The notes below the pieces were generated by a model. The model did not search any database. It was given only the letters and a program-made list of their open reading frames with translations, and was not told the origin of the DNA. The translations under genes and the position numbers were made by a program. A stretch of 64,000 bases of DNA from Fibrobacterota bacterium (GTDB lineage Bacteria; Fibrobacterota; Fibrobacteria; UBA11236), in contig JAYUVP010000098.1 of NCBI GenBank assembly GCA_043753995.1, positions 52,708 to 116,707 on the forward strand, given 5' to 3'. This document shows positions 1 to 64,000 of this stretch, piece by piece; within the stretch, counting starts at the first letter, position 1; each line of letters opens with the position of its first letter.

Positions 1-1
1 A

Positions 2-601
2 GGCGAACCGCCTCAAGACGGTGGGGAAGGTGGACAGGGGACGACAGGCGGACTCATGAAGAGGGCCACGGGCGTTCTCATCGCCGAACCGGTGCGTTTT
101 CGCCTATTCTATGACATCGACGGCATAGTCTGGGCAGGCCTGAATGAACCCGACACCAAATGGGCTTGGGCCCCGGGCAATTGCACCGGTCCGCATCCGG
201 ATGAATCCATGACCGATACCGTGCCCTATATTTGCGCAGGATACCCTGACATCGCCGGCACGAGCGATTCGACTGCCCCGACTCTTGAGCGCTACTATTT
301 GAATGAGTCTAGCGTCTTCGGCCTCTTCTTCAATTCCGATGACACCTTTATCGGAGGGTATTCCCGGCGTTACCTAGTGCAAGGCTCAAGCCGCACGCCG
401 GGATTTGAGCCCGTCACCCCCATTCGCTTTTTCACGGCTTTGGGTGGCGGTGCCTATCACTTCGCCAACTATGGTTCTTCGGTGAGTTCGAGTTATTTCG
501 AAACCAATGATTTCCGCCGAGAGGCACATAGTGGCAGCTACACCGTAGAGCGCGGCACCCCTGGAGATTATTCCGCAACCCTTTCACCACCGAGTCTTTA
601 G
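2..601 (+). CDS. Hypothetical protein, 5'-truncated by window edge
   Basis: The frame of ORF 56..601 stays open to position 2 (GEPPQDGGEGGQGTTGGLMKRAT...). No recognisable domain. Confidence 0.6.
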   Translation, partial: GEPPQDGGEGGQGTTGGLMKRATGVLIAEPVRFRLFYDIDGIVWAGLNEPDTKWAWAPGNCTGPHPDESMTDTVPYICAGYPDIAGTSDSTAPTLERYYLNESSVFGLFFNSDDTFIGGYSRRYLVQGSSRTPGFEPVTPIRFFTALGGGAYHFANYGSSVSSSYFETNDFRREAHSGSYTVERGTPGDYSATLSPPSL

Positions 602-626
602 AAGCCATCTCTAAAATCCTTCCTGG
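599..626 (+). repeat. Solo left end of the MITE seen at 60550..60714
   Basis: tagaagccatctctaaaatccttcctgg vs tagaagccatctcaaaaatccttctgg. It supplies the TAG stop of the upstream ORF. Confidence 0.7.
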
Positions 627-651
627 CATCTGCCGCCAGGAGGGGGGAGAC

Positions 652-698
652 GAGGCCGACCACGCTTGCCGGGAATGACGGGCCGAAGGCGCGGGGGG
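652..698 (+). repeat. Intergenic repeat family B, copy 1
   Basis: gaggccgacc-N17-cgggccgaaggc-gcgggggg. Same layout at 39878 and 43624. Confidence 0.5.
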
Positions 699-846
699 AG
701 ACCCAGGGAAGGAGTGCTTTACGATACGTCCCCCCGATAAAGGGTGCCTAGAGTGTTGTCCGTCGATTTTTATGGTGGATTCGCTGTTTGTTGTTCTCCC
801 TTTTTCATGGTTAGCCTAACTTTGTTGTTTCAACGGAGGCGTAGCC

Positions 847-3141
847 ATGACTGCCAAACACAGGTGGACTTTTTTTCGTGCGGGAGGCTTTGATCAGGTC
901 AAGCTCGAAACGGGTGACGACTTGATGAATCTCGCTTCGCTCGATCAGAAGCTGTGGGTGGCCTTGGCATGTCCGACCAGCGGGCTGGAAATCGACAAGC
1001 GCACTCTTGAATTGATTGACAGCGATAACAATGGTCGCGTGCGTGTGAGAGAGCTGATTGCCGCTGTGCAATTCGCCGGGCAAAGCGTAAAGAATGCCGA
1101 CGATTTGCTCAAGGGCGAAATGAGCCTGCCCTTGGCTTCGATACAAGACGGCACGGCGGAAGGCAAAACCCTGCTGTCCTCGGCCAAACAAATCTTGCAT
1201 CATATCGGCAAAAGCGACGCAAAGACGATTTCGGTGGAAGATGTTTCGGACAAGGCTCGCATTTTCGCGAATACCGCCTTCAATGGCGATGGCGTCATCA
1301 CCGAGGCCTCAACGGAAGACGATGCGACCAAGCGATTGTTTGGCGAAATCATGGATTGTCTTGGAAGTGTGACGGATTTATCAGGAAAGCCGGGTATTGA
1401 TGCCGCCAAGGTCGATGCTTTTTTCGCGGAGGTAAAGTCCTATGGGGAATGGCATGCCCAGGCCGAAGCCGATGCCGCAACGATATGGCCTTTGGGACAG
1501 GAGAAGACGGCGCAGGCAGCAGGAGCCATAGCGGCGGTGAAGCGCAAGGTCGATGACTATTTCGGACGTTGCCGCCTGGCGGCTTTTGATCCGCGCACCG
1601 CCTCCTTGCTCAATCGCAAGGAAGAAGAATATCAGGCTATCACCAGTCAGGATTTGAGTTTTACCGTGAACGAAGTCGCAGCCTTCCCTCTGGCTGCCGT
1701 TGCTGCGGGCAAGCCCTTGTCTTTAGCAACGGGCCTCAATCCCGCCCATGCCGCCGCCGTAGCCGACCTGGTGGAAAAGGCCATCACGCCCTTGCTCGGA
1801 TCGCGAACGCAATTGACCGAAGCGGATTGGGTGGCCCTGCTTGCGAAAATCGCTCCCTATCAAGCTTGGGAATCACAAAAGGCCTGTCCGCATGTCGAAA
1901 AACTTGGGCATACCCGCCTGCTGGAAATCGCAGCAGGCCAAGGCCGAGCCGCTTTGTCGGATTTGATCGCGCGCGATATGGCCTTGGAAGCTGAATTCAA
2001 AAGCATCGAGAAAGTCGAAAAGCTGGTGCGCTATTATCGCGACTTGCGCTTGCTTTGCACGAATTTCGTGAACTTCAAGGATTTTTACGACGGTCAGGAT
2101 CCTGCGATTTTTCAATGCGGCACCCTGTATCTCGATCAGCGCGCCTGCCACCTATGCCTGCGTGTCGAGGATCCGGTCCGACATGCCGCCATGGCGGGTC
2201 TGGCGGGAGCCTACCTGACTTATCTCGATTGTGTCAGCAAGTCGACCTCGGAAAAAATGCAAATCGTGGCTGCCTTCACATCCGGAGATTCAGACAATTT
2301 GATGGTGGGCCGCAATGGCCTTTTCTATGATCGCCAAGGCCTGGATTGGGATGCGACCATAGTCAAAATCATCGATAATCCCATCAACATTGGCCAGGCT
2401 TTTTGGTCGCCCTATAAGAAATTCGTGCGCTATCTCGAAGAGCAGGTGAATAAGCGCGCGGCTGCCGCGGACGCCGAGTCGCACAATCAACTCGCTGCTA
2501 CCGCGGTGACCGCCGTGAACGTGGACAAAACCAAACCGCCCGTAGTTCCGAAAAAGTTGGACGTGGGAACTGTAGCTGCCATTGGCGTAGCCGCAGGTGC
2601 CATTGGCACTTTTTTCACCGCCATGGTGGGCTATGCCACCGGCATTTTCAAGCTGGGCCTTTTGCCCACGGTCGGTGCTTTGATTGGCGTGCTGCTTCTC
2701 ATTTCGACGCCTTCGGTGATCATGGCCTATGTGAAGCTTCGCAAGCGCAACCTGGGTCCCATCCTCGATGCCAATGGCTGGGCCGTGAATGCCAAGGCGA
2801 AGATCAATGTGCCCTTCGGAGCTACGCTTAGCAGCACGGCCAAATTACCGCCTGGTTCGCGCCGCGATTCGAGCGATCCCTATGCCGAAAAGGGCCTGCC
2901 CTGGAAGCGCCTGGCCCTGGCGACCGTGTTATTATATGGCTGCTACCGATATTACACCGGCAGTCTGGATCGGGTCTTGCCCGCGGCTGCTCGTTCCGTC
3001 AAGGTGCTGGGCAAATGGTCTCCTAAGGCGGAGAAGGCTCCGGCAGCCGTGCCCGCGCCAGTGAAGGACGCGAACGTTCCCGCACCTGCGGCGGCTTCGG
3101 AATCGGCCCCCGAAGTGGCACCAGCGGCGACAACTCCCTGA
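847..3141 (+). CDS. Conserved hypothetical membrane protein with EF-hand-like motif
   Basis: 764 aa, GGAGG RBS. EF-hand-like loop DSDNNGRVRVRE, hydrophobic helices near aa 575-630 and 690-705, Pro/Ala-rich tail. Confidence 0.8.
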   Translation: MTAKHRWTFFRAGGFDQVKLETGDDLMNLASLDQKLWVALACPTSGLEIDKRTLELIDSDNNGRVRVRELIAAVQFAGQSVKNADDLLKGEMSLPLASIQDGTAEGKTLLSSAKQILHHIGKSDAKTISVEDVSDKARIFANTAFNGDGVITEASTEDDATKRLFGEIMDCLGSVTDLSGKPGIDAAKVDAFFAEVKSYGEWHAQAEADAATIWPLGQEKTAQAAGAIAAVKRKVDDYFGRCRLAAFDPRTASLLNRKEEEYQAITSQDLSFTVNEVAAFPLAAVAAGKPLSLATGLNPAHAAAVADLVEKAITPLLGSRTQLTEADWVALLAKIAPYQAWESQKACPHVEKLGHTRLLEIAAGQGRAALSDLIARDMALEAEFKSIEKVEKLVRYYRDLRLLCTNFVNFKDFYDGQDPAIFQCGTLYLDQRACHLCLRVEDPVRHAAMAGLAGAYLTYLDCVSKSTSEKMQIVAAFTSGDSDNLMVGRNGLFYDRQGLDWDATIVKIIDNPINIGQAFWSPYKKFVRYLEEQVNKRAAAADAESHNQLAATAVTAVNVDKTKPPVVPKKLDVGTVAAIGVAAGAIGTFFTAMVGYATGIFKLGLLPTVGALIGVLLLISTPSVIMAYVKLRKRNLGPILDANGWAVNAKAKINVPFGATLSSTAKLPPGSRRDSSDPYAEKGLPWKRLALATVLLYGCYRYYTGSLDRVLPAAARSVKVLGKWSPKAEKAPAAVPAPVKDANVPAPAAASESAPEVAPAATTP

Positions 3142-3147
3142 AAAAAT

Positions 3148-3176
3148 CGGCGCCTGCAGTTCGCGCGCCGTCTTTT
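3148..3176 (+). terminator. Putative intrinsic terminator
   Basis: cggcgc/gcgccg stem right after the stop, followed by tctttt and preceded by an A-run. Confidence 0.45.
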
Positions 3177-3198
3177 CAGCTTCGAAAAGCCATACGGT

Positions 3199-3236
3199 GT
3201 TACCCCCATGTTTCGGTAACATACAGGATACATTTT
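3199..3236. promoter_or_regulatory. Conserved 38-bp intergenic motif (GTTAC-N12-GTAAC), copy 1
   Basis: 33/38 identical to 10505..10542. Confidence 0.6.
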
Positions 3237-3348
3237 CGCATTTTTCGGGCTTATTCTTGAGATAATTACGCGATACGCATCCCTGTTAGGTCATATTGGG
3301 AAAGCTATGCCTTCGGTTGAAGGCGGTACTGGCTTCTAGGAGCACTCA

Positions 3349-4254
3349 ATGAAAACATGGACTGGACAAAAAAAAATCGTCATGGCGACCTTGGTATTCG
3401 TGGCCCTCGGTCTCACCGGATGCCTGACGAACGACGATCCAAAATCGAGCGCCGTGCAAATTGCCGATTTGAAAGTGACGCCCAATAGCATTATCGCCGG
3501 AGAAGGTGCCTATGTCGAGGGCACCTTGACTTCTACCAATGCCTTGACCTCGGTCAAGGTGACGATTTGGAAAGGCACGACGGACATGACCCTGGGCAAA
3601 GGTTTCACAGTCACCCAAGGTGCCTTGGGCGATGCGAAGAAAGCCTGGAGCCTGAAATCGGATGGTAATGTGCGTGTTACGGTAGGTGGGGCGGCGGCCA
3701 CGGGGGAATACACCGTCAAGGTGAGCGCCTTTGCGGGTATTGATTCGACAAGTGCTACAGCGACGCTTACCGTGACGGGAAAAGCCGTCACCACCCAGGA
3801 AATCGTTTTAGGATCCAATAAAAATGCCTTGGGTGGCTCGGTGGATTTGGACGCGATGCTGGTGTACTTGCACGCGGATGCTAAGGCCATTTCCGGAAAA
3901 ATCGATCTCTATTATGCCCATTCGGTTACGGGCGGGGACCGGCTTTTCACTCCGGCCCAAGCCAAGGTGAGCGGTTTCGGCGTGGAAACCAATGGCCCTG
4001 CAACTTGGACGGTGGCCAATGATACCGAGTTTCGCGAATTGATTTTGAGCGAAAGCGCTTTTGCGGCTATCACAACGCAAGAATCCATCGACGCGCTTTG
4101 GGCGGGAGCGACTGCTATTACCAGTGGCGGCGATGCCGTATCCGAAGGTGCCACCTATATCGTGAATACTGAGATGGCGAAAAAGGTTTTGATTCGGGTT
4201 ACCGCTATAACGGCGGGAGATGCCGGGACCTTGACCGTCAAAGGCACCAAGTAA
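3349..4254 (+). CDS. Hypothetical lipoprotein (beta-rich)
   Basis: AGGAG RBS, signal peptide with lipobox LTGC, 301 aa. Confidence 0.8.
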   Translation: MKTWTGQKKIVMATLVFVALGLTGCLTNDDPKSSAVQIADLKVTPNSIIAGEGAYVEGTLTSTNALTSVKVTIWKGTTDMTLGKGFTVTQGALGDAKKAWSLKSDGNVRVTVGGAAATGEYTVKVSAFAGIDSTSATATLTVTGKAVTTQEIVLGSNKNALGGSVDLDAMLVYLHADAKAISGKIDLYYAHSVTGGDRLFTPAQAKVSGFGVETNGPATWTVANDTEFRELILSESAFAAITTQESIDALWAGATAITSGGDAVSEGATYIVNTEMAKKVLIRVTAITAGDAGTLTVKGTK

Positions 4255-4275
4255 AAACTCGAGGTTGGTCTGCTC

Positions 4276-5190
4276 ATGACTTCAAAAGCTCGCAATATTA
4301 TTCAAGTGGCTTGGACGCTTTTACGAGACACTTATAACAGTTGGAGTGCAGACAAAGCGTCGCGGCTAGCCGCGGCGCTTTCCTATTACACCATTTTTTC
4401 GATCGCTCCCTTATTGATCCTGGTCATCGCCATCGCAGGATGGGTTTTCAATAAAGAAGCGGCTAGTACTCGAATATTTGACCAAGTTCACTCCTTGGTG
4501 GGTGAAGATGGGGCTTCCATCATCAAAACCATGGTCGAAAGCGCAGGAAAATCAGAGAGCACTTTTTTTGCCACCGCAATTGGGATCATCGCCTTGCTTA
4601 TCGGTGCGTCGGGGGCATTTATCCAACTTCAAGACGCATTAAATTCAATCTGGGGTGTGCAAGCCAAGCATGGCCACGGCCTCTTGATTTTTATTCAAAA
4701 GCGCCTGCTTTCTTTTTCCATGGTCTTGGTGATCGGCTTCATGCTTTTGGTCAGCTTGGTGCTCAGCGCCATCCTGGCGGGCATGGGCCAATTTTTGAAT
4801 CGGGTTTTGCCATTTCCCGAAGTCTTGCTGCAAATTTTCAATTTCGTGATTTCCTTTGGGGTCACGGCATTGCTCTTCACCTTGATTTTCAAGGTTTTGC
4901 CGGATGTCCTCGTGAAATGGAAAGACGTTTGGGTGGGCGGGGTCGTCACTGCCCTTCTCTTCTCCCTGGGCCGGTATTTGATAGGCCTGTATTTAGGTCG
5001 TGGAAGCGTGAGTTCGGCCTATGGCGCCGCGGGGTCCTTCGTCATTGTGCTTGTATGGATTTATTACTCCTCGCAAATTCTTTTATTTGGAGCCGAATTC
5101 ACCAAGGTCTATGCCAATCGAGGAGGCGAGTCGGTTCAGCCTTCGCTCCATGCCGAGGTTGCTCCTGAGGTGATTCCGGCGAGCCATTAA
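4276..5190 (+). CDS. YihY/BrkB family inner-membrane protein
   Basis: AAALSYYTIFSIAP, LNSIWGV, YGAAGSFVIVLVWIYYSSQILLFGAE signatures. Confidence 0.92.
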   Translation: MTSKARNIIQVAWTLLRDTYNSWSADKASRLAAALSYYTIFSIAPLLILVIAIAGWVFNKEAASTRIFDQVHSLVGEDGASIIKTMVESAGKSESTFFATAIGIIALLIGASGAFIQLQDALNSIWGVQAKHGHGLLIFIQKRLLSFSMVLVIGFMLLVSLVLSAILAGMGQFLNRVLPFPEVLLQIFNFVISFGVTALLFTLIFKVLPDVLVKWKDVWVGGVVTALLFSLGRYLIGLYLGRGSVSSAYGAAGSFVIVLVWIYYSSQILLFGAEFTKVYANRGGESVQPSLHAEVAPEVIPASH

Positions 5191-5345
5191 TCCCATTATG
5201 GCTCATTGTTATAGGTGTTGTTTCGAAGTTTGAGTTGTAGCCCCATACGACGGGTATAGGGTTTCGATGCAGTAAGTAATTTGATTTGCGGATTCGCATT
5301 CCTTTTTAGCGAAAACAAACACAAATTGTTACTGAGGATTCGAAA

Positions 5346-5966
5346 ATGAAGAATTTTGCATTACCCTGCATGCCGAAATGGACTCCGTTCCTTGCTTTGA
5401 CCTTGCTCTGGATTGCCGGAATAACCTCCGTAGCCCCGGCCCAGAACGCACCGGAAGGGCTGTTGCCTGTGCACGAAGCCTATTCCAACGGGGATTTCGA
5501 AGTAGTGCTCACTCGCATCGAGGCTTATCAGAAGCGTCATCGTAGCCTTAGCCTGTCGGATTCGATTTTCATCGCCAAGCATTTGGCCGTGGTTTATGCC
5601 TCCAACCCCCAAACGCGCGAAAAAGGCCGTTATTACATGTTCCGTATGCTGGAAATGAACCCTTCCGCCGATTTAGTGGACATGTTCATCAGTCAAGATT
5701 TGGATGAAACCTTTGAAAAAGTGCGAAAAGAATTTTTAGTGAGACAAAATCGCTCGCAAGGCGTCAAAACCATACATGCCCCTCCGCCCAAGCCTGAAAA
5801 AGGTGAACGAACCATACCCCTTCCCGTTGCTAAGGCGGCTCCCAAACCAAGCAGCAAAACCTGGCTTTGGGTTGCAGGAGGAGCTGCTGTTGCGGCGGGT
5901 GCCGTGACGGCTTATTACTTGACTCTCGATCATCCGTCAGAAGGCAAAAACATTCCCCTGGACTAA
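5346..5966 (+). CDS. Exported TPR-like helical protein with C-terminal Gly/Ala-rich hydrophobic helix (paralog of 48828..49487)
   Basis: Signal peptide, helical domain, Pro/Lys linker, WLWVAGGAAVAAGAVTAYY. Confidence 0.75.
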   Translation: MKNFALPCMPKWTPFLALTLLWIAGITSVAPAQNAPEGLLPVHEAYSNGDFEVVLTRIEAYQKRHRSLSLSDSIFIAKHLAVVYASNPQTREKGRYYMFRMLEMNPSADLVDMFISQDLDETFEKVRKEFLVRQNRSQGVKTIHAPPPKPEKGERTIPLPVAKAAPKPSSKTWLWVAGGAAVAAGAVTAYYLTLDHPSEGKNIPLD

Positions 5967-6000
5967 AGCCGGCGCCCGCTAAACCTTAAGAGATCGCATC

Positions 6001-9000
6001 ATGAAATTCGAAGCCCCAGTTAAAAAAGCCATTCTATCCGCAGCATCTCTGCTGATCCTCATGCTTTTCCCTTTGATACTCCTCTCCTGTTTAGCGAAAT
6101 CGGAAGACGATACCGTTACCATCAAGGTGAAGCCGGCTTGGTTGGAATTGGACAGCTTTGAGGTGGTTTGGGTGGACGCCGAGGGAAAAGAGAAAGCGAT
6201 GCTTTTTCAAGGACCCTTAAAAAACGAATGGAGCCTCACCGATTTGCCAGGCAAGGGATATAAGGGAGAAGCCGCGGTTTTCATGCTGAGAGGGTATGAG
6301 GGCGGCGTCTTGGTTTTCGAGCAAAAGCGCGTTTTTAATCCGAATACCAATCCGAAAATTACCGTGACGACCTTGCGCGATCCCTGGGCGACTTCCGCCG
6401 GGCTTACCCTCGATCCGAAGCGCCTGAACTTAGTGGTGGGAGAAACCAAGGCCGTCCGTGCGGAAACGAATCCCGAGGAAGCGATCCAATCGGTCACCTG
6501 GGAAGCGCGAACTCCGGGCATAGTGGAAATCGTAAGCAATGCGGCTTCGCCGGGGAATGTCACGGTCAAAGCCTTACAGGCAGGCAGCACGGTGATTCTG
6601 GTTCGCGTTTCGACGGATCCCAAACTGGTGGATAGTGTAGTGGTCGATGTTTATTCGTCAGCCGACGCCCCTCCCGTCATTGATGCCTTTGGGCCCGATA
6701 CGGTGATTTCAATTAAGGATAGTGTGATGTTTTCCGCAGTCTTCCATGCCCGCAATGGGAAGCTGGCTACTTGTACTCTGGACGTGAATAGCGACGGTGT
6801 AGCTGAATTTCAAGAGAGCTTGACCGATTCCGCCCATTCCTTCAAGCGCAGCTTTGCCTATCCCGATACGGGAAACTTTTCGGCATCCTTGACCGTAGTC
6901 GATGCCGCCGGTCGAATCAGCCGCGAAACCGCCCTCATCGGGGTCCGTTTGGATGCGCCTCGAATTGATGCAGGAAACGATACCGGAATCGCAGTTGGCA
7001 GTTCTCTTGTATTTGTTGGCAAGGCGACCCAGGACTTTGGAACCTTGGTGTCCTACCGTTGGGATTTCAATGGCGACAATACTTGGGATTTCGAATCGAC
7101 GACCACGGGACAAACCACCCATACCTATGCGTCCGAAGGCACCTTCGTGGCGGTATTCGAAGTCAAAGATGATGACGGAAACGTTTCTCGTGATACACGC
7201 CGCGTGGATGTGGGCAATAAGGCCCCAGCATTCTCAGCCACCCTGCCTGACACCATCATCACTATCAAGGATGCCATCACCTTCAAAGGACGAGTCGCTG
7301 ACGGTGACGGCCTCATCACTAAGCTGGAATGGGACTTCACAGGGACCGGAACCTTCACCCATGCGACCACGCCCGGTCTCGCCCAGGTCGATTTCTCGGT
7401 GGAGCAGGTATTCAATACTCCCTCGGTGATCAAGGTGGTGGCCCGAGCGACGGATAATGGCGGAAAAACCTGGGATGACACGGTAAGGGTCGAGGTGCTA
7501 CTCGATGCTCCCAAGGTCAGCGCGGGAGATGACGTCTCCATGATCGCGGGTGGCCAGATCACCTTGAATGGCACGGCGACCGATGGCCGTGGCCAAGTGG
7601 TTACGACCGAATGGAAAATCGGATCTGGAAACTTTCTGCAAAGACGTCAGGGCGACACCTCCTTCACCGCCCCGAGCACGCCGCAAATCTTATGGGCCTT
7701 ATTCCGCGCCACGGACGATGACGGAAATCAAGTCATGGATTCGGTGAAAGTCACCGTGCGGGCGAGCACGGACAATTTGCTGAAATTGCTGTCGGTGGCT
7801 TCCGTGATTTTGTCGCCCACCACCTTCAATTCAGGGGTCTTCACTTATTCCGGGAGCGTGGCCAATTCCGTGACCTCGGTTTCGATTACCGCTGCCCCTG
7901 TGGATCCCACGGCGACCCTCACGGTGAACGGCGTGGCGGCCACTTCGGGGACGCCAAGCACGGTAAATCTCAGTACCAGTGTTAATGCCATCCCCATTGT
8001 GGTGAAAGCCCAGGACGGTTCTGAGGAGACCTATACGGTCACCATCACGCGGGCACAGGAGGCGAACAACTCTCTTCTAGCTCTGGCAGTCGCAACGGTC
8101 ACGCTTGCGCCTTCCACCTTTAATGCGGCGACCGTGATTTACTCGGGAACGGTGGCCTCGGCCGTGACCTCGGTATCGGTGACCGCGACGACACAAAGTG
8201 ACTTGGCGACCTTGTCGGTGAATAGTCTGGCAGCGACTTCGGGGACCGCGAGTACGGTGAATCTCACCACGGGTCCGAATGCCATCCCCATCGTGGTGAC
8301 AGCTCAGGACGGATCCAAGAAAACCTATACCGTGAACATTACCCGAGCGCAAGATGCGAATAACTCCTTGCTATCGCTGTCGGTGGCTTCGGTCACACTT
8401 GCACCTGCCATCTTTAATGCGGCGACCTTGAATTACACAGGGTCGGTAGCCTCTTCGGTGACTTCGGTTTCGGTGACCGCGACGGTGCAAAGTGCGTCAG
8501 CAACCATGACGGTAAATGGGACTACCGCCACCTCGGGGGCCGCGCGCACGGTCAATCTCACCACGGGCCCCAATGCTATTCCCATTGTCGTCACCGCGCA
8601 AGACGGAACAACAAAAACCTATACAGTGACCATCACCCAACCCGATGCGAATAACGCCTTGCTTTCGCTGTCGGTGGCTTCGGTCACGCTTACGCCTAAT
8701 ATCTTCAATGCGGCGACCTTGAATTACACGGGTACGGTGGCTTCTTCGGTGGCTTCGGTCTCGATGACCGCGACCGTGCAAAGTGCCTCGGCGACTCTGA
8801 CGGTGAATGGGACTACCGCCACCTCGGGGACCGCGCGCACGGTCAATCTTGTCCCGGGTCCGAATGCCATCCCCATCGTGGTGACGGCACAAGACGGGAC
8901 AACCCGAACCTATACGGTGACCATCACCCAGCCGGATGCGAATAATGCGTTGCTATCGCTGTCGGTGGCTTCGGTCACGCTTGCACCCGCCACCTTCAAT

Positions 9001-10500
9001 GCTGCGACCTTGAGTTATTCTGGGTCGGTGGCTTCTACCGTGACTTCGGTCTCGGTGACTGCGACGGTGCAAAGTGCGTCGGCGACCCTGTCGATCAATG
9101 GATCGGCCACGACATCGGGAACCGCGCGCAGCGTTACCCTTACCGCCGGTGCGAATGCCATCCCCGTGATAGTGACGGCCCAGAACGGAACCACTCGGAC
9201 TTATACAGTGACTATCACCCAGCAGGATGGGAACAATAATCTCTCGGACCTGACGCCTTCGGTCGGATCCTTCACGTCGCCCTTCTCGCAAAATACGATT
9301 GCTTATGACCTGGTCGTTCCTGATGTGAATACCAGCGTTCGCTTGACACCCACGGCCGCAGCTCCTCTCACCTCAACTATTACGGTCAACACAGTCGCCG
9401 TCACTTCGGGAGCCCAATCGGCGGCCCTCGCCTTGGCTGCAGCACAAATGACTACCGCGACCATTCGAGTGACATCGCAAAGCGGGGTGACCAAAACCTA
9501 TACGGTGAGGATGCATCGAGGCGGCTGGGTGCAAGCGGGTGGAGTTACGGGCGCTAGCACGGAAGCCCCCGCCGCCTTGGCATCGCATGAAAACATGGTC
9601 TATCATCTGGGGCAAGTCACCCAAACCAGGGTAGCGACCGTGAAGAGGTTGTCCGGATCCACCTGGGGAGCGGATCCCTCATTTCCGGGATTTTCGCCGC
9701 TGGGCGCCAATGCCATGGTGAGCGATGCAACGAATTTGTTTATAGTCAGCGCATGGACGGCAACGGCCATCATGCACCGCAAAAATGCCGCCGCAACTTG
9801 GTCCAACTCCACGGTGGGGCCCCCCGGCATCGCCCTGATGGCCGCAGGTGGGAATAACGCCTATTACTTGTACAAGGACAATATCAACAGCACTCCTCAT
9901 GTGCTCTCTTTCGGTGGAAGCAGCTGGACGGAAATCGGAACCTTGCCCTCGGATGCGGACTATGCCGATTTGGCGGCGGGGTCGGATGGAACGCCCTGGG
10001 TAGCTCAAAATTCCGGCACCTCACTAGAGGTCAGGCGCTGGAGCAGTTCCTTATGGACCACGTCGAGTGGCGGGGGCACCAATGCGACTGGAAGTCTGGC
10101 CTTTTCCTCCTTTTCATTGGGCATTTGGAATAATCTCCCTTATGTCGCCTTTGCCGACGAAGCCAATGGTGGGGGCCTCACCGTGACTCGGGCCTCCAGC
10201 GGGGCAGTCTTGGGAACGCGCGCTTTTTCGCCTAGCGGCCTTGTCGTGTCGGCGTGCCGGGTCTATGGTTCGTCTGGCGTTTTGATCGTTGTCGCGCAAA
10301 TGCGTGATGCCGCAAGCGCCGCCTATTCCAACTATGCCTGGAAGTGGACGGGTTCGGCCTGGGAAATGCTGGGGTCGGGCGCCATATCCACCGGCACGTC
10401 CTCCGGATTCACCTCGACCATGCATCAAGGCTTTCCTTGGATGGGCCAGGTTACGGCTTCCGGAAGTGTCGTCTACCAATACGTCAATACGGCGCCTTGA
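6001..10500 (+). CDS. Giant surface lipoprotein: Ig-like (Big_2), PKD-like domains, six cadherin-like beta-sandwich repeats, C-terminal propeller-like domain
   Basis: Lipobox LLSC; YRWDFNGD/WDFTGTG PKD motifs; repeated NNxLLSLSV...IVVTAQDGTTKTYTVTI. Confidence 0.85.
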   Translation: MKFEAPVKKAILSAASLLILMLFPLILLSCLAKSEDDTVTIKVKPAWLELDSFEVVWVDAEGKEKAMLFQGPLKNEWSLTDLPGKGYKGEAAVFMLRGYEGGVLVFEQKRVFNPNTNPKITVTTLRDPWATSAGLTLDPKRLNLVVGETKAVRAETNPEEAIQSVTWEARTPGIVEIVSNAASPGNVTVKALQAGSTVILVRVSTDPKLVDSVVVDVYSSADAPPVIDAFGPDTVISIKDSVMFSAVFHARNGKLATCTLDVNSDGVAEFQESLTDSAHSFKRSFAYPDTGNFSASLTVVDAAGRISRETALIGVRLDAPRIDAGNDTGIAVGSSLVFVGKATQDFGTLVSYRWDFNGDNTWDFESTTTGQTTHTYASEGTFVAVFEVKDDDGNVSRDTRRVDVGNKAPAFSATLPDTIITIKDAITFKGRVADGDGLITKLEWDFTGTGTFTHATTPGLAQVDFSVEQVFNTPSVIKVVARATDNGGKTWDDTVRVEVLLDAPKVSAGDDVSMIAGGQITLNGTATDGRGQVVTTEWKIGSGNFLQRRQGDTSFTAPSTPQILWALFRATDDDGNQVMDSVKVTVRASTDNLLKLLSVASVILSPTTFNSGVFTYSGSVANSVTSVSITAAPVDPTATLTVNGVAATSGTPSTVNLSTSVNAIPIVVKAQDGSEETYTVTITRAQEANNSLLALAVATVTLAPSTFNAATVIYSGTVASAVTSVSVTATTQSDLATLSVNSLAATSGTASTVNLTTGPNAIPIVVTAQDGSKKTYTVNITRAQDANNSLLSLSVASVTLAPAIFNAATLNYTGSVASSVTSVSVTATVQSASATMTVNGTTATSGAARTVNLTTGPNAIPIVVTAQDGTTKTYTVTITQPDANNALLSLSVASVTLTPNIFNAATLNYTGTVASSVASVSMTATVQSASATLTVNGTTATSGTARTVNLVPGPNAIPIVVTAQDGTTRTYTVTITQPDANNALLSLSVASVTLAPATFNAATLSYSGSVASTVTSVSVTATVQSASATLSINGSATTSGTARSVTLTAGANAIPVIVTAQNGTTRTYTVTITQQDGNNNLSDLTPSVGSFTSPFSQNTIAYDLVVPDVNTSVRLTPTAAAPLTSTITVNTVAVTSGAQSAALALAAAQMTTATIRVTSQSGVTKTYTVRMHRGGWVQAGGVTGASTEAPAALASHENMVYHLGQVTQTRVATVKRLSGSTWGADPSFPGFSPLGANAMVSDATNLFIVSAWTATAIMHRKNAAATWSNSTVGPPGIALMAAGGNNAYYLYKDNINSTPHVLSFGGSSWTEIGTLPSDADYADLAAGSDGTPWVAQNSGTSLEVRRWSSSLWTTSSGGGTNATGSLAFSSFSLGIWNNLPYVAFADEANGGGLTVTRASSGAVLGTRAFSPSGLVVSACRVYGSSGVLIVVAQMRDAASAAYSNYAWKWTGSAWEMLGSGAISTGTSSGFTSTMHQGFPWMGQVTASGSVVYQYVNTAP
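7771..9519 (+). repeat. Intragenic tandem array, six units of about 291-294 nt
   Basis: Units begin near 7771, 8065, 8359, 8650, 8941 and 9232. Confidence 0.9.
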
Positions 10501-10504
10501 GTAG

Positions 10505-10542
10505 GTTACTTCAATGTTTCGGTAACATATAGGATACGTTTT
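10505..10542. promoter_or_regulatory. Conserved 38-bp intergenic motif, copy 2
   Basis: gttacttcaatgtttcggtaacatataggatacgtttt. Confidence 0.6.
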
Positions 10543-10724
10543 GGAGGTTTGAAATCGACTTCCAACGGCGTTTTTTCCCGAAAAGGCGCCTGCGGCTTAG
10601 GGGTCTTGTCAGAAGAGAGGTCCGGGGACCCTCTCTAGGGTGTTGGGTTGGGGGCGCCATCTGAAGTGGCTTCTAGGGCTATCTTTACAGGCGCACTATT
10701 GGCCTCACCTTTCAGGAAATCGGC

Positions 10725-11186
10725 GTGCTTTCGAAAAAAACCATTTATGCCATCAAGGCATTGCAATACTTGGCCCGCAAGCATAAAAGCGGGCCGGTGC
10801 TCATCGCCGAAATCGCCGAGCAAGAATCCATCCCGCAAAAATTCCTGGAGTTGATTCTCCTGGAGCTGAAAAAAGACGGCGTTCTCGACAGCAAAAAAGG
10901 CAAGGGCGGCGGGTATATGCTGGCTCGCCCCGCCGACAGCATTACTTTGGGGCAAATCATTCGCAAAATGGACGGGCCTTTGGCCTTGCGTCCTTGCGTG
11001 AGCCAGACCGCCTATCGCCGCTGCGACGAATGCAAGGACGAAGTCACTTGCGGCATTCGCATGGCGATGAAGGAAGTGCGCGATCGCACCGCAGAAATTT
11101 TAGATCGCACCTCGCTCGCGCAAATCAATGATGCCGCCAAAGCCGCGCAGGCCAATCGCGGTGGCATACTCGACTATTCGATTTGA
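10725..11186 (+). CDS. Rrf2 family transcriptional regulator
   Basis: YAIKAL, IAEQESIPQKFLELIL, SKKGKGGGY, Cys cluster CVS...CDEC...C. GTG start. Directly upstream of cysK. Confidence 0.93.
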   Translation: MLSKKTIYAIKALQYLARKHKSGPVLIAEIAEQESIPQKFLELILLELKKDGVLDSKKGKGGGYMLARPADSITLGQIIRKMDGPLALRPCVSQTAYRRCDECKDEVTCGIRMAMKEVRDRTAEILDRTSLAQINDAAKAAQANRGGILDYSI

Positions 11187-11210
11187 TCCTTTCCATCACC
11201 CGGAGGCCTT

Positions 11211-12191
11211 ATGGCAAACTGGTTCGCTGACAACTCTCTCTCCATCGGCAATACGCCCCTCGTCAAACTCAATCGCGTCACCGATGGCGCTCAAGCCACC
11301 GTGCTGGCGAAAATCGAAGGGCGCAATCCGGCTTATTCGGTGAAATGCCGCATTGGCGCGGCCATGATTTGGGATGCGGAAAAGCGCGGATTACTCGGCC
11401 CTGGCAAGGAATTGATTGAGCCCACGAGCGGGAATACCGGCATAGCGCTCGCCTTCGTGGCAGCGGCACGCGGCATACCCCTGACGCTCACCATGCCCGA
11501 AACCATGAGCATCGAACGCCGCAAGCTTTTGCTGGCCTATGGTGCCAAGCTCATTTTGACCGAAGGCCCCAAGGGTATGCCCGGCGCCATCGCCAAGGCC
11601 GAGGAAATCGCCGCCACCGATTCGAAATACGTGCTCTTGCAGCAATTCAAGAATCCCGCCAATCCGGCCATTCATGAAAGCACCACCGGCCCGGAAATCT
11701 GGAATGGCACCGATGGCGCCATCGACATTTTCGTTTCGGGCGTGGGCACGGGCGGCACTTTGACCGGCGTGTCACGCTACATCAAGCACACCAAGAAAAA
11801 AGCCATTCATACCGTCGCCGTCGAACCCTCGGCAAGCCCGGTGATTACGCAAACCCGCAATGGCGAAGCGCCCAAGCCCTCGCCGCATAAGATTCAAGGC
11901 ATAGGCGCGGGTTTTGTGCCGGGTAACCTGGATATGACCCTGGTCGATAGCGTCGAGCAGGTGAGCAATGAAGAGGCCATGGAATTCGCGCGCCGCCTTG
12001 CCAAAGAAGAAGGCATACTCTCGGGCATTTCCTGCGGAGCCGCGGTCGCCGTCGCCGTGCGTCTCGCCAAGCGCCCGGAAAATAAGGGCAAGACTCTAGT
12101 GGTTGTGTTACCCGATTCGGGCGAGCGTTATCTCAGCACCTTGCTTTTCGAGGGTTACTTCGACGCTACGGGCAATCCATTGCCGGCCTAA
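11211..12191 (+). CDS. cysK: Cysteine synthase A
   Basis: [11 protein letters not shown] (PLP Lys), [32 protein letters not shown]. Confidence 0.97.
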
Positions 12192-12213
12192 ACTTTGTTT
12201 TTAAAATCTCCCT

Positions 12214-12861
12214 ATGACTTCTTTCTCCCTCGTCATTTTCGATTGCGATGGTGTTTTGGTGGACAGCGAAAGCATTGCCGCCCGCACCCTCTCGCGCTTA
12301 TTGACCCGGTTGGGTTGGGCCATCACCGCTCCCGAAGTCACCGAGCGCTTCAAGGGTAAATCCCTGGCTGACACCGTGCGCCTGGTGGAAGAGCATTTGG
12401 GTCCTTCTTTGCCGGCAACCTGGCTTTATGACTTGGCCATGTTCACGGCCCTCGATTTTGCGAAAGACTTGCGGCCGATACCGGGCGTGCGAGAATTATT
12501 GCTGAACTTGCAAAGCCAGAGCCGGCCTTTTTGCCTGGCTTCGCAGAGCACGCCCGAGCGCATTGAATTGAGTTTGCGCCTCGCCGATTTGTTTTCGTTT
12601 TTTCCAAACCGATTCTTCAGCGCCACCCAGGTGGAAAGAGGCAAGCCCTTTCCCGACCTTTATTTGCTGGCTGCGCAGGTGATGAAGACGCGGCCTGCGG
12701 ACTGCCTGGTCATTGAAGATTCGCCCACCGGGGTGGTTGCGGGGGTTAACGCCGGCATGACGGTGTGGGGATATGCCGGGCCGGGTGGGGGAAATGCCGA
12801 AGCTCTCGCAGCAGCAGGCGCGAAGGTATTCACGTCGATGCATGATTTGGCCATTCCGTAA
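12214..12861 (+). CDS. HAD-superfamily hydrolase (subfamily IA)
   Basis: IFDCDGVLVDSE, GKPFPD, VIEDSPTG. Confidence 0.93.
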   Translation: MTSFSLVIFDCDGVLVDSESIAARTLSRLLTRLGWAITAPEVTERFKGKSLADTVRLVEEHLGPSLPATWLYDLAMFTALDFAKDLRPIPGVRELLLNLQSQSRPFCLASQSTPERIELSLRLADLFSFFPNRFFSATQVERGKPFPDLYLLAAQVMKTRPADCLVIEDSPTGVVAGVNAGMTVWGYAGPGGGNAEALAAAGAKVFTSMHDLAIP

Positions 12862-13012
12862 AGGCGCAATCGAATCGAAACAAGTTTTCGGAAACCCGTT
12901 TGAAAACCGTCTTCTTATAATCCGTATCAACTTCAGATCAAAAAACGCAAAAGCGTAACCGATATTTACCCCCACTCGTTCGAATCACTTCGACGAAACC
13001 GGGAGGTAAGAG

Positions 13013-16000
13013 ATGCGGGTTAGAGAGAATCGTTTTCTGTTCGCCGCCATTGCGCTGGCTGCCGGAGTAGGCAGTCCAGCCATTGCGGCGTCTGATGTGG
13101 TCATCAGCCAGATCTATGGCGGCGGAGGGAATTCCGGCGCCACCTTGCGAAATGACTTTATTGAGCTGCACAATCGCAGCGCCAATCCCATCGACCTCAC
13201 GGGTTGGTCGGTGCAATACGCTTCAGCGACGGGCACCACCTGGTCGCGCACCTTGCTTACAGGCAGCATTGCTGCTGGAGGTTATTACCTGGTTCAGGAG
13301 GCGCAGGGCGCGGGTGGCACGGTTGCTTTGCCCACCCCCGATGCCATCGGAACCCTTGCTATGTCGGCAACGGCGGGAAAGGTGGCCTTGTCGAATTCCG
13401 GTACGGCACTCTCAGGCGCCTGCCCCGCGGGCATGATCGATTGGATTGGTTTCGGCACGGCCAATTGCTTTGAAGGATCGGGCGCCGCGGCCGCGCTGAC
13501 CAATACCACGGCCTCCTTGCGTGGCGCTTCGGGTTGTGATGATGCCGACAATAATGCGGCAGATTTCGCGTCCGGCACCCCGAATCCCCGTAACTCCGCC
13601 GCTACGGCATTCGCTTGTGGCGCCGATGCCGCTCCCCAGGTCTCCTCCATGTCGCCGCCACCCTCCAGCGGTAGCGCGGCTCCGAACACTAACATTGTCA
13701 TCACCTTTAATGAGCCCGTGGCCGTGGCTGGTTCGTGGTTTCAAATATCGGGAACGCTTAGCGGCGGCGTTTCGGCGACGGTTGCAGGTGGCCCTCAGGT
13801 TTTCACCTTGAATCCCGATCTTGACTTCATTCCAGGGGAAAACGTGACAGTGACCGTATTGGCCGCTTCGGTTTCGGATCTGGACACCCTGGATCCTCCT
13901 AACCAACCTATCGCCAATTTCGTCGGCACCTTCACGGTCTTCTCGCCTGTCCGCATCGCGACGATTCAAGGCATGTCGCATACCTCACCCCTGGTCGGCC
14001 AAAACGTCGCGGGTGTCGAGGGTGTAGTCACGGTCCTGCGTACCAATGGTTTCTATCTGCAAGACACCTTGCCCGATGCCAATCCCGCTACTTCCGAAGC
14101 CATTTTTGTCTTCACCAGCACGGTGCCCACCGTGCTTGTCGGGGATGCCGTGACGGTGAGCGGACAGGTCGCCGAATTCCGTGCTGGAGGCAGTAGCGGA
14201 ACCAATAATCTCACCCTGACCGAATTGGTTTCTCCCGTGGTGCAGGTGATTTCTTCGGGACATACCCTGCCCGCCGCCCAAGTCCTCGGGCAAGCGGGAC
14301 GCATTCCCCCTGGAGAAATTATTGACAATGATGCCGGTGGTAATGTTGAAACTGGCGGATCCTTCGACGTAAGCCAGGATGGCATTGATTTCTATGAGAG
14401 CCTCGAAAGCATGCGCGTGCAAGTAAATCAGCCTGTTGTCGTGGGTCCCCGCAACGATTTCGGTGAATTCCTGGTAGTGGGTGATTCGGGTGCCTTGGCC
14501 TCACTGCGCACCCCTCGCGGAGGCGTAAAGGTACGCGCGACGGATTTCAATCCCGAGCGCATCATGGTGGATGACGCCTTGGTTGCCACCCCTTTGGTCA
14601 ATGTGGGCGATGCCTTTGACGGCCCCATCCTCGGTGTGCTGGATTATCAATTCGCCAATTTTAAAATCATCCCCACCAGCTTGCCCAATCGCATTGTCGG
14701 CCCCTTGGTGAAGGAAGTTTCTTCCGCGACCTGCGCAGGTCAATTGACCGTGGCCACCTTTAATGTCGAGAATCTCGATCCTTCCGACCCGCAAGCGAAA
14801 TTCGACAGCCTCGCGGTCGCCATCGTTTCGAATTTGCGCTCGCCCATGGTGATTGCCCTCGAAGAAATGCAGGACAATACCGGAGCGGTGAATGACGGCG
14901 TGGTGGATGCCTCAGTCACTGCCGCGCGTCTTATCGCCGCCGTGCAGGCCGCAGGCGGCCCAATCTATACCTACACGGAAATTGTGCCACAGGAAATGCA
15001 GGATGGTGGCGAACCAGGGGGTAACATTCGCGTTGCCTTCCTGTATCAAGCCGGCAATGGCTTGAGCTTCGTATCGCGCCCGGGCGGAACCTCCACCAAT
15101 GCGGTGCAAGCCCAGGCCGCTCCTGGCGGCGGCGTGCGTCTCAATTTCAGCCCGGGCCGCATCGACCCCCTGAATCCCGCTTTCAATAATAGCCGCAAGC
15201 CCTTGGTCGGCGAATTCCTGTATAAGAGCAGGACCTTTTTCTTCATCGCCAATCATTTCAATTCCAAAGGCGGTGACCAACCCCTGTTCGGACGGTTTCA
15301 GCCCCCGGTTCTCAGCTCCGAAGCGCAGCGAATACAACAAGCCCAGGCGGTGCGGAGTTTCGTGCAGTCGGTATTGAGCCTGGACCCGAATGCGCGCATT
15401 GTCGTACTCGGTGACTTCAATGATTTCGAATTCTCGGCTCCTTTGCAAACCCTGAAAAGCGCTCCTCTGGTCGACCTCATTGAGATCTTGCCCGAAGGCG
15501 AGCGATACAGCTATGTGTATGAAGGCAATTCCCAGGCTCTCGATCACATACTGGTCAGCCCATTCCTTGCGCAACAGCCCGCCAACTTTTATGACGTGGT
15601 TCACGTGAATTCCGAATTCGCCGACCAAGTCAGCGATCATGAACCCCAGCGCGCCTGTTTCGACAAGGGATTGATAGCCGATGCGGGTTTAACCAAGCAG
15701 GAATTGCTGGAGTCGTATAGCCGTCCGCTTTTCGGCATGAGCGCTCCATTGGCCGCTTCCGCACCCGCTTCGGTGGTGCAATACCGCACGCCAGCACAAA
15801 CGGCCGGAGATCAAGTCGCCTTGGCCCCTGGCCTTGCCGCCGCCTATCTCACTCGCAGCATTGGTAATTCGGCGGATCAATTCGCTTTCTGGCCGAATGC
15901 GACCCAACCCACCCATGCGATTTTCTGCATCGAGGACGATCGTGAGGTGATTGGAACCTTTCCGAATACCTTGCCCAAGTACAACCCTTCGGTGCAGCGC

Positions 16001-17080
16001 GTGGATCGCAATGGCAATGTGCAGACCATTCTTCGCGGCATGACCTCATGCGATGGCATCATTACGACAGCATGGGGCACCGTGCTTGCCACCGAAGAAG
16101 AAGAGGATGGTGGTGCTTATGAAATTTTGAATCCGCTCACGACCACGAATTTCACCGTGCAAGACCGGACCACGGGGGTGATACTCGACTCCAATGGCAA
16201 TGTGCAATCCACTCGGATTGCCAAACGGCAAGCGCTTCCCACCATTTCCTGGGAAGGGATTGTGGCTCTTCCTTCCGGCATTCTTTATGGAGGCGATGAA
16301 TTGCGTCCTGGCACCGATTCCGCGGATCGTGACGGCGGCGCCCTGTTCAAATTCATGCCCACCGTGCCAGCCATACCCAATGTCATCATCACAAATTTGA
16401 ACCAGTCGCCTTTGGTGTCTGGATCGGTTCATGCGCTTCAGGTCTCTTGCATAGGCAATGGTCAACAAGCCGGCCAGGGCTGCGAAGTCGGCAATGCCGC
16501 TTGGTTGCCGGTCTTGCCCGCCACGGCCAGGCTCGACGCTCACCGTCTCGGCGCGACCGGATATTACCGGCCGGAAGACATGGATAAGGATCCCATTTAT
16601 TCCGACTCTTTGAATCCCACGGCGATTCGGTTTTGCTGGACCAATACCCAGAATGAAGGCGCCCAAAGTTATGGCGAAGTGATGTGCGCCGTCGACCGTA
16701 GCCCGGCGGTGGCCTCGAATACCCAGCGCACCGTGGTCCTCAACCGCTTCATCACGGGCGATAAGGATTTCAATTCCTTCGACAATATCGCCTTTCAGCC
16801 CGGCACGGGAATTCTATATGTGATCGAAGATCACAATAATGGGGATATCTTCGCTTGCCTCACGGATGGCGCGGATCGCGACAATAAGACCGATGGTTGC
16901 ATCAAGGTTCTTTCCGTCAAGGAATCGGGTGCCGAGCCCACGGGCTTCGCCTTTTTAGGCGACGGAAAATCGGCTGTGCTTTCCATTCAACATTCCAATG
17001 ACAGCCAGATGCCTTTAGTCGACGACTATGGCACCGACGACATCCTTCATATCACCGGCTTCCAGGCTATTGCGCCATGA
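13013..17080 (+). CDS. Secreted multidomain protein: lamin-tail domain, Ig-like, OB-fold, ExeM/NucH-type EEP nuclease, C-terminal PhoX-like (DUF839) domain
   Basis: VVISQIYGGGGN..DFIEL (LTD); TFNVENL, EEMQDN, NHFNSK, GDFND, LDHIL, SDHEP (EEP); CDGI, RPED, DNIAF, AEPTG, SIQH (PhoX-like). Confidence 0.85.
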   Translation: MRVRENRFLFAAIALAAGVGSPAIAASDVVISQIYGGGGNSGATLRNDFIELHNRSANPIDLTGWSVQYASATGTTWSRTLLTGSIAAGGYYLVQEAQGAGGTVALPTPDAIGTLAMSATAGKVALSNSGTALSGACPAGMIDWIGFGTANCFEGSGAAAALTNTTASLRGASGCDDADNNAADFASGTPNPRNSAATAFACGADAAPQVSSMSPPPSSGSAAPNTNIVITFNEPVAVAGSWFQISGTLSGGVSATVAGGPQVFTLNPDLDFIPGENVTVTVLAASVSDLDTLDPPNQPIANFVGTFTVFSPVRIATIQGMSHTSPLVGQNVAGVEGVVTVLRTNGFYLQDTLPDANPATSEAIFVFTSTVPTVLVGDAVTVSGQVAEFRAGGSSGTNNLTLTELVSPVVQVISSGHTLPAAQVLGQAGRIPPGEIIDNDAGGNVETGGSFDVSQDGIDFYESLESMRVQVNQPVVVGPRNDFGEFLVVGDSGALASLRTPRGGVKVRATDFNPERIMVDDALVATPLVNVGDAFDGPILGVLDYQFANFKIIPTSLPNRIVGPLVKEVSSATCAGQLTVATFNVENLDPSDPQAKFDSLAVAIVSNLRSPMVIALEEMQDNTGAVNDGVVDASVTAARLIAAVQAAGGPIYTYTEIVPQEMQDGGEPGGNIRVAFLYQAGNGLSFVSRPGGTSTNAVQAQAAPGGGVRLNFSPGRIDPLNPAFNNSRKPLVGEFLYKSRTFFFIANHFNSKGGDQPLFGRFQPPVLSSEAQRIQQAQAVRSFVQSVLSLDPNARIVVLGDFNDFEFSAPLQTLKSAPLVDLIEILPEGERYSYVYEGNSQALDHILVSPFLAQQPANFYDVVHVNSEFADQVSDHEPQRACFDKGLIADAGLTKQELLESYSRPLFGMSAPLAASAPASVVQYRTPAQTAGDQVALAPGLAAAYLTRSIGNSADQFAFWPNATQPTHAIFCIEDDREVIGTFPNTLPKYNPSVQRVDRNGNVQTILRGMTSCDGIITTAWGTVLATEEEEDGGAYEILNPLTTTNFTVQDRTTGVILDSNGNVQSTRIAKRQALPTISWEGIVALPSGILYGGDELRPGTDSADRDGGALFKFMPTVPAIPNVIITNLNQSPLVSGSVHALQVSCIGNGQQAGQGCEVGNAAWLPVLPATARLDAHRLGATGYYRPEDMDKDPIYSDSLNPTAIRFCWTNTQNEGAQSYGEVMCAVDRSPAVASNTQRTVVLNRFITGDKDFNSFDNIAFQPGTGILYVIEDHNNGDIFACLTDGADRDNKTDGCIKVLSVKESGAEPTGFAFLGDGKSAVLSIQHSNDSQMPLVDDYGTDDILHITGFQAIAP

Positions 17081-18618
17081 ACAGCCATCCAGAAATCAAT
17101 CCAAAAGCAACCGGAAACCAAAACAGGAGAATGAAAATGCTTCAGCCATCCTATAGCAGGATACTCGCGGCTAGCACGCTCTTAGGCGGACTGGCGGCCC
17201 AAAACATCTTGGCCATCGATGCCGGACTTTATTATCAACAGCAATTGCATGCCTATAGCCGTACGCTCTTCGGAATCAATGGCCCACTGCCGGCCAGCGC
17301 TCCCATTGTCGCGCAGCCTTATCGCTTGCCAGTGCAGAGTGCATCCGATCAAGTCGCCTTGGCGCCAGGTCTCAATGCGGCTTATCTCACCCGCAAAGTG
17401 GCCAATGCCGCGGACATGTTTGCCTTTTGGCCCGACGCGGCCAATCCGACCCATGTCTTTTTCTGCATTGAAGGGGGGCGAGAAGTCATTGGAACATTCT
17501 CGACTAGCCAGACCAAGTACAATCCCTCGGTGCAGCGCATCGACAGGAATGGAAATGTGGAAACCTTACTTCGGGGCATGTCCGGCTGCGACGGCATTCG
17601 GCTCACTCCTTGGGGCACACTCTTGGCGACGGAAGAAGAGGATGATGGCGGAGCTTATGAGATTCTCAATCCCATGACCATCACCAATTTCACGGTTCAA
17701 GATCGCGCCACGGGAAATATCGTCGACACCAATGGACTGCCGCAATCCACTCGTATCGCCAAACGCACGGCACTCCCGGTCATGGCCTGGGAAGGCCTTA
17801 CCGTGCAGCCCTCGGGCGTAATCATCGGTGGTGATGAATTGCGGCCCGGTACCGGTGCGCCGGATGCCGATGGCGGCTCCCTGTTCAAGTTCGTCCCCAC
17901 GAATCCCGCCGTCGGATTGACGTCCATATCCCAATTGTCCGAATCGCCGCTGGTCGCTGGCACCGTGCATGCCTTGCAAGTTTCTTGCGTGGGAGGCACC
18001 CAGCAATTTGGTCAAGGTTGTGAAGTCGGTAATGCTTCCTGGATCCCTGTTTCGGCCGCTAGAGCGCGGGCGTATGCCGACTCCCTGGGCGCGACCGGTT
18101 ATTATCGCCCCGAGGATTTAGAGCAAGACCCTGTCTTTGTGGATACGGCCAATCCCCAGGCTATACGTTTTTGCTGGACCAATACCCAGAACGAAGGCGC
18201 GCAAAGCTACGGAGAAGTTCTTTGCGCGGTGGACCGAAATCCTTTGACAGCTTCCGCGACCCAAAGGACGGTCACGGTTTCGCGTTTCCTCGAAGGCGAC
18301 AAGGACTTCAACTCCCTCGACAATATTGCCTTTCAACCCATAACCGGAATACTCTATGTGATCGAGGATCATGACAATGGAGATATTTTCGCTTGCTTGC
18401 CAGATGGTGCCGATCGCGATCTCCAAACGGATGGCTGTATGAAGGTGCTCTCGGTCAAGGACACCAAGGCGGAACCCACGGGTTTTGGCTTTACCGCCGA
18501 TGGCCGCAGCGCTGTGCTTTCGATTCAGCATAGCAATGACGGTAGCATGCCCTCCCAGGATGGGTATCCGACGGATGACATCCTCTTCATTTCGGGTTTT
18601 CAAATACCGGTTAAGTAA
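17077..18618 (+). CDS. Secreted PhoX-like (DUF839) phosphatase; true start possibly 17137
   Basis: Colinear and highly similar to the last ~465 aa of the upstream gene, with its own signal peptide. AGGAGA lies 6 nt before ATG 17137. Confidence 0.8.
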   Translation: MNSHPEINPKATGNQNRRMKMLQPSYSRILAASTLLGGLAAQNILAIDAGLYYQQQLHAYSRTLFGINGPLPASAPIVAQPYRLPVQSASDQVALAPGLNAAYLTRKVANAADMFAFWPDAANPTHVFFCIEGGREVIGTFSTSQTKYNPSVQRIDRNGNVETLLRGMSGCDGIRLTPWGTLLATEEEDDGGAYEILNPMTITNFTVQDRATGNIVDTNGLPQSTRIAKRTALPVMAWEGLTVQPSGVIIGGDELRPGTGAPDADGGSLFKFVPTNPAVGLTSISQLSESPLVAGTVHALQVSCVGGTQQFGQGCEVGNASWIPVSAARARAYADSLGATGYYRPEDLEQDPVFVDTANPQAIRFCWTNTQNEGAQSYGEVLCAVDRNPLTASATQRTVTVSRFLEGDKDFNSLDNIAFQPITGILYVIEDHDNGDIFACLPDGADRDLQTDGCMKVLSVKDTKAEPTGFGFTADGRSAVLSIQHSNDGSMPSQDGYPTDDILFISGFQIPVK

Positions 18619-18639
18619 TTCGGATAATACCGGCCCTCG

Positions 18640-18666
18640 GCCTCGCGCTTCGGCGCGGGGCTTTTT
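18640..18666 (+). terminator. Intrinsic terminator
   Basis: gcctcgcgc-ttcg-gcgcggggc-ttttt. Confidence 0.85.
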
Positions 18667-18762
18667 CATTTCAGGTGAATTAGGTGGGGGAAAAACGGAG
18701 GGGTTTGCGGTGGCAGGCCCGAAAATATTTATGTCTATGCCGGATTTTCAAACGAGGAAGCC

Positions 18763-19845
18763 ATGTGGCGAGCCATAATGAATTTGATACATGCCATTCT
18801 GTCCATTTTCCAAAAGGCGGAGAGAATCTCGCCATGGTCTTTGGAAGTGCTTGGGGATTTGCCCGCCGACTTGGATTTGGATGCAGTCATGCAAGGCGGT
18901 GGATTATCAAGTGACGGCGCGGCGGCTTGGGTGGAAAAAAGCGCGAATAAGCCCGGCGTGATTGTTCGCCGCCTGCCAGGGCAAATGCCAGATCGATTGA
19001 GCATGTATCAATTGAGCGGAGCCCAAGTTGATTTGCGAATCGGTAATATGAATGATGCGCATTCCGTGGCGGGGATGGCCATTAGCAACCCGCCAGGATC
19101 GACTTGGGGTGTTTTGATTCACGAACAGGGGGGTCAGGTTTGGCTCAGGCCCTCCTATGACGACGTGACCTATTCCGCGAGTGGCATTGACAATCAAGGT
19201 TTTATCGTGGGAAATGGTATCGGAGCCGTGACTTGGGAAAACGGTATCGCCGAATCCATCAGCATCGATGGAGTTGCCGTATACAGTTTGCTTGCGGCTT
19301 CCGTGAGCCCTACCGGGCAACACGTGGCCGGTGCCTATGTGGGCATCGAGGATAGGCTTCGTTTATTTCCCTGGTATCGTTCCGGGAGCGGCGTTCATCG
19401 ACTGAAGTATGTCGAGTTCGAGCAGCCTGGAACCGCCCACGATATTAATGCCGACGAAATCAGTTGCGGAGAAAATATTGATTCCGCGACAAATTTAAAA
19501 ATTGCGTGGCGATTCAAGCCCGCCGATGGGAAGACAGATTGGCTCAATGGGCTTGACCCTAGCGATCATGTCTGCGCCTTATCCCTGAATGCACCGGGAT
19601 CGACAGTGGGATATTCGGGCAATAGGGCGGTGTTTTGGCCTGCTTATTCGGCTCGAAATCCCATACCCCCTATCGACCTGACAGCTCAATTCGGTGATGC
19701 GAACTTGGTGCTGGCACGGGCGCTGCGTATCAACGATCGAGGCGACATCCTTTGTTTCGGATGGCGCGTCGGGACAGGAGGCGCCAAGGATTACAAAATG
19801 TTTTTGGTGCACTCTGCCACCAGGCGCATTCCTCAATTTGATTGA
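18763..19845 (+). CDS. Hypothetical protein with HAF-like extracellular repeats
   Basis: Recurring ASGIDNQGFIVG / AHDINADEISCG / ALRINDRGDILC motifs. Confidence 0.6.
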   Translation: MWRAIMNLIHAILSIFQKAERISPWSLEVLGDLPADLDLDAVMQGGGLSSDGAAAWVEKSANKPGVIVRRLPGQMPDRLSMYQLSGAQVDLRIGNMNDAHSVAGMAISNPPGSTWGVLIHEQGGQVWLRPSYDDVTYSASGIDNQGFIVGNGIGAVTWENGIAESISIDGVAVYSLLAASVSPTGQHVAGAYVGIEDRLRLFPWYRSGSGVHRLKYVEFEQPGTAHDINADEISCGENIDSATNLKIAWRFKPADGKTDWLNGLDPSDHVCALSLNAPGSTVGYSGNRAVFWPAYSARNPIPPIDLTAQFGDANLVLARALRINDRGDILCFGWRVGTGGAKDYKMFLVHSATRRIPQFD

Positions 19846-20402
19846 GCAGGTTGCAAGGTTTTCACGAGCCGCGAGGTTTCATAGCCCTGGGTTTGGAGAC
19901 GCGCAACCAAGCCTTGATAGGTCTCATCGGCCAAAGCCGACTTGCGCGCAAGAATCCAGAGGTAGTCTCGATTGGGGTGGCCGACGACGGCATACGAATA
20001 ATCGTCCGCGAGCTGAATCACCCAGTATTCCCCCCAAAAGGGCCGGAAAAAGCTCACCTCCAATTTCGCATTTGTAACGGTGTCCACGACGCGAGCGCGA
20101 CCTAGCGCCGACTTTTCTTTTCCGTTCAAAGAATCTAAGCGGCAACGATTGAGTACATCGATATCGCCATCCTTGCGAAGCGTGTAGTTCGCCGTAGTGG
20201 CGGCGCAGCCTTTCTGAAAGCTCTGCGGAAAATGGGCGATCTCATACCAGGTCCCGAGATAACGGGAAAGCTCAACCTTTGGGACCGTTTCGAGTGGAGG
20301 CAAGCCCAGCCTTTTAGTCGTGCTTTTCGAACATCCGGTGAATAGTATGAGAGTGGCAAACAGGCAGGCAGAAAGCTTAATGGATTGGGATAAAACTCTC
20401 AT
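19833..20402 (-). CDS. blc: Outer-membrane lipocalin lipoprotein
   Basis: Lipobox FTGC; RYLGTWYEIA; KLEVSFF; YLWILAR. Confidence 0.93.
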   Translation of the reverse strand: MRVLSQSIKLSACLFATLILFTGCSKSTTKRLGLPPLETVPKVELSRYLGTWYEIAHFPQSFQKGCAATTANYTLRKDGDIDVLNRCRLDSLNGKEKSALGRARVVDTVTNAKLEVSFFRPFWGEYWVIQLADDYSYAVVGHPNRDYLWILARKSALADETYQGLVARLQTQGYETSRLVKTLQPAQSN

Positions 20403-20635
20403 TTGAGCTTCCTCATTTTTCTAACCCGAGGGTTTGCTTTAGTGCATATCAAAACCTAGTTCGACCCGTGTATATGCCGTTATAGGCACTATCCCACCTG
20501 CTCCGGACAAAGCGAAAGCATTTAAGGGTAGGGGACTAGAGTAATGGGTTACTGTGCGTATTTGGCAATGGATTTGCCAATGCTACATGCGCTTCAGCGC
20601 CTGGACCGGGGGCGCTCTTTCAACAGGAGTTCAGG

Positions 20636-21949
20636 ATGAGAGATGTGATCCTTCATGCATTCAATTGGCGCTACGCCGACATCGCCGCCAAGGCCGAAGC
20701 TATCGCCGCTGCCGGCTACGGTGCCGTGCTATTCCCACCGCCGCTTTGGTCGGACGAGAATGGGGATGTTTGGTGGCAGGTCTATCAGCCCAAGGACTAC
20801 CGCATCCTCCGATCTCATCTGGGTAGAAAAGCCGAACTCGTGGAGGCGGTGGAAAAACTCAAGGCCGCGGGCGTTCGCGCCATCGCCGATATCGTCTTCA
20901 ATCACATGGCCAAAGAGGATCGCGAGGATCGTTTCGACTTTCCCGGTAAGGAAGCCTTGGCACGCTACGCCTCCGACCCGACCTTTCAGGAGGACAAGCT
21001 GTATGGCGACCTTACCAAGGGCCTGTTCTCCGACCACGATTTCCACCCCGAGAAGAGCATTGAGGATTGGATGGATACTCAGCAAGTGGTCGATGCCGAG
21101 CTTGCAGGGTTACCGGACCTCACCCTTTCCATCGCCGTGGTGAGGGAGCAGGTCGAATGTCTTTCGGAACTTGTAAAGATCGGATTCGACGGTTTCCGTG
21201 GCGACGCGGTGAAGCATATGCCGCGCGAGCATGTGGCGGGCGTCTTCCATTCCCAACCCACCGAAGGACGTTTGGTATTTGGCGAAACCCTCACCTTTAG
21301 CCAAGAGGAAAACGTCGAATTCCTCTGGCCCGATGTGAATGCCACCCGTCTATCCTTCTACGATTTTCCGCTCCAACAAACCTTGAAGCGCGCCTTGGAC
21401 CTAAGCGGTTCCCTGCGAGACTTGGCCCAGCCAGAGGTGATGGGCAATGCTCTTCCGTCGTCGCGGGCGATCACGTTCACGGTGACTCACGATGTCGCTA
21501 ACAACGAAGGATTCCGTGGAATGATTTTGGATGTCCAGGACGACTACCTCGCGAGGGGCTATATCCTTGGCCGGGACGGTGGTGTGCCCTTGATCTTTTC
21601 CGACCATGCGGAGAGCGCCGCCGACCATCCCGAAGACAAAGGCCGATGGGAAGAGTGCTGGAATCGCCCTGATATCGCTGCGATGGTGAAATTCCACAAT
21701 GCCGTCCAGGGGTTGCCTCAGCGCAGTCTGTGGGAAGCCGACGAATCCTTGGTTTTCGCGCGCGGCGACTGCGGCATGGTGGCCATCAACAAAAGCGAAG
21801 AATGGGTCACGCTCGAAATCTGGACCTTTGGGTTACAGTGGGGAGACTACCGCTGCCAAATCCATCAGCACCTCATGGAAGTCCAGGGCGAGACATTACG
21901 ATTCGCCATCCCCCCTCGAGAAATACAGATGTGGCTTAAAGAGGGGTAA
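20636..21949 (+). CDS. GH13 alpha-amylase family protein (no signal peptide)
   Basis: VILHAFNW, YQPKDY, DIVFNH, GFRGDAVKH, FGETL, VTHD catalytic regions. AGGAG RBS. Confidence 0.93.
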   Translation: MRDVILHAFNWRYADIAAKAEAIAAAGYGAVLFPPPLWSDENGDVWWQVYQPKDYRILRSHLGRKAELVEAVEKLKAAGVRAIADIVFNHMAKEDREDRFDFPGKEALARYASDPTFQEDKLYGDLTKGLFSDHDFHPEKSIEDWMDTQQVVDAELAGLPDLTLSIAVVREQVECLSELVKIGFDGFRGDAVKHMPREHVAGVFHSQPTEGRLVFGETLTFSQEENVEFLWPDVNATRLSFYDFPLQQTLKRALDLSGSLRDLAQPEVMGNALPSSRAITFTVTHDVANNEGFRGMILDVQDDYLARGYILGRDGGVPLIFSDHAESAADHPEDKGRWEECWNRPDIAAMVKFHNAVQGLPQRSLWEADESLVFARGDCGMVAINKSEEWVTLEIWTFGLQWGDYRCQIHQHLMEVQGETLRFAIPPREIQMWLKEG

Positions 21950-22081
21950 CCTCCTTGTTTCATCCCGGGAGCAAAGCCATCCGATCAGTAAACCTTAATG
22001 AATCCACCATCATTTAGTAGGCCATCAAACCCGGATGTTCTAAATTAGTAGTCCACACCAACATTTTAACCTGAAAACAGC

Positions 22082-22711
22082 ATGGAAAAGATTGATCAAA
22101 TATTCGCCAACAACCGGAAATGGGTCGCCGATAAACTTTCCATAAGCCCAACTTATTTCGAGGATTTAGGCAAAGGACAATCGCCCGAATTTTTATACAT
22201 CGGCTGTAGCGACAGCCGGGTTACCGCGGAAGAATTGATGGGCGTGCAGCCGGGTGAAGTGTTCATTCATCGCAATATCGCCAATATGGTCATCAGTATT
22301 GATTTGAATGCAATGAGCGTATTGAATTACGCTGTTCGGCATTTGAAAGTCAACCACATCATCGTTTGCGGCCACTATGCCTGTGGCGGAGTGAAAGCCG
22401 CGATGCAAAGCGCCGATCTCGGGATATTGAATCCCTGGTTGAGAAATATCCGCGACGTGTACCGGCTGCATAAGGAAGAATTGAACGCCATTGCCGACAA
22501 TGAAAAAAGATACGACAGGCTGATAGAATTGAATGTGCAGGAGCAATGCATCAACCTGATAAAGACAGCGGCGGTGCAGCAGGCCTATAAGGACCGGGGT
22601 TTGATGGTTCATGGGTGGGTTTTTGATGTCCATACGGGGAAATTGATTGATTTGAAAATCGACTTCCCGAAAATTTTGAAGGAGATCATGGAGATTTATA
22701 AACTGCTTTGA
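22082..22711 (+). CDS. can: Beta-class carbonic anhydrase
   Basis: IGCSDSRV, HRNIAN, CGHYACGG zinc motifs. Confidence 0.96.
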   Translation: MEKIDQIFANNRKWVADKLSISPTYFEDLGKGQSPEFLYIGCSDSRVTAEELMGVQPGEVFIHRNIANMVISIDLNAMSVLNYAVRHLKVNHIIVCGHYACGGVKAAMQSADLGILNPWLRNIRDVYRLHKEELNAIADNEKRYDRLIELNVQEQCINLIKTAAVQQAYKDRGLMVHGWVFDVHTGKLIDLKIDFPKILKEIMEIYKLL

Positions 22712-22717
22712 AGGTGA

Positions 22718-24427
22718 ATGGGATATTCAATGAGCGCTGCCAACCACGAAAGCCTATCGCCCACACCTGCGCCCCAAAGCGTTCATGCCACATTGAGGCA
22801 AGCTGGCCACCCATTAGCAGCGCATGTCACTCGCGATTTCAGGAAGATTGACGTCGGTTTTTCTTCCACTGGTTCGGGGCATGGATTGAGCGCCATTACC
22901 CTTGGAACACCAGGGTCTCCCGCCGAAAGGGAAGCGCAAACCCTTTCCGAAAACTTGCTTGCAGGCAGGGACTTGCCTGCTCCGATGCGTTTCGATTTGA
23001 GCAGCGTTCGTATTCATGCGGATAAGGCCGCTGCGGAATCCGCACGCCAAATCGGCGCTAGTGCTTATACCGTGGGTTCTCATATCGTTTTCGGTGAAGG
23101 CCAGTATCGTCCCGAGACGGCGCAAGGCCGTCATGTTCTGGCTCATGAATTGATGCATGTCGGCCAAAGTCGATACGAAAGGTCGCCCACTTTGCATCGC
23201 TACGAAGCGCCGGAGCATCAGGATTTCGGCGATCGGGGCCTCGCCGATCTCGCTGAATTTTTGCAAACCGACGAAGGGGAAGTTTTCGCGGACCAATTAT
23301 CGCAGCCCGCAAGCCTGAAAGGCATATCCGGCGATCCTTTTCTAATGGGCAAAGTCTTCATGGTAAATGGCGTTCGCCTAACGGTCGGCGACATCATCGC
23401 CATGGCCGGTGATTTTTATCCCGACCCGACCCATTTGTTGAATGCCGATCCCGCGGAGCTCACCGAAATTCGCGACGCCATTCAGGAGGAGCGAGATGGC
23501 AAGCTCAAAGGCGGCAAGGCCAATGAACGCTATCAAGCCATTACCCAGAAATATATTGGCCTTGGCAAACGTGACGCGAAGGAATCCTTCATCGGTTTGG
23601 CCAAGGTCAATGCGCCGCATTTCACCCCAACCAATCGTGCGGCTTGGAAAGAATTGCATAAGCAGGCGCTGAAAGAAGCGCGCCTAGCCGTGAAGGACGC
23701 GGCCAAGCTGGACGCGGCATTGCTAAGAGACGCCTTCGGCGGGCACTTCCTCACGGATGCTTTCGCTTCGGGGCATTTATTCGACAAGCAAAAACTGGAA
23801 GCGGCCATACAGTTTTGGCAAAGCACCAATACCGCCAAGCCTTCCAATCCCGAAATGTCGGTTTATTACGGCATTATCGGGGGAAATATGGGCCAACTGA
23901 TACTGAAAAACATTCATGACAGGTTGAATACGGAAGGCGTGGAAGTTTCCAATAAACGGGGATTGAAGTGGAAAACTTATGGCGATGATCATTTGAAAGA
24001 CGGGCCTGACTCCCTAAGAATCGGGGCCTTGGCCGTATATGAATCGCGTCAGCAAATCCTCGCCGCCAATCGAGGCGGGCCTACCGAGTCGGATAGTTTG
24101 GACGAGGATCATTCCAATGAAGTCTTGGACTTACTGCCTGACGATGCCAGCGTCGATATGGCGACAAAGAAAGCCATCAGTTATATCCCCTCTGCAGCTG
24201 CGGGAGTCACTTCGCTCATTTACCGCCAAAGAGGAGCCGGCGCTTTGGCTCTCAAGGAACAGTTGGGTATTGCTGGTTCCATCCTGGCGCCCATCATCAA
24301 ATCGAATATCGCCACCATCGCCGATCCGGGGCGGGAAAAACAGCTTCTCGATCTCGAACGGAGAAGCCAACAAATGAATTCGGGAAAGCTCCTGGCTCCG
24401 CAATTCACGATATTCGATTTTCCGTAA
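22718..24427 (+). CDS. DUF4157 (eCIS core) domain protein with putative Zn-phospholipase C-like C-terminal domain
   Basis: DLSSVRIH..AYTVGSHIVF..VLAHELMHVGQ, then EHQDFGD, LTVGDIIAMAGDFY, HFLTDAFASGH, IHDRLN. Confidence 0.8.
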   Translation: MGYSMSAANHESLSPTPAPQSVHATLRQAGHPLAAHVTRDFRKIDVGFSSTGSGHGLSAITLGTPGSPAEREAQTLSENLLAGRDLPAPMRFDLSSVRIHADKAAAESARQIGASAYTVGSHIVFGEGQYRPETAQGRHVLAHELMHVGQSRYERSPTLHRYEAPEHQDFGDRGLADLAEFLQTDEGEVFADQLSQPASLKGISGDPFLMGKVFMVNGVRLTVGDIIAMAGDFYPDPTHLLNADPAELTEIRDAIQEERDGKLKGGKANERYQAITQKYIGLGKRDAKESFIGLAKVNAPHFTPTNRAAWKELHKQALKEARLAVKDAAKLDAALLRDAFGGHFLTDAFASGHLFDKQKLEAAIQFWQSTNTAKPSNPEMSVYYGIIGGNMGQLILKNIHDRLNTEGVEVSNKRGLKWKTYGDDHLKDGPDSLRIGALAVYESRQQILAANRGGPTESDSLDEDHSNEVLDLLPDDASVDMATKKAISYIPSAAAGVTSLIYRQRGAGALALKEQLGIAGSILAPIIKSNIATIADPGREKQLLDLERRSQQMNSGKLLAPQFTIFDFP

Positions 24428-24551
24428 AAGGTTGGGCCGGACTAAACAAGCAATTCAAGGGTACGGATTGGACATCCTTGTCCATACCCAAGGGAAAGTC
24501 CGACGAATATACCCGCGGGAGCTATACCAAGGCCTAACCCGCCCAGCTTAT

Positions 24552-25328
24552 TCACTGTGGCCACAGGTTGATGCCTAAGCGCACAATCAAGGCCGTGACC
24601 ACGGCCAAAAATGCCCAGCGTATCCACGCATTGCCCGCCGAGATGGCGACACGGCTGCCCAACATGCCGCCTACGAAATTGCAGGCGGCCATGGGAAGGG
24701 CTAAAGACCATACTACCGAGCCCGCCGGCAAAAACCAGAGCAAGGCCCCGAGATTGGATCCGCCATTAATGAATTTCGCCAGTGCCGAGGCTTGCAGGAA
24801 ATCGCGGCCGAATCCCAGGATCAAAATCAAAACCAAAACGCTGCCTGTGCCCGGTCCGAAAAAGCCATCGTAAAAGCCCAGTACCATGCCTGTTACGATG
24901 AGCCAAATGGCATGATGGCGCACGAGAAAGCCGGGTCGGACTTGATGCCCTAGGTTCGGCTTCAGGGCCGTGTAAACCGCCATGATCACCAACAAAAGCA
25001 GAATGGCCGGGCGCAAGACTTGTGGATTGAGATGGGAAACCGCACGCGCGCCGAACCAAGCCGCGATCAGGGCCGCCAAGACGCAGGGAAATAATTCACC
25101 AAGGTTCAAGGTTAGACGGCGCGCATAGGTGATGGCGGCTCCCGTGGTGCCGAATATCGAAGCACCCTTGGTGGTGGCCAAAACACCGGCCACGGGCATT
25201 TCGGGAAAAAGCAAGAGCAGGGCCGGGGTGGTGATGAGCCCGCCGCCCCCGACGATGGCGTCAATAAAACCGGCGGCCAGCGAGGCCAGGGCGGCGGCGA
25301 TTAAGGAGGTAAGCGGAATTTCAAGCAA
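24552..25328 (-). CDS. TSUP / TauE-SafE family transporter
   Basis: AGFIDAIVGGGGLI, GFYDGFFGPGTG, about 8 TM helices. Start uncertain (TTG). Confidence 0.92.
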   Translation of the reverse strand: MLEIPLTSLIAAALASLAAGFIDAIVGGGGLITTPALLLLFPEMPVAGVLATTKGASIFGTTGAAITYARRLTLNLGELFPCVLAALIAAWFGARAVSHLNPQVLRPAILLLLVIMAVYTALKPNLGHQVRPGFLVRHHAIWLIVTGMVLGFYDGFFGPGTGSVLVLILILGFGRDFLQASALAKFINGGSNLGALLWFLPAGSVVWSLALPMAACNFVGGMLGSRVAISAGNAWIRWAFLAVVTALIVRLGINLWPQ

Positions 25329-25426
25329 GGCTTAAACAGTAGGAATGCCTAGTGGCGGCCATTCGCTTGAATTGAGGCGAAAAGTACACCGGCTTTCCCG
25401 TGAACATGGATTTTTGGCCAAATACC

Positions 25427-25560
25427 CTATTTAACTAATAGAACTTGTTTGACCACAATTTTGGAGGATATTGCAGTATTTTGCTGACATTAAAAGAATT
25501 TTAGGATTATCTCTTGACAGTCGCCATGGTCTAGGCTTACATTCTCTACATAAACGATAG
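25427..25560 (+). promoter_or_regulatory. Sigma70-type promoter of the sulfate uptake operon with two CTAY-N7-ATAG boxes
   Basis: TTGACA 25514-19, 18 nt spacer, TACATT 25538-43. Boxes at 25427-41 and 25546-60. Confidence 0.55.
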
Positions 25561-25627
25561 ACTAATAGTTTTTGGATTCGTCCCCACACCCTACCTGTCT
25601 GCCGAAGGCAAGAAACTGAGGCCCACC

Positions 25628-25789
25628 ATGTCGGAACGACAGCACGAGAATAGCTCGCCGGAATGGCAGCAGGCCCTGCAAGTGGCCCTGCGAGACTTGC
25701 GTTTTGGCTCGGTGGAAATCACCGTGCATGAAGGTAAGGTCACGCAAATCGAGCGCCACGAAAAAATTCGTCTCAACCACAACGCCTGA
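25628..25789 (+). CDS. YezD/DUF2292 (OscA-like) small protein, 53 aa, absent from the ORF track
   Basis: MSERQHENSSPEWQQALQVALRDLRFGSVEITVHEGKVTQIERHEKIRLNHNA with the FGSVEITVHEGKVTQIE signature. GAGG RBS. Confidence 0.9.
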   Translation: MSERQHENSSPEWQQALQVALRDLRFGSVEITVHEGKVTQIERHEKIRLNHNA

Positions 25790-25800
25790 TGGAGTTTTTC

Positions 25801-27270
25801 ATGTCCTATCCCCAATTGCCGACGGCACTCCGCGCCGTCTGGATTGCCACCGCCCTAGCTGCGGCCTTGATTCCAAATCGCCTGCTGGCCGGCGATTCGA
25901 CGGCCGTGGATTCCCTGACTGCGAAACTGAACGAGCTGGATCAAAAGGTCCGAATTTTGGAACGCAACCGGGAAATCGATCAAGAAGCTGCAAAGGCGAC
26001 CGCCGAAAAAGTCGGCAAGGCTCTCAGCGACGACAAGGGATTCGGCCTCGTCAGTCAAGATGACAAGAGTTTCAGTCTCAAGCCAAAAGGCTTTTTGCAG
26101 AGCGTCGGCACCTATTATCTAGATGACGAAGACAATAAGATTTATTCCAACAACTTAACGGCTCGCCGCATGCAAACCTATTTCGATGGGGTCTTGTATA
26201 AGAAATTCGCCTTCCGCGTGCATACCGATTTCGCCGGCGCCAGCTTTGTTTTGCTCGATTCCTATCTCGATTGGAATTTCCTTCCCGAGCTTTCGCTGCG
26301 CGTCGGTAAATTCAAGGTCCCGACCAATTTGGAGCGTTTGCAATCTTCTTCCCGCGCGCAATTCATCGAGCAGGGATATGCTTCGGCCTTGTTACCCAAC
26401 CGCGATTTGGGCATTCAACTGTCAGGCTTGATTTCGGGTGGCTTGCTGGAATACCAAGTCGGTGTTTTCAATGGCGTGCAGGACGCCGGATCGGGCGCTG
26501 ATGATGCCAGCGATGACAAGGATGCTTGGGCACGCGTTTTCATTAGCCCATTCGCCAACTCTTCGATTTACTTATTGCAAGGTTTGGGACTAGGCGTTTC
26601 CGCCAGCCAAGGATGGCAAGAAAACGGGGCACTACCTACTTACCGTTCGCCCAATCGCGCCGTTACCTTATTCGCTTATCGTCCAGCTGTTGCCGCCGTT
26701 CCGGCGGTTGGTACAACTCCTGCCGCTCCCGCTATCGCGGCGGTGATTTCCAAAGGCGAAGTCAAGCGCCTGAATCCCCAAGCCAGTTATTACAATGGCG
26801 GCCTTTCCTTAGGGGGTGAATGGGCCAGCACCACGCAAAAAGTCGAGAAGGCTGGATTCGGCAGCAAGGAATTAATCCATACCGCTTGGCAAGCATCGGC
26901 GGCCTTTGTGGTCACCGGTGAAGCACAAACCTATAAGGGCCTCAAGGTCAAAAACGCCGTTCAAGACAGTGGTCTGGGCGCCATTGAAATTCTCGGCCGC
27001 GTCGGCGCCATCGCATTCGACGAAGACTCCTTTGAGAAAAACCTTTGGGCAGACAGCACGGCTTCGGCGAAATCTGGATTCAGCTGGACCGTGGGCGTGA
27101 ACTGGTATTTGAACAATGCCGTTCGTCTGCAACTGAATTATGAGCAAAACACTTTTGATGGCGGCCGAAAAGGCACCGTCCCGACGGGCGCGGGCGCGGC
27201 GACCCGCACCGTGGTGCTAGACAAATTCGACGAGAAAGTCATTTCACTCAGCTTTAACGTGGCTTATTGA
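25801..27270 (+). CDS. OprO/OprP-family anion porin (probably sulfate)
   Basis: Signal peptide, N-terminal coiled coil, GKFKVP, NRDLG, GVNWYLN, terminal aromatic residue. First large gene of the sbp operon. Confidence 0.88.
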   Translation: MSYPQLPTALRAVWIATALAAALIPNRLLAGDSTAVDSLTAKLNELDQKVRILERNREIDQEAAKATAEKVGKALSDDKGFGLVSQDDKSFSLKPKGFLQSVGTYYLDDEDNKIYSNNLTARRMQTYFDGVLYKKFAFRVHTDFAGASFVLLDSYLDWNFLPELSLRVGKFKVPTNLERLQSSSRAQFIEQGYASALLPNRDLGIQLSGLISGGLLEYQVGVFNGVQDAGSGADDASDDKDAWARVFISPFANSSIYLLQGLGLGVSASQGWQENGALPTYRSPNRAVTLFAYRPAVAAVPAVGTTPAAPAIAAVISKGEVKRLNPQASYYNGGLSLGGEWASTTQKVEKAGFGSKELIHTAWQASAAFVVTGEAQTYKGLKVKNAVQDSGLGAIEILGRVGAIAFDEDSFEKNLWADSTASAKSGFSWTVGVNWYLNNAVRLQLNYEQNTFDGGRKGTVPTGAGAATRTVVLDKFDEKVISLSFNVAY

Positions 27271-27317
27271 GCCGCTCTCGAACCCGATAACCCATCACCA
27301 GCAGACCCATCATACCT

Positions 27318-28331
27318 ATGAAAACAACATTTATATCCCGACCCCTGGCCGCGGCCACTCTCGGCCTAGCCCTGATCGCCAGCGCGGTTTCCGCCAAAGA
27401 AATCAAATTGCTGAACGTGTCTTATGATCCGACTCGTGAACTTTATCACGACGTCAATGCCGCCTTCATCAAGGAATGGAAAACCAAGACTGGCGACGAT
27501 GTCAAGATTGATCAAAGTCATGGCGGATCGGGCAAACAGGCCCGTGGCGTGCTGGACGGCCTCAAAGCCGACGTGGTCACCTTGGCCTTGGGCTATGATG
27601 TCGATGTGCTTTACATCCGAGGAAAGCTCCTTCCCAAGGATTGGCAGAGCAAGCTACCGCATAATAGTTCGCCCTACACTTCGACCATAGTCTTTCTCGT
27701 TCGCAAAGGAAATCCCAAGAAGCTGAAGGACTGGGGAGATTTGATTAAGCCGGGAGTTTCCATCATCACGCCGAATCCAAAAACCTCTGGCGGTGCGCGT
27801 TGGAACTATCTGGCGGCCTGGGCTTATGCCAAGCAATTGCCCGGCAGCAGCGATGAAACCGCCAAGGCTTACGTGAAGGCCCTGTTCAAAAACGTACCCG
27901 TGCTCGACGGCGGCGCCCGAGGATCCACAACGACTTTCGTGCAGCGTGGCATCGGCGATGTCTTGCTGGCCTGGGAGAATGAAGCCTGGTTGGCGGTGAA
28001 TGAGCTGGGCAAGGACAAATTCGAAATCGTCTATCCCAGTCTCAGCATACTCGCCGAACCTCCGGTTGCCGTGGTGGAAAAAGTGGCCACCAAAAAAGGA
28101 AATGCAGTCGTGGCCAAGGCCTATTTGGATTTTCTGTACACCGACGAGGGCCAAGATTTAATAGGCAAGAATTACTACCGGCCCACTTCCGAAAAAGCCA
28201 TTGCCAAGTATGCGGACAAATATCCGAAACTGAAGCTGGTCACCATTGACGCCGATTTCGGCGGCTGGGCTAAGGCCCAAAAAGATCATTTCGATGACGG
28301 CGGAAGTTTCGACGCCATCTACGCGCCTTAG
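27318..28331 (+). CDS. sbp: Sulfate ABC transporter substrate-binding protein
   Basis: [41 protein letters not shown]. Confidence 0.96.
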
Positions 28332-28344
28332 TTTTTCGGTCTTA

Positions 28345-28378
28345 GAGGCGATGGTCCGGACATCGCCTCATTTTGTTT
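28345..28378 (+). terminator. Intercistronic hairpin / partial terminator after sbp
   Basis: gaggcgatg-gtccgga-catcgcctc followed by attttgttt. Confidence 0.65.
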
Positions 28379-28403
28379 CATGTCTTTCAGATAGGATAGA
28401 GTC

Positions 28404-29237
28404 ATGGCTTGGAAATGGAAACAGCATAGCGTGATACCCGGATTCCGGCTCACCTTCGGCTATACCATAGCGTATTTGCTGATACTGGTTTTGATCCCCC
28501 TCGGGGCTTTGTTCTGGAAAAGCGCCACGCTTTCCTGGCCTGAACTTATCGATACCATTTTCGCTCCCCGCGTTTTGGCTTCTTACCGATTAAGCTTCGG
28601 GGCCGCAGCTGTTGCGGCGCTGTTCAATCTCCCCGTGGGCTTGCTCATCGCCTGGGTTTTGGCGCGGTATGAATTCCCGGGCCGTCGCATCATGGACGCC
28701 TTGGTGGACTTGCCTTTCGCCTTGCCTACCGCGGTGGCGGGCATTGCCTTGACCGCAGTGTTCGGGCCTTCGGGCTGGCTGGGAAAGCCTCTGCTCGCTA
28801 TTGGCATCAAGGTCGCCTACACGCCTTTGGGGGTTACGGTTGCCATGATTTTCATCAGCCTGCCTTTCATCGTTCGCACGGTTCAACCGGTGTTGGAAGA
28901 TCTGCAACGCGACATCGAAGAAGCGGCCGCGACCTTAGGCGCCAATCGATGGCAAATCTTCACCCAAGTGCTTTTGCCCTTATTGGCTCCCGCACTTTTC
29001 ACGGGATTCGCCCTCGCATTCGCGAGAGCTCTGGGAGAATACGGATCGATTGTTTTCATCGCCGGTAATATGCCGATGAAAACCGAAATCACGCCCTTGC
29101 TCATCATCACCAAGCTGGAGCAATACGAGTATGCCCAGGCCACGGCCATTGCCGCCACAACCTTGCTCGTCTCCTTTACCTTATTGCTGATCATCAACCG
29201 CATTCAAGCTGTTAGCCGCAAGAAGTATGGCCTATGA
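28404..29237 (+). CDS. cysT: Sulfate ABC transporter permease CysT
   Basis: [31 protein letters not shown]. Confidence 0.96.
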
Positions 29238-30148
29238 TCGAATCCAATACCGTAGACGCGCCTGAGAAAAAGGCGAAGACCACATCCAAGCCCACTCCTC
29301 GGGCGACCCTGAAAGCCGCGACTACGGAGACCCCGGCCATACGAATTTTTCTCATCTTGGCGGCGGCATTCCTGTTGTCCGGCATTTTGCTCGTGCCCCT
29401 CGCCGCCGTCTTCATCGAGGCTTTTTCCAAAGGCATAGCTGGCTTCATTCATGCCATCACCGAATCGGATACCCTGGCCGCCTTGCGACTGACCTTGCTG
29501 GCCTGCGCGATTGCCGTGCCGCTCAATGTCGTATTCGGCTTGGCGGCGGCGTGGTGCATCGCCAAATTTGAGTTCTTCGGCAAAGATTTCTTGATCACCT
29601 TGATTGATTTGCCCTTCAGCGTTTCTCCCGTCATATCCGGCTTGATTTTCGTTTTGCTCTTCGGCGCGCAAGGTGTTTTCGGGCCTTTCCTGCAAGAGCA
29701 TGATATCAGCATCATCTTCGCGGTGCCCGGCATCGTTTTGGCGACGACCTTCGTCACCTTTCCTTTCGTGGCGCGGGAACTCATTCCCATTATGCAAGCG
29801 CAGGGCACAGATGAAGAGCAGGCAGCCTTGGTCTTGGGATCTTCGGGATGGCAAATTTTCTGGCGCATCACCTTGCCCAATATCAAGTGGGGGCTGCTTT
29901 ACGGCGTCATTCTTTGCAATGCCCGCGCCATGGGTGAATTCGGCGCGGTGTCGGTGGTTTCCGGCCATATACGCGGCCAAACCAATACCCTGCCCCTGCA
30001 AGTGGAAATCCTTTACAATGAATATGATTTCTCCGGCGCTTTCGCGGTCGCCTCGCTATTGGCACTTTTGGCAGTCGTAACCTTGATCGCGAAAAAACTG
30101 GTTGAGGGCAATGTTGCCGCCGAGCGTCGAACCGAGACAAAACCATGA
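29234..30148 (+). CDS. cysW: Sulfate ABC transporter permease CysW
   Basis: [33 protein letters not shown]. Confidence 0.96.
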
Positions 30149-31224
30149 GCATCGAGATTAAAAGCATTTCGAAGAATTTCGCGACCTTCAAGGCGCTCGA
30201 CAATATCAATCTCTCCATCCCCTCGGGAGAGTTGGTGGCCTTGCTCGGGCCTTCGGGTTCGGGAAAAACCACCTTGCTACGCATACTCGCGGGTTTGGAA
30301 AATCCCGATTCGGGCAGCGTTTTGTTCGAGGGCCGCGACGCTACCTACGAGCATACCCGCGATCGTCGCGTCGGCTTCGTGTTTCAGCATTATGCCTTAT
30401 TCCGCCACATGACCATATTCGAAAATGTCGCCTATGGTTTGCGCATCAAAGCCAGGAATATTCGCCTTAAGGAAAAGGAAATTGACGAACGCGTTCACAA
30501 CTTGCTGACTCTGGTGCAACTCGATTGGCTGGCCGATCGCTATCCCGCCCAATTGTCCGGTGGTCAGCGCCAACGCATCGCCCTGGCGCGCGCCTTGGCC
30601 GTGGAGCCTCAAGTGCTATTGCTCGATGAGCCCTTTGGAGCCCTCGACGCCAAGGTCCGTCTCGAATTGCGCACTTGGCTGCGGCGATTGCATGATGACC
30701 TGGGAATCACTTCCGTTTTCGTCACTCACGATCAAGAAGAAGCCATGGAAGTTTCCGATCGCGTGGTCATCCTGGATCGTGGGCGTATCGAACAGGATGG
30801 TTCGCCGGAAAACGTTTACGAGAATCCGGCAACACCTTTTGTGTATGAGTTTCTCGGAATATCCAACAAATTCGCGGGCAATGTCCGGCAAGAGATTGTG
30901 ATGGCCGGTGTTAACGTACAGGTGACTACGCATGAAATCGACGAGCTAAATGGCGATTTCGCCTATGTGCGGCCCTTTGATTTCGACGTCAGTCGGCAGC
31001 CATTTTCCTCTGAATCCATTTCCGCGCAATTGCAGCATGCCCAGGTGGTTGGAAATGCCGTTCGCCTGTATTTACGAGTACCTGAGAAGCCAGAACCGGT
31101 GCGTGCCGAGGTGGACAAAAAGCGATACCGCGAACTTGCCGTCGCGGCCGGTGATACCGTTTACCTCAAGCCCAAGCATGTGCAAATTTTTCAGATGGAT
31201 CGTCAAAACGTGGTGGCTTATTAG
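30145..31224 (+). CDS. cysA: Sulfate ABC transporter ATPase
   Basis: [38 protein letters not shown]-like C-terminus. Confidence 0.96.
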
Positions 31225-31269
31225 GGTTTGATCCCCATTTTGACCTAGGATGCCGACCGGTACTCCGGA

Positions 31270-31293
31270 GGTTACCCCTAAACAGGAGTAACA
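31270..31293. promoter_or_regulatory. Third GTTAC-N12-GTAACA motif (core only)
   Basis: ggttac-ccctaaacagga-gtaaca. Confidence 0.4.
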
Positions 31294-31387
31294 CGATCTT
31301 GCATTCCAGGTTGAATCCGATTAAGGAGAGAGCACTTAGATTCCAAGGAAATATCATCTCGATCCCTCGGCTTGAAATTCGCGGGCA

Positions 31388-32080
31388 GTGTCACAGCGCT
31401 GGAAGCTTGGTATTCAATGCAGTCGGGCTTGGCGACCTGGATTTGAATTAGGCACCATTGCCCGGCAACGCGGCGAAGAGTGTACCGATATTTCCGGGCA
31501 TGCCTTGACCATAGTACGCGATTTTGCTTCTGCTTTGCCGAAGTTGCGCATCCTACTCCACAGCGACGTCTTGGCGGCTTTTCAAGGGGATCCTGCGGCG
31601 CATACCGTCGACCAAGTTTTGCTTTATTATCCAGGTATCGTAGCCATTTTGCATCATCGCTTGGAGCATCACGCCAATATCGTGCCTTGGCAAATTCTCG
31701 CCCAGGAAAAAGGTGCCAAGCTACGCGTGATACCCGTGGATTCCACCGGGAAAATCCGCTTGGACGAATACCAAAAGCTATTGAACGATCGCACCAAGCT
31801 CCTCGCCATCACCCAGGTTTCCAATGCCTTGGGAACCATCACCCCCGTGAAGCAAATCGTGGAAATGGCTCACAAAGTCGGGGCTCGCGTGCTGGTGGAC
31901 GGGGGGCGCAAGCCGTGTCGCACTTGCGCGTGAACGTGCAGGCCTTAGACGCCGATGCAGTGGGTTTAGGCGCGGCCCTCTCTCGCCTTTTACAATACTT
32001 GCGAAGAGGTGGGAGTGTGGGTGAGGACGGTGACGCGTTTGAGCGCCCGCAATCGGTTCCGCCACCTAAACGACCTGTGA
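31388..32080 (+). pseudogene. Collapsed chimera of serine O-acetyltransferase (EpsC/CysE-type) and SufS-type cysteine desulfurase fragments
   Basis: SDVLAAFQGDPAA..YPGIVAILHHRL runs into LEHHANIVPWQ..QVSNALGT..VLVDG. Frameshift in the G6 run (31901-06), then AQAVSH..LDAD/ADAVGLGAAL, then RPSLAFYNTCEEV in another frame. Confidence 0.9.
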
Positions 32081-32202
32081 CGGTGTATTCGAAATTTCTG
32101 ACTTCAGCAAATACATACCCTGGCACGAGCTTTTGCGGCAATGCATAGCCCGACGGGTCCGTCGAATGGAATGAATGACCTATGCACACCTTTTAAAAAT
32201 AA

Positions 32203-32241
32203 AACCAAGTCCAGCGAGCAATTGGCCCGCTGGACTTGGTT
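32203..32241 (-). terminator. Intrinsic terminator of the astacin gene
   Basis: 14-bp perfect stem aaccaagtccagcg/cgctggacttggtt with an A-rich run on the left (U-tract on the minus strand). Confidence 0.85.
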
Positions 32242-32251
32242 GAAATAGGGT

Positions 32252-34129
32252 CTAGTGGAAAGGTGCACCCGATCCCAGGAAAACCGAGCCTTGGATGTTG
32301 GTGTATTGATAGGCTAAGACATGCTGATAATCGAAATAGCGATTATCCACAATGGCGGCACCGTAATTGACCAAGCCCACGTCATTGGCTGCATCGATAC
32401 GGCTAATGGTATTTCCCAAATTGCCCACCCTGAAAATAGTGGTACCGGTGGTTCTGAATCCTCGATTGTCCATGTCGAAGAGATACATGGTCGTTCCGCT
32501 CACCGTAGCTAAAACCGCCTTGGTTACCGATTGCCACAAACCGACCGGAGTACCCGGCAGGCTGACATCGGCGACGATATTGCCTATGCTACCCGTACCA
32601 GGCATGCTTCGTATGCGGGTAAGACCCGTAGAGGCGGCAAAAAGGAAAAAAGCTGAATTTTTTCCCAAGGAGGTTTCGCTGTAAAAAGGACGGAAGAAAG
32701 TCCAATTTGTCCAAGTGTCCGAATAGGTTAGCGATTGGATATTGCCCAAAGTATTGACTGACCAAATATTGACTAGGAAATTGGTTTTGTTTTGGAAAAA
32801 CAAAAACATTTTGCCTTCGGACTGATAATATTCAATGGTAGACCATCCCGTTCCCCAATAGCCTGAAGCGATATTTGCTCCTACAAGCCCGCTGGCTGAA
32901 TTGACATAAAAAAGACGGACATAGCCATTGGTGGAATTGTAAAACATCAAGCAAGGTGCTTTATTGGCATCGAAGTAAGGAGCGATGAGATTGAAGCCTC
33001 CGCCCACATTTATATTTTGCAAGGAATTACCAAGGGTATTGTCGGAATTGATAGATGTTATATTGGCGACGCCAGTAACAGGATCATAGGTGCAAATGAA
33101 TTTTTTAGCCACGAAATTCGGGAAGGTGTTGAATAGCTTGGTGACCTTGCCCTGTATTCCCGGCAGCAATGCCACCGGCCGCAGAGGAATGGCATTTACC
33201 CCGATGCCCCATAATGAGGATTTGTCGGTAGCCGTAAACACTGCGCCCCCTAGGGCTTGGCCATTGATGGCCGTCATGGTCACGGTATAGTTCGCTCCGG
33301 TCGCATGCTTGTATGTGACGGTGCCGCTGCCGTAATGCATGATGGATTTTTGATCGTAGACGCCCACGGTATTGCCGTCGTTTTTAATCGCCCAGTTCGA
33401 ATTGAACCAACCGCTATCATCGGTGCCGGTGGTGGTAATATTGACGTAGGTTGCCCGGTCAGGCCGCATTTGTTCGTGATACATGCCAGCCGTATGCGCC
33501 ATTTCGTGCATAAGAGTCGAACGACCCACCGCGGCTTGGGGCAGTCGGATATACTGCACCCCATTCGCTGAAACCATGCCAACTTGCGAGTTGGCAAAGG
33601 GGTCATTGGTTTTGACAAAGACCACGACCGGATAGGTTTTTTGATCCCAAGGGATATAGGAAATGCCCCCAGCTTGATTGAACTCATAAACGGCTCTTTC
33701 AACTTCAACCTTGTCGACATTGCCAACCGCGATGTAGGGAATCACGGCATTGGGCCAGGCATTGGCCTTGCCAGTATAGGCCGTATTTAAGACAAAACCC
33801 GATGACTTGGCCAGTCCAACCGGTTTGTCTTCACGCGGGTCTACCAATTTGGCGCGCAACTCTTCCACTTCCTGAACGCCGCTCGCAATCACAATGTCGC
33901 CCTCAATTAAGGCAAGACTGTCGGTAAAGGTGACGGGGGTATAATTGGGTATTTGATTTGAATCCAAACCCGTGAACAAATAACTGCGTCCCTCGGGCAA
34001 TGCTTGCCATTCGGTTGGCGAATTATCAACCGTATTTTTAGCCGAAGTAGATTCGTCGTGAGTCATATCGAATTGACATCCGGCGAATAAAAGCACGGCT
34101 GGAATGGCCGCAAAAACAAGTGGTTTCAT
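32252..34129 (-). CDS. Astacin (M12A) metalloprotease lipoprotein with C-terminal propeller-like repeats
   Basis: Lipobox FAGC; prodomain IEGDIV; HEMAHTAGMYHEQMRPDR; Met-turn SIMHY. Confidence 0.93.
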   Translation of the reverse strand: MKPLVFAAIPAVLLFAGCQFDMTHDESTSAKNTVDNSPTEWQALPEGRSYLFTGLDSNQIPNYTPVTFTDSLALIEGDIVIASGVQEVEELRAKLVDPREDKPVGLAKSSGFVLNTAYTGKANAWPNAVIPYIAVGNVDKVEVERAVYEFNQAGGISYIPWDQKTYPVVVFVKTNDPFANSQVGMVSANGVQYIRLPQAAVGRSTLMHEMAHTAGMYHEQMRPDRATYVNITTTGTDDSGWFNSNWAIKNDGNTVGVYDQKSIMHYGSGTVTYKHATGANYTVTMTAINGQALGGAVFTATDKSSLWGIGVNAIPLRPVALLPGIQGKVTKLFNTFPNFVAKKFICTYDPVTGVANITSINSDNTLGNSLQNINVGGGFNLIAPYFDANKAPCLMFYNSTNGYVRLFYVNSASGLVGANIASGYWGTGWSTIEYYQSEGKMFLFFQNKTNFLVNIWSVNTLGNIQSLTYSDTWTNWTFFRPFYSETSLGKNSAFFLFAASTGLTRIRSMPGTGSIGNIVADVSLPGTPVGLWQSVTKAVLATVSGTTMYLFDMDNRGFRTTGTTIFRVGNLGNTISRIDAANDVGLVNYGAAIVDNRYFDYQHVLAYQYTNIQGSVFLGSGAPFH

Positions 34130-34629
34130 GCATTACCTACGGTTATGATGTTCGATCTTGGAGTCGCTTGAGAATTCAAGCACCCTGGAAAGTTAGCCGC
34201 GACCCAATCCGATTCATTTGCTATTCACACCAAAAGTGTGCATTTCACACCACCTTCTCCGACCTACGCACTCGGACTTGCGAGATGCAAGCGAACTTGG
34301 GTTCACCTCCCGCAGGTCCCGCGCATAATCGCAAGCCGGTGATTGCGCTGCGTGATGCCGATGCCAACGCTGAACCCAATGGGTTACCTGTGCGCACAAA
34401 TCGGCGCGTTCAACCTGCATGCGGTCCGCCTTCCCCCGGCGCTAAGTCCCCAAAAATATGGATACACACGATTCGCCACGGCTTGCTTTTCCTCGGGAGA
34501 GAGCGGAGGCGTCGGGAGGGCGCCGAAAACGTTGTCCAAAATCGGAATACGAATTGCGGGGAACCGACCCCGTGAGGACGGAGCAATAAGCTCATCTTTA
34601 AGCGATGGGGCAAATTGCGGAATCGATAT

Positions 34630-35784
34630 CTATTGTATTATCAATCGATAGCGCGCTACTTTTTCCAAGCTTCGCGTCTCAAGTTGATACACGCCAGCAT
34701 TGAGCGCTGCATCCAGGCTGAATTCTGGTGTTATTTCTGTGATAGTTCTCCAAAATACCACCGCCCCACGCAAATCACGAATCGTGATTCTTGTATCGAT
34801 ATTCCCTGACAAATCTATTCGCAATCTTTGCCCCACCTTCGCCATGATTTGAGGCGTCTTGGAAATGGGCTGGCGGCTCAGGCGCGCACTCAATGCCGCG
34901 CAAGACCCATCGTCGATGCGGGCGCTGGAATCATAACGCGGCGACAGCTTATCGGTGCAGCCATTCTGAAAATCGCCCGCGAGCCAACGCAGGCTTTGCC
35001 AATAAAGCTTAGGGATGGCACTGTCAGCTTGGGCCGTGACATGAGACGCGCCTTGGCCAGGGCTGCTGTATAGCAATTTGCCTTTACCGATACTTCGGGC
35101 CCAAACCATGGGATGGTCATCGCTTGAATCAGGACCAGGGGCCAGCACTCCCGCTTCGCCATTTTTTGCTGCATATAACACGGTCACACCTGTTAATGGC
35201 CGGACATTCGCGTTGAAACGGAACCATTGATCAGTCAATCGAATCGATTCGGGAATAGCGGCAAGGACATGTTTGAGTTCCGGATGTCGCTTCGCGCCGC
35301 TATCCGAGACAAGGTCAGCCTTACCGGGAAGTGGATGATTGGTAAACTTCGCGCCTAACATATCCTGGAGTTGCGGCCATGTATCGTTGTGATCGGCGGC
35401 CCATCGAATCAAGAGCCAACCGCCTCCTTGATGGACATACTCTGCCACCGCGTCGCGGGCCGAAGCGGTCGGAACCGAAGCCCGTCCATTGGTATTGTTA
35501 TTCCAAATGATGACTTGATATTTTTTCAAAAATTCCGGTGTCAATTGATTATCGTCGGTTAAGGAATCCAGTTCAAAGCCCTTGGCTTCGGCCATTTGCT
35601 TAAACACGGCATTCACCTCGGGAATAGCCAACGGCTCCATCCACCCACCCACTTTGTTGTACAACAAGACACGCTTCACCTTGCTGGTGGATTCAGGCGG
35701 GGAGGTTTGAGCTGAGGCTACTCTATTACAAAAAATCAGGATCGGGGCGATTAAAACGGCAGCCCTCAAACAAGATGATGACAT
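34630..35784 (-). CDS. Secreted ThuA-like domain protein with T9SS-like C-terminal domain
   Basis: RVLLYNK, YQVIIWNN, GGGWL, PMVWAR..GKG; tail IRDLRGAVV..GVYQL. Confidence 0.85.
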   Translation of the reverse strand: MSSSCLRAAVLIAPILIFCNRVASAQTSPPESTSKVKRVLLYNKVGGWMEPLAIPEVNAVFKQMAEAKGFELDSLTDDNQLTPEFLKKYQVIIWNNNTNGRASVPTASARDAVAEYVHQGGGWLLIRWAADHNDTWPQLQDMLGAKFTNHPLPGKADLVSDSGAKRHPELKHVLAAIPESIRLTDQWFRFNANVRPLTGVTVLYAAKNGEAGVLAPGPDSSDDHPMVWARSIGKGKLLYSSPGQGASHVTAQADSAIPKLYWQSLRWLAGDFQNGCTDKLSPRYDSSARIDDGSCAALSARLSRQPISKTPQIMAKVGQRLRIDLSGNIDTRITIRDLRGAVVFWRTITEITPEFSLDAALNAGVYQLETRSLEKVARYRLIIQ

Positions 35785-35852
35785 AAACTCTCCAAGTGAG
35801 GGGACGTTGGACAGGCCGTGGCAAAGTCATCACTATTTCGGACTCCGATGAC

Positions 35853-37007
35853 CTAATTCAAGACCAATCGGAATGGAGCAGATGATTTTCCGCTGCGTGC
35901 TTCCAAGTGATAGATTCCGGGCTTAAGGGCCGCATCTACCTGAAATTCCTTAACGCCTCGGACGACACTTTGCCGCGACAGGACACTCCCTCGCATATCA
36001 CGAAGCGTGATTTGCATAGCACCTTCATGGGGGAAATCGAGCCTTATTCTTTGTCCCGCCCTCGCCACAATTTGAGGCGCCTTAGAAATGGGCTGGCGGC
36101 TCAGGCGCGCACTCAATGCCGCGCAAGACCCATCCTCGATGCGGGCGCTGGAATCAAAGCGTGGGGAGTTGGGGTCGGTGCACCCATTTTGAAAATCGCC
36201 CGCGAGCCAACGCAGGCTTTGCCAATAAAGCTTGGGAATGGCGCTGTCGGCTTGGGCAGTGACGTTAGCTTCGCCGTGCCCTGGGCTGCTATAAAAGAGT
36301 TTGCCTTTACCGATGGTTCTAGCCCAGACCACGGGAAGATCGAGGTTTGAATTGGGCGAGGTAGTCAGCACTCCAGAATCGCCATTGGCCGCGGTGAATA
36401 AAACCGTCGCGCCAGGCAATGGCCGCACCGCGGCGTCAAAATGAAACCAAATATCATTCAGCCGAATTGTTCCAGGAATGGCGGAGACCACATGCTTGAG
36501 TTCGGGATGTCCCTTCGCGCTGCTGTCGGGCACAAAGTCGGCATTTCCGAACTTTCTGTGGATTACGAATTTTGTGCCCAGCATCTCTCTGAGTTGCGGC
36601 CAACTATCTAAGTGGTCTCCAGCATAACGAATCAAGAGCCAACCACCCCCTTGATTCACATAATTCGCCACCGCTTCACGCGCCGAGAACGTGGGTACCG
36701 AGCCCCTACCATCGGTATTGTTATTCCAAATGATGACTTGATATTTTTTCAAAAATTCCGGTGTCAATTGGGTATCGTCGGTCAAGGTATCGAGTACAAA
36801 GCCCTTGCTTTTGGCGAGTAAGGCGATGACAGTCTTGGTTTCTTGGATACCATCGACACTTACCCACCCGCCGACTTTGCTGTAAAGCAGCACACGCTTG
36901 ACCTTGCTGGTCGATTCCGGCGGGGCGGACTCAGCCGAAGCAAAACCGGTAAAAAAACTGGAAGCGAGCGCGACCAAGGTCACCAATAGATTTCGGGGAG
37001 TCTGCAT
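35853..37007 (-). CDS. Secreted ThuA-like domain protein (tandem paralog)
   Basis: Same length (384 aa) and motifs as its neighbour. Confidence 0.85.
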   Translation of the reverse strand: MQTPRNLLVTLVALASSFFTGFASAESAPPESTSKVKRVLLYSKVGGWVSVDGIQETKTVIALLAKSKGFVLDTLTDDTQLTPEFLKKYQVIIWNNNTDGRGSVPTFSAREAVANYVNQGGGWLLIRYAGDHLDSWPQLREMLGTKFVIHRKFGNADFVPDSSAKGHPELKHVVSAIPGTIRLNDIWFHFDAAVRPLPGATVLFTAANGDSGVLTTSPNSNLDLPVVWARTIGKGKLFYSSPGHGEANVTAQADSAIPKLYWQSLRWLAGDFQNGCTDPNSPRFDSSARIEDGSCAALSARLSRQPISKAPQIVARAGQRIRLDFPHEGAMQITLRDMRGSVLSRQSVVRGVKEFQVDAALKPGIYHLEARSGKSSAPFRLVLN

Positions 37008-37127
37008 ATTTTTTCCAGGAGCGGGAACAGCGAAGGGCTACCAAAGGTTAAGCCCGCTTAGAGAAGTTAGCCTCTCTCAGGAAAAATCGCAGGCGGTTTC
37101 AACAACAAACAGATTCGCCCCCTGATT

Positions 37128-37490
37128 TCACCGAAATTTCAAATAAACCACGATAATGCCCACCAGAAAAGCTGCCAACAATACCCACACCAAAGGCCTT
37201 TCCTGGCCTGTCGTGTGCACCACGGTTTTGCCTTGATATTCGCTGCTGCGCGAGCCAAGATTTTTTCCATGAAGTCGCCGAGCTTTTTGAACGTGCTCGA
37301 TTCGGCGCGGCGGTCTTCGATTTATTTTCGCCACCAAATGCTTGAGCCGGCGCAAAGTTCGCGGCGCGAAGGCGGCATGGCCGCCGTTTTTGTCGGAGCC
37401 CCAGTTGGGCTCGCTATTCAGATGAGCCGATATGACTTGATTCAAAGTGCCCACAAAAGGCGGACGCCCGAGAATCAATTCAAAATGATT
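37128..37490 (-). pseudogene. Degraded 3' fragment of a Ser/Thr kinase homologous to 39986..41068
   Basis: ELILGRPPFVGTLNQVISAHL and KNLGSRSSEYQGKTVVHTTG..LVWVLLAAFLVG match the kinase C-terminus. Internal deletions and frameshifts. Confidence 0.9.
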
Positions 37491-37527
37491 TATCCATCAT
37501 TCGAACCGGGGTTTGCCAAAAATTATT

Positions 37528-39714
37528 TCAGAAGCGGTATGTTGCCGATTTGAGACCGGTCTCGATTCGGATATAGTAAGAGCCATTTCCGAGTCGGGAT
37601 AGCGGGATATGATATTTAGTCGCGGGCAATGCATCGAGATATTTTTCGGCAAGGCGGCCTTGTGCGTCGAAAATGGAAATTCCGCTCAGGTAATTCGGTG
37701 GAATAACGCTGACTATCAGGGTCTTACCATCGATTCGGATCATCGGTTCGGCCGTTTTTGGATGGGTTGTTGCATGAACGACAATGCGGGGTCCCCCATA
37801 TTCGTAAGCACCTATGTCTATGGAACGGCCGAAAACGCGTTTATTCCCTTCAAGATCGGCACTGCTGGGCATGGTGTCGTTTGTTTCGACGATACCGGAG
37901 TCGATTGCCGGTGAATTTTTCAACAAATGGAAATCACCTGCGTTGGGATTCGCGAAAAGCGATTCTCCGCTCAGACAGCGGGTGAAATAGACGTGGTTGG
38001 TCGAATCGGCTTTGATGGATCCGAGACTGTCCATGAATGCGCAGTTCGTCGATGAAATGCCCGTGGAAACCGTGCCATATTGGGTACGCGCATTCATTTG
38101 ACATCCGCGGGCAATCGTGCAGTTGCGTAGATAGCCCAGGCTGGGGTAGTTATTCTGCCAGCCATTTGTCGTGAAATTGGTGGAATCGGTAAACAACGTG
38201 TTTTGATAACTGAAACTCGATCCTGACTCAGCGGAGGTGACTGAGTTCCCATTGACGATGGAGTTTGTGATCCGGGTATTGCCGTCATCGATAAAAAAGG
38301 CGGGCGCATTATTTTGGCCGGTGCCAAAGCGGCAGTTTGAAAAGATGACGGCCCCGGTTGTATGAATGGGTATGGAATTATCGGGTCCGCCACTCACTCG
38401 CGCGTAGGAAACCGAGCCATTTTTAATCTTCAATCCGTTAAACGCTTTGGTCTTGTCGATCGGGGAAAAAAGGATGGAATCCCGTTGCGTACCCTGTGCA
38501 TCCAAGAGTTGACAACTGAGGCTTGAAGATTCCTTCATATCAAAAGAAGTTCCGGGCATCACGAGGAGTTCATTGGCGATCACGGCATCCTGAATCGTGA
38601 TGTGCCCGTAAACGCCGAAACTGGCATCGCTTTGCGTGCCCGAGAGAGTCGTATCATGGTAGACAGGCATGTCGCGTTCCCAGTCCGCGCCATTGGCCGA
38701 GGTCGCGATAAGTCCTTTGTAGCCGACCGCGACGAACCGTGAACCATTCCAGCAAATACTCGTGATCCCTTCCGCAAAACCTTCGGATACTTTCGACAAT
38801 GTCGATGCGCCACTCATGAATTTATACACTGGCGCATAGGATCCTCTGCCGACAATAAGCGAAAACGAAGGCAGGCAAATGGCGTCCTGCATACGAAAGC
38901 TATAATCCGGGCTCGCCTTGGTTTCGGTCACCGATGTGTCGGAGATTTGAACCATCGCGAGCAACGGATCCCATCGGTCGGTTCCCCATCCGGAGGAATG
39001 GATGCCAATGTTTTTAATGATGGTTTTTCCCGAAACTTTTTTCTTGTAGCATGTCTGTTCCGTGTACAGGTAGTTGGTTGGGGACGGCACATAATCGAAA
39101 TTGAAGTTCCATTTTTTCCCATCCCGCGAAAGGGCCGTCGCATCGCCACTGACTGCCACCAGCATGCTTCCCGTCCAGAATGCCGTGTCCAAGGCACTAC
39201 TCGTTTCGATTTGGGTGGTGTCCCAGGCGACATCGTTTGCCGTTGAGAGTATATAGGAGTTAATGCGGGTCCCGAAATAATTCAGGCTGAGGGCACCCAA
39301 AGCAACGATCCGATCCGGCGTGCCGGAAAGAAATCCCAACCGCGGAACATTCCCGGTGACGGTATCGGCAATCATCGGTTTCCAGACCACGGCGCCATTG
39401 TGCGTAAGCTGATTCGCGGAATTTTTATTAACGGTTATGGGACTAAGAGTGTATCCTGAAGGGGTAACGGACGGGGGAAATTTGTATTCATCGATATTCT
39501 GTACCCCGTTCGCCCTCGAGCCCGTATAGGCACTCCAATTTTTCCCATCCAAAGACGAGTAGGCATGATTCGAAGAATCGGACGCGATGAATATCCTTTG
39601 AACGGGATCCCATTGCACCAGTTTGAGGTCGAAAGTCGTCGGCCGCAAAAACCAAGCGGATGCAGGCAAACAGAGAAGTGCAATCAGACCCGAAAGTCGG
39701 TTGAAGAATGACAT
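37528..39714 (-). CDS. Secreted protein: BNR/YVTN-like repeats, beta-helix region, choice-of-anchor-Q-like motif, T9SS-like tail
   Basis: SLDGKNW/SRDGKKW/SANGADW; DFHLLKNSPAIDSG..DIGAYE; IFDAQGRL..GSYYIRI. Confidence 0.8.
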   Translation of the reverse strand: MSFFNRLSGLIALLCLPASAWFLRPTTFDLKLVQWDPVQRIFIASDSSNHAYSSLDGKNWSAYTGSRANGVQNIDEYKFPPSVTPSGYTLSPITVNKNSANQLTHNGAVVWKPMIADTVTGNVPRLGFLSGTPDRIVALGALSLNYFGTRINSYILSTANDVAWDTTQIETSSALDTAFWTGSMLVAVSGDATALSRDGKKWNFNFDYVPSPTNYLYTEQTCYKKKVSGKTIIKNIGIHSSGWGTDRWDPLLAMVQISDTSVTETKASPDYSFRMQDAICLPSFSLIVGRGSYAPVYKFMSGASTLSKVSEGFAEGITSICWNGSRFVAVGYKGLIATSANGADWERDMPVYHDTTLSGTQSDASFGVYGHITIQDAVIANELLVMPGTSFDMKESSSLSCQLLDAQGTQRDSILFSPIDKTKAFNGLKIKNGSVSYARVSGGPDNSIPIHTTGAVIFSNCRFGTGQNNAPAFFIDDGNTRITNSIVNGNSVTSAESGSSFSYQNTLFTDSTNFTTNGWQNNYPSLGYLRNCTIARGCQMNARTQYGTVSTGISSTNCAFMDSLGSIKADSTNHVYFTRCLSGESLFANPNAGDFHLLKNSPAIDSGIVETNDTMPSSADLEGNKRVFGRSIDIGAYEYGGPRIVVHATTHPKTAEPMIRIDGKTLIVSVIPPNYLSGISIFDAQGRLAEKYLDALPATKYHIPLSRLGNGSYYIRIETGLKSATYRF

Positions 39715-39877
39715 CGGCAATGTCCTTTTTGTAATGCGGAAACCTCAATTAGAAATATTTAAGTAATTGGTCCGGTTTATATCATTAAAAAAGATACCGT
39801 TCCCAAGCTCGACACCACCAATCCCGCTGATGGGGCTATGACAAGTGCAGAACCTGACCAAGGACGCGGGGGATTCA

Positions 39878-39922
39878 GAGGCCGACCTAGGCGACGGAGC
39901 AAGGCGGGCCGAGGCAGGGGGG
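39878..39922 (+). repeat. Intergenic repeat family B, copy 2
   Basis: gaggccgacc-N17-cgggccgaggc-agggggg. Confidence 0.5.
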
Positions 39923-39985
39923 CGATTGGATTGCGCGATACGAGAGGCTGAGCCCCCCGTATCTTAAGCGTTACCCTTACTGCCT

Positions 39986-41068
39986 TCACCGCATTTTCAA
40001 ATAAACGACGACCAAGCCCACCAGAAAAGCCGCAAGCAGCACCCACACCAAAAATCTTTCGCGTCCCGTGGTATGTACCACGGTTTTTCCTTGGTATTCG
40101 CTGGTGCGCGAGCCGAGATTCTTTTCCATGAATTCGCCGAGCTTTTTGAAAGTGCTCGAGTCGACGAGATTTTCGGCGCGGCGTAGGCTTTCGCTGCCGG
40201 GGCCGACGGGGGCGAGCCCGCGAATTTCGCGCAGGCGTATTTGCACGAGCTCAACCACATCGCGGCAAGAGGCGGGGCGATCTTCGGCTTTTTTAGAGAG
40301 AAGATGTTTTAGCAAGCGCAAGGTACCAGGCGTAAAGGCGATATGAGATCCGTTTTTGTCGGCCCCCCAATTCGGCTCAGTATGCAAATGGGCTGAAATC
40401 ACTTGATTCAAGGTGCCCGTATAAGGCGGACGGCCCAGAATCAATTCATAGAGAATGACGCCGAGAGAATAAATATCTGAAGCGGGGCCAATGGCCTTGC
40501 CATGCGTGAAGCATTCGGGTGCCATGTAGGTGGGCGTGCCCAGCGTGGTGTCGGCCGCCGTCAAGTCGATTTGGGTCATGTCCTTGGCGAGGCCGAGATC
40601 CGAAACCTTGAGCTTGCCTTCCTTGGTCACGAGAATATTGGCGGGCTTGAGATCGCGATGCAGGATTTGTTGGCTATGCGCCACCTGCATGGACGAGGCG
40701 ACATGGCCAATGATTTTCAGCGCTAACTCCTCATGCACGGGACCGGAGCGGCGCAAGTATTCCATCAGGGAATGGCCGCCGACGAATTCCATCACCAGAT
40801 AAAGCAGGCCCATGTCTTCGCCGAAGTCGAGCACGCGCACAATGCCCTCGTGATTGAGGCGTGCGGCCATTTGCGCTTCGCGGCGAAAACGATCACGAAA
40901 AGAAGTCATTTGCGAAGCGCCGGGCCCATGGGGCTGGGTGCGCAAGACCTTCACCGCCACGGGAATGCCGAGGGTTTGGTGCATGCCTTTATAGACTTGC
41001 GAAGACGAACCCTCGCCAATCAGATTTTCGAGATAGCAACGGCCGAGAACTTTTCCAGTGAGCAGCAT
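39986..41068 (-). CDS. Hanks-type Ser/Thr protein kinase with C-terminal membrane anchor
   Basis: GEGSSSQV, VAVK, HRDLKPAN, DLG, GTPTYMAPE, SDIYSLG; terminal hydrophobic helix. Confidence 0.95.
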   Translation of the reverse strand: MLLTGKVLGRCYLENLIGEGSSSQVYKGMHQTLGIPVAVKVLRTQPHGPGASQMTSFRDRFRREAQMAARLNHEGIVRVLDFGEDMGLLYLVMEFVGGHSLMEYLRRSGPVHEELALKIIGHVASSMQVAHSQQILHRDLKPANILVTKEGKLKVSDLGLAKDMTQIDLTAADTTLGTPTYMAPECFTHGKAIGPASDIYSLGVILYELILGRPPYTGTLNQVISAHLHTEPNWGADKNGSHIAFTPGTLRLLKHLLSKKAEDRPASCRDVVELVQIRLREIRGLAPVGPGSESLRRAENLVDSSTFKKLGEFMEKNLGSRTSEYQGKTVVHTTGRERFLVWVLLAAFLVGLVVVYLKMR

Positions 41069-41071
41069 GTT

Positions 41072-42772
41072 TTAGGCTTGTCCCGCTTGGACTTGGGCAT
41101 TTGCCGGGGAGGGCAAGGTGCGCGTATTGCGGAAAAGCGAAGAACCCAGATTGCGCAATTGATCCCAGTAATAGGTCATATTGGTGCTACCCGTTTGCAT
41201 CTCCACCAATTTTTCCTTCACATTTTCCAGGACTTCGTCGGCTAGCGCGGAATTGCCATCGGACCAAGCCGCGCGCATGCGCAAATCTTTTTCCACTTTA
41301 TCGATTTTCCGGGACACCGCTTCAAGCCTCTGGGTTTGGAGCTTATTCTCTTCATGACAGCGCTGTATCAAGGTGAAAATCTGATCGGCGTCTTGATTGA
41401 GCCAGCCGCGGACCTGCTCGATTTCTTCGCGCTCCTTTTCGAGTTTGCGGCTCCAGCCTTCGATGGCTTGCACCAAGCGAAGATATTCCCCCGCATCGGC
41501 TTCGTCGGGGCGGCGTAGATCGCCGGCATTGGTGGAGCGCGCTATCACATAGCCCACCATTTCATCGACGGGGCTGCGCACCTGATGCTCCGAATAATTG
41601 AGTCCCACGGTCTCTTCGTCGGCGGTGACGCGCAGGGGAGAAATGCGTCCGATAATGGACCAGCATAAATAGCCCACGAGAAAGGCCCACAAAAAGCAAA
41701 CCCCCGCGCCGATCAATTGCGTCATGACCAAACCGGATCGCGTGAGCGTGATTCCCAATTCCTGCGAAGTGGAAACGAGATAGCTATTGGGAGCGAAAAT
41801 GCCGGTCAGCAAAATACCGGTAATGCCCGCCGCCCCATGCACCGGAACCGCGCCCACGGCATCGTCCAGCTTGGCCAAAAGCAATAATCGGTCGGCGAAA
41901 TAAAAGGCGAGGCCCCCGGCAGCGCCAATGAGGGCCGAAGCCGCCGGCGAAACAATGTCGGCGCAAGCGGTGATGGCCACCAAGCCCGCCAAAATGCCAT
42001 TCATGATAGTTGAAGCGCCGCTAATGCCTTGCAAAGCCCAACCGAAAAGCAAGCAGGCCAGACCTCCGAAGACACCGCCGAAAACCGTATTCAAAACGAT
42101 GGTGCCGGTATGCGCGCCGAAGGGAGCCGAACCGCCATTAAAGCCTATCCATCCGAAAAACAAAATGAAGGTTCCCAAGGCCACCATAGGCACATCGGCC
42201 GCATGAATATCGACCACCTTGCCAAAGCGATCAAAGCGACCCAAGCGCGGCCCCAACTTGATAATGCCCGCCAAGGACACCGAGGCTCCCACCAAATGCA
42301 CCACGGAAGAGCCGGCAAAGTCATGAAAACCCATGCGATGCAGCCAGCCTTCGCTATTCCATACCCAATGTCCGTATATCGGATAAATGATCAAGGAAAG
42401 CGCGCCCGAGCCCAGTATATAAGGCAGAAAACGCAGGCGCTCCGCCATGGCACCCGAAACTATGGTGGCAGCCGTGCCGCAAAACACCAATTGATATAAG
42501 AAGGGAAAGCTGTCGGCCTCGGTCAGGCCTTTAAGAAAAAAGATCGGTTTACCGACAAATCCGGTGAGTCCGTCGATGCCAAACATCATGGCATAACCGA
42601 CCAAATAAAAGCAGAAAGTGGCGACGAGGAAATCGACCACATTTTTCAGCGCCACATTGATGCTGTTCTTATGTCTTACGGAGCCTGCTTCCAGGCAGCA
42701 AAACCCTGCCTGCATGAAAAAAACCAGGCCGGTACATGTGAGCAGCCACATGTTCTTGATATCGGTTTCCAT
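41072..42772 (-). CDS. amt: Ammonium transporter (Amt) with ~165-aa cytoplasmic helical extension
   Basis: FFMQAGF, SGAMAER, HWVW, DFAGSSVVH, GWIGFNGGS, DDAVGAVPVHG, GLNYSEH, then a charged heptad-rich tail. Confidence 0.95.
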   Translation of the reverse strand: METDIKNMWLLTCTGLVFFMQAGFCCLEAGSVRHKNSINVALKNVVDFLVATFCFYLVGYAMMFGIDGLTGFVGKPIFFLKGLTEADSFPFLYQLVFCGTAATIVSGAMAERLRFLPYILGSGALSLIIYPIYGHWVWNSEGWLHRMGFHDFAGSSVVHLVGASVSLAGIIKLGPRLGRFDRFGKVVDIHAADVPMVALGTFILFFGWIGFNGGSAPFGAHTGTIVLNTVFGGVFGGLACLLFGWALQGISGASTIMNGILAGLVAITACADIVSPAASALIGAAGGLAFYFADRLLLLAKLDDAVGAVPVHGAAGITGILLTGIFAPNSYLVSTSQELGITLTRSGLVMTQLIGAGVCFLWAFLVGYLCWSIIGRISPLRVTADEETVGLNYSEHQVRSPVDEMVGYVIARSTNAGDLRRPDEADAGEYLRLVQAIEGWSRKLEKEREEIEQVRGWLNQDADQIFTLIQRCHEENKLQTQRLEAVSRKIDKVEKDLRMRAAWSDGNSALADEVLENVKEKLVEMQTGSTNMTYYWDQLRNLGSSLFRNTRTLPSPANAQVQAGQA

Positions 42773-42821
42773 AACCCTCGCTAGTTCGCCGTCCCTGGCT
42801 GACTCTTGGAGCGAGAATCAA

Positions 42822-42837
42822 AGCAAATGGCAGGCCG
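42822..42837 (-). promoter_or_regulatory. Putative sigma54 (-24/-12) promoter of the amt-kinase operon
   Basis: Minus strand CGGCCTGCCATTTGCT = GG-N10-GC with TTGCT, 50 nt upstream of the amt ATG. Confidence 0.45.
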
Positions 42838-43043
42838 GTTTGGTAATGCCGATTCGTTTCAATTGTCGCACAAGCGCGGATATTGTAACTATTTCTGGCA
42901 ATAATTGATGGCAAGTGCCAAAAGTTGACGCACTTGGTAAACGTGTAACATTAGATGGGTGAGGGCTAGCAACTCCTCCCTGTTCCGCGTGAACCCATCG
43001 GGTTTTTCCCCGCCTGTTTCGGGTTCACGCTCAAGCAATTCAT

Positions 43044-43124
43044 GCCCTCCCCCTCGGCCGAGCCTCCTCGCCGAGCTGCGGGGTCTCGGCCTACCCCCTT
43101 CCGCCCCAAGGGGCGCCTCCCCTG
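43044..43124. repeat. Intergenic repeat family A, copy 1
   Basis: gccctccccctcggccgagcc...gcctacccccttccgccccaaggggcgcctcccctg. Confidence 0.85.
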
Positions 43125-43135
43125 GGAGTTTGAAC

Positions 43136-43471
43136 TCAGTCCGGGTGCGTCATCACATAGGCCATCATCCCAATCCCGGTCAGTATCGAACCGATGAGGA
43201 TAAGGGTTCGGCTCGCCGAGACTTTCTTCGCACGCAACTCTTCGATATCGGCCAGGGCTACTTTGCGCTCTTTATTGTGGCGAAGTCCAGTCAGGGTATC
43301 CCCTTCCAACTCTTGGAAGCGCACGCTGAATTCGGATCCGTTTTTGGGAGTGATCCGCAAGGGATGGCCCGTTTGCAATTCCGAAAGGGTGGCTTTATCC
43401 GCGGGAATGGTTTGCATAGACGCACATGCACAAAGGGACAGGCCAAGTAGGCCCACCGTGAGGTATTTCAT
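43136..43471 (-). CDS. Small lipoprotein with C-terminal hydrophobic helix
   Basis: MKYLTVGLLGLSLCAC lipobox. Start reassigned from 43534. Confidence 0.75.
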   Translation of the reverse strand: MKYLTVGLLGLSLCACASMQTIPADKATLSELQTGHPLRITPKNGSEFSVRFQELEGDTLTGLRHNKERKVALADIEELRAKKVSASRTLILIGSILTGIGMMAYVMTHPD

Positions 43472-43623
43472 TTTTATTCCAATAAGCTCGACCGAAGCAC
43501 TTGCCCCGGGAGGGGGCAAAAATAGCCAATTCAAAATGTCCGTTGCGCGGTCCCTTAATGTACGCCATGCCCTGCTTTGGCGTTGTGACCGCCGTCACAT
43601 CGTGGGTGGCCGGAGGGGAGCCG

Positions 43624-43667
43624 GATGCCGACAAGTACTCTAAGCTGAGGCCGGCTGACGGCGGGGG
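43624..43667 (+). repeat. Intergenic repeat family B, copy 3 (degenerate)
   Basis: gatgccgaca-N17-ccggctgacggc-ggggg. Confidence 0.4.
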
Positions 43668-43698
43668 AGGCGGAGCCAACCCCGAACTAGGCTAAGTC

Positions 43699-45207
43699 TT
43701 AATGCCGCCCCAAGGCCCAATGCATAGAATGCGCTTCGGCATGCAAGCCCACATAAGCGTGCAAGGGAATGCGTCGCTGATTTTTGCGTGCGCCTTGAGT
43801 TTGAATCCCGGAGGGCACGTCCATTTTGCAAGCGCCGGAATATTTGACTTGATACAGGGCATGCGCATCGTATTCGAGTAAGAACATGTCGCCATCGGGT
43901 CCGAAGGCCATGTCTATGGGTCCATCGGGGCGGGGGCTTTTCAAAAAGGGTGTGACGGCACTTACATTTCCTTCGGCATTGAAGGTCACTTCATTGATCC
44001 AATCGCGTGACCAGTCCATGATGAAAAGGCTGCCGTCAAAGCGCGGAGGCAGGCGACTGGGGGAAGTCAGCGCCGAATTGAAGCGATAGATTCCGCCCAA
44101 AACGGCGGCGCGAGCGGCATTGTTTTCGAAGGCGGGGTAGGTCGCATGGCCCGCATCGCGATAGCTGAGCAAGGACGGTTGTGCTGGAGGCAAAAGGGTA
44201 TCGCCGGTATTGAGGGGCGAACGATTCACCGGTTTGGCCGGATCTTTTTTCGCCCCATTGATGACATAGGGCAAATTCTCAGCCACGAAATAAGGCCAAC
44301 CGAAAAAGCCCGGGGCTTTGGCGCGATTGATTTCATCGCGGCCTTCCGGCCCTCGCGTCGCGCTTTCGGCGGTGGCATCCGGCCCAGGCTCGCTCCAATA
44401 AACCCAGCCCGTTTTGGAATCGATGGCCAGGCGAATGGGATTGCGGTGGCCCATGGTGTAAATCTCGCCGCGGGTTTTCGCTGTGGCTGGAAATAAATTC
44501 CCCGCAGGAATGGTGTAGGTGCCATTGGCCTCGGGATGGATGCGCAGAATCTTGCCATTCAAATCATTGGTATTGGCGGCAGTCGCCTGGGTGTCTTCGA
44601 GGCGCTTGGTCTCATTCACCGAGGCATAGCCGTCGGAAACATTCGGGTCGACATTTTCCCCGGTGGATAAATACAGATTGCCGTCGGGACCAAAAGCCAT
44701 GGAGCCCGCGGAGTGATGCTGATTGCTCCAGCGCACGCCCGTGATGGTGAGCACAATGACCTTGGTGGCATCGGCTAATTTTCCGCCGCTTTCGGTGTAG
44801 CGGGCTAATTCATGCTTGGCATCGCTTTGATGCGTGTAATACACATAAACGAAATGGTTGGTGGCGAAGCCCGGGTCGAGGGCAATACCGAGCAAGCCTT
44901 CATGAGTGGGCGAGTAGACGGCGATGGTCCCGGCATCGGTGAGTTGAGAATTCGCGGGATCGTATATTCGGATTTTTCCCGAGACCTTTTCCACGATGAA
45001 AATGCGCTTGTCGGGCGCAATGGCTATTTCCATGGGATTGACCAAGGCCGAAGTGAGCAAGGTCTTTTTGATTTCGCTGTCCGCCACGGTAAGGCAAGGA
45101 TCGGCGGCTTGGGCCTGTACCTTTGCGGACACAAGGCAAGAAATGCCGACAAAACAGCTCAAAGCCGCTATGACGCTTCGGGGCAGGGGCAAAACGGGGA
45201 ATGGCAT
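43699..45207 (-). CDS. Secreted PQQ-dependent glucose/sorbosone dehydrogenase-family protein
   Basis: EGLLGIALDPGF, HHSAGSMAFGPDGNLY, GKILRI, GHRNP, FGWPY. GGAGG RBS before ATG 45207. Confidence 0.9.
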   Translation of the reverse strand: MPFPVLPLPRSVIAALSCFVGISCLVSAKVQAQAADPCLTVADSEIKKTLLTSALVNPMEIAIAPDKRIFIVEKVSGKIRIYDPANSQLTDAGTIAVYSPTHEGLLGIALDPGFATNHFVYVYYTHQSDAKHELARYTESGGKLADATKVIVLTITGVRWSNQHHSAGSMAFGPDGNLYLSTGENVDPNVSDGYASVNETKRLEDTQATAANTNDLNGKILRIHPEANGTYTIPAGNLFPATAKTRGEIYTMGHRNPIRLAIDSKTGWVYWSEPGPDATAESATRGPEGRDEINRAKAPGFFGWPYFVAENLPYVINGAKKDPAKPVNRSPLNTGDTLLPPAQPSLLSYRDAGHATYPAFENNAARAAVLGGIYRFNSALTSPSRLPPRFDGSLFIMDWSRDWINEVTFNAEGNVSAVTPFLKSPRPDGPIDMAFGPDGDMFLLEYDAHALYQVKYSGACKMDVPSGIQTQGARKNQRRIPLHAYVGLHAEAHSMHWALGRH

Positions 45208-45301
45208 GAAGGCCTCCAAGAGACTACAAAATCGCGCATTTAGCCACGCCCCGCTGGAGGAAAAGGGGGAAGATTCCGGTCTAGGGAAAACAAACCACCG
45301 C

Positions 45302-45339
45302 TAGAGCGGGTCTCCAAAGGAATTAGGAGACCGGCTCTA
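45302..45339. repeat. 14-bp inverted repeat overlapping the stop of the large lipoprotein gene
   Basis: tagagcgggtctcc / ggagaccggctcta (13/14 complementary). Confidence 0.6.
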
Positions 45340-48300
45340 TGGACAAGGCAGGGTTTCGCTGTAGCATCTTCTTCCCTCACCATTGACGCCCACGGGTACA
45401 ACTAGAGAGGATGTAGATACCGCCACTTCCGTGCCAGCGCCTAGCTCCAGCGGATAGTAGGATGTCGAAACGGTTTTGGTGCTGGTAATTTGAGATCCGT
45501 TGAGAAGCCTTATTTTGGCGCCGTCGTAGGCCGAAATAATTCCACGATCAATAACCGAAAATTCGTTTCTATTCATGACGGTGGCAAAAAAATCCAAGGT
45601 GGCATCGGACCCCACCGAAAAATAGGGGGCGAAGCCGGAAGTATTGTCGGAAAAACTTGAGTTTCGGATGGTTGCGGAAGAATTGTCCGTGACTGTGATC
45701 AAATTGGTTTCTCCGAGGTTCCAGCCATCGGCCTTCACATTGGCGAGGAGTAGGCCCGTTCCATCTATTTCAAAGGCCTTTCCATACCCACCTGGGCAAC
45801 CCGGGACAAAGTTGAAATTATCCAAAGTATCCCTGGACACGAGTGTCATCACCACCCTTTGATCGCAAAGGCTTGGGGTGGTTAAAATGGACGGCGAGGT
45901 CAATATTCTTTCCGACACTTGAACGCCGGTTCCAGCCGTAGCGAATCCACCATAGAGGCTGACCCCGGCTGCCAAGGAAAAAGAAGCGTTATCGGGCCGT
46001 ACATAGTTTCCCGTAGTCACCCAGATTTGGTTTCCCGAAGTGCTGCCTCGTGTGGATTGCAAAGCAGCATCTAAATCACCATAGGCCTGATCCCAATTCA
46101 ATCCCGTTTGATTCGTCGTATTGCCCAATTTCACGAAAACCACTTTTGGCCAATAAAACAGGTGAGCTATGGCGGATGTCCTTTGCCCCACGGCATTGAC
46201 CGGGCCATTGATGGTCATGGCATTGTCCCCCTGGGTGCTCAAGGTAAAGAATTGGCTATTGGCCGCCCCGTCGACTCGGTAGCTGACCGTCACCGTATCG
46301 GAAGCTGTCGTATATCGCTGATATTTTGCATCAATAGTCACCAGGGGAATGGGGATATTGACCGTGAGCACCACCGAAGCCGTGCCTTTACGAGCGACTC
46401 GGTCGGTCGCTTCCACCGTGATGGTCGTGGTGACGGTATTGAGGCCCGAGATGGCGCAATTCCAGACCGTGCCTGTTGTGGTAGCGATAACGGTTGATAC
46501 GCCGTATCTACAGACCGCGCCTTGCACTCCCGAACCGGTGCCATCGGAAGTGGTAAAGGCAAGCGTGGTCGCTGTCGAGGTGATGGTGCGATTTCCTCCG
46601 GTAATGGTGACGGTGGGCGCGGTTAAATCCACCACCACGGGAATGGAGGCCGGAGCGGCCGACCCATTTCCTGCCGCATCCTTTTCGCGAACATACAGGG
46701 TATGGCTTCCGTCGGTAAGGGCAGGCGAGGTATAGGTCAGGCCAGTAACGGGTATGGCACCGGTTGCGAAATTATTGTTGTCCATTTTGACTTGGAAATT
46801 GCCATCTCCACCGCCCCCGGAAACCCAGGTAAAGGTCGGCGTGGCCGAACTTGTGGGTGATGCGATGGCATTAGGTACTGGCGAGTTGGGAGCGACATTA
46901 TCCACATGGACATCCGCAAAGCCATCGCCGCCCCAATTGCCCAAGGCATCCTGTTCTCGCACTCGAGCAGTGAATACGATGTCATTTGAATTGTTGAATA
47001 AGGTTGCGGCAGGACTATAAGTCAAGCTGGTGGCTTCAATGCTGTCAATGGCGACCGCCGTGCCGGTCTTGAAAAGGCGAATCTGAAACTTGGCTCCGAC
47101 CCTGCCCGATCCCGTCCAACTCCAAGTTGGAGCGGCATTGGTCAACACCGCGCTACCCACTACCTGTGGGGCCAGCGGGCCGGTGGTTATCACTCGAATG
47201 CTCTGGCTGACCCACGCAGACCAATTGCCAACCGAGTCGCGTTCCCGCACCTTTAAACTATAAGCGCTATCCTTAAGGTTATACGCTGGAGTGAAAGTCA
47301 GGAGTTTTGTTTCGAGTTCCGAGGTCGATCCAAATTGGATTCGGAATGTCCCATTGCCCCCGCCTCCGCCTTTCCAACTCCAGATTGGCGCCTTAGCGAC
47401 GAGGGTGTCGACCGTGGTAAAAATCGGTTTTGCAGGCGGCAGGGTGTCTAAGGTGACAGCGACCGAGGTGGAGTCTTTGCCGAATTCATTGGACTTCTTG
47501 ATCCATAAGACATTTTTCCCATCAATCAATGAAAAGACCGTGGAATCCGGCAATCCACCCACGACATACCGTACCTTAATGGATGGCGTATTGACCGTCG
47601 TGTCCTGCTTTGGGCTGGTAATGGAAATCAGGGGTTTATTGCCGCCGACACGCACTCGTCGAACGAGGGTAATCACATTCCCTTCCCCGTCTTTGGCCGT
47701 GAACACGACGACATAATCATTTGCGGTGGAATAAGTGTAAGTGGCCGTGGCGGTGTCTGAATTGGCGCTTCCTTCAGGATTGCCATCGTTATTGAAATCC
47801 CATGTCAGCAGGACACCGCCGAATTCCTGAGTGACCTTCACCTTAAAGCTGACGGATTGGCCCGGTGCTACGCTTTGATCGGGGCCGGCATCCAGCACGG
47901 GGGCGTCTCGCTTGGCGGAAAGAATCAAGGTATCGAATTTCAGCGAACCCAGGTCCTGAATGGTGATGGTGGCTTTTCCTTCGGCTTTAGCCTTGAGGAG
48001 TCCGGAACCGGAAACCTGTATGACATTGGTATCACTTGAAAAAAATTCCACTGCAGGAGTGATGCTGTCCGGCAAATTCGTGTATTTCAGTGATTGGCCG
48101 ATGGAGCCCACATAAACTGTAGGGCCGGGCCGCACGAAGGCAATCGAAGAAATGGTCGGAGCTGCGATGACGTGAACCAGAACCGTGTCTCGCAATAAAG
48201 GATTGCCATTGGCCGTAGCAATAATCCGGGTTGATCCCGTATCGCGTGGAGTGATGAGACCGGTTGCATCCACCCTGGCTATGGACGTGTCCACGGCGGT

Positions 48301-48831
48301 GAAGGCGATCAGGGCTTTGGCTGAATCGGGCTTCCATGTGACCAAGACCCGGCGAGGCTTGCTGGTTATGGCCAGGGTGATGGCCGAATCACTTAGTTCT
48401 ATGGACTTGAGTGCTACCGTGGTAATGATGCGCACATGGACTATGGTGCCCACGGAATCCTTATCTACGGGGATGAAGAAGTGAATTTTTAGAGTATCGC
48501 CAGAAAAACCTTTGACTTCGATCAAGTATTTGTCGGGGGGATTGCTGCCCAAGTTTAAACCTTTGAGCTCATGGTCGGCATTGTCTTTCCACTCGCCATT
48601 AAAAATCTTGTGGATCAATACCGAGCTGTCGGTGCGCAGAATATTGACTTCCAACGTGGTAAAAAGTCCAGAATCCTTGGACAGTTGCGGATTCAATTTG
48701 ACGTCGATGACTTGCTCGGTGACCGTTTCCACTGAATTGCAGCTCAATAGGCCAAAAGCAATCAGGCCCAGGACGACAACCAAGATTCGGCTGAGATTTT
48801 TCATGATTCGAAACCGGGAAAAACTGTTCAT
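45337..48831 (-). CDS. Giant surface lipoprotein: Big_2, PKD-like and Ig-like domains, C-terminal beta-helix-like domain
   Basis: Lipobox LLSC; ATGA overlap with the upstream stop; WDFNNDG; VRERDSVGN/VREQDALGN/VREKDAAGN repeats; TGLNWDQAYGDL..QIWV..G..LYGGF. Confidence 0.85.
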   Translation of the reverse strand: MNSFSRFRIMKNLSRILVVVLGLIAFGLLSCNSVETVTEQVIDVKLNPQLSKDSGLFTTLEVNILRTDSSVLIHKIFNGEWKDNADHELKGLNLGSNPPDKYLIEVKGFSGDTLKIHFFIPVDKDSVGTIVHVRIITTVALKSIELSDSAITLAITSKPRRVLVTWKPDSAKALIAFTAVDTSIARVDATGLITPRDTGSTRIIATANGNPLLRDTVLVHVIAAPTISSIAFVRPGPTVYVGSIGQSLKYTNLPDSITPAVEFFSSDTNVIQVSGSGLLKAKAEGKATITIQDLGSLKFDTLILSAKRDAPVLDAGPDQSVAPGQSVSFKVKVTQEFGGVLLTWDFNNDGNPEGSANSDTATATYTYSTANDYVVVFTAKDGEGNVITLVRRVRVGGNKPLISITSPKQDTTVNTPSIKVRYVVGGLPDSTVFSLIDGKNVLWIKKSNEFGKDSTSVAVTLDTLPPAKPIFTTVDTLVAKAPIWSWKGGGGGNGTFRIQFGSTSELETKLLTFTPAYNLKDSAYSLKVRERDSVGNWSAWVSQSIRVITTGPLAPQVVGSAVLTNAAPTWSWTGSGRVGAKFQIRLFKTGTAVAIDSIEATSLTYSPAATLFNNSNDIVFTARVREQDALGNWGGDGFADVHVDNVAPNSPVPNAIASPTSSATPTFTWVSGGGGDGNFQVKMDNNNFATGAIPVTGLTYTSPALTDGSHTLYVREKDAAGNGSAAPASIPVVVDLTAPTVTITGGNRTITSTATTLAFTTSDGTGSGVQGAVCRYGVSTVIATTTGTVWNCAISGLNTVTTTITVEATDRVARKGTASVVLTVNIPIPLVTIDAKYQRYTTASDTVTVSYRVDGAANSQFFTLSTQGDNAMTINGPVNAVGQRTSAIAHLFYWPKVVFVKLGNTTNQTGLNWDQAYGDLDAALQSTRGSTSGNQIWVTTGNYVRPDNASFSLAAGVSLYGGFATAGTGVQVSERILTSPSILTTPSLCDQRVVMTLVSRDTLDNFNFVPGCPGGYGKAFEIDGTGLLLANVKADGWNLGETNLITVTDNSSATIRNSSFSDNTSGFAPYFSVGSDATLDFFATVMNRNEFSVIDRGIISAYDGAKIRLLNGSQITSTKTVSTSYYPLELGAGTEVAVSTSSLVVPVGVNGEGRRCYSETLPCP

Positions 48832-49487
48832 GGATTCACCGGGGTTTCGCCGTTTATTTGACGTTTGCTTGTAGTAGTCTTGGTTTCCGGTTCGGATTGG
48901 ATAAGGACAAAGGCGCTGACCGCGGCTCCCACGGCGATTGCCGAGCCTGCCGTCCACCATAGCCAAGAGGAAGACTTCGTATCCGACCTGGACACGACAG
49001 GTTTTGGCATCGGGAGGGTTTCTTCCTTTTTGCTTTTATCCTTGTGAATCAGATTTCCGAATTGATCATGGTTCTTGACATATTCCGCCTGGCTTGCCTT
49101 TTCCCTTTTCACCGAATTGAAAACCTCAATCACTCTTTCCGATGGAAATAAGTCGACAAGTTCGATGGCGGGGCTCAAATCCAGCAATCGATTGAAATAG
49201 CTGATGGCCTTCGGACGACTCCCGGAATCTGCGGCGCAAATGACTCCCAGGTATTTGTAGGCGACAATGCGATCTTCACGGGGCACATTTGCATCCCCCT
49301 TGGTGCGCAAGACTCCCTCAAGATTGGTTTTGAGGTATTCCCATTCACTTTCGGTATAGGCCTTGTGAATGGCCTGGGAATTCATGCGGAAAGGTTTGGT
49401 GGAGCTAGGGGCTGCATGGGGTCTTTGACTCGTCGCCACTCCTAACAAGAGACCGAGGACAACAAAGAACGGAGTACGGATTCGCAT
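48828..49487 (-). CDS. Exported TPR-like helical protein with C-terminal Gly/Ala-rich helix (paralog of 5346..5966)
   Basis: AAGGA RBS before ATG 49487; KYLGVICA..LVDLF..; WLWWTAGSAIAVGAAVSAF. Confidence 0.75.
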   Translation of the reverse strand: MRIRTPFFVVLGLLLGVATSQRPHAAPSSTKPFRMNSQAIHKAYTESEWEYLKTNLEGVLRTKGDANVPREDRIVAYKYLGVICAADSGSRPKAISYFNRLLDLSPAIELVDLFPSERVIEVFNSVKREKASQAEYVKNHDQFGNLIHKDKSKKEETLPMPKPVVSRSDTKSSSWLWWTAGSAIAVGAAVSAFVLIQSEPETKTTTSKRQINGETPVNP

Positions 49488-49625
49488 GAGCCATTTCCTT
49501 AAAACATCAAAGTGATGATGTTTTTCAGAGCGGAAAGATAGCTTGGACCGACCTTCGACCCTGTGATCAAGCTCACATCCAGTCAGCGCAAATTTCATTA
49601 AGGTTTAAGGCCAGCTTTGGAATAT

Positions 49626-49681
49626 TGGGACAAAATGCTCAAGGCTGGGACAGAATGCTCAAGACTGGGACAGAATGCCCA
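49626..49681. repeat. 20-bp tandem repeat (about 2.8 copies) in a divergent intergenic region
   Basis: tgggacaaaatgctcaaggc / tgggacagaatgctcaagac / tgggacagaatgccca. Confidence 0.85.
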
Positions 49682-49770
49682 TTCGTGGGTTCACCTTTCA
49701 CTACCGTTGCTAACCTTTGCAGTCCACTGGTGCTTTCGCGAACTTCCCCGCTCCCAACCAAGGCCAAAAC

Positions 49771-52143
49771 ATGTTGTTTCCACGTTCATTGCCGCCTAAG
49801 CTGACCCACCTTTTTTTGCTTTTAGGCATAAGCTGTTTTTCCGCTTTTGCTACGGAGAGAACCGTCTCGAAAACCAGTTCGGCGGATTTTACCACCCTAC
49901 AAGCGGGAGTGAATGCGTCACATGCGGGTGACACCCTCACCATTCTGGATACGGCTACCTATGAAGAGCAAGTCACCTTGCCAGCCTCCCTTCATCATTT
50001 CACCTTGCATTCGTCGTTCCCAAGCTCCCTATCTAAGCCCAGAATTCGTTGGCTCGATGGTGAGAATATCGGCCCGAAAAATTGCCAAGAAGCCCAGGAT
50101 ACCAGCAAGATCACCTATCTGAGAAATGGGGCCTTGCGTCTGCTCGGCGCGAGGTTTGTACGCATACAGGGAATTGCCATCGATGGAGGTGGGCAAACTC
50201 CGTTTGCCTATTCTCAGGTTTGGGGGAATGGCGTCGATTGCAGCGGGCCGCTAAATCCCTTATTCCATGGCAATGTGGGAGTGGTCGTAATCAATTCTGC
50301 AAATATCCAAATCCTGGATTGCGAAATTGCGAATGCTTTTTTCGGGCTATACCTCCGCAATGCGGAAGTCTCCGGCCCCTTTGCCTTTGGGGAATATCCG
50401 GTGCGACTGGCCCCACTGTCCTCCTTGGCCCAGGGCAATCACCTTATAGCAAGCAATGCAGTTCACCATAATGCCTTCGGATTTTTTATCGAGTCGACAA
50501 GCGGACTGGGAAGCACTTTCCGTGACAATAGGATTTATCAAAACCATCATGCTGATGAAAATGTGTCTAAAGTAAAATCGTTGCTTGACGGTCAAAACTA
50601 TCCCGGTGGAGCATTTCTGTTCAAAAATGCTGCCTTTAGCTCCATGGCCATTCACAACAACACTTTCCACGAGAATTCTCACCTATTGATTGGCAATTAT
50701 CGGCCGGGCTCTCAGTATTTATTGGCCAATAATTGCTTTGGCCGTCCTTATCATTATGACAATGACCCAGCTGCGCCCTTTCCCAATTCTTTTCAGGAAA
50801 TGCTGCCACTATTTCAAAAGCGCAGCAAACACAATCTCCTTGCGGCCCAGTGGGGAAAGCCCCCGCGGGATTCAGTTAGCATGAGGGTGCAAAGATATGA
50901 CGAGGGAAAACAGCAGGTCCTAATCGCTGATTCCGTGGTCCATTTATTCCGCGCAGTCAGAATCCTAAATGGCATGCCGACGCCGGATCTGGATAGTCCG
51001 ATGGTAAAATTCATCCTTCCCTTCCTGGCGGGGCCCCAAGAGATTTTGGAAAAGGGTCCGCTAGGATTTTACCCTGGTGCCAGCATTACTGGCCGAGGGC
51101 AAACTGGCTCTTCCATTTCCAGCGATGCAAATAATCGTTGGCTTGAAACCGATTTCGTTTCGGTGAATTCGCGCGATGCTGATTTTCTAAAGCCCATTCG
51201 TGAACAACTACCCTTTTTCAGCAAGCAGGGTTGGGCTGAATTCGGCTACATGACGACTTCAGGAGATACCGCATCCATCGGTGCCTTAAGCGCCAGCGAG
51301 CGGTCATCAGGGTCCTTGCACATTATTCCACTCACTCCAGTCCTGCCTGAAAATGGAAAATGGACTTTGAATTTTATTGTCAAAGGCTGGGACGGCCCTC
51401 TCGCGAATTTACGCATCATCTATTTACGAGCAATTCGAGGTTTGTCGCCCAATACCCTTGGCTTTGGAGGTGTAAGCATAGGCATTACACCCGCTGCCTC
51501 TTTGATACCCCAGCCGGGATCCCCAATCGAGATGGGATTCAATTCCCTGCAAGTCTCCGCTCCCTTTGCCGAATCGGATTCGGTGGGCTTTGTCGAAATG
51601 GCTATTCAAGCCAGAAATGCTTCGGGGCAATGGGTATTCAGCAATGTGGCGACTCTACCTTTGATACCGCTGGAATCCCCCTTTGATGTTCAGGTGTGGC
51701 AGGCCAATAAAGACAGCGCCGTGACTGAATGGGAGGCAGGACAAACGGTCCGCATACGCGTGTCAGATAAAGCACCCTTACTCCGCGATACGGCTATCGC
51801 CTTAGGGTTAGTCTCTGGAGGCAACCTGGAAATATTGGATACCTTGCCTCGCGACCGAAATGGATTATTCCTTTCGCCAAGGCCTTTTATCGTGCGCGCT
51901 AGGGTCGCCGACTTTCCGGAAGGTGGAGTCGAGTTGGTCTATGCCTCCGCCTTGCCATATGAAAGGTCATATAAGAATCGATACTCGGTTTCTGGCCCCA
52001 TTAGGAGCAAGAGCACAACCACCAAGGTTGGAGCGAAGCTCTCCAAGCGAGAAGGGTCGAGGTTCTCACGCAAAGGGAATGAGAGACATCCGAGAAATGT
52101 CCTCGGTCGGCTCCCGAGCCCTTATTCCAGCACCCCAAGATAA
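49771..52143 (+). CDS. Secreted right-handed beta-helix (pectin-lyase-fold) protein
   Basis: Signal peptide; ADFTTLQAGVNA..GDTLTI..TYEEQV; Asn-ladder repeats; basic tail ending RNVLGR. Confidence 0.75.
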   Translation: MLFPRSLPPKLTHLFLLLGISCFSAFATERTVSKTSSADFTTLQAGVNASHAGDTLTILDTATYEEQVTLPASLHHFTLHSSFPSSLSKPRIRWLDGENIGPKNCQEAQDTSKITYLRNGALRLLGARFVRIQGIAIDGGGQTPFAYSQVWGNGVDCSGPLNPLFHGNVGVVVINSANIQILDCEIANAFFGLYLRNAEVSGPFAFGEYPVRLAPLSSLAQGNHLIASNAVHHNAFGFFIESTSGLGSTFRDNRIYQNHHADENVSKVKSLLDGQNYPGGAFLFKNAAFSSMAIHNNTFHENSHLLIGNYRPGSQYLLANNCFGRPYHYDNDPAAPFPNSFQEMLPLFQKRSKHNLLAAQWGKPPRDSVSMRVQRYDEGKQQVLIADSVVHLFRAVRILNGMPTPDLDSPMVKFILPFLAGPQEILEKGPLGFYPGASITGRGQTGSSISSDANNRWLETDFVSVNSRDADFLKPIREQLPFFSKQGWAEFGYMTTSGDTASIGALSASERSSGSLHIIPLTPVLPENGKWTLNFIVKGWDGPLANLRIIYLRAIRGLSPNTLGFGGVSIGITPAASLIPQPGSPIEMGFNSLQVSAPFAESDSVGFVEMAIQARNASGQWVFSNVATLPLIPLESPFDVQVWQANKDSAVTEWEAGQTVRIRVSDKAPLLRDTAIALGLVSGGNLEILDTLPRDRNGLFLSPRPFIVRARVADFPEGGVELVYASALPYERSYKNRYSVSGPIRSKSTTTKVGAKLSKREGSRFSRKGNERHPRNVLGRLPSPYSSTPR

Positions 52144-52628
52144 GGCAAGTTGCGGTGCAAGCCCGCATGGTCCATCCCATAACCCACGACGAATTCATCC
52201 TCGATGGTGAAGCCGAGATAGTCGATAGGCACGGCTACGATTTGCCGTGACGGCTTAAAAAGTAAAGACGCTAATTTCAGGCTCGCGGGCTTATGCGCAC
52301 GTAGCACTTCCAGCAAACGCGTTGAAGTGCGGCCGGTATCGACAATGTCTTCCACCAGCAAAAGATCGCAGCCATCGAGTGCGAGATCGGTGACCTCGTT
52401 GATACGCACCGAACCCGAAGAAACCGTGGCGTCACCATAGCTTTCGGCGCGAATGAATTCGATGCGTAGCGGAATCCCGATGGCGCGTGCCAAGTCGGCA
52501 GTGAAGACGAAGGCTCCTTTCAGGGAGCAGACCAGAACGAGATCACGGCCTTCGTAGTCGCGAGCGATTTCGCGCCCCAATTCGGCTACGCGCGCGGCGA
52601 TGATTTCGGATGAGAGTAAGATTTTCAT
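52122..52628 (-). CDS. hpt: Hypoxanthine phosphoribosyltransferase
   Basis: LKGAFVFTADL, LLVEDIVDTGRT, FVVGYGMD..RNLPY. Confidence 0.96.
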   Translation of the reverse strand: MKILLSSEIIAARVAELGREIARDYEGRDLVLVCSLKGAFVFTADLARAIGIPLRIEFIRAESYGDATVSSGSVRINEVTDLALDGCDLLLVEDIVDTGRTSTRLLEVLRAHKPASLKLASLLFKPSRQIVAVPIDYLGFTIEDEFVVGYGMDHAGLHRNLPYLGVLE

Positions 52629-52633
52629 ATGCG

Positions 52634-53527
52634 CTACCATTTCCCCGACGCACCGCCACCACCGAAACTACCCCCTCCGCCGCTATATCCTCCGCCTCCT
52701 CCGCTGGAGCTTCGGCCACCGCTGCTGGAACCCCACCCCGAACTAGATCTTCGAGAGTTTGAAGAATTGCCATCGCCATTCAGCAATACCATGACGAAAA
52801 AACAAAGGCTTCCAAGGAAAATTAAAGCGGCTTGCAATAATATCGCAAGAAAGGAATCGGAAAAGAAAAACCCAACCGGAATGGAAATCAAGGCGGCAGC
52901 CAAAGCCATGCGGACCGGGTAAAGAAAGGAGCCGAAGAAGCCACCGATGCAGGACAGGACAAAAACAGAATAGGTTAATTCCGTCGACCACCTAAACCAT
53001 TCTTTTTCCGGTGGCACATATTCCGGTTCAGGTAAGGTCTCTCCCTCTATCACCTTAGCCAAGGCATCGACCCCAGCTCTAATACCGCCCCCGAAATCAC
53101 CTAGGCTGAATAGTGGTGTCACCATTTCATCGATAATTCGACGCGAAAGGGCATCGGTCAAGGCGCCTTCCAGCCCATAACCGACTTCGATACGCATGGT
53201 GCGGTCTTCTTTTACGATGAGGAATAGGACTCCGTCATCCATGTTTTTGCGGCCTAATTTCCATTGTTCCACAACGCGAATCGAATAGGCATCTATGGTT
53301 TCCGGGCGAGTTGTGGCCACCAGCAAAACCGCGACCTGACTACCCTTTTTTGTTTCGAGTTCCTGCAGTCGATTTGAAATGGATTCGATGGCTATTTCGC
53401 TCAAAGTGCCCGTTTGATCAGTGACTCGACTTTTTAGATCGGGTATGGCTAGGAGGTCTTGGGCATAGGCAGGCGCAAGAAGAAATAGGAAGAGCAGCCA
53501 TAAAACCGGCAGGGTCACTTTTCGCAC
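52634..53527 (-). CDS. TPM-domain (YgcG-like) membrane protein
   Basis: VTDQTGTL, WKLG..DDGVL, RIEVGYGLEG, tail GGGGSFGGGGASGKW. Start taken at GTG 53527 (uncertain). Confidence 0.9.
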   Translation of the reverse strand: MRKVTLPVLWLLFLFLLAPAYAQDLLAIPDLKSRVTDQTGTLSEIAIESISNRLQELETKKGSQVAVLLVATTRPETIDAYSIRVVEQWKLGRKNMDDGVLFLIVKEDRTMRIEVGYGLEGALTDALSRRIIDEMVTPLFSLGDFGGGIRAGVDALAKVIEGETLPEPEYVPPEKEWFRWSTELTYSVFVLSCIGGFFGSFLYPVRMALAAALISIPVGFFFSDSFLAILLQAALIFLGSLCFFVMVLLNGDGNSSNSRRSSSGWGSSSGGRSSSGGGGGYSGGGGSFGGGGASGKW

Positions 53528-53755
53528 GGATTTCCATTCATAGCATTTGGTTTCAAAGGCCAGGCAAAGCCTTATGTGACTCAATACCAGAGAAATCCCC
53601 AATTTATGCGCCGTTAATTCTGTATAGGAAAGGAAATCGTGACAATAAGATGATTTGTAGCATTCGCTCTATTGCTTATCTATAGATCAACCTAACGCCC
53701 AATTTTGCCACGCGAGCCACTCGTGCGGCGAGGGTCGCCGCACTCAGCAAGGTTT

Positions 53756-54967
53756 TCACCTATCCAGCTCGCCCGCGATCACATTAAAGCTCGCCAAGAT
53801 GGCCACCAAGTCGGCCAGCATTGAACCTTCGATCAATTTCGGGAAAATCGGATAATTGATAAACGAAGGCGGACGAATGCGCACGCGATAGGGATTACTC
53901 GATCCATCGGAGACGATGAAGAATCCGAGCTCGCCATTGGGCGCTTCGGTGGATCCATAATATTCGCCCACGGCAGGATGCAAGCCATGGTCTTCGCCCG
54001 GCATAATCATCTTGAAATGGTGAATCAGCGATTCCATGTCGCGATAAGTCGAAGTCTTGTCGGGCAAGGACTTTTTCTGATCCTGATATTGAATCGGGCC
54101 CGGCTCAAGCAATTTCATGGCTTGGCGCACTAGCTTGATGCTCTCTTCCATTTCGTCGATACGCACCTTGAAGCGCGCCATCGAATCGCCCGCATCATAA
54201 GTCGGCACCTTGAAATCGAGCTCATTGTAAATCAAATAAGGCCGGAATTTGCGCATGTCATAGGCCACGCCGCTCGCGCGCGCCATGGGCCCGGTGATGC
54301 CATAGGCCATGACATCATCCGCCGAAATCGCGCCCACACCTTGGGTGCGGTCGATGAAAATGCGGTTCTTGTAAAAGCTATCGCGCAAGACACCGAGCGT
54401 GCGTTCCATGCTGTCGAGCACGGCGTTGACGCGTTTGTCGAAGCCCTCGGGCAAATCGAAAGCAATGCCGCCCACGCGGGCATAGCTCGTGGTGAGGCGG
54501 GTGCCGGTGACGGCCTCGAAGACGTCGTAAAGCTTTTCGCGCTCGACGAAAGTCCACAGAATGGACGAGAATGCGCCCAAGTCCATGGCCAAGGCGCCCA
54601 CGCACAGAGAATGATCGGCGATTCGCGACAATTCGCATAAAATGGTGCGAATCACTTGGCAGCGTCGCGGCGGGACTATGCCCAGCATTTCCTCGACGGT
54701 CACGGTGAAGCCGATATTGTTATTCAGCGGCGAGAAATAATTGAGGCGATCCGACAAGGTGACGAATTGATTGTAGCTGCGATGCTCGCCCAGCTTCTCG
54801 AAGCCGGTATGCAAAAAGCCGATTTCTTGCTCGCACTTGAGGATGCGTTCGCCCCTCACCTGCATTTTCACCCGCAAAGTGCCATGCATGGCCGGATGCG
54901 AAGGGCCCACATTCATGTGGACGATATTGTCTTCTTGCTCGACGATTTCTTGTTCGTAGGAATACAT
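53756..54967 (-). CDS. nuoD: NADH-quinone oxidoreductase subunit D
   Basis: GPSHPAMHGTLR, GFLHTGFEK, EAPNGELG, terminal GELDR. Confidence 0.97.
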   Translation of the reverse strand: MYSYEQEIVEQEDNIVHMNVGPSHPAMHGTLRVKMQVRGERILKCEQEIGFLHTGFEKLGEHRSYNQFVTLSDRLNYFSPLNNNIGFTVTVEEMLGIVPPRRCQVIRTILCELSRIADHSLCVGALAMDLGAFSSILWTFVEREKLYDVFEAVTGTRLTTSYARVGGIAFDLPEGFDKRVNAVLDSMERTLGVLRDSFYKNRIFIDRTQGVGAISADDVMAYGITGPMARASGVAYDMRKFRPYLIYNELDFKVPTYDAGDSMARFKVRIDEMEESIKLVRQAMKLLEPGPIQYQDQKKSLPDKTSTYRDMESLIHHFKMIMPGEDHGLHPAVGEYYGSTEAPNGELGFFIVSDGSSNPYRVRIRPPSFINYPIFPKLIEGSMLADLVAILASFNVIAGELDR

Positions 54968-54990
54968 GGTTGTGTGGCGCGAAATCCGGA

Positions 54991-55569
54991 TTAGTCCGGA
55001 CGGTTCGGGGCCTTCTCCATCGGAACGGCGTGATAGACGGGAAAGTTGCCGCGTTCGCCGCGTCCGCGCAGGGGATAGTCTTTGCGCAAGGGATGACCGT
55101 CAAAATCTTCTGGCATCAAGATGCGCTGCATATTGGGATGACCCACGAAGTTTATGCCATACAAGTCGAAGACTTCACGCTCGGTCCAATTGGCGCCGGG
55201 AAAGAAATCAGTGATGGAATCGACTTGGGGATTTTCTTCGGAGACCAGCGCCTTGATCTGCACCTTCACGCCCAAGGCGGGGGAAAGCAAGGTGGTGACC
55301 ACCGCAAAACGCTCGGAAGGCCGCACGCCATATTTCAAATAATCCGCGGCGGTCAAATCGATGAAATAGTGAAACCCTAGGTCGGCCGCAGCTCGCAACC
55401 AGCCGATGAGGGCCTTGGCCTCGCTGCCATCCACCGTGAATTGGTGATAAAGCTCTTTCGCTTCATGATGCAAAAGCTTGTCGCCGAGCTTGGCCTTGAC
55501 CTTTTCCTCGACCACGGCCAAGTTGGCGGCATTGAATACCATGGGAGTCACCGGCGTGTTAACCGACAT
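54991..55569 (-). CDS. nuoC: NADH-quinone oxidoreductase subunit C
   Basis: ANWTEREVFDLYGI.F.GHP..RIL..GHPLRKDYP. Confidence 0.96.
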   Translation of the reverse strand: MSVNTPVTPMVFNAANLAVVEEKVKAKLGDKLLHHEAKELYHQFTVDGSEAKALIGWLRAAADLGFHYFIDLTAADYLKYGVRPSERFAVVTTLLSPALGVKVQIKALVSEENPQVDSITDFFPGANWTEREVFDLYGINFVGHPNMQRILMPEDFDGHPLRKDYPLRGRGERGNFPVYHAVPMEKAPNRPD

Positions 55570-55570
55570 T

Positions 55571-56182
55571 TCAGCAACCGCCTTTGCGTGCGGTTTCCAA
55601 TTTTTCGGCGGCAGCGGCCAAATGGGGAGCGGGATGGCTATAAAAGGTATCGGGCGTGCGAGCGGCTGTTGAAAGCGATGTGTCCATGGCCGGGTCATTC
55701 ACCACATATTCTTGCGAGCGCGCCTTGCCTTTCTTGGCCTTTTCCTGAATCATCATCAGGCCGTCGATTAAGGCTTCAGGACGCGGCGGGCAGCCGGGAA
55801 TATAGACGTCAACGGGAATAAACTGGTCCACGCCTTGGATGAGGGTATAGGTGTCGAAGACACCGCCCGAAGAGGCGCAAGCACCCATGGAAATGCACCA
55901 CTTCGGCTCAGGCATTTGTTCCCAAATGCGCTGTAAAACCGGCATCATCTTGAGCGAAATGCGCCCGGAGACAATGAGCAAGTCGCTTTGGCGCGGCGAA
56001 AATTTGAGCACTTCTGATCCGAAGCGTGACGCATCGTATTTCGACATGAAGGTGGCCATCATTTCAATGCCGCAGCAAGCCGTACCGAAAGGCATGGGCC
56101 ACATGCTATTGGCTCTCGCCCAATTGATGGCGAAATCCAAATTGGTGGTGATGGCGTCATTGAGGGCGGAGGTTAATCCCAT
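55571..56182 (-). CDS. nuoB: NADH-quinone oxidoreductase subunit B
   Basis: [31 protein letters not shown]. Confidence 0.97.
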
Positions 56183-56535
56183 TCGAGCGCCTTGGTCCTG
56201 ATGATGTAAAAGAGTCCTAGGCCCAAAAAGGCCAGGAAGAAAAGCACGGCGAAAAGGCTGCCGGGGCTGAGCAAGCTCTTGAAAGTGATGGCCCAGGGCA
56301 ACAGGAAAATGGTTTCAATGTCGAAAAGAATGAAAAGCAAGGCGAAGACATAAAACTTCAGCGCAAAGGGTCGATGCGGATCTTCCGCCTGGTCGACACC
56401 GCATTCATAAGGGTCGAATTTGGCCTTGCTGAATATCCTTTTCGGCCCAAAAATCGTCGAGGCGGCAATGGCGGCGACCCCGATGAAAACCACCAGGAGG
56501 CCGTGTAGGAGAAAGGGGAGGAATTCAGTGAGCAT
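56173..56535 (-). CDS. nuoA: NADH-quinone oxidoreductase subunit A
   Basis: [20 protein letters not shown], terminal LEWD. Confidence 0.96.
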
Positions 56536-56667
56536 AGTGGCCGTTCTCTGGCGGAAAACCCCGAATTTAGCAAAGCGGGGCCCTGTTTAACGGGGGAGAG
56601 ATGCCGAATTAACCGTTTTTAGGCGGAAGGGGGAGGGCTTCCCGGGCATTTTCCCCAAGCCATCTCC

Positions 56668-56738
56668 GCCCTCCCCCTCGGCCAAGCCGCCTGCGGCGTC
56701 TCCGCCTACCCCCACCGCCCCATGGGGCGCCTCCCCTG
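56668..56738. repeat. Intergenic repeat family A, copy 2
   Basis: gccctccccctcggccaagcc...gcctacccccaccgccccatggggcgcctcccctg. Confidence 0.85.
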
Positions 56739-56938
56739 CGGCAAAGATCCATAAGGCTTACAAATTCATTTCGAGCGAACACCGGTTGGGAATTATTCTG
56801 AAATCGGAGGAGGTACCCTATACGTTACCTGGTGACCGCCCAAGGCACCCAATGCAAGTCCCGACAGGCCACCGACCCATCCGATGGAAGTTTTTGGGTT
56901 TCCCATAAGCGCCAGGGTGTGGTTTTTTTGATTTACTT

Positions 56939-57586
56939 ATGACATCAGTTATCAAAGGCCCCCTTATGGTCACGCCCCCGAAATCCACCCCCAGGGATGC
57001 AGATAAAACCCGAGCCCGTTTCCTAAAGGCTGTCGAGAAAGTATTGCGCAAAGAGGGCTTGCAGGGCCTGGGAATCAATGCTGTGGCCCGGGCCGCCGGA
57101 AGAGACAAGGCCCTCTTGTACAAATATTTCGGTAGCCTGGACGGGCTCTATGTGGCCTATGCCCAAAGTTATCCCTTATTTCCCACCTTGGAGCAGGTGT
57201 TGGGTCCGGCTAAAGACAAGCTTGCTTCCTTGAGCAGCTTGGACATCGCGCGTATCGTAGCCTCCGGCTATATCCGCGAAATCCGACAAAGGCCATTCAC
57301 CTTGGAAATCATGCGTTGGGAATTAGTCGTGAGCAATTCCCTCACCAAGGCCCTGTCTGAGCTACGCAGCGCCGCCACCGAGGATTTCATTCGCTTATTG
57401 GGACAGCCCAAGGGCGTGGATATTCCCGCATTCATGTCCCTGCTTTATGGTGGGGTGGTCTATCTGCTGCTTAAAGCCGAGAGCGGAGTGGACTTCAGTG
57501 GCATGGACCTGCGCGGAGATGAGGCCTGGAAACGTCTAGAAAAAACCTTGCATAGAATTCTCGAGGCCACTTTGTCGCCTCCCTAG
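56939..57586 (+). CDS. TetR/AcrR family regulator
   Basis: RDADKTRARFL..GINAVARAAGRDKALLYKYFGS HTH. Confidence 0.92.
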   Translation: MTSVIKGPLMVTPPKSTPRDADKTRARFLKAVEKVLRKEGLQGLGINAVARAAGRDKALLYKYFGSLDGLYVAYAQSYPLFPTLEQVLGPAKDKLASLSSLDIARIVASGYIREIRQRPFTLEIMRWELVVSNSLTKALSELRSAATEDFIRLLGQPKGVDIPAFMSLLYGGVVYLLLKAESGVDFSGMDLRGDEAWKRLEKTLHRILEATLSPP

Positions 57587-57613
57587 CGTGCGGAGTAAGC
57601 CCGTAAAATTAAA

Positions 57614-57627
57614 TCACCAACCGGTGA
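57614..57627. promoter_or_regulatory. Palindromic operator candidate
   Basis: TCACC-AACC-GGTGA between the TetR gene and the next gene. Confidence 0.45.
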
Positions 57628-57692
57628 CATAAGTTCCCTGATGGGCGTCCAATTCCCGTAACTCTTTCCCGAGATGGGGGAGAAAGGGATTT

Positions 57693-58364
57693 ATGCGACT
57701 TCGGTTTCCTTTATGCTTGGGTATCCTCTTGGCTTGGGCTAGCGTGAATGCTTCGCCGCGAGGCTGGCATTTCGGCGAAACGAGTGTGGGGCTGGGCCAT
57801 TATTTTCTCAGTGCATTGGCACCGGACCAAGCGGCATTGGGCCGCAGCAACCCTTCGGGATTGGCGCTCTCGCAAACACTTTATTCGGGTCAAGGATGGC
57901 GAGCCGGGCTGCGAGGCGACTTCGCCTTTGAATCTGCGGAAGAGTCCTGCTTTTTCATCTGCATGGACTACAACATGATCGGACGCTCTTTCTGGAATAC
58001 GCGTTATGGTTGGGTCGGTTCGCGTTTGAGCCCGAATGGCTTTGGATTATGGGACGGATTCGGGCTGGAAGTGGGATATGCCCGTTTCCAATATCATTGG
58101 GGTATAGCCCATAAGGGTTGGGACAGCCCTTATCCCTCCGGCACATTCCTTTCCGGCACTTACGAGTCCCATCAGGCCACGATGGGTCTGGATTATGTCT
58201 ATGGCTTTCGCAAAGCGTGTTGGGGATTTACGGTCGAAGCGGGCTTGCGGCAAACCCTGGCGGCCAAGAATGAATTCACGCCTTTACTGGTATTGGACGA
58301 TTCGCAATTCCAATTTCCCGGGCGACCTTTGTCCGGGCATATTTCCCTGAGCCTGGAGCTTTGA
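57693..58364 (+). CDS. Hypothetical exported protein, possible small outer-membrane beta-barrel
   Basis: Signal peptide; alternating Gly/aromatic strands; ends HISLSLEL. Confidence 0.6.
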   Translation: MRLRFPLCLGILLAWASVNASPRGWHFGETSVGLGHYFLSALAPDQAALGRSNPSGLALSQTLYSGQGWRAGLRGDFAFESAEESCFFICMDYNMIGRSFWNTRYGWVGSRLSPNGFGLWDGFGLEVGYARFQYHWGIAHKGWDSPYPSGTFLSGTYESHQATMGLDYVYGFRKACWGFTVEAGLRQTLAAKNEFTPLLVLDDSQFQFPGRPLSGHISLSLEL

Positions 58365-58365
58365 G

Positions 58366-59019
58366 ATGAACTCACGAATTTTCCTCGGCATTCTGATTCC
58401 ATTTGCCCTATGCGCCTGTGTGACGAATGAAATTATCAAGACGGAAAACCTCTGCACTAATCCCTTGCGACAGGTGGGAACTCGCCGATCCGTCAGTTTG
58501 GAAAGCCCAATGACCGGTCAACTTTCGCTATTCAGGCATTTCACCTCTACAGGGGACTCTCTGGTTTTTACCGAGGATACCTTGTTCGTCCAAGTGGGCG
58601 CCCTGTATGAAGATGGTTTCGAGATCATCGAGCACGAATGCCCCGAAAACTTTCTCGCCCCGGACCCGCCACTGCCAAATAATCACTTGATACAAAGACA
58701 GGGCGCCTTTCTCCGTACTTCGGGGTTTAGCGTCTTACTCCCCTATGACTACGAGTGGACATTGCCGCTTTATCCCACCGGGGCTTTTCTTGAATTTCAT
58801 GGAGTTCGGCCTCCACCCGTTGTGATCGGCAAAACAGACGGAAAAATTTTGAATTTCTCCCTCGGGAAACTCCGATATGACACCGTGGCGGTTCGCTTGG
58901 ACGCCGCCACAGATCAGCAATTGCATTACTGGGTGTATACAGCGAAAGACGGCCCGCTATTGGCGGCGCAAGCCGATGCCTCCGGGCATATCACGGGTTG
59001 GGTGCGGGCGGAACCATAG
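58366..59019 (+). CDS. Hypothetical lipoprotein
   Basis: Lipobox LCAC; starts 1 nt after the upstream stop. Confidence 0.65.
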   Translation: MNSRIFLGILIPFALCACVTNEIIKTENLCTNPLRQVGTRRSVSLESPMTGQLSLFRHFTSTGDSLVFTEDTLFVQVGALYEDGFEIIEHECPENFLAPDPPLPNNHLIQRQGAFLRTSGFSVLLPYDYEWTLPLYPTGAFLEFHGVRPPPVVIGKTDGKILNFSLGKLRYDTVAVRLDAATDQQLHYWVYTAKDGPLLAAQADASGHITGWVRAEP

Positions 59020-59274
59020 GTCTTTGCGATTTGATGAGCGATTTGAGCAATCAGTTTTTAATCCTAAAGGGGAGTCGTCTGGTTGCGGCTCAAGATCATT
59101 TCCATTCAGATTTCGCCATCCTGTAAAAGTCCAAGGGCAAAAGCCTGCCTTGTTGCCTCGCGGGAGCCGTAGAGATTTTGAACACCTCGATCCTCCAGTA
59201 AGTCCTTCAGGGTTTTCCATGCGAGTCCATGGGTGTAGGAAGCGTTGCCGCCAGCGTATATCGGTTTGACCCAA
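59015..59274 (-). pseudogene. Remnant of HI0074-family nucleotidyltransferase substrate-binding (HEPN-like) gene
   Basis: DIRWRQRF jumps to YTHGLAWKTLKDLLE..GSREATRQAF..GEI*MEMILSRNQT, with in-frame stops. Confidence 0.8.
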
Positions 59275-59461
59275 ATGAATACCACTAGCATTACGCGGCC
59301 TGAGAGCCATCCTAATATTCAGTGTAAGATTGAGGTCGAATTGGGCGTGTTAAAGTCGGAGACGTGCTCTGAAATCTCCGTGCATCATTCGGGTTGGGGC
59401 ATTATTATCCTGAATAAGCGCGTCTTCGTCTTTTAAAACCCGAGAGAATTGTGGGGAGCCT

Positions 59462-60544
59462 ATCTCAAATTCTATTTGCAACCCAAGCAAAAAAATTTTC
59501 GCGGCAGCCCTCGGTTTGGTTTTCGCAACGGCTTCAGCTTACGCACAAACAGAAGACCTTTCCCAGCCCATCAAGCGAGTACTGATGTACAACAAGTGCG
59601 GCGGATGGGTGCATACCGACGGCCTCCGCGACGTGTATGCAGCGTTGAAAAGCTTGGCAGCAAGCAAAGGGTTCCTGCTCGATTCGCTGAAAACCGAAAC
59701 GGGTTTGACTTTGGAAAACTTGAAGCGTTATCAAGTCATTGTTTGGAATAACAATGTGGGTGGTTCTCAATCGGTAAATAGCGAGGACGCCCGGAAGGCC
59801 GTCATGGATTATGTCCACCAAGGCGGCGGTTGGCTACTCGTTCATGGAGCCGGTGACCACGGCGATACCTGGAAGGAGTTGAGCGATGTGATGGGCACCA
59901 AGGTCCAATACAACGGCAATCGAGGGAGTGCCACTCTCTTTGCCGAGCCCGCGGCCATGGAGGATTATGCAACGAAAGCCTTATTTGCGGGTCTCCCCGA
60001 TTCTATTCGTTTGTTTGGTGAATGGCATAACTATGTGAATACGGTGCGCGGTTTGCCCAATATCACGGTTTTGTACAGCGCGCGAAATGGGGACCCGGGA
60101 GTTTTGAAGCCTTTGTCTGACAATAGCAATGACTTCCCCTATGTGTGGTCGCATGATGTCGGATTAGGACGGGTGATTTACAACGGCGTCGGTCATGGAG
60201 GCAGTAATCAGGTGAGTCAAAACGACAGCGTGGTACCTAAGCTGTATTGGAATTGCATGCGCTATGTCGCCAAAGCCGATATGATTTCGGGAACCATCGA
60301 TTCCAAACGGTCCCAGAGCCTTTTCGTGATGAACAATGGAAATCGATCCCTGCGCGTCGATTTTTCGCATCCAGGGGATTTCCAGGTCACTCTTCGCAAT
60401 ATCCGAGGGGCCGTGGTTTGGAAAGAGTCGTTTCACTCCACGTCAGGCGAAATCACCCTAAGCCCATCGGTTAGCCCCGGGATTTACCAGCTCGAATCGC
60501 GAAGCAGAAAATATTCCTCGAGGATGAAAATCGCCATCCCTTAA
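59462..60544 (+). CDS. Secreted ThuA-like domain protein (third paralog); start codon atypical or uncertain
   Basis: Same motifs as the 34.6-37.0 kb pair. The signal peptide extends upstream of TTG 59516 to an ATC at 59462 behind GGGGAG. Confidence 0.8.
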   Translation: MSNSICNPSKKIFAAALGLVFATASAYAQTEDLSQPIKRVLMYNKCGGWVHTDGLRDVYAALKSLAASKGFLLDSLKTETGLTLENLKRYQVIVWNNNVGGSQSVNSEDARKAVMDYVHQGGGWLLVHGAGDHGDTWKELSDVMGTKVQYNGNRGSATLFAEPAAMEDYATKALFAGLPDSIRLFGEWHNYVNTVRGLPNITVLYSARNGDPGVLKPLSDNSNDFPYVWSHDVGLGRVIYNGVGHGGSNQVSQNDSVVPKLYWNCMRYVAKADMISGTIDSKRSQSLFVMNNGNRSLRVDFSHPGDFQVTLRNIRGAVVWKESFHSTSGEITLSPSVSPGIYQLESRSRKYSSRMKIAIP

Positions 60545-60549
60545 TCCAT

Positions 60550-60714
60550 TAGAAGCCATCTCAAAAATCCTTCTGGAGCCGCCCGACTGCAAGCTTCGCG
60601 CTACTTTGTCGTCCTCCATCGCGATATTTCTGCCAATATCGCTGCTTTGGGCTTCGCATAGAGCTCGCTTTCGCTCGGGCTTTGTCCGACGAATCCTATT
60701 TGAGATGGCTTCTA
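60550..60714. mobile_element. 165-bp MITE with 16-bp perfect terminal inverted repeats
   Basis: tagaagccatctcaaa ... tttgagatggcttcta; internal hairpin gcgatatt/aatatcgc; no transposase. Confidence 0.8.
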
Positions 60715-60753
60715 GTGAACCGCCGTATGTTACCTCCCGTTTTCCTTGCCCGC

Positions 60754-60892
60754 CAGGGAAGGCGCCCCTTCGGGGCCGGTGGGGGCAGGTCGAGCCCCCG
60801 CAGGCGCGAAAGCTGTTCCAGGGAAATGCTTACGGTGCGAAACTTCGGCGGGGGCGTGCACATTCGCACCGAGGAGGCTCGGCCGAGGGGGC
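60754..60892. repeat. Intergenic repeat family A, copy 3 (inverted, with internal hairpin insertion)
   Basis: The reverse complement matches both conserved halves. The insert has a cggtgcgaa/ttcgcaccg stem. Confidence 0.8.
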
Positions 60893-60949
60893 GAACCCGC
60901 CCCCGCAATAAAAGCGCTATTTTGACCCCCTTCTTTCTCCGAGGGTGAC

Positions 60950-61846
60950 ATGCAAATCCAAATGACCGAATTTGACGGCTTCGAAGCCGTCGATATTTTA
61001 ACCGCCAAAGCCCACATGATAGTGGTGACCGGCATGGGCCCGCGCATCGCCTATTTCGCCGCCCGCAAGGGAAAAAAGGACGGACGCAATTTATTGTTCT
61101 GGGACTACGATCGCAAATATCAGCGCAAGGAATGGCAACTCATGGGCGGCCATCGCGTCTGGAATACCCGTCCCGGAGCCGACGAAGCCGAAGAAACCTA
61201 TGCCGCCGACAATGCGCCCTGCAATGTGAAAATCGGCAAGCGTAGCGTGCAAGTGACGGCCTCCGCCTTGCCGGGGACTCTGGTTCAGAAATCGCTCACC
61301 ATCACGGTCGAGAATGACGATACCTTCACCGTCGACAATCGCCTCACCAATATCGGCGAAATGCTTTGGTCAGGTGGCCTTTGGGCTCTCACCTGCACCT
61401 TGCCCGGCAAGCGCAGCACCTATGGCATTCCCCTGGGTGCTGGCGGCGATTGGGATGTGTTCACTGTCGTCATTCCCAAGGCTTGGGGCGGACATACCGT
61501 GAAAGTCAATGATCCGCAAATCAGTTTTACTGAAGATGCTCTGGTTTTGAAGCCGCGCGGCAATAAGGCCAAGCGCATGCTGCAAGCGCCGCAAGGCGTG
61601 GTGGGCATGACCGATCTCGACGAAAAGGTGTCTTTCCTGGTGAAAACGCCCTGGGTGCGCGGCGGAATTTATCCGCTCAATACCAACGTCGCGTTTTTCG
61701 TGGGACCTAAGAATTTCATGGTTGAGATGGAGCACATGGCTCCCGAAAGCACCCTCAAACCCGGCGAATCGATACAAAACAAACAAACGTGGGCCTTACG
61801 CGCACCGATTGATTGGGAAAAGCTGAAGGGCTTGGTCAAGATTTAA
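60950..61846 (+). CDS. Conserved hypothetical protein, DUF4380/galactose-mutarotase-like fold
   Basis: GPRI..NLLF..GGHRVW..P, WALT, VEMEH..P..L.PGE pattern. Confidence 0.7.
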   Translation: MQIQMTEFDGFEAVDILTAKAHMIVVTGMGPRIAYFAARKGKKDGRNLLFWDYDRKYQRKEWQLMGGHRVWNTRPGADEAEETYAADNAPCNVKIGKRSVQVTASALPGTLVQKSLTITVENDDTFTVDNRLTNIGEMLWSGGLWALTCTLPGKRSTYGIPLGAGGDWDVFTVVIPKAWGGHTVKVNDPQISFTEDALVLKPRGNKAKRMLQAPQGVVGMTDLDEKVSFLVKTPWVRGGIYPLNTNVAFFVGPKNFMVEMEHMAPESTLKPGESIQNKQTWALRAPIDWEKLKGLVKI

Positions 61847-61900
61847 GGATGCTGATTTGATAGGGGAAAGGGCGGTCTAGGCATTTCACGAATGCAATTC

Positions 61901-61924
61901 GCCTTCCCCCTCGGCCGAGCCTCC
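61901..61924. repeat. Intergenic repeat family A, half copy
   Basis: gccttccccctcggccgagcctcc. Confidence 0.7.
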
Positions 61925-61950
61925 GCGTGGCAGAGTCTCAGAAGATATGC

Positions 61951-62601
61951 TTATTCCGTCAAATGAAATAAGACACAGGCCATGATGCGGATATCTCGAT
62001 TGTACCACTCAACATCGTCCCGGGTGCCAGCATCATTCGTGTTTAACATCCCATAAGAATAACGGACATCGAGATTTAAGTAAACATACTGTTGCAATTG
62101 ATAAGATCCGCCCGCTCCAATGTCGCCGGATAAATTAAAGGTCGCTATGCTATCCGCTTTTTCGGTTTGGCCTTCGGATTCTTGCTCGCCATTGAGGAAA
62201 AAACCAAGGCTTGGTCCCGCGAATATATAGGCATGGGTCTTCATGGCTCCAAATTTCGCTTTTGCTAAAATAGGGATTTCAAAATAATTCAAGCGCGTTT
62301 CGGTTGTAATGGATTGGCCGAAAACCGTGACTTTTTCCACATCCCCCCTTTGTAGGTAGGTGGGTTCTAGTAACAAACTAAAAGGGCTGGTGACTCCAAG
62401 TTCGGCGCGTGCGCCCAAAGCGAGACCACTGCGAATTTCGGTTTTAACAGTGAAACCTGCGGGAACTTCCATGCTGCCATTCCCTAAATTCATACCGGCA
62501 ATGGGTCCCACGCCAAATGAAATCGCCGAGGCCAATCCGGAAAAAAGGGACAAACCCATAGCTAAAGCGGAACGATAAGCAAATACACTAGAGAAACGCA
62601 T
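61951..62601 (-). CDS. PorT-like / OMP_b-brl_2 outer-membrane beta-barrel protein
   Basis: Signal peptide; FGVGPIAGMN, EPTYLQRG, LNYFEIPILAK, FAGPSLG, LDVRYSYG. Confidence 0.85.
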   Translation of the reverse strand: MRFSSVFAYRSALAMGLSLFSGLASAISFGVGPIAGMNLGNGSMEVPAGFTVKTEIRSGLALGARAELGVTSPFSLLLEPTYLQRGDVEKVTVFGQSITTETRLNYFEIPILAKAKFGAMKTHAYIFAGPSLGFFLNGEQESEGQTEKADSIATFNLSGDIGAGGSYQLQQYVYLNLDVRYSYGMLNTNDAGTRDDVEWYNRDIRIMACVLFHLTE

Positions 62602-62924
62602 TCGAACTCCTTATAAAATTTCCGAAGTAAAAGCAGTCATCCGATTGGATACACGTGCGCGCGGGCTTCGGGATACAACGAAAAATAACATGATATTGTG
62701 AATCTCAGTGGGAATCGAGAAAAGAAAAACACGTAGTCAGCCGCCATAGCCTTCCATAACACAAATGGAAATTGATTTAACTCGATACCATTTTATACGC
62801 TTTACTAAAGCCAACCCTGGAACTCTTTATTGCTTTATGAGGCAACATCATTCCAACTACAATCGTAGATACCTGCGGAAAACTGGGCGGGAATCTCGTA
62901 CTATACACCACGCCCATCAGCTAC

Positions 62925-63311
62925 GTGGGCCTTTCCGCCAAAGGGTTTGATCGATGGGTCAAAGAGTATTCCCTCCAACTGCGTTCCCTTACCCAAGGTG
63001 AGAGCGGCTTTGATACGGTTTTTAATACCCTCCTGACGTGGATCGACCAAACCAATGAATGGGTGATGGATGATAATGCCCTGCCGCCGGTCTGTAAGGC
63101 TGAAAAGAATACCCTATCCCTTCGATCCTACAACAACCTGCTGGCAGAATTTTCCTATAAGAATGAACATCTGGCTTTGTCACCCGACTTTCGCAAACGC
63201 CTACTTGTCGGTCTCGCCAAGGGTGATTCGACAATAGCCTTCACCGAACTCCAGAACTTGCTTTCTGGCACAGGTGTAGAAGACTCCCTAATTCTCGATA
63301 AACCTATTTAA
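62925..63311 (+). CDS. Hypothetical protein or gene fragment
   Basis: 128-aa ORF with protein-like composition. The frame is open from 62841 without a good start or RBS. Confidence 0.3.
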   Translation: MGLSAKGFDRWVKEYSLQLRSLTQGESGFDTVFNTLLTWIDQTNEWVMDDNALPPVCKAEKNTLSLRSYNNLLAEFSYKNEHLALSPDFRKRLLVGLAKGDSTIAFTELQNLLSGTGVEDSLILDKPI

Positions 63312-63517
63312 GATGGCCTGGACGATTTTCGATGGCTCAATCCAATACTCAACTCGAAGTGTCCCCTTCATACTGAAACGCGATTACCCCGTTGTCATGT
63401 CCCCGAATCAAAAATGGATAGCCTATGCCCTTGAAGCGAGGAATGGAAAGTCTATAGAATTGTGGGTCGCACAACTTCAATACAAGCAATGAAGCATTTC
63501 GATCTGGGAGTTTAAAT

Positions 63518-64000
63518 ATGAAGCGCATCTCGGCAAAAATGGGCATGGTTTTGGCAGTCGTCCTTATGGGTGCTTTTTCTGCCTGCAATAATGATTCGCC
63601 CACGAGTGGCAATGGCACCCCGAACCTTGGCTCACTGGGAGAACCCCTGAATGTTTCCAACCCCGAAGTTCGCCTTGCACCGAGCGGCCTGGAATGGACT
63701 CGAAGAGAATCGGGCACCTTAAGCGGTTTGATTTCGGTGACTAGCGGCAATGGCAAGATTGTGGTCGTGGGCAATAATGGAGTCATACTCACCTCAACCG
63801 ACGGTGTCAGTTGGACTCTGCATCAAGCGGGAGCCAATGTCGCCATGAACCATGTTATCTGGACCGGCGAGCAATTCATTGCCGTCGGCGATTCTGGGAC
63901 AATTGTGACATCCCGTGACGGTGAACAATGGATTCTGCGCAGCCAGTCTAAGGACTATCACCTCGAATCCATTGCGTGGAATGGAAAAACCTTGGTGGCG
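63518..64000 (+). CDS. Lipoprotein with BNR/YVTN-like repeats, 3'-truncated; absent from the ORF track
   Basis: GGAG RBS; MKRISAKMGMVLAVVLMGAFSAC; VVVGNNGVILTSTDGVSW, IAVGDSGTIVTSRDGEQW. Confidence 0.85.
   Translation, partial: MKRISAKMGMVLAVVLMGAFSACNNDSPTSGNGTPNLGSLGEPLNVSNPEVRLAPSGLEWTRRESGTLSGLISVTSGNGKIVVVGNNGVILTSTDGVSWTLHQAGANVAMNHVIWTGEQFIAVGDSGTIVTSRDGEQWILRSQSKDYHLESIAWNGKTLVA

Follow-up and report, generated by a model that had tools for sequence, protein, structure and literature searches.

Two adjacent genes of a soil-type bacterium lie on the forward strand of the window, the whole stretch of 64,000 nucleotides that was analysed. Gene A (P0001, nt 13013–17080) encodes a protein of 1355 residues, a secreted nuclease fused to a PhoX-like domain according to the ORF list, Pfam and NCBIfam. 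Its ribosome binding site, read from the sequence, is GGGAGG at nt 13001–13006, 6 nt 5′ of the ATG. Residues 1–25 (nt 13013–13087), judged by eye, form a Sec-type signal peptide cleaved after AIA, and by the same reading a twin arginine is absent. A Lamin tail domain (LTD) follows at residues 24–128 (nt 13082–13396; Pfam PF00932, E 8.1e-15, 55.6 bits against a cut-off of 34.3), and then a bacterial Ig-like Big_5 domain at residues 205–294 (nt 13625–13894; PF13205, E 2.3e-9). The ExeM/NucH-like nuclease region, matched by NCBIfam NF033681, covers residues 335–868 (nt 14015–15616), and the EEP catalytic domain, residues 581–876 (nt 14753–15640), matches the entire Exo_endo_phos profile PF03372, positions 1–225 of 225. 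A linker of about ten residues, EPQRACFDKG (nt 15641–15670; protein reading and BLASTP), leads from the EEP domain to the fused PhoX-like domain, D1 (residues 887–1355, nt 15671–17077; Pfam, BLASTP and alignments). The Pfam PhoX profile PF05787 matches A at residues 1018–1328 with 43.4 bits, the cut-off being 24.

Gene B (P0003) encodes a stand-alone PhoX-like protein. Its ORF is open from nt 17077 and, read from this first ATG, runs to nt 18618 with 513 residues. The true start is most likely M21 at nt 17137, because AGGAGA lies 6 nt upstream (nt 17125–17130) and the database copy has 493 residues. With the gene spanning nt 17137–18618, 56 nt separate A from B and the two do not overlap. The NRRMK stretch that appears when reading begins at the first ATG is probably not translated, and Tat export of B through it was rejected, since the ribosome binding site favors M21. 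The Sec-type signal peptide of B, M21–A46 (nt 17137–17214), with cleavage after ILA, was assigned by eye and by comparison with the N-termini of the family. It is followed by the mature PhoX-like domain D2 (nt 17215–18615). Pfam PhoX matches B at residues 177–486 (50.8 bits, cut-off 24).

An intrinsic terminator-like hairpin with a T run closes the two-gene unit at nt 18639–18672 of the forward strand. Its stem, nt 18639–18662, has 10 pairs, 8 of them GC, and the terminator search found no comparable hairpin between A and B. The single terminator after both genes noticed earlier is thus borne out, and this layout supports one transcription unit shared by A and its stand-alone paralog. Upstream of A, at nt 12891–12921 of the forward strand, a direct repeat, GAAACCCGT and GAAAACCGT, 11 bp apart, was read from the sequence, followed by TATAAT at nt 12916–12921. 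The repeat (nt 12891–12910) and TATAAT might speculatively be a regulator site and a −10 box. The pattern has a single site in the window and at least one match in 20 of 100 shuffles; the repeat is therefore no evidence of regulation, and its reading as a Pho box was rejected on this count. The sigma-70 scan called no promoter at nt 12891–12921, and the repeat search detected nothing at nt 12891–12910. The neighbors of A and B are Rrf2, a PALP enzyme, HAD and a sulfate-type ABC transporter, and no Pst, PhoU, PhoB or PhoR matches occur among the 41 neighboring ORFs scanned. The flanks of a related locus, L001, consist of glycosyltransferases and DUF6259; these and its downstream ORF are unrelated to those of the window, and a conserved neighborhood was rejected. 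Scanning the window against Rfam and for tRNAs gave no matches.

Gene A combines a signal peptide, an LTD and a full EEP domain, the arrangement of ExeM/NucH nucleases. The EEP motifs FNVEN, GDFND, LDH and SDHEP, which we take to be catalytic from the roles given in the EEP literature, are invariant in the alignment columns of six fused homologs. NF033681 matches A over profile positions 1–509 of 546 with E 1.1e-44 and 153.3 bits, below its curated cut-off of 300. Judged by these profiles, the nuclease part is a relative, not a curated member, of ExeM/NucH (NF033681). The profile of ExeM proper in its GlyGly-CTERM form, NF033680, gives 48 bits against a cut-off of 1300. The GlyGly-CTERM anchor is missing in A, whose C-terminus is the PhoX-like domain ending in GFQAIAP. 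ExeM/NucH of S. oneidensis is described with a signal peptide, an LTD, an OB-like stretch and a large C-terminal EEP domain, as in A, and ExeM as Ca2+-dependent (PMC6085458). Compared with ExeM, A has an extra Big_5 domain, and the PhoX-like domain replaces the GlyGly-CTERM anchor.

The earlier note had the nuclease running in frame into a phosphatase domain that begins where the mature downstream protein begins. Both points hold. SDHEP ends at residue 878 of A and DAGL starts at residue 890 (nt 15680); the DAGL of B starts at D48 (nt 17218). D1 and D2 are colinear to the C-terminus, as stated, with residues 887–1351 of A aligning without gaps to residues 45–509 of B and 324 of 465 residues identical (70%, BLASTP). 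At the DNA level the identity is 65.9%. Two 66%-identical copies side by side could suggest that an assembly or frameshift artefact united two separate genes. However, the two copies share no identical stretch longer than 23 nt, too short a repeat to make an assembly collapse, and GC3 is nearly flat (0.64 in the nuclease part, 0.63 in D1, 0.61 in D2). Moreover, residues 760–1060 of A, which contain the junction, are covered 100% in 6 of the 120 clusters listed, the remaining 114 covering at most 56%. The identical junction thus recurs in five other independent clusters from different sources and assemblies, and QRACFD of the linker is invariant in all six fused homologs. On the recurrent junction, the short maximum shared run and the even GC3, the artefact was rejected as extremely improbable, and the proposed fusion of an ExeM/NucH-type LTD and EEP nuclease with a PhoX-like domain is taken as real.

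The fusion is rare, is undescribed in the literature searched, and is assembled from known parts; with six of the 120 listed clusters spanning the junction, the architecture is neither common nor already characterized in that literature. In a Caldilineales MAG (L025) an EEP nuclease is likewise fused to 5′-nucleotidase C-terminal domains, four loci of Bacillaceae (L043, L048, L053 and L060) join one to Endonuclease I, and B. subtilis YhcR carries a 5′-nucleotidase part. The Caldilineales and Bacillaceae proteins share the nuclease scaffold of A and place an enzyme for the next step at the C-terminus, and therefore the PhoX-like fusion of A joins a known kind. It differs from them in its partner, a PhoX-like propeller of the non-specific monoesterase type, and in having two copies of it, one free, or fused in relatives.

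In a tree that includes 23 stand-alone relatives, fused and downstream copies group together in a single clade (SH-aLRT 98), within which the fused group (90) and the downstream group (94) split apart. The paralogy and its age are taken as shown, and the tree supports a single duplication in the fusion-bearing lineage, in line with the earlier proposal of an origin by duplication and fusion. One MAG lineage of Fibrobacteria has the second copy fused as well, in proteins of 1820–1835 residues; P0123, at locus L001, is a single ORF of nuclease, D1 and D2. Because such relatives carry both copies on the nuclease, the unit is more aptly described as having three modules. Compared with the L001 ortholog, D1 and D2 each have a pN/pS of 0.25 and the nuclease part one of 0.29, pS being saturated; all three are under purifying selection. 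Between D1 and D2, pS is saturated at 0.74, which makes dN/dS uninformative.

The AF2 model of D2 (pLDDT 83.9, pTM 0.84) has the six-bladed β-propeller fold of PhoX. With this model, Foldseek returned P. fluorescens PhoX on top (4a9v/3zwu, E 6.1e-16, TM 0.57/0.51), followed by other propellers at E~1e-8. The PF05787 matches in A and B, above the family cut-off, reach profile positions 168–514 of 515 only. A phmmer search of the PDB with B found no PhoX, the PhoX-like family profile found PhoX in the PDB at E~1 only, and B has no NCBIfam match. The bridge to the solved PhoX was made by chaining alignments through Leptospira PhoX, which the family profile matches by hhalign with a probability of 97.7% (E 2.3e-12) and which matches 3zwu with E 1.6e-86. 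By sequence and model, D1 and D2 are a distant PhoX relative. The PhoX-like nature claimed for the C-terminal domain thus stands, with the qualifications that the kinship is remote and that the metal site probably differs at a cysteine.

R385 and D292 are named as active-site residues of P. fluorescens PhoX (PMC11098088), and the active site of PhoX has been counted as 10 residues (PMC5768637). Through the chained alignments, R385 corresponds to R344 in B and R1186 in A, and D292 to E254 in B and E1096 in A, a conservative change; the R344 and E254 positions are each at least 97% conserved in the subfamily. Each of the motifs EE, E, DD, RPE, D, D, E and QH likewise has a conserved counterpart. 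The putative site residues of D1 are D1014, E1028, E1029, E1081, D1095, E1096, R1186, E1188, D1257, D1273, E1308, Q1326 and H1327. The alignment of 115 stand-alone members has 158 columns with at least 97% conservation; D1 retains 150 of them and D2 154, with no site-motif position lost. In the relatives P0124 (both copies), P0157 and P0007 the domain is present with only 128–137 of the 158 positions, and the equivalents of E187, E239, E254, D415, D431, E466 and Q484/H485 are lost. The domain can therefore persist without the site residues.

The Fe-ligand cysteine of P. fluorescens PhoX is presumably C179. In hhalign this cysteine pairs with C171 of B (C1013 of A) after a one-residue gap, and in an ungapped reading with D172. 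C171 covaries perfectly with C130: both are cysteine in 108 of 127 rows, neither is in 19, and no row is mixed. C171 is therefore probably half of a disulfide with C130, not a free thiolate, and the metal centre may differ from that of PhoX, in which a cysteine thiolate is reported as an Fe3+ ligand (PMC4223295). Of the PhoX site residues, R385 and those of the acidic motifs are kept, D292 is a Glu, and the Cys ligand is the probable exception. P. fluorescens PhoX (3zwu, 4a9v, 4alf, 4amf) is the best structural match, with colinear motifs. It is a Tat-exported protein of ~590 residues, whereas D1 and D2 are Sec-type, ~465 residues long and ~15% identical to it, with a family-specific Asp, D172/D1014, adjoining the probably disulfide-bonded cysteine.

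D1 and D2 belong to a large subfamily of proteins of ~500 residues with eight conserved cysteines, which likely form four disulfides per PhoX-like domain. At least 1429 relatives were found at E≤0.001 among 8000 candidates scored, and most of the subfamily is stand-alone, lacking a nuclease partner. An RR in the presequence occurs in 5 of 117 stand-alone members and a Tat-like motif in 1 of 117; judged from these presequences, Sec export is the rule. Neither A nor B has the Tat signal of PhoX. The Sec-like signal without twin arginine, held to be unusual for PhoX, is confirmed for A but is not peculiar to the fusion: Sec export is usual in the subfamily, so the absence of Tat is no oddity.

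The free paralog B probably docks on D1 as a pseudo-dimer, as structure prediction suggests. The D1–B complex scored 0.74 and the best control 0.00, the chains being 70% identical paralogs; 116 of 157 solved complexes reach the mark for this score, as do 2 of 215 mismatched pairs. The runs agreed poorly, in at least 9% of contacts, with a partner pLDDT of at least 76, and one run was an overlay artefact of 5445 contacts, none confident. In favor of the pairing, two full tandem copies occur in 32 of 35 long relatives, including all 30 without a nuclease, and one such tandem relative has a predicted fold with pTM 0.82 over 951 residues.

A close functional parallel is in V. cholerae, where the nuclease Xds, with LTD, OB and EEP parts, and PhoX represent the enzyme types of A and B (PMC4714964, PMC6746945). 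There the nuclease and PhoX are separate and unlinked, in contrast to the one polypeptide and adjacent paralog of the window; PhoX of V. cholerae is Pho-regulated and periplasmic, whereas the PhoX-like part here is divergent and Sec-type, with no Pho link visible. Growth of V. cholerae on extracellular DNA as phosphate source is reported to need the secreted nucleases Xds/Dns together with PhoX, UshA and CpdB (PMC4714964). S. meliloti PhoX has a Km of 92 µM for AMP (PMC11098088, Table 1), and older work cited in PMC4714964 found V. cholerae PhoX inactive on 5′AMP and ATP. Psip1 of marine picocyanobacteria is described as a very divergent PhoX-like propeller, an Fe- and Ca-dependent phosphatase that keeps the PhoX site residues (PMC11098088). 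It resembles D1 and D2 by description and is a precedent for active remote PhoX-like propellers, though one not fused to a nuclease.

A DNA-to-phosphate role of A and B is plausible, and we consider it rather probable that they form a two-gene, three-module secreted unit that draws phosphate from extracellular DNA. We infer the nuclease and phosphatase activities, the substrates and metals, the D1–B contact, the location and the regulation of this unit. Both proteins would leave the cytoplasm through Sec before folding, and each PhoX-like domain would contain about four disulfides. In A, the part made up of the LTD, Big_5 and OB-like stretch would hold DNA, which the Ca/Mg-type EEP domain would cut into oligo- and mononucleotides. 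Placed ten residues behind the nuclease, the propeller D1, with the docked paralog B, would strip phosphomonoester groups, and the phosphate would be freed beside the enzyme and the cell, not lost by diffusion. Such a unit probably arose when a stand-alone Sec-type PhoX-like gene was duplicated in tandem beside a nuclease gene; the proximal copy would then have shed its signal peptide and become joined to the nuclease, and in one sublineage the distal copy would have fused too.

The same enzymes might instead remodel or clear extracellular DNA in the biofilm matrix or at the cell surface, the phosphatases tidying the products, with selection for something other than phosphate nutrition. The closest studied nucleases, ExeM and Xds, are described as shaping biofilms, and ExeM as adding little to growth on DNA as phosphorus source (PMC6085458, PMC6746945). 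Shewanella ExeM is cell-associated with chiefly a biofilm effect, EndA being the main nuclease for phosphorus there (PMC6085458), and Pho-regulon genes are absent near A and B in the 41 ORFs scanned. Yet matrix remodeling gives no reason to tether two phosphomonoesterase-like domains with site residues under purifying selection, and the parallel 5′-nucleotidase fusion in L025 points to complete mineralization; we regard this role as unlikely. Action of the propellers on the polymer itself appears slightly less likely still. They would remove terminal 3′ or 5′ phosphates from DNA ends or oligonucleotides, or serve as a phosphodiesterase, keeping the EEP domain working. The ~10-residue tether would bring the propeller to the site of DNA cleavage, McDonough et al. 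argue that PhoX of V. cholerae might use only some nucleotides, or DNA itself, as substrate (PMC4714964), and Psip1 weakly cleaves a diester substrate (PMC11098088). PhoX enzymes are nevertheless described as exclusively phosphomonoesterases (PMC4223295), and a subfamily found mostly without a nuclease suggests a general substrate.

Least likely among these roles, and in our view quite doubtful, is a non-enzymatic one, in which the propellers would be Ca-binding adhesion or anchoring modules that replace the GlyGly-CTERM of ExeM and tie the nuclease to a surface, polymer or partner. The PhoX-like domain does occupy the place of the C-terminal anchor of ExeM (PMC6085458), D1 and B are predicted to bind each other, and the degenerate copies in P0124, P0157 and P0007 keep their domains after losing the site residues. 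Both copies in the window, however, keep all those residues, and the joint disappearance of these residues from the degenerate copies implies a single functional site wherever they are kept. Beyond the phosphate-acquiring unit that we favor, a bolder reading is offered tentatively, with low confidence: an extracellular machine of three modules, in which the nuclease is bound to DNA and its propeller D1 forms a heterodimer with the secreted free paralog B. On this reading the whole subfamily would be a PhoX branch exported by Sec and locked by disulfides; the carboxylate of D172/D1014 would take the place of the Fe-cysteine, and the metal centre would be built extracellularly, perhaps with calcium as the only metal.

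Extracellular DNA is a large pool of organic phosphorus, and its conversion to free phosphate normally takes separate nucleases and phosphatases. The fusion of the two in gene A is evidence of the 'Rosetta stone' kind that the Sec-exported PhoX-like subfamily may work on nuclease products, and it offers a compact construct for testing this role. The degenerate copies in sister lineages provide natural controls for the catalytic residues. If the metal site of the subfamily is truly without an iron-binding thiolate, this would be relevant to the debate on whether iron limits PhoX-type phosphatases in nature. Iron-loading in the cytoplasm and Tat export are thought to constrain PhoX; a calcium-only site assembled outside the cell, if real, would make this a PhoX-type phosphatase free of both.

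Genes A and B lie on the same strand. Gene A (13013–17080, plus strand) starts 6 nt after the ribosome-binding site GGGAGG and encodes a protein of 1355 residues with a Sec-type signal peptide. Pfam assigns LTD (lamin tail domain) to residues 24–128, Big_5 to 205–294, a full-length Exo_endo_phos to 581–876, and PhoX (PF05787) to 1018–1328 (43.4 bits, cut-off 24). The NCBIfam model ExeM_NucH matches residues 335–868 with 153 bits, which is under its cut-off of 300. ORF B (17077–18618, plus strand) has PhoX as its sole Pfam match (50.8 bits). Residues 887–1351 of A and 45–509 of B, numbered from the first ATG, exhibit 70% identity over 465 residues without a gap. The junction was correctly located in the earlier note: SDHEP is followed by about 10 residues and then by DAGL at nt 15680, the equivalent of B D48 at nt 17218. 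The start of B is most likely M21 (17137), since AGGAGA lies 6 nt upstream of it and the database copy of B has 493 residues. A and B would then be 56 nt apart, and NRRMK, read from the first ATG of B, is probably not translated. The claim of a single terminator also holds, with a strong terminator-like hairpin at 18639–18662 after B and nothing comparable between A and B. Ahead of gene A and just 5′ of a TATAAT is a direct repeat, GAAACCCGT/GAAAACCGT, with 11-bp spacing (12891–12921); it has a single occurrence in the window, no more than expected by chance.

Among 7998 candidates scored, 36 longer relatives of B were identified, with 899–2565 residues. In six of these, the window's own included, the nuclease domains occur together with the PhoX-like domain. 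With the junction region (A residues 760–1060) as the query, the same six proteins span 100% of the region, while the other 114 of the 120 matches listed cover 56% or less. All six have an identical linker, QRACFD. The fused domain of A (D1, residues 887–1355) and the domain of B (D2) share 65.9% nucleotide identity with a longest common run of 23 nt, and GC3 is even over the nuclease part, D1 and D2. The six junction-spanning proteins, the invariant linker, the short shared run and the even GC3 argue against an assembly artefact. In species-representative genomes, the match continues past the nuclease at one of the best 80 loci of 387 relatives. This locus, L001 of a Fibrobacteria MAG, encodes the nuclease, D1 and D2 in one ORF of 1835 residues, the same protein as database entry P0123; P0124 likewise consists of nuclease, D1 and D2. 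As judged from these sequences, the fusion is real, rare and limited to a small clade that the records assign to Fibrobacteria.

The duplication-and-fusion origin proposed earlier is supported by a tree of 35 domain sequences, comprising six fused D1, six downstream D2 and 23 stand-alone relatives picked from the 120 matches listed for the PhoX-like family. D1 and D2 form one clade with SH-aLRT support of 98, within which D1 (90) and D2 (94) group separately; the tree was built by a 'quick' method and has long branches for P0124 and P0157. This fits one tandem duplication predating the split of these lineages, with the proximal copy becoming fused to the nuclease. Only the sister pair P0123/P0124 has the extra D1–D2 fusion, which is therefore secondary by parsimony.

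The PhoX-like domain falls in a large family of proteins of about 500 residues, which at least 1429 of 8000 scored candidates match at E≤0.001; PF05787 is present in all 120 family matches listed. Direct PDB searches with the sequence or the profile barely detect PhoX. The best fold match to the AF2 model of B (pLDDT 83.9, pTM 0.84) is Pseudomonas fluorescens PhoX (E 6e-16, TM 0.57/0.51, 15% identity), with other six-bladed propellers next at about 1e-8. The alignment was bridged via a Leptospira PhoX, which matches 3zwu at 1.6e-86 and the family profile with an hhalign probability of 97.7%. In the chained alignments of 3zwu, Leptospira PhoX and the family profile, PhoX E193/E194 correspond to E186/E187 of B and E1028/E1029 of A, E273 to E239 and E1081, D291/D292 to D253/E254 and D1095/E1096, R385 to R344 and R1186, E387 to E346 and E1188, D479 to D415 and D1257, D494 to D431 and D1273, E532 to E466 and E1308, and Q550/H551 to Q484/H485 and Q1326/H1327. 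PMC11098088 identifies R385 and D292 as belonging to the active site. The other PhoX positions are taken here as putative site residues, partly on motif conservation.

Among 115 stand-alone members, 158 columns hold one residue in at least 97%. The window's D1 retains 150 of these and D2 154, and no putative site residue is among those lost. Four copies from a sister lineage are degenerate, retaining 130 (P0157 D1), 128 (P0124 D1), 128 (P0124 D2) and 137 (P0007 D2). All four are without E187, E239, E254, R344/E346, D415, D431, E466 and Q484/H485 (numbering of B), and D172 is gone too in three. The joint loss argues that these residues form one functional site, and the persistence of the four copies indicates that the domain can outlive its site. 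The domains of P0124 (both copies), P0157 and P0007 may be pseudo-enzymes. They still hold the fold-defining cysteines. In comparison with L001, pN/pS is 0.25 in both D1 and D2 and 0.29 in the nuclease part; pS is saturated.

The lack of a twin-Arg motif, regarded in the earlier note as unusual, is the rule in this subfamily: any RR occurs in 5 of 117 presequences and a Tat-like motif in one. Eight cysteines are found in the mature part of 98 of 118 subfamily members. C130 and C171 of B (17464–17466 and 17587–17589; C972 and C1013 of A, 15926–15928 and 16049–16051) are both cysteine in 108 of 127 family rows, both absent in 19 and mixed in none. Because of this perfect covariation, we read the pair as a disulfide. 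Hhalign pairs C171 with the PhoX cysteine, and an ungapped reading pairs the neighbouring D172. On the hhalign pairing, the disulfide would involve the residue aligned to the iron-binding cysteine of PhoX. D172 is present in 124 of 127 rows, absent only from degenerate copies, which retain the cysteine pair. In PhoX, a thiolate coordinates Fe3+, and iron loading in the cytoplasm has been offered as the reason for export by Tat (PMC4223295). A relative that is exported by Sec, rich in disulfides and devoid of a free thiolate may therefore have a metal centre unlike that of PhoX.

Several results suggest that D1 and B act jointly. In relatives, D1 and D2 are joined by a six-residue linker. Two full tandem copies occur in 32 of 35 long relatives, including all 30 without the nuclease. 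These 30 (P0125–P0154) are all double PhoX-like proteins with short linkers, and some also have collagen-repeat, PKD or choice-of-anchor I domains. The predicted fold of one tandem relative has a pTM of 0.82 over 951 residues, a global score and not one of the interface. Complex prediction of D1 (887–1355) with mature B (45–513) scored 0.74, with 0.00 for the best control. Among solved complexes, 116 of 157 attain the mark applied to such predictions, as do 2 of 215 mismatched pairs. Between runs, at least 9% of the contacts coincide, and partner pLDDT is 76 or more. Caveats are that the chains are 70% identical paralogs, that the alignments were made for this analysis, and that one run gave an overlay with no confident contact. 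The prediction supports, but does not show, that D1 and B bind each other.

The nuclease part of A resembles Xds and ExeM, both of which have an LTD, an OB-like stretch and an EEP nuclease domain. Xds works as an exonuclease and yields nucleotides, and the endonuclease ExeM depends on Ca2+ (PMC6746945 and PMC6085458). The use of eDNA as a phosphate source by V. cholerae requires such nucleases plus PhoX, UshA and CpdB (PMC4714964). Given this resemblance and this pairing of nucleases with PhoX, A and B most likely represent, by analogy, a tethered version of the V. cholerae eDNA-to-phosphate pathway. A would bind and cleave DNA, and two propellers held at the site would dephosphorylate the products.

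The surroundings count against a role in phosphate nutrition. No match to the Pst, PhoU, PhoB or PhoR families was found in the 41 neighbouring ORFs scanned, the neighbours include a regulator (Rrf2), an enzyme of the PALP type and a HAD hydrolase, along with a sulfate-type ABC transporter and its O/P porin, and the flanks of A/B are not conserved in comparison with those of L001. The neighbourhood has a sulfur flavour both upstream (10725–12861; Rrf2, cysteine-synthase-like PALP, HAD hydrolase) and downstream (24552–31224; TauE exporter, O/P-type porin, and an SBP_bac_11/TOBE_3 ABC transporter of the sulfate and not the Pst type). Elsewhere in the window, a protein of 569 residues with an eCIS core domain (22718–24427; PF13699, E 4e-25) adjoins a beta-carbonic anhydrase. 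Two very large secreted-looking proteins are encoded at 6001–10500 and 45337–48966, one of 1499 residues with six cadherin-like repeats and PKD, the other of 1209 residues with PKD/Big domains. The window also contains three paralogs with a ThuA domain, at 34630, 35853 and 59516.

Judged by its domain companions, the nuclease scaffold is modular elsewhere too. Among 12 long ORFs, chosen from the best 80 loci for extending beyond the nuclease, the same EEP family is combined with 5′-nucleotidase C-terminal domains in one (L025, Caldilineales MAG) and with Endonuclease I in four (L043, L048, L053 and L060, Bacillaceae); others carry DUF11 or HYR repeats. In the cyanobacterial proteins P0196 and P0246 the nuclease is paired with choice-of-anchor I or phytase-like domains/propellers.

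A full-text literature search for DUF839 with nuclease gave nothing, and none of the literature matches listed describes a fusion of PhoX with an extracellular nuclease, in a coverage that leaves out most subscription journals. Proteins of this architecture are present in public databases with automatically assigned names, 'alkaline phosphatase PhoX' for example. The points of most interest are the metal centre that the Sec-type subfamily may build and the possible pairing of the two paralogs.

Follow-up and report, generated by a model that had tools for sequence, protein, structure and literature searches.

How might a bacterial ammonium sensor be joined to a Ser/Thr kinase which itself has no sensor? 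The question is raised by two adjoining genes in the window (the whole 64,000 nucleotide stretch of DNA analysed here), one for an Amt-like membrane protein with an unusual tail, the other for a Hanks-type kinase held in the membrane by its C-terminus. The best reading of the locus, and one to which we give slightly better than even chances, is a split ammonium receptor with Ser/Thr kinase output. The features upon which the argument turns are as follows.

41072..42772, minus strand: amt, 566 aa (ORF and Pfam Ammonium_transp match)
41582..42772, minus strand: Amt-like 11-helix membrane module, aa 1–397, putatively of the AmR type (PF00909, best PDB matches, signature regular expression)
41075..41581, minus strand: cytoplasmic C-terminal tail, aa 398–566, a conserved domain predicted to be all-helical (alignment A1, AF2, profile searches)
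41270..41494, minus strand: predicted long coiled-coil helix of the tail, aa 427–501 (AF2 and hydrophobic periodicity)
41072–41074, minus strand: amt stop codon
41069..41071, minus strand: spacer of 3 nt, after the TAA of amt and before the ATG of the kinase gene (junction sequence)
39986..41068, minus strand: gene for the tail-anchored Hanks-type Ser/Thr kinase, 360 aa (ORF and Pkinase match)
40271..41029, minus strand: Hanks-type Ser/Thr kinase catalytic domain, aa 14–266 (Pfam Pkinase, alignment A2)
40055..40159, minus strand: conserved juxtamembrane segment of the kinase, aa 304–338 (alignment A2)
39998..40054, minus strand: predicted single C-terminal TM anchor of the kinase, aa 339–357 (Kyte-Doolittle hydropathy)

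A preliminary description of this DNA placed amt and the kinase gene 3 nt apart on the same strand, and the ORF coordinates and the junction sequence (TAA-AAC-ATG) agree with this. Among relatives an overlap of 1, 4 or 8 nt is the rule, being seen at 29 of 32 junctions. A 912-aa ORF in which amt and the kinase appear fused (L012/L034) was rejected; it runs along a second reading frame that is open across amt, in DNA rich in G+C, and the amt frame itself ends in a stop. The same description noted that no glnK/PII gene is adjacent, and this too was correct: no PII gene was found in the window region or in the flanks of related loci, and the sole match to PF00543 (PII) in the genome sits on another contig (C64), at a distance of some 13 kb from the second amt. 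The sigma54-like site that it placed upstream of amt was not recovered. A pattern search at 30–45 kb (29930..45421) for TGGCAC-N5-TTGCW gave zero matches at up to two mismatches, and no sigma54 element upstream of amt is conserved in nine relatives. We reject a sigma54 promoter on the grounds that the pattern search, the upstream sequence and the nine relatives all lack a properly spaced −24/−12 element. The region upstream of amt does contain TGGCAC approximately 148 nt before the start, without TTGC at N5 spacing, and rpoN is present in the genome.

The downstream gene product possesses a Pkinase domain at aa 14–266 (1e-55, 189.5 bits, cut-off 31.7), in which G18/G20, K40, E64, H137-R138-D139, D157-L158-G159 and A183-P184-E185 are invariant (alignment A2). 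It is also matched by NF033483, the PknB/Stk1 model, over aa 9–297 (1e-72, 245.6 bits against a cut-off of 450), this match stopping at position 287 of the 563 in the profile. The sole hydrophobic 19-mer of the protein, aa 339–357, has a mean Kyte-Doolittle value of 2.87 and, judged by hydropathy only, would be a TM helix. Neither PASTA nor any other extracellular sensor was found on the protein, which ends three residues past this helix, so that the earlier picture of a kinase terminating at its TM helix with no outside sensor stands. Ahead of the anchor lies a juxtamembrane pattern, SSTF..L..FMEKNLG...SEYQG..V.HTTGRER; residues G327, H332, T333, T334, E337, R338 and W342 each change in no more than one of the 30 distinct pairs, which include distant ones. 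Segment 304–338 is the hallmark of the family and a candidate docking or phospho-site region.

The Amt module matches PF00909 (Ammonium_transp) at aa 8–397 (4e-103, 345.6 bits against a cut-off of 23.2) and TIGR00836 (373.7 bits against 343.3), whereas the AmtB-type model NF007947 returns 152 bits against a cut-off of 657. Ranked by phmmer against the PDB, its closest solved relatives are two ammonium receptors, Sd-Amt1 (8QJ3, 8QJ4 and 8QPF; 3e-94, aa 3–402) and Ks-Amt5 (6EU6; 4e-79); Af-Amt1 (1e-48) and AmtB (approximately 1e-36) fall far below both. The twin His residues are H159 and H312, the latter aligning to His-323 of Sd-Amt1, while F97, W138, F211 and S215 are invariant across 19 family members and common to the second Amt of the genome (contig C64). 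Retention of both pore His residues and of the W/F/S sites had been claimed before and is borne out, the four residues being those that we take to be equivalent to F107, W148, F215 and S219 of AmtB.

The residues at the N1/N2 site are Q21, E28, K43, N44, D47, F48, T103, S106, Y118 and N258, and the AmR signature as given in PMC11152129, QX6EX15NX2D[F/T]X54-60TX2[S/T], matches the window Amt from Q21 to S106. Among 29 relatives E28, N44 and S106 are kept in all 29, T103 in 28 and D47 in 18; at position 47, an N2 ligand, the eleven without Asp have Ser (5), Thr (5) or Val (1) and include most of the neighbouring genus. The switch Lys K43, together with Y118 and N258, aligns to K44, Y119 and N269 of Sd-Amt1, and by the account in PMC11152129 the exit funnel of that receptor is narrowed by an Asn at the site of N258, where Ser is found elsewhere. 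The second Amt (contig C64) has Q, I and S at the sites of K43, Y118 and N258. Its Tyr at 28, its Ser at 258 and the absence of every N1/N2 ligand fit the assimilatory transporters as these are described in PMC11152129. By its nearest solved relatives and its N1/N2 signature the Amt domain is therefore assigned, on sequence evidence, to the published receptor (AmR) class. The signature is no proof of a pure sensor, since plant AMT1 transporters fall, according to PMC11152129, in the same signature-bearing cluster, which holds 29.6% of Amts.

This leads to the main rival explanation, that the Amt transports and that the kinase, in the place of GlnK, phosphorylates its C-terminal region or tail and so turns uptake off or on; in one variant the signal would still come from the transporter itself, as feedback. 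We regard it as unlikely, yet as deserving serious attention. The pore residues of a transporter are all kept in this Amt, true transporters are included in the signature-bearing cluster (PMC11152129), and C-terminal phosphorylation is described in PMC13745463 as an established means of control in plants and fungi. The absence of PII beside amt, in a genome with one PII gene, points the same way, as does the Ser of the GLNYSEH junction (S394), a position occupied by Ser or Thr in all 29 family members compared. This Ser presumably lines up with Thr460 of AMT1;1. However, the junction GLNYSEH is shared by the window Amt with a Thiomargarita Amt-HisKA-HATPase fusion, so that the Ser also occurs in an Amt fused to a histidine kinase, and apart from it the tails have no conserved Ser or Thr in common. 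Furthermore, a canonical transporter-type Amt is already encoded in the genome, both of the closest solved relatives are non-transporting receptors, and N258 occupies the exit-narrowing site of Sd-Amt1. Finally, a kinase without a sensor domain would still require an input, even as the gatekeeper of a transporter.

The split receptor that we prefer gives a part to the tail, which occupies the position where known receptors carry their transducer, a point in keeping with the junction motif shared with the Thiomargarita fusion. It had been described as a charged, coiled-coil-like extension of about 165 aa without an enzyme domain, and this is a good description: the tail measures 169 aa (24 Lys plus Arg, 28 Asp plus Glu), is predicted to be all-helical and has no enzyme match. 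A 75-residue helix covers aa 427–501 in the AF2 model of the tail (helix 41–115) and aa 428–503 in the full-length model. The pLDDT of the tail is moderate, at 70 for the tail alone and 55–72 in the full-length model, and both AF2 monomer models were taken for secondary structure only. The hydrophobic moment of the helix is 1.21 at a period of 3.5 versus 0.28 at 3.67, and 16 of its 22 a/d positions are hydrophobic.

The tail is conserved, with a mean column identity of 69% (alignment A1); it is full length in all tiers of relatives, and the matches to its profile all fall on PF00909 proteins (46/46). Comparison by hhalign of the Fibrobacteria tail with more distant tails (probability 94.9, 4.7e-8, 130 columns) shows these to be homologous.

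Alternatively, the tail may be a decayed or divergent module, such as an array of HAMP domains or a histidine kinase's dimerisation helices, left behind when a fused transducer was lost, with the Ser/Thr kinase merely co-transcribed and no direct physical coupling between the two. A HAMP domain is located at the same position in Sd-Amt1 (PMC11152129), the junction motif recurs in the histidine-kinase-fused relative, and an ESM Atlas feature search with the tail returned HAMP-containing clusters at 0.82–0.88, a weak lead, since the search treats a match as more than a lead only from 0.9 upwards. Against this, eleven tails gave no Pfam match to HAMP, HisKA, HATPase or MCPsignal up to an E value of 10, and no Pfam family rose above threshold on the tail, where the sub-threshold matches (e.g. 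HMMR_N, TMEM120) are coiled-coil noise. The profile search of the PDB found solely the TRAF2 coiled coil (3e-4), which we take as coiled-coil likeness rather than homology, and Foldseek of the tail model against the PDB gave nothing below 0.25, all its matches being helical bundles. The preliminary description had itself considered a decayed MCP or His-kinase remnant; since none of the HisKA, HATPase, MCPsignal or HAMP motifs was matched and the tail is itself under clear constraint, that idea finds no support in the Pfam, PDB profile or fold searches. Moreover, the tail tracks the kinase one to one, which co-transcription alone leaves unexplained. We consider decay of the tail to be quite improbable.

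A survey of neighbourhoods for pairs of amt and Ser/Thr kinase genes, which had been proposed as a check, gave a clear answer. Of 296 genomes from the phylum ten have the tail, and these ten belong to one Fibrobacteria family (10/32); within that family the C-terminal 93 aa of the kinase were found in exactly these ten genomes and on the same contigs (G017 having two of each). The kinase lies directly downstream of the tailed amt in 10 of 10 relative loci, and an orthologous kinase directly follows the tailed Amt in 25 of 25 metagenome loci, 22 of them with distant tails and one truncated on each side by a contig end. The pair is therefore present in 35 loci outside the window (10 genome and 25 metagenome), and some of the metagenome contigs with distant tails are labelled Planctomycetota. 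Pairwise identities of the Amts and of the kinases are correlated at r = 0.97 over 435 non-independent pairs of 30 distinct loci, which implies co-inheritance. Against 1.84 billion representatives the tail profile found three clusters below 1e-30 plus three weak fragments of tailed Amts; the family looked tiny because the Fibrobacteria tail profile was used alone, and its breadth appeared only through the search with the Amt domain. The pair is strongly conserved.

The 67 + 47 flanking ORFs from 23 loci include no conserved third gene (PP2C, FHA, PII or response regulator), nor any PP2C or amino-acid-type permease; the one PP2C_2 match of the genome is on contig C113. Neighbours of the GGDEF, Dus and MFS types recur only within one genus. 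With 20 Pkinase matches in 5.2 Mb a single adjacency of amt and a kinase gene may be due to chance, but a meaningless adjacency or mis-called ORFs are scarcely credible here, because all 35 related loci carry the pair, each ORF matches its family strongly and most junctions show stop/start overlap. Gene linkage alone gives no direction of control, be it from Amt to kinase, from kinase to Amt, or both.

The full Amt and the full kinase were also submitted to complex prediction. The median score was 0.48 (runs of 0.51, 0.46 and 0.48), compared with 0.00 for the best of three controls; contact agreement between runs was at least 91% and partner pLDDT at least 70. Of 157 solved complexes 116 attained the mark used here, as did 2 of 215 mismatched pairs, whereas with scores of 0.60 or less only 18 of those 157 attained it, along with both passing mismatches; since our own alignments were used in the prediction, these benchmark counts hold roughly only. 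An interaction of the Amt with the kinase, as suggested earlier, is thus a weak pass in its score against controls, while no interface was returned from which its geometry might be read. The prediction lends weak backing to an association of the two proteins.

How, then, would a split receptor operate? The Amt-like protein would form the usual membrane trimer. Because the residues of the Sd-Amt1/Ks-Amt5 type are conserved, we infer that NH4+ is led past the twin-His pair into the lateral N1/N2 pocket, either instead of or besides being transported. In known ammonium receptors the C-terminus of the Amt module shifts when the pocket is occupied. In this protein it runs on into the conserved coiled-coil tail and not into a fused histidine kinase or HAMP-diguanylate cyclase. 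The kinase, the product of a presumably translationally coupled downstream gene and devoid of a sensor domain of its own, would be anchored by its C-terminal helix in the same membrane as the Amt and would dock on the assembly of Amt and tail. Binding of ammonium may then alter the arrangement of the bound kinase molecules with respect to one another, and with it their trans-autophosphorylation and activity, and the kinase would phosphorylate cytoplasmic targets, possibly the Amt too. Ammonium binding, the direction of signalling and its output are all deduced steps in this scheme.

The idea of a split transceptor composed of an Amt tail and a Hanks-type kinase was put forward in the preliminary description, and it has gained support: the pair is conserved, the tail was not found to be a remnant, the complex gave its weak pass and the Amt is apparently of the AmR type. 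We found no description in print of a two-piece system of Amt and Ser/Thr kinase, in keeping with the earlier statement that no described bacterial example was known. Whether there exists a widespread bacterial family (in Fibrobacteria, on contigs labelled Planctomycetota and in unplaced lineages) in which external ammonium is sensed by a trimeric Amt-like receptor acting through a coiled-coil tail on a separate, tail-anchored Hanks-type Ser/Thr kinase is, we believe, an evenly balanced question.

Work on Amt-based ammonium receptors has, to our knowledge, been confined to two proteins, both with fused transducers. If the proposal is true, this would be the first ammonium receptor with Ser/Thr-kinase output and the first case of a eukaryote-like bacterial kinase taking its input from a partner membrane protein and not from its own extracellular domain. 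The locus would add a third type of output, Ser/Thr phosphorylation, and a split design, and would supply an input signal for one family of bacterial Hanks kinases that lack a sensor; in their discussion the authors of PMC11152129 expect many more Amt-based signalling systems. As a compact, strictly linked module of two genes the pair should be expressible and reconstitutable, with the juxtamembrane motif and the tail as concrete targets for mutagenesis, and with it the way in which a trimeric sensor governs a kinase could be tested directly. The pair may also link bacterial ammonium sensing to the control by kinases of Amt/Mep proteins in plants and fungi.

Among known systems the best solved relative is Sd-Amt1 of Shewanella denitrificans, an Amt-HAMP-diguanylate cyclase (PMC11152129). 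The window Amt has in common with it the N1/N2 ligands, the switch Lys, the Tyr and the exit-narrowing Asn; in both the protein begins directly with TM1, and in both the genome encodes a separate assimilatory Amt, as reported for Shewanella in that paper. Unlike Sd-Amt1, it has no fused transducer or cyclase and no detectable HAMP, but a 169-aa tail and a separate membrane-anchored Ser/Thr kinase. The AmRs studied carry a C-terminally fused transducer (histidine kinase, or HAMP plus diguanylate cyclase); in the window the candidate transducer is the product of a separate gene. The second-best relative, Ks-Amt5 of "Candidatus Kuenenia stuttgartiensis" (PMC5764959), is a sensor histidine kinase and so resembles our proposal in having a protein kinase driven by the C-terminus of an Amt module, with a trimeric sensor joined to a type of kinase that usually works in pairs. 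There, however, the histidine kinase is fused, whereas here a Hanks-type kinase has its own gene and no response regulator is nearby.

In plant AMT1;1/CIPK23, with its Thr460 switch, and in fungal Mep2/Npr1 a Ser/Thr kinase likewise acts at the cytoplasmic C-terminal region of an Amt/Mep protein, according to PMC13745463, and plant AMT1 proteins have an N1/N2-type region in common with the window Amt (PMC11152129). These systems are eukaryotic; their kinases are soluble, are unrelated in architecture and have genes that do not adjoin that of the transporter, and there is no long coiled-coil tail. AmtB-GlnK offers the parallel of an amt gene followed by a co-transcribed regulator of the cytoplasmic face, an arrangement established for AmtB-GlnK and probable for the window pair. 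It differs in that the partner here is a kinase and not a PII protein, that no PII gene is adjacent, and that the Amt is apparently of the receptor and not of the AmtB type. Lastly, the kinase resembles PknB/Stk1 in its catalytic domain and in its predicted topology of cytoplasmic kinase, juxtamembrane linker and single TM helix; it lacks their PASTA domains and bears instead a juxtamembrane motif (G..V.HTT..ER...W) specific to its family.

The genes for the tailed Amt and the kinase, together with the long helix of the Amt tail, are located as follows.

41072..42772, minus strand: amt, 566 aa
39986..41068, minus strand: protein kinase gene, 360 aa
41270..41494, minus strand: long tail helix, Amt aa 427–501, from AlphaFold2

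The kinase gene is 3′ of amt on the same strand and, as the preliminary description had it, the spacer is 3 nt, the junction reading TAA-AAC-ATG. The Amt possesses a full Ammonium_transp domain (aa 8–397, Pfam, E 4e-103) and also passes the TIGR00836 threshold. In the kinase, a Pkinase domain (aa 14–266, E 1e-55), whose catalytic motifs are all invariant among orthologs, is followed by a single hydrophobic helix (aa 339–357), three residues beyond which the protein ends. The claim that it lacks an outside sensor is borne out, and we consider it to be a tail-anchored protein with no extracytoplasmic domain, as judged from its sequence.

The main result is that this pair is conserved. Among species-representative genomes, 10 of the phylum's 296 carry the tail; all belong to the window's family (10 of 32 genomes, four of six genera), and one has two copies. 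The C-terminal 93 residues of the kinase (linker, juxtamembrane motif and TM helix) match exactly those 10 of the 32, each time on the contig that encodes the tail, the sole extra match being a remnant inside the window. At the loci of the relatives the kinase, 56–62% identical to that of the window, is encoded directly 3′ of the tailed amt. Across 185,579 species genomes the tail profile detected nine loci, seven of them titled Fibrobacteria or Fibrobacteres, which are probably those already found in the family genomes, and it matched in part an Amt-histidine-kinase fusion of Thiomargarita with the motif GLNYSEH, found where the Amt membrane module passes into the tail. One Fibrobacteria-family-type locus (L033) is titled "uncultured Bifidobacteriales bacterium"; the label looks wrong, and this is probably the locus of relative G008, which was assigned to the same family as the window.

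The tailed Amts are a much wider family than the Fibrobacteria tail profile detects. Among the best 120 matches listed in a search with the Amt module, for all of which PF00909 is the sole Pfam family, Fibrobacteria proteins come first, followed by a second tier of 75 proteins at 50–57% identity, 60 of which have more than 120 residues beyond the junction motif; two second-tier clusters bear Planctomycetota names. These tails are collinear with that of the window and, since hhalign with the shared junction removed (13 versus 72 tails) gave a probability of 94.9 (E 4.7e-8, 130 columns), the two sets are homologous. A profile of the diverse tails matched 46 longer proteins, every one an Amt. Scanning metagenome contigs with the diverse tails confirmed 25 loci, although one contig stops 37 codons into the kinase and another begins within the tail. 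The amt–kinase adjacency seen in the window thus recurs at 10/10 genome loci and 25/25 metagenome loci, in the latter with a kinase collinear with the window's. These kinases are 39–43% identical to it over nearly the full length at the complete distant loci, and 57–83% at three Fibrobacteria-type loci. At 29 of the 32 visible junctions (metagenome plus nine genome loci, starts assigned by a simple rule) the two reading frames share 1, 4 or 8 nt; at the remaining three they lie 22–53 nt apart.

Some loci being near-duplicates, 30 distinct pairs were counted, that of the window included. Directly N-terminal of the kinase membrane helix is the motif G..[VI].HTT..ER...W, in which G327, H332, T333, T334, E337, R338 and W342 are each kept in at least 29 of the 30. 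Some distant kinases have a short proline-rich stretch after the helix; none has a folded sensor domain.

The 114 flanking ORFs include no third conserved gene: they contain no PP2C, FHA or PII gene, no response regulator and no amino-acid-type permease. In one genus a gene for a GGDEF-domain protein lies 1.2–2 kb upstream of amt on the opposite strand (L027, L028, L029 and L032), and Dus and MFS genes recur downstream of the pair; these neighbours may simply be syntenic, or may connect the pair to c-di-GMP signalling. Relative G017 has two diverged pairs (L009/L030 and L014/L035), the second followed after 12 nt by an HD-domain (HD_5) gene on the same strand. In the window the kinase gene is followed by a 730-aa gene (37528..39720; weak T9SS sorting-domain match) and then by a 116-aa ORF (37128..37478, minus strand), a remnant of the kinase gene's 3′ half. 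It is 54% identical overall to kinase aa 209–360 with a 36-residue gap, the juxtamembrane motif and TM helix being nearly identical, and has stop codons just upstream; this suggests partial duplication or rearrangement around the 730-aa gene.

A sigma54-like site had been proposed upstream of amt, and this does not hold. TGGCAC occurs about 148 nt upstream of the start with no TTGC at the required spacing after it; the sigma54 consensus, with up to two mismatches allowed, has no match in this part of the window, and no such element is common to the upstream regions of nine relatives. In neighbouring-genus relatives (L027–L032; read in six of nine loci) a promoter-like TTGCCA-N17/18-TA(C/T)TAT lies some 40–80 nt upstream of amt. 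The window has copies of TTGCCA, one overlapped by that TGGCAC, with no −10-like hexamer at matching spacing.

The closest solved structures to the Amt are Sd-Amt1 at E 3e-94 and Ks-Amt5 at E 4e-79, the two ammonium receptors that have been characterised, followed by Af-Amt1 (1e-48) and by AmtB and Mep2 (about 1e-36 to 1e-31). Pfluger et al. (2024; PMC11152129) describe a lateral pocket for two ammonium ions (N1/N2) below the twin His and propose the signature QX6EX15NX2D[F/T]X54-60TX2[S/T], which the window Amt fits exactly (Q21, E28, N44, D47, F48, T103, S106). The switch residue Lys-44, Tyr-119 and the exit-narrowing Asn-269 of Sd-Amt1 correspond to K43, Y118 and N258. Among 29 family proteins compared, E28, K43, N44, S106, N258 and both His are present in all, and T103 and Y118 in 28. 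We therefore assign the module, on its residues, to the receptor kind, an assignment limited by the replacement of Asp47 in 11 of the 29 (five Ser, five Thr, one Val) and by the fact that the cluster with this signature also takes in the AMT1 transporters of plants (PMC11152129). A second Amt of the genome, on contig C64, has a signal peptide, no tail and the pore residues; it lacks all the N1/N2 ligands, and positions 28 and 258 are Tyr and Ser, the pattern of assimilatory transporters as described in PMC11152129. The genome would thus encode one Amt of each type, as does S. denitrificans (PMC11152129). No glnK/PII gene adjoins the window amt, as first noted, the genome's single PII match being on C64. 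The canonical Amt there likewise has no adjoining glnK; the PII gene is about 13 kb away, preceded by a gene for a 337-aa protein and followed by a 464-aa ORF running off the locus end.

The tail (aa 398–566) had been described as about 165 charged, coiled-coil-like residues with no recognisable enzyme domain, and this stands. It comprises 169 residues beyond the last membrane helix (24 K+R, 28 D+E) with no hydrophobic segment, and AlphaFold2 predicts helices only, including a helix some 75 residues long, aa 427–501 (pLDDT 70 alone, 55–72 in the full-length protein). Since the hydrophobic moment of this helix is 1.21 at a period of 3.5 versus 0.28 at 3.67, and hydrophobic residues fill 16 of 22 a/d positions, a coiled coil is predicted. 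Eleven Fibrobacteria tails align with a mean column identity of 69% and many invariant residues, which marks the tail as a real conserved domain. That it is a decayed MCP or histidine-kinase remnant is unlikely given this conservation and given that neither Pfam nor Foldseek nor a profile search of the PDB matched it to any HAMP, histidine-kinase, MCP or enzyme domain; HAMP leads did come from a language-model search, but their scores fall short of what the tool requires of anything beyond a lead. The PDB profile search yielded a single match, to the coiled coil of TRAF2 (E 3e-4), which is read as coiled-coil likeness. That coiled coil is trimeric and parallel, an arrangement that would fit the trimeric state of an Amt.

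These loci share a receptor-type Amt, an Amt-specific coiled-coil tail, a kinase that has no input domain but a membrane-proximal segment peculiar to the family, and obligate co-occurrence of the two genes, which by their arrangement would be translationally coupled. We suggest that the kinase binds to the assembly of Amt and tail, and that ammonium occupancy of N1/N2 would reach the kinases by way of the C-terminal hinge and the tail, shifting their autophosphorylation and activity. Complex prediction with full-length Amt and kinase, run on alignments of our own, scored 0.48 (best control 0.00). Of 157 solved complexes 116 attain the mark, as do 2 of 215 mismatched pairs, and scores of 0.60 or below include only 18 of the 157 and both passing mismatches; with our alignments these counts apply roughly. 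At least 91% of contacts agree between runs, with partner pLDDT of at least 70. The proposed complex passes the mark, no interface being reported, and the modelling weakly suggests that it forms. We know of no solved Amt–Hanks kinase complex, so recall of a known structure by the prediction is unlikely.

In the leading alternative the Amt is a functional ammonium transporter gated by the kinase, for which there are precedents in CIPK23 at Thr460 of AMT1;1 and Npr1 on Mep2 (PMC13745463). The sensing reading is the likelier; the two can both be true, as feedback, and under either the Amt is the only visible source of input to the kinase.

In agreement with the preliminary description, no account of a bacterial pair of Amt and Hanks-type kinase was found in the full-text literature searched (one library). 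The two receptor papers (PMC11152129 and, in the passages searched, PMC5764959) make no mention of such a pairing, and the term "Pkinase" is absent from the supplements of the former. Amt-based receptors themselves are already known; what would be new here is the split design with a Ser/Thr-kinase output. A Thiomargarita contig (L036:2765–7589) encodes a 783-aa Amt-HisKA-HATPase fusion, with the architecture of Ks-Amt5 and the GLNYSEH junction in common with the family, followed by an MCP with HAMP domains. Whereas the known receptors carry their transducer at the Amt C-terminus, here a conserved, putative coiled-coil tail occupies that place.
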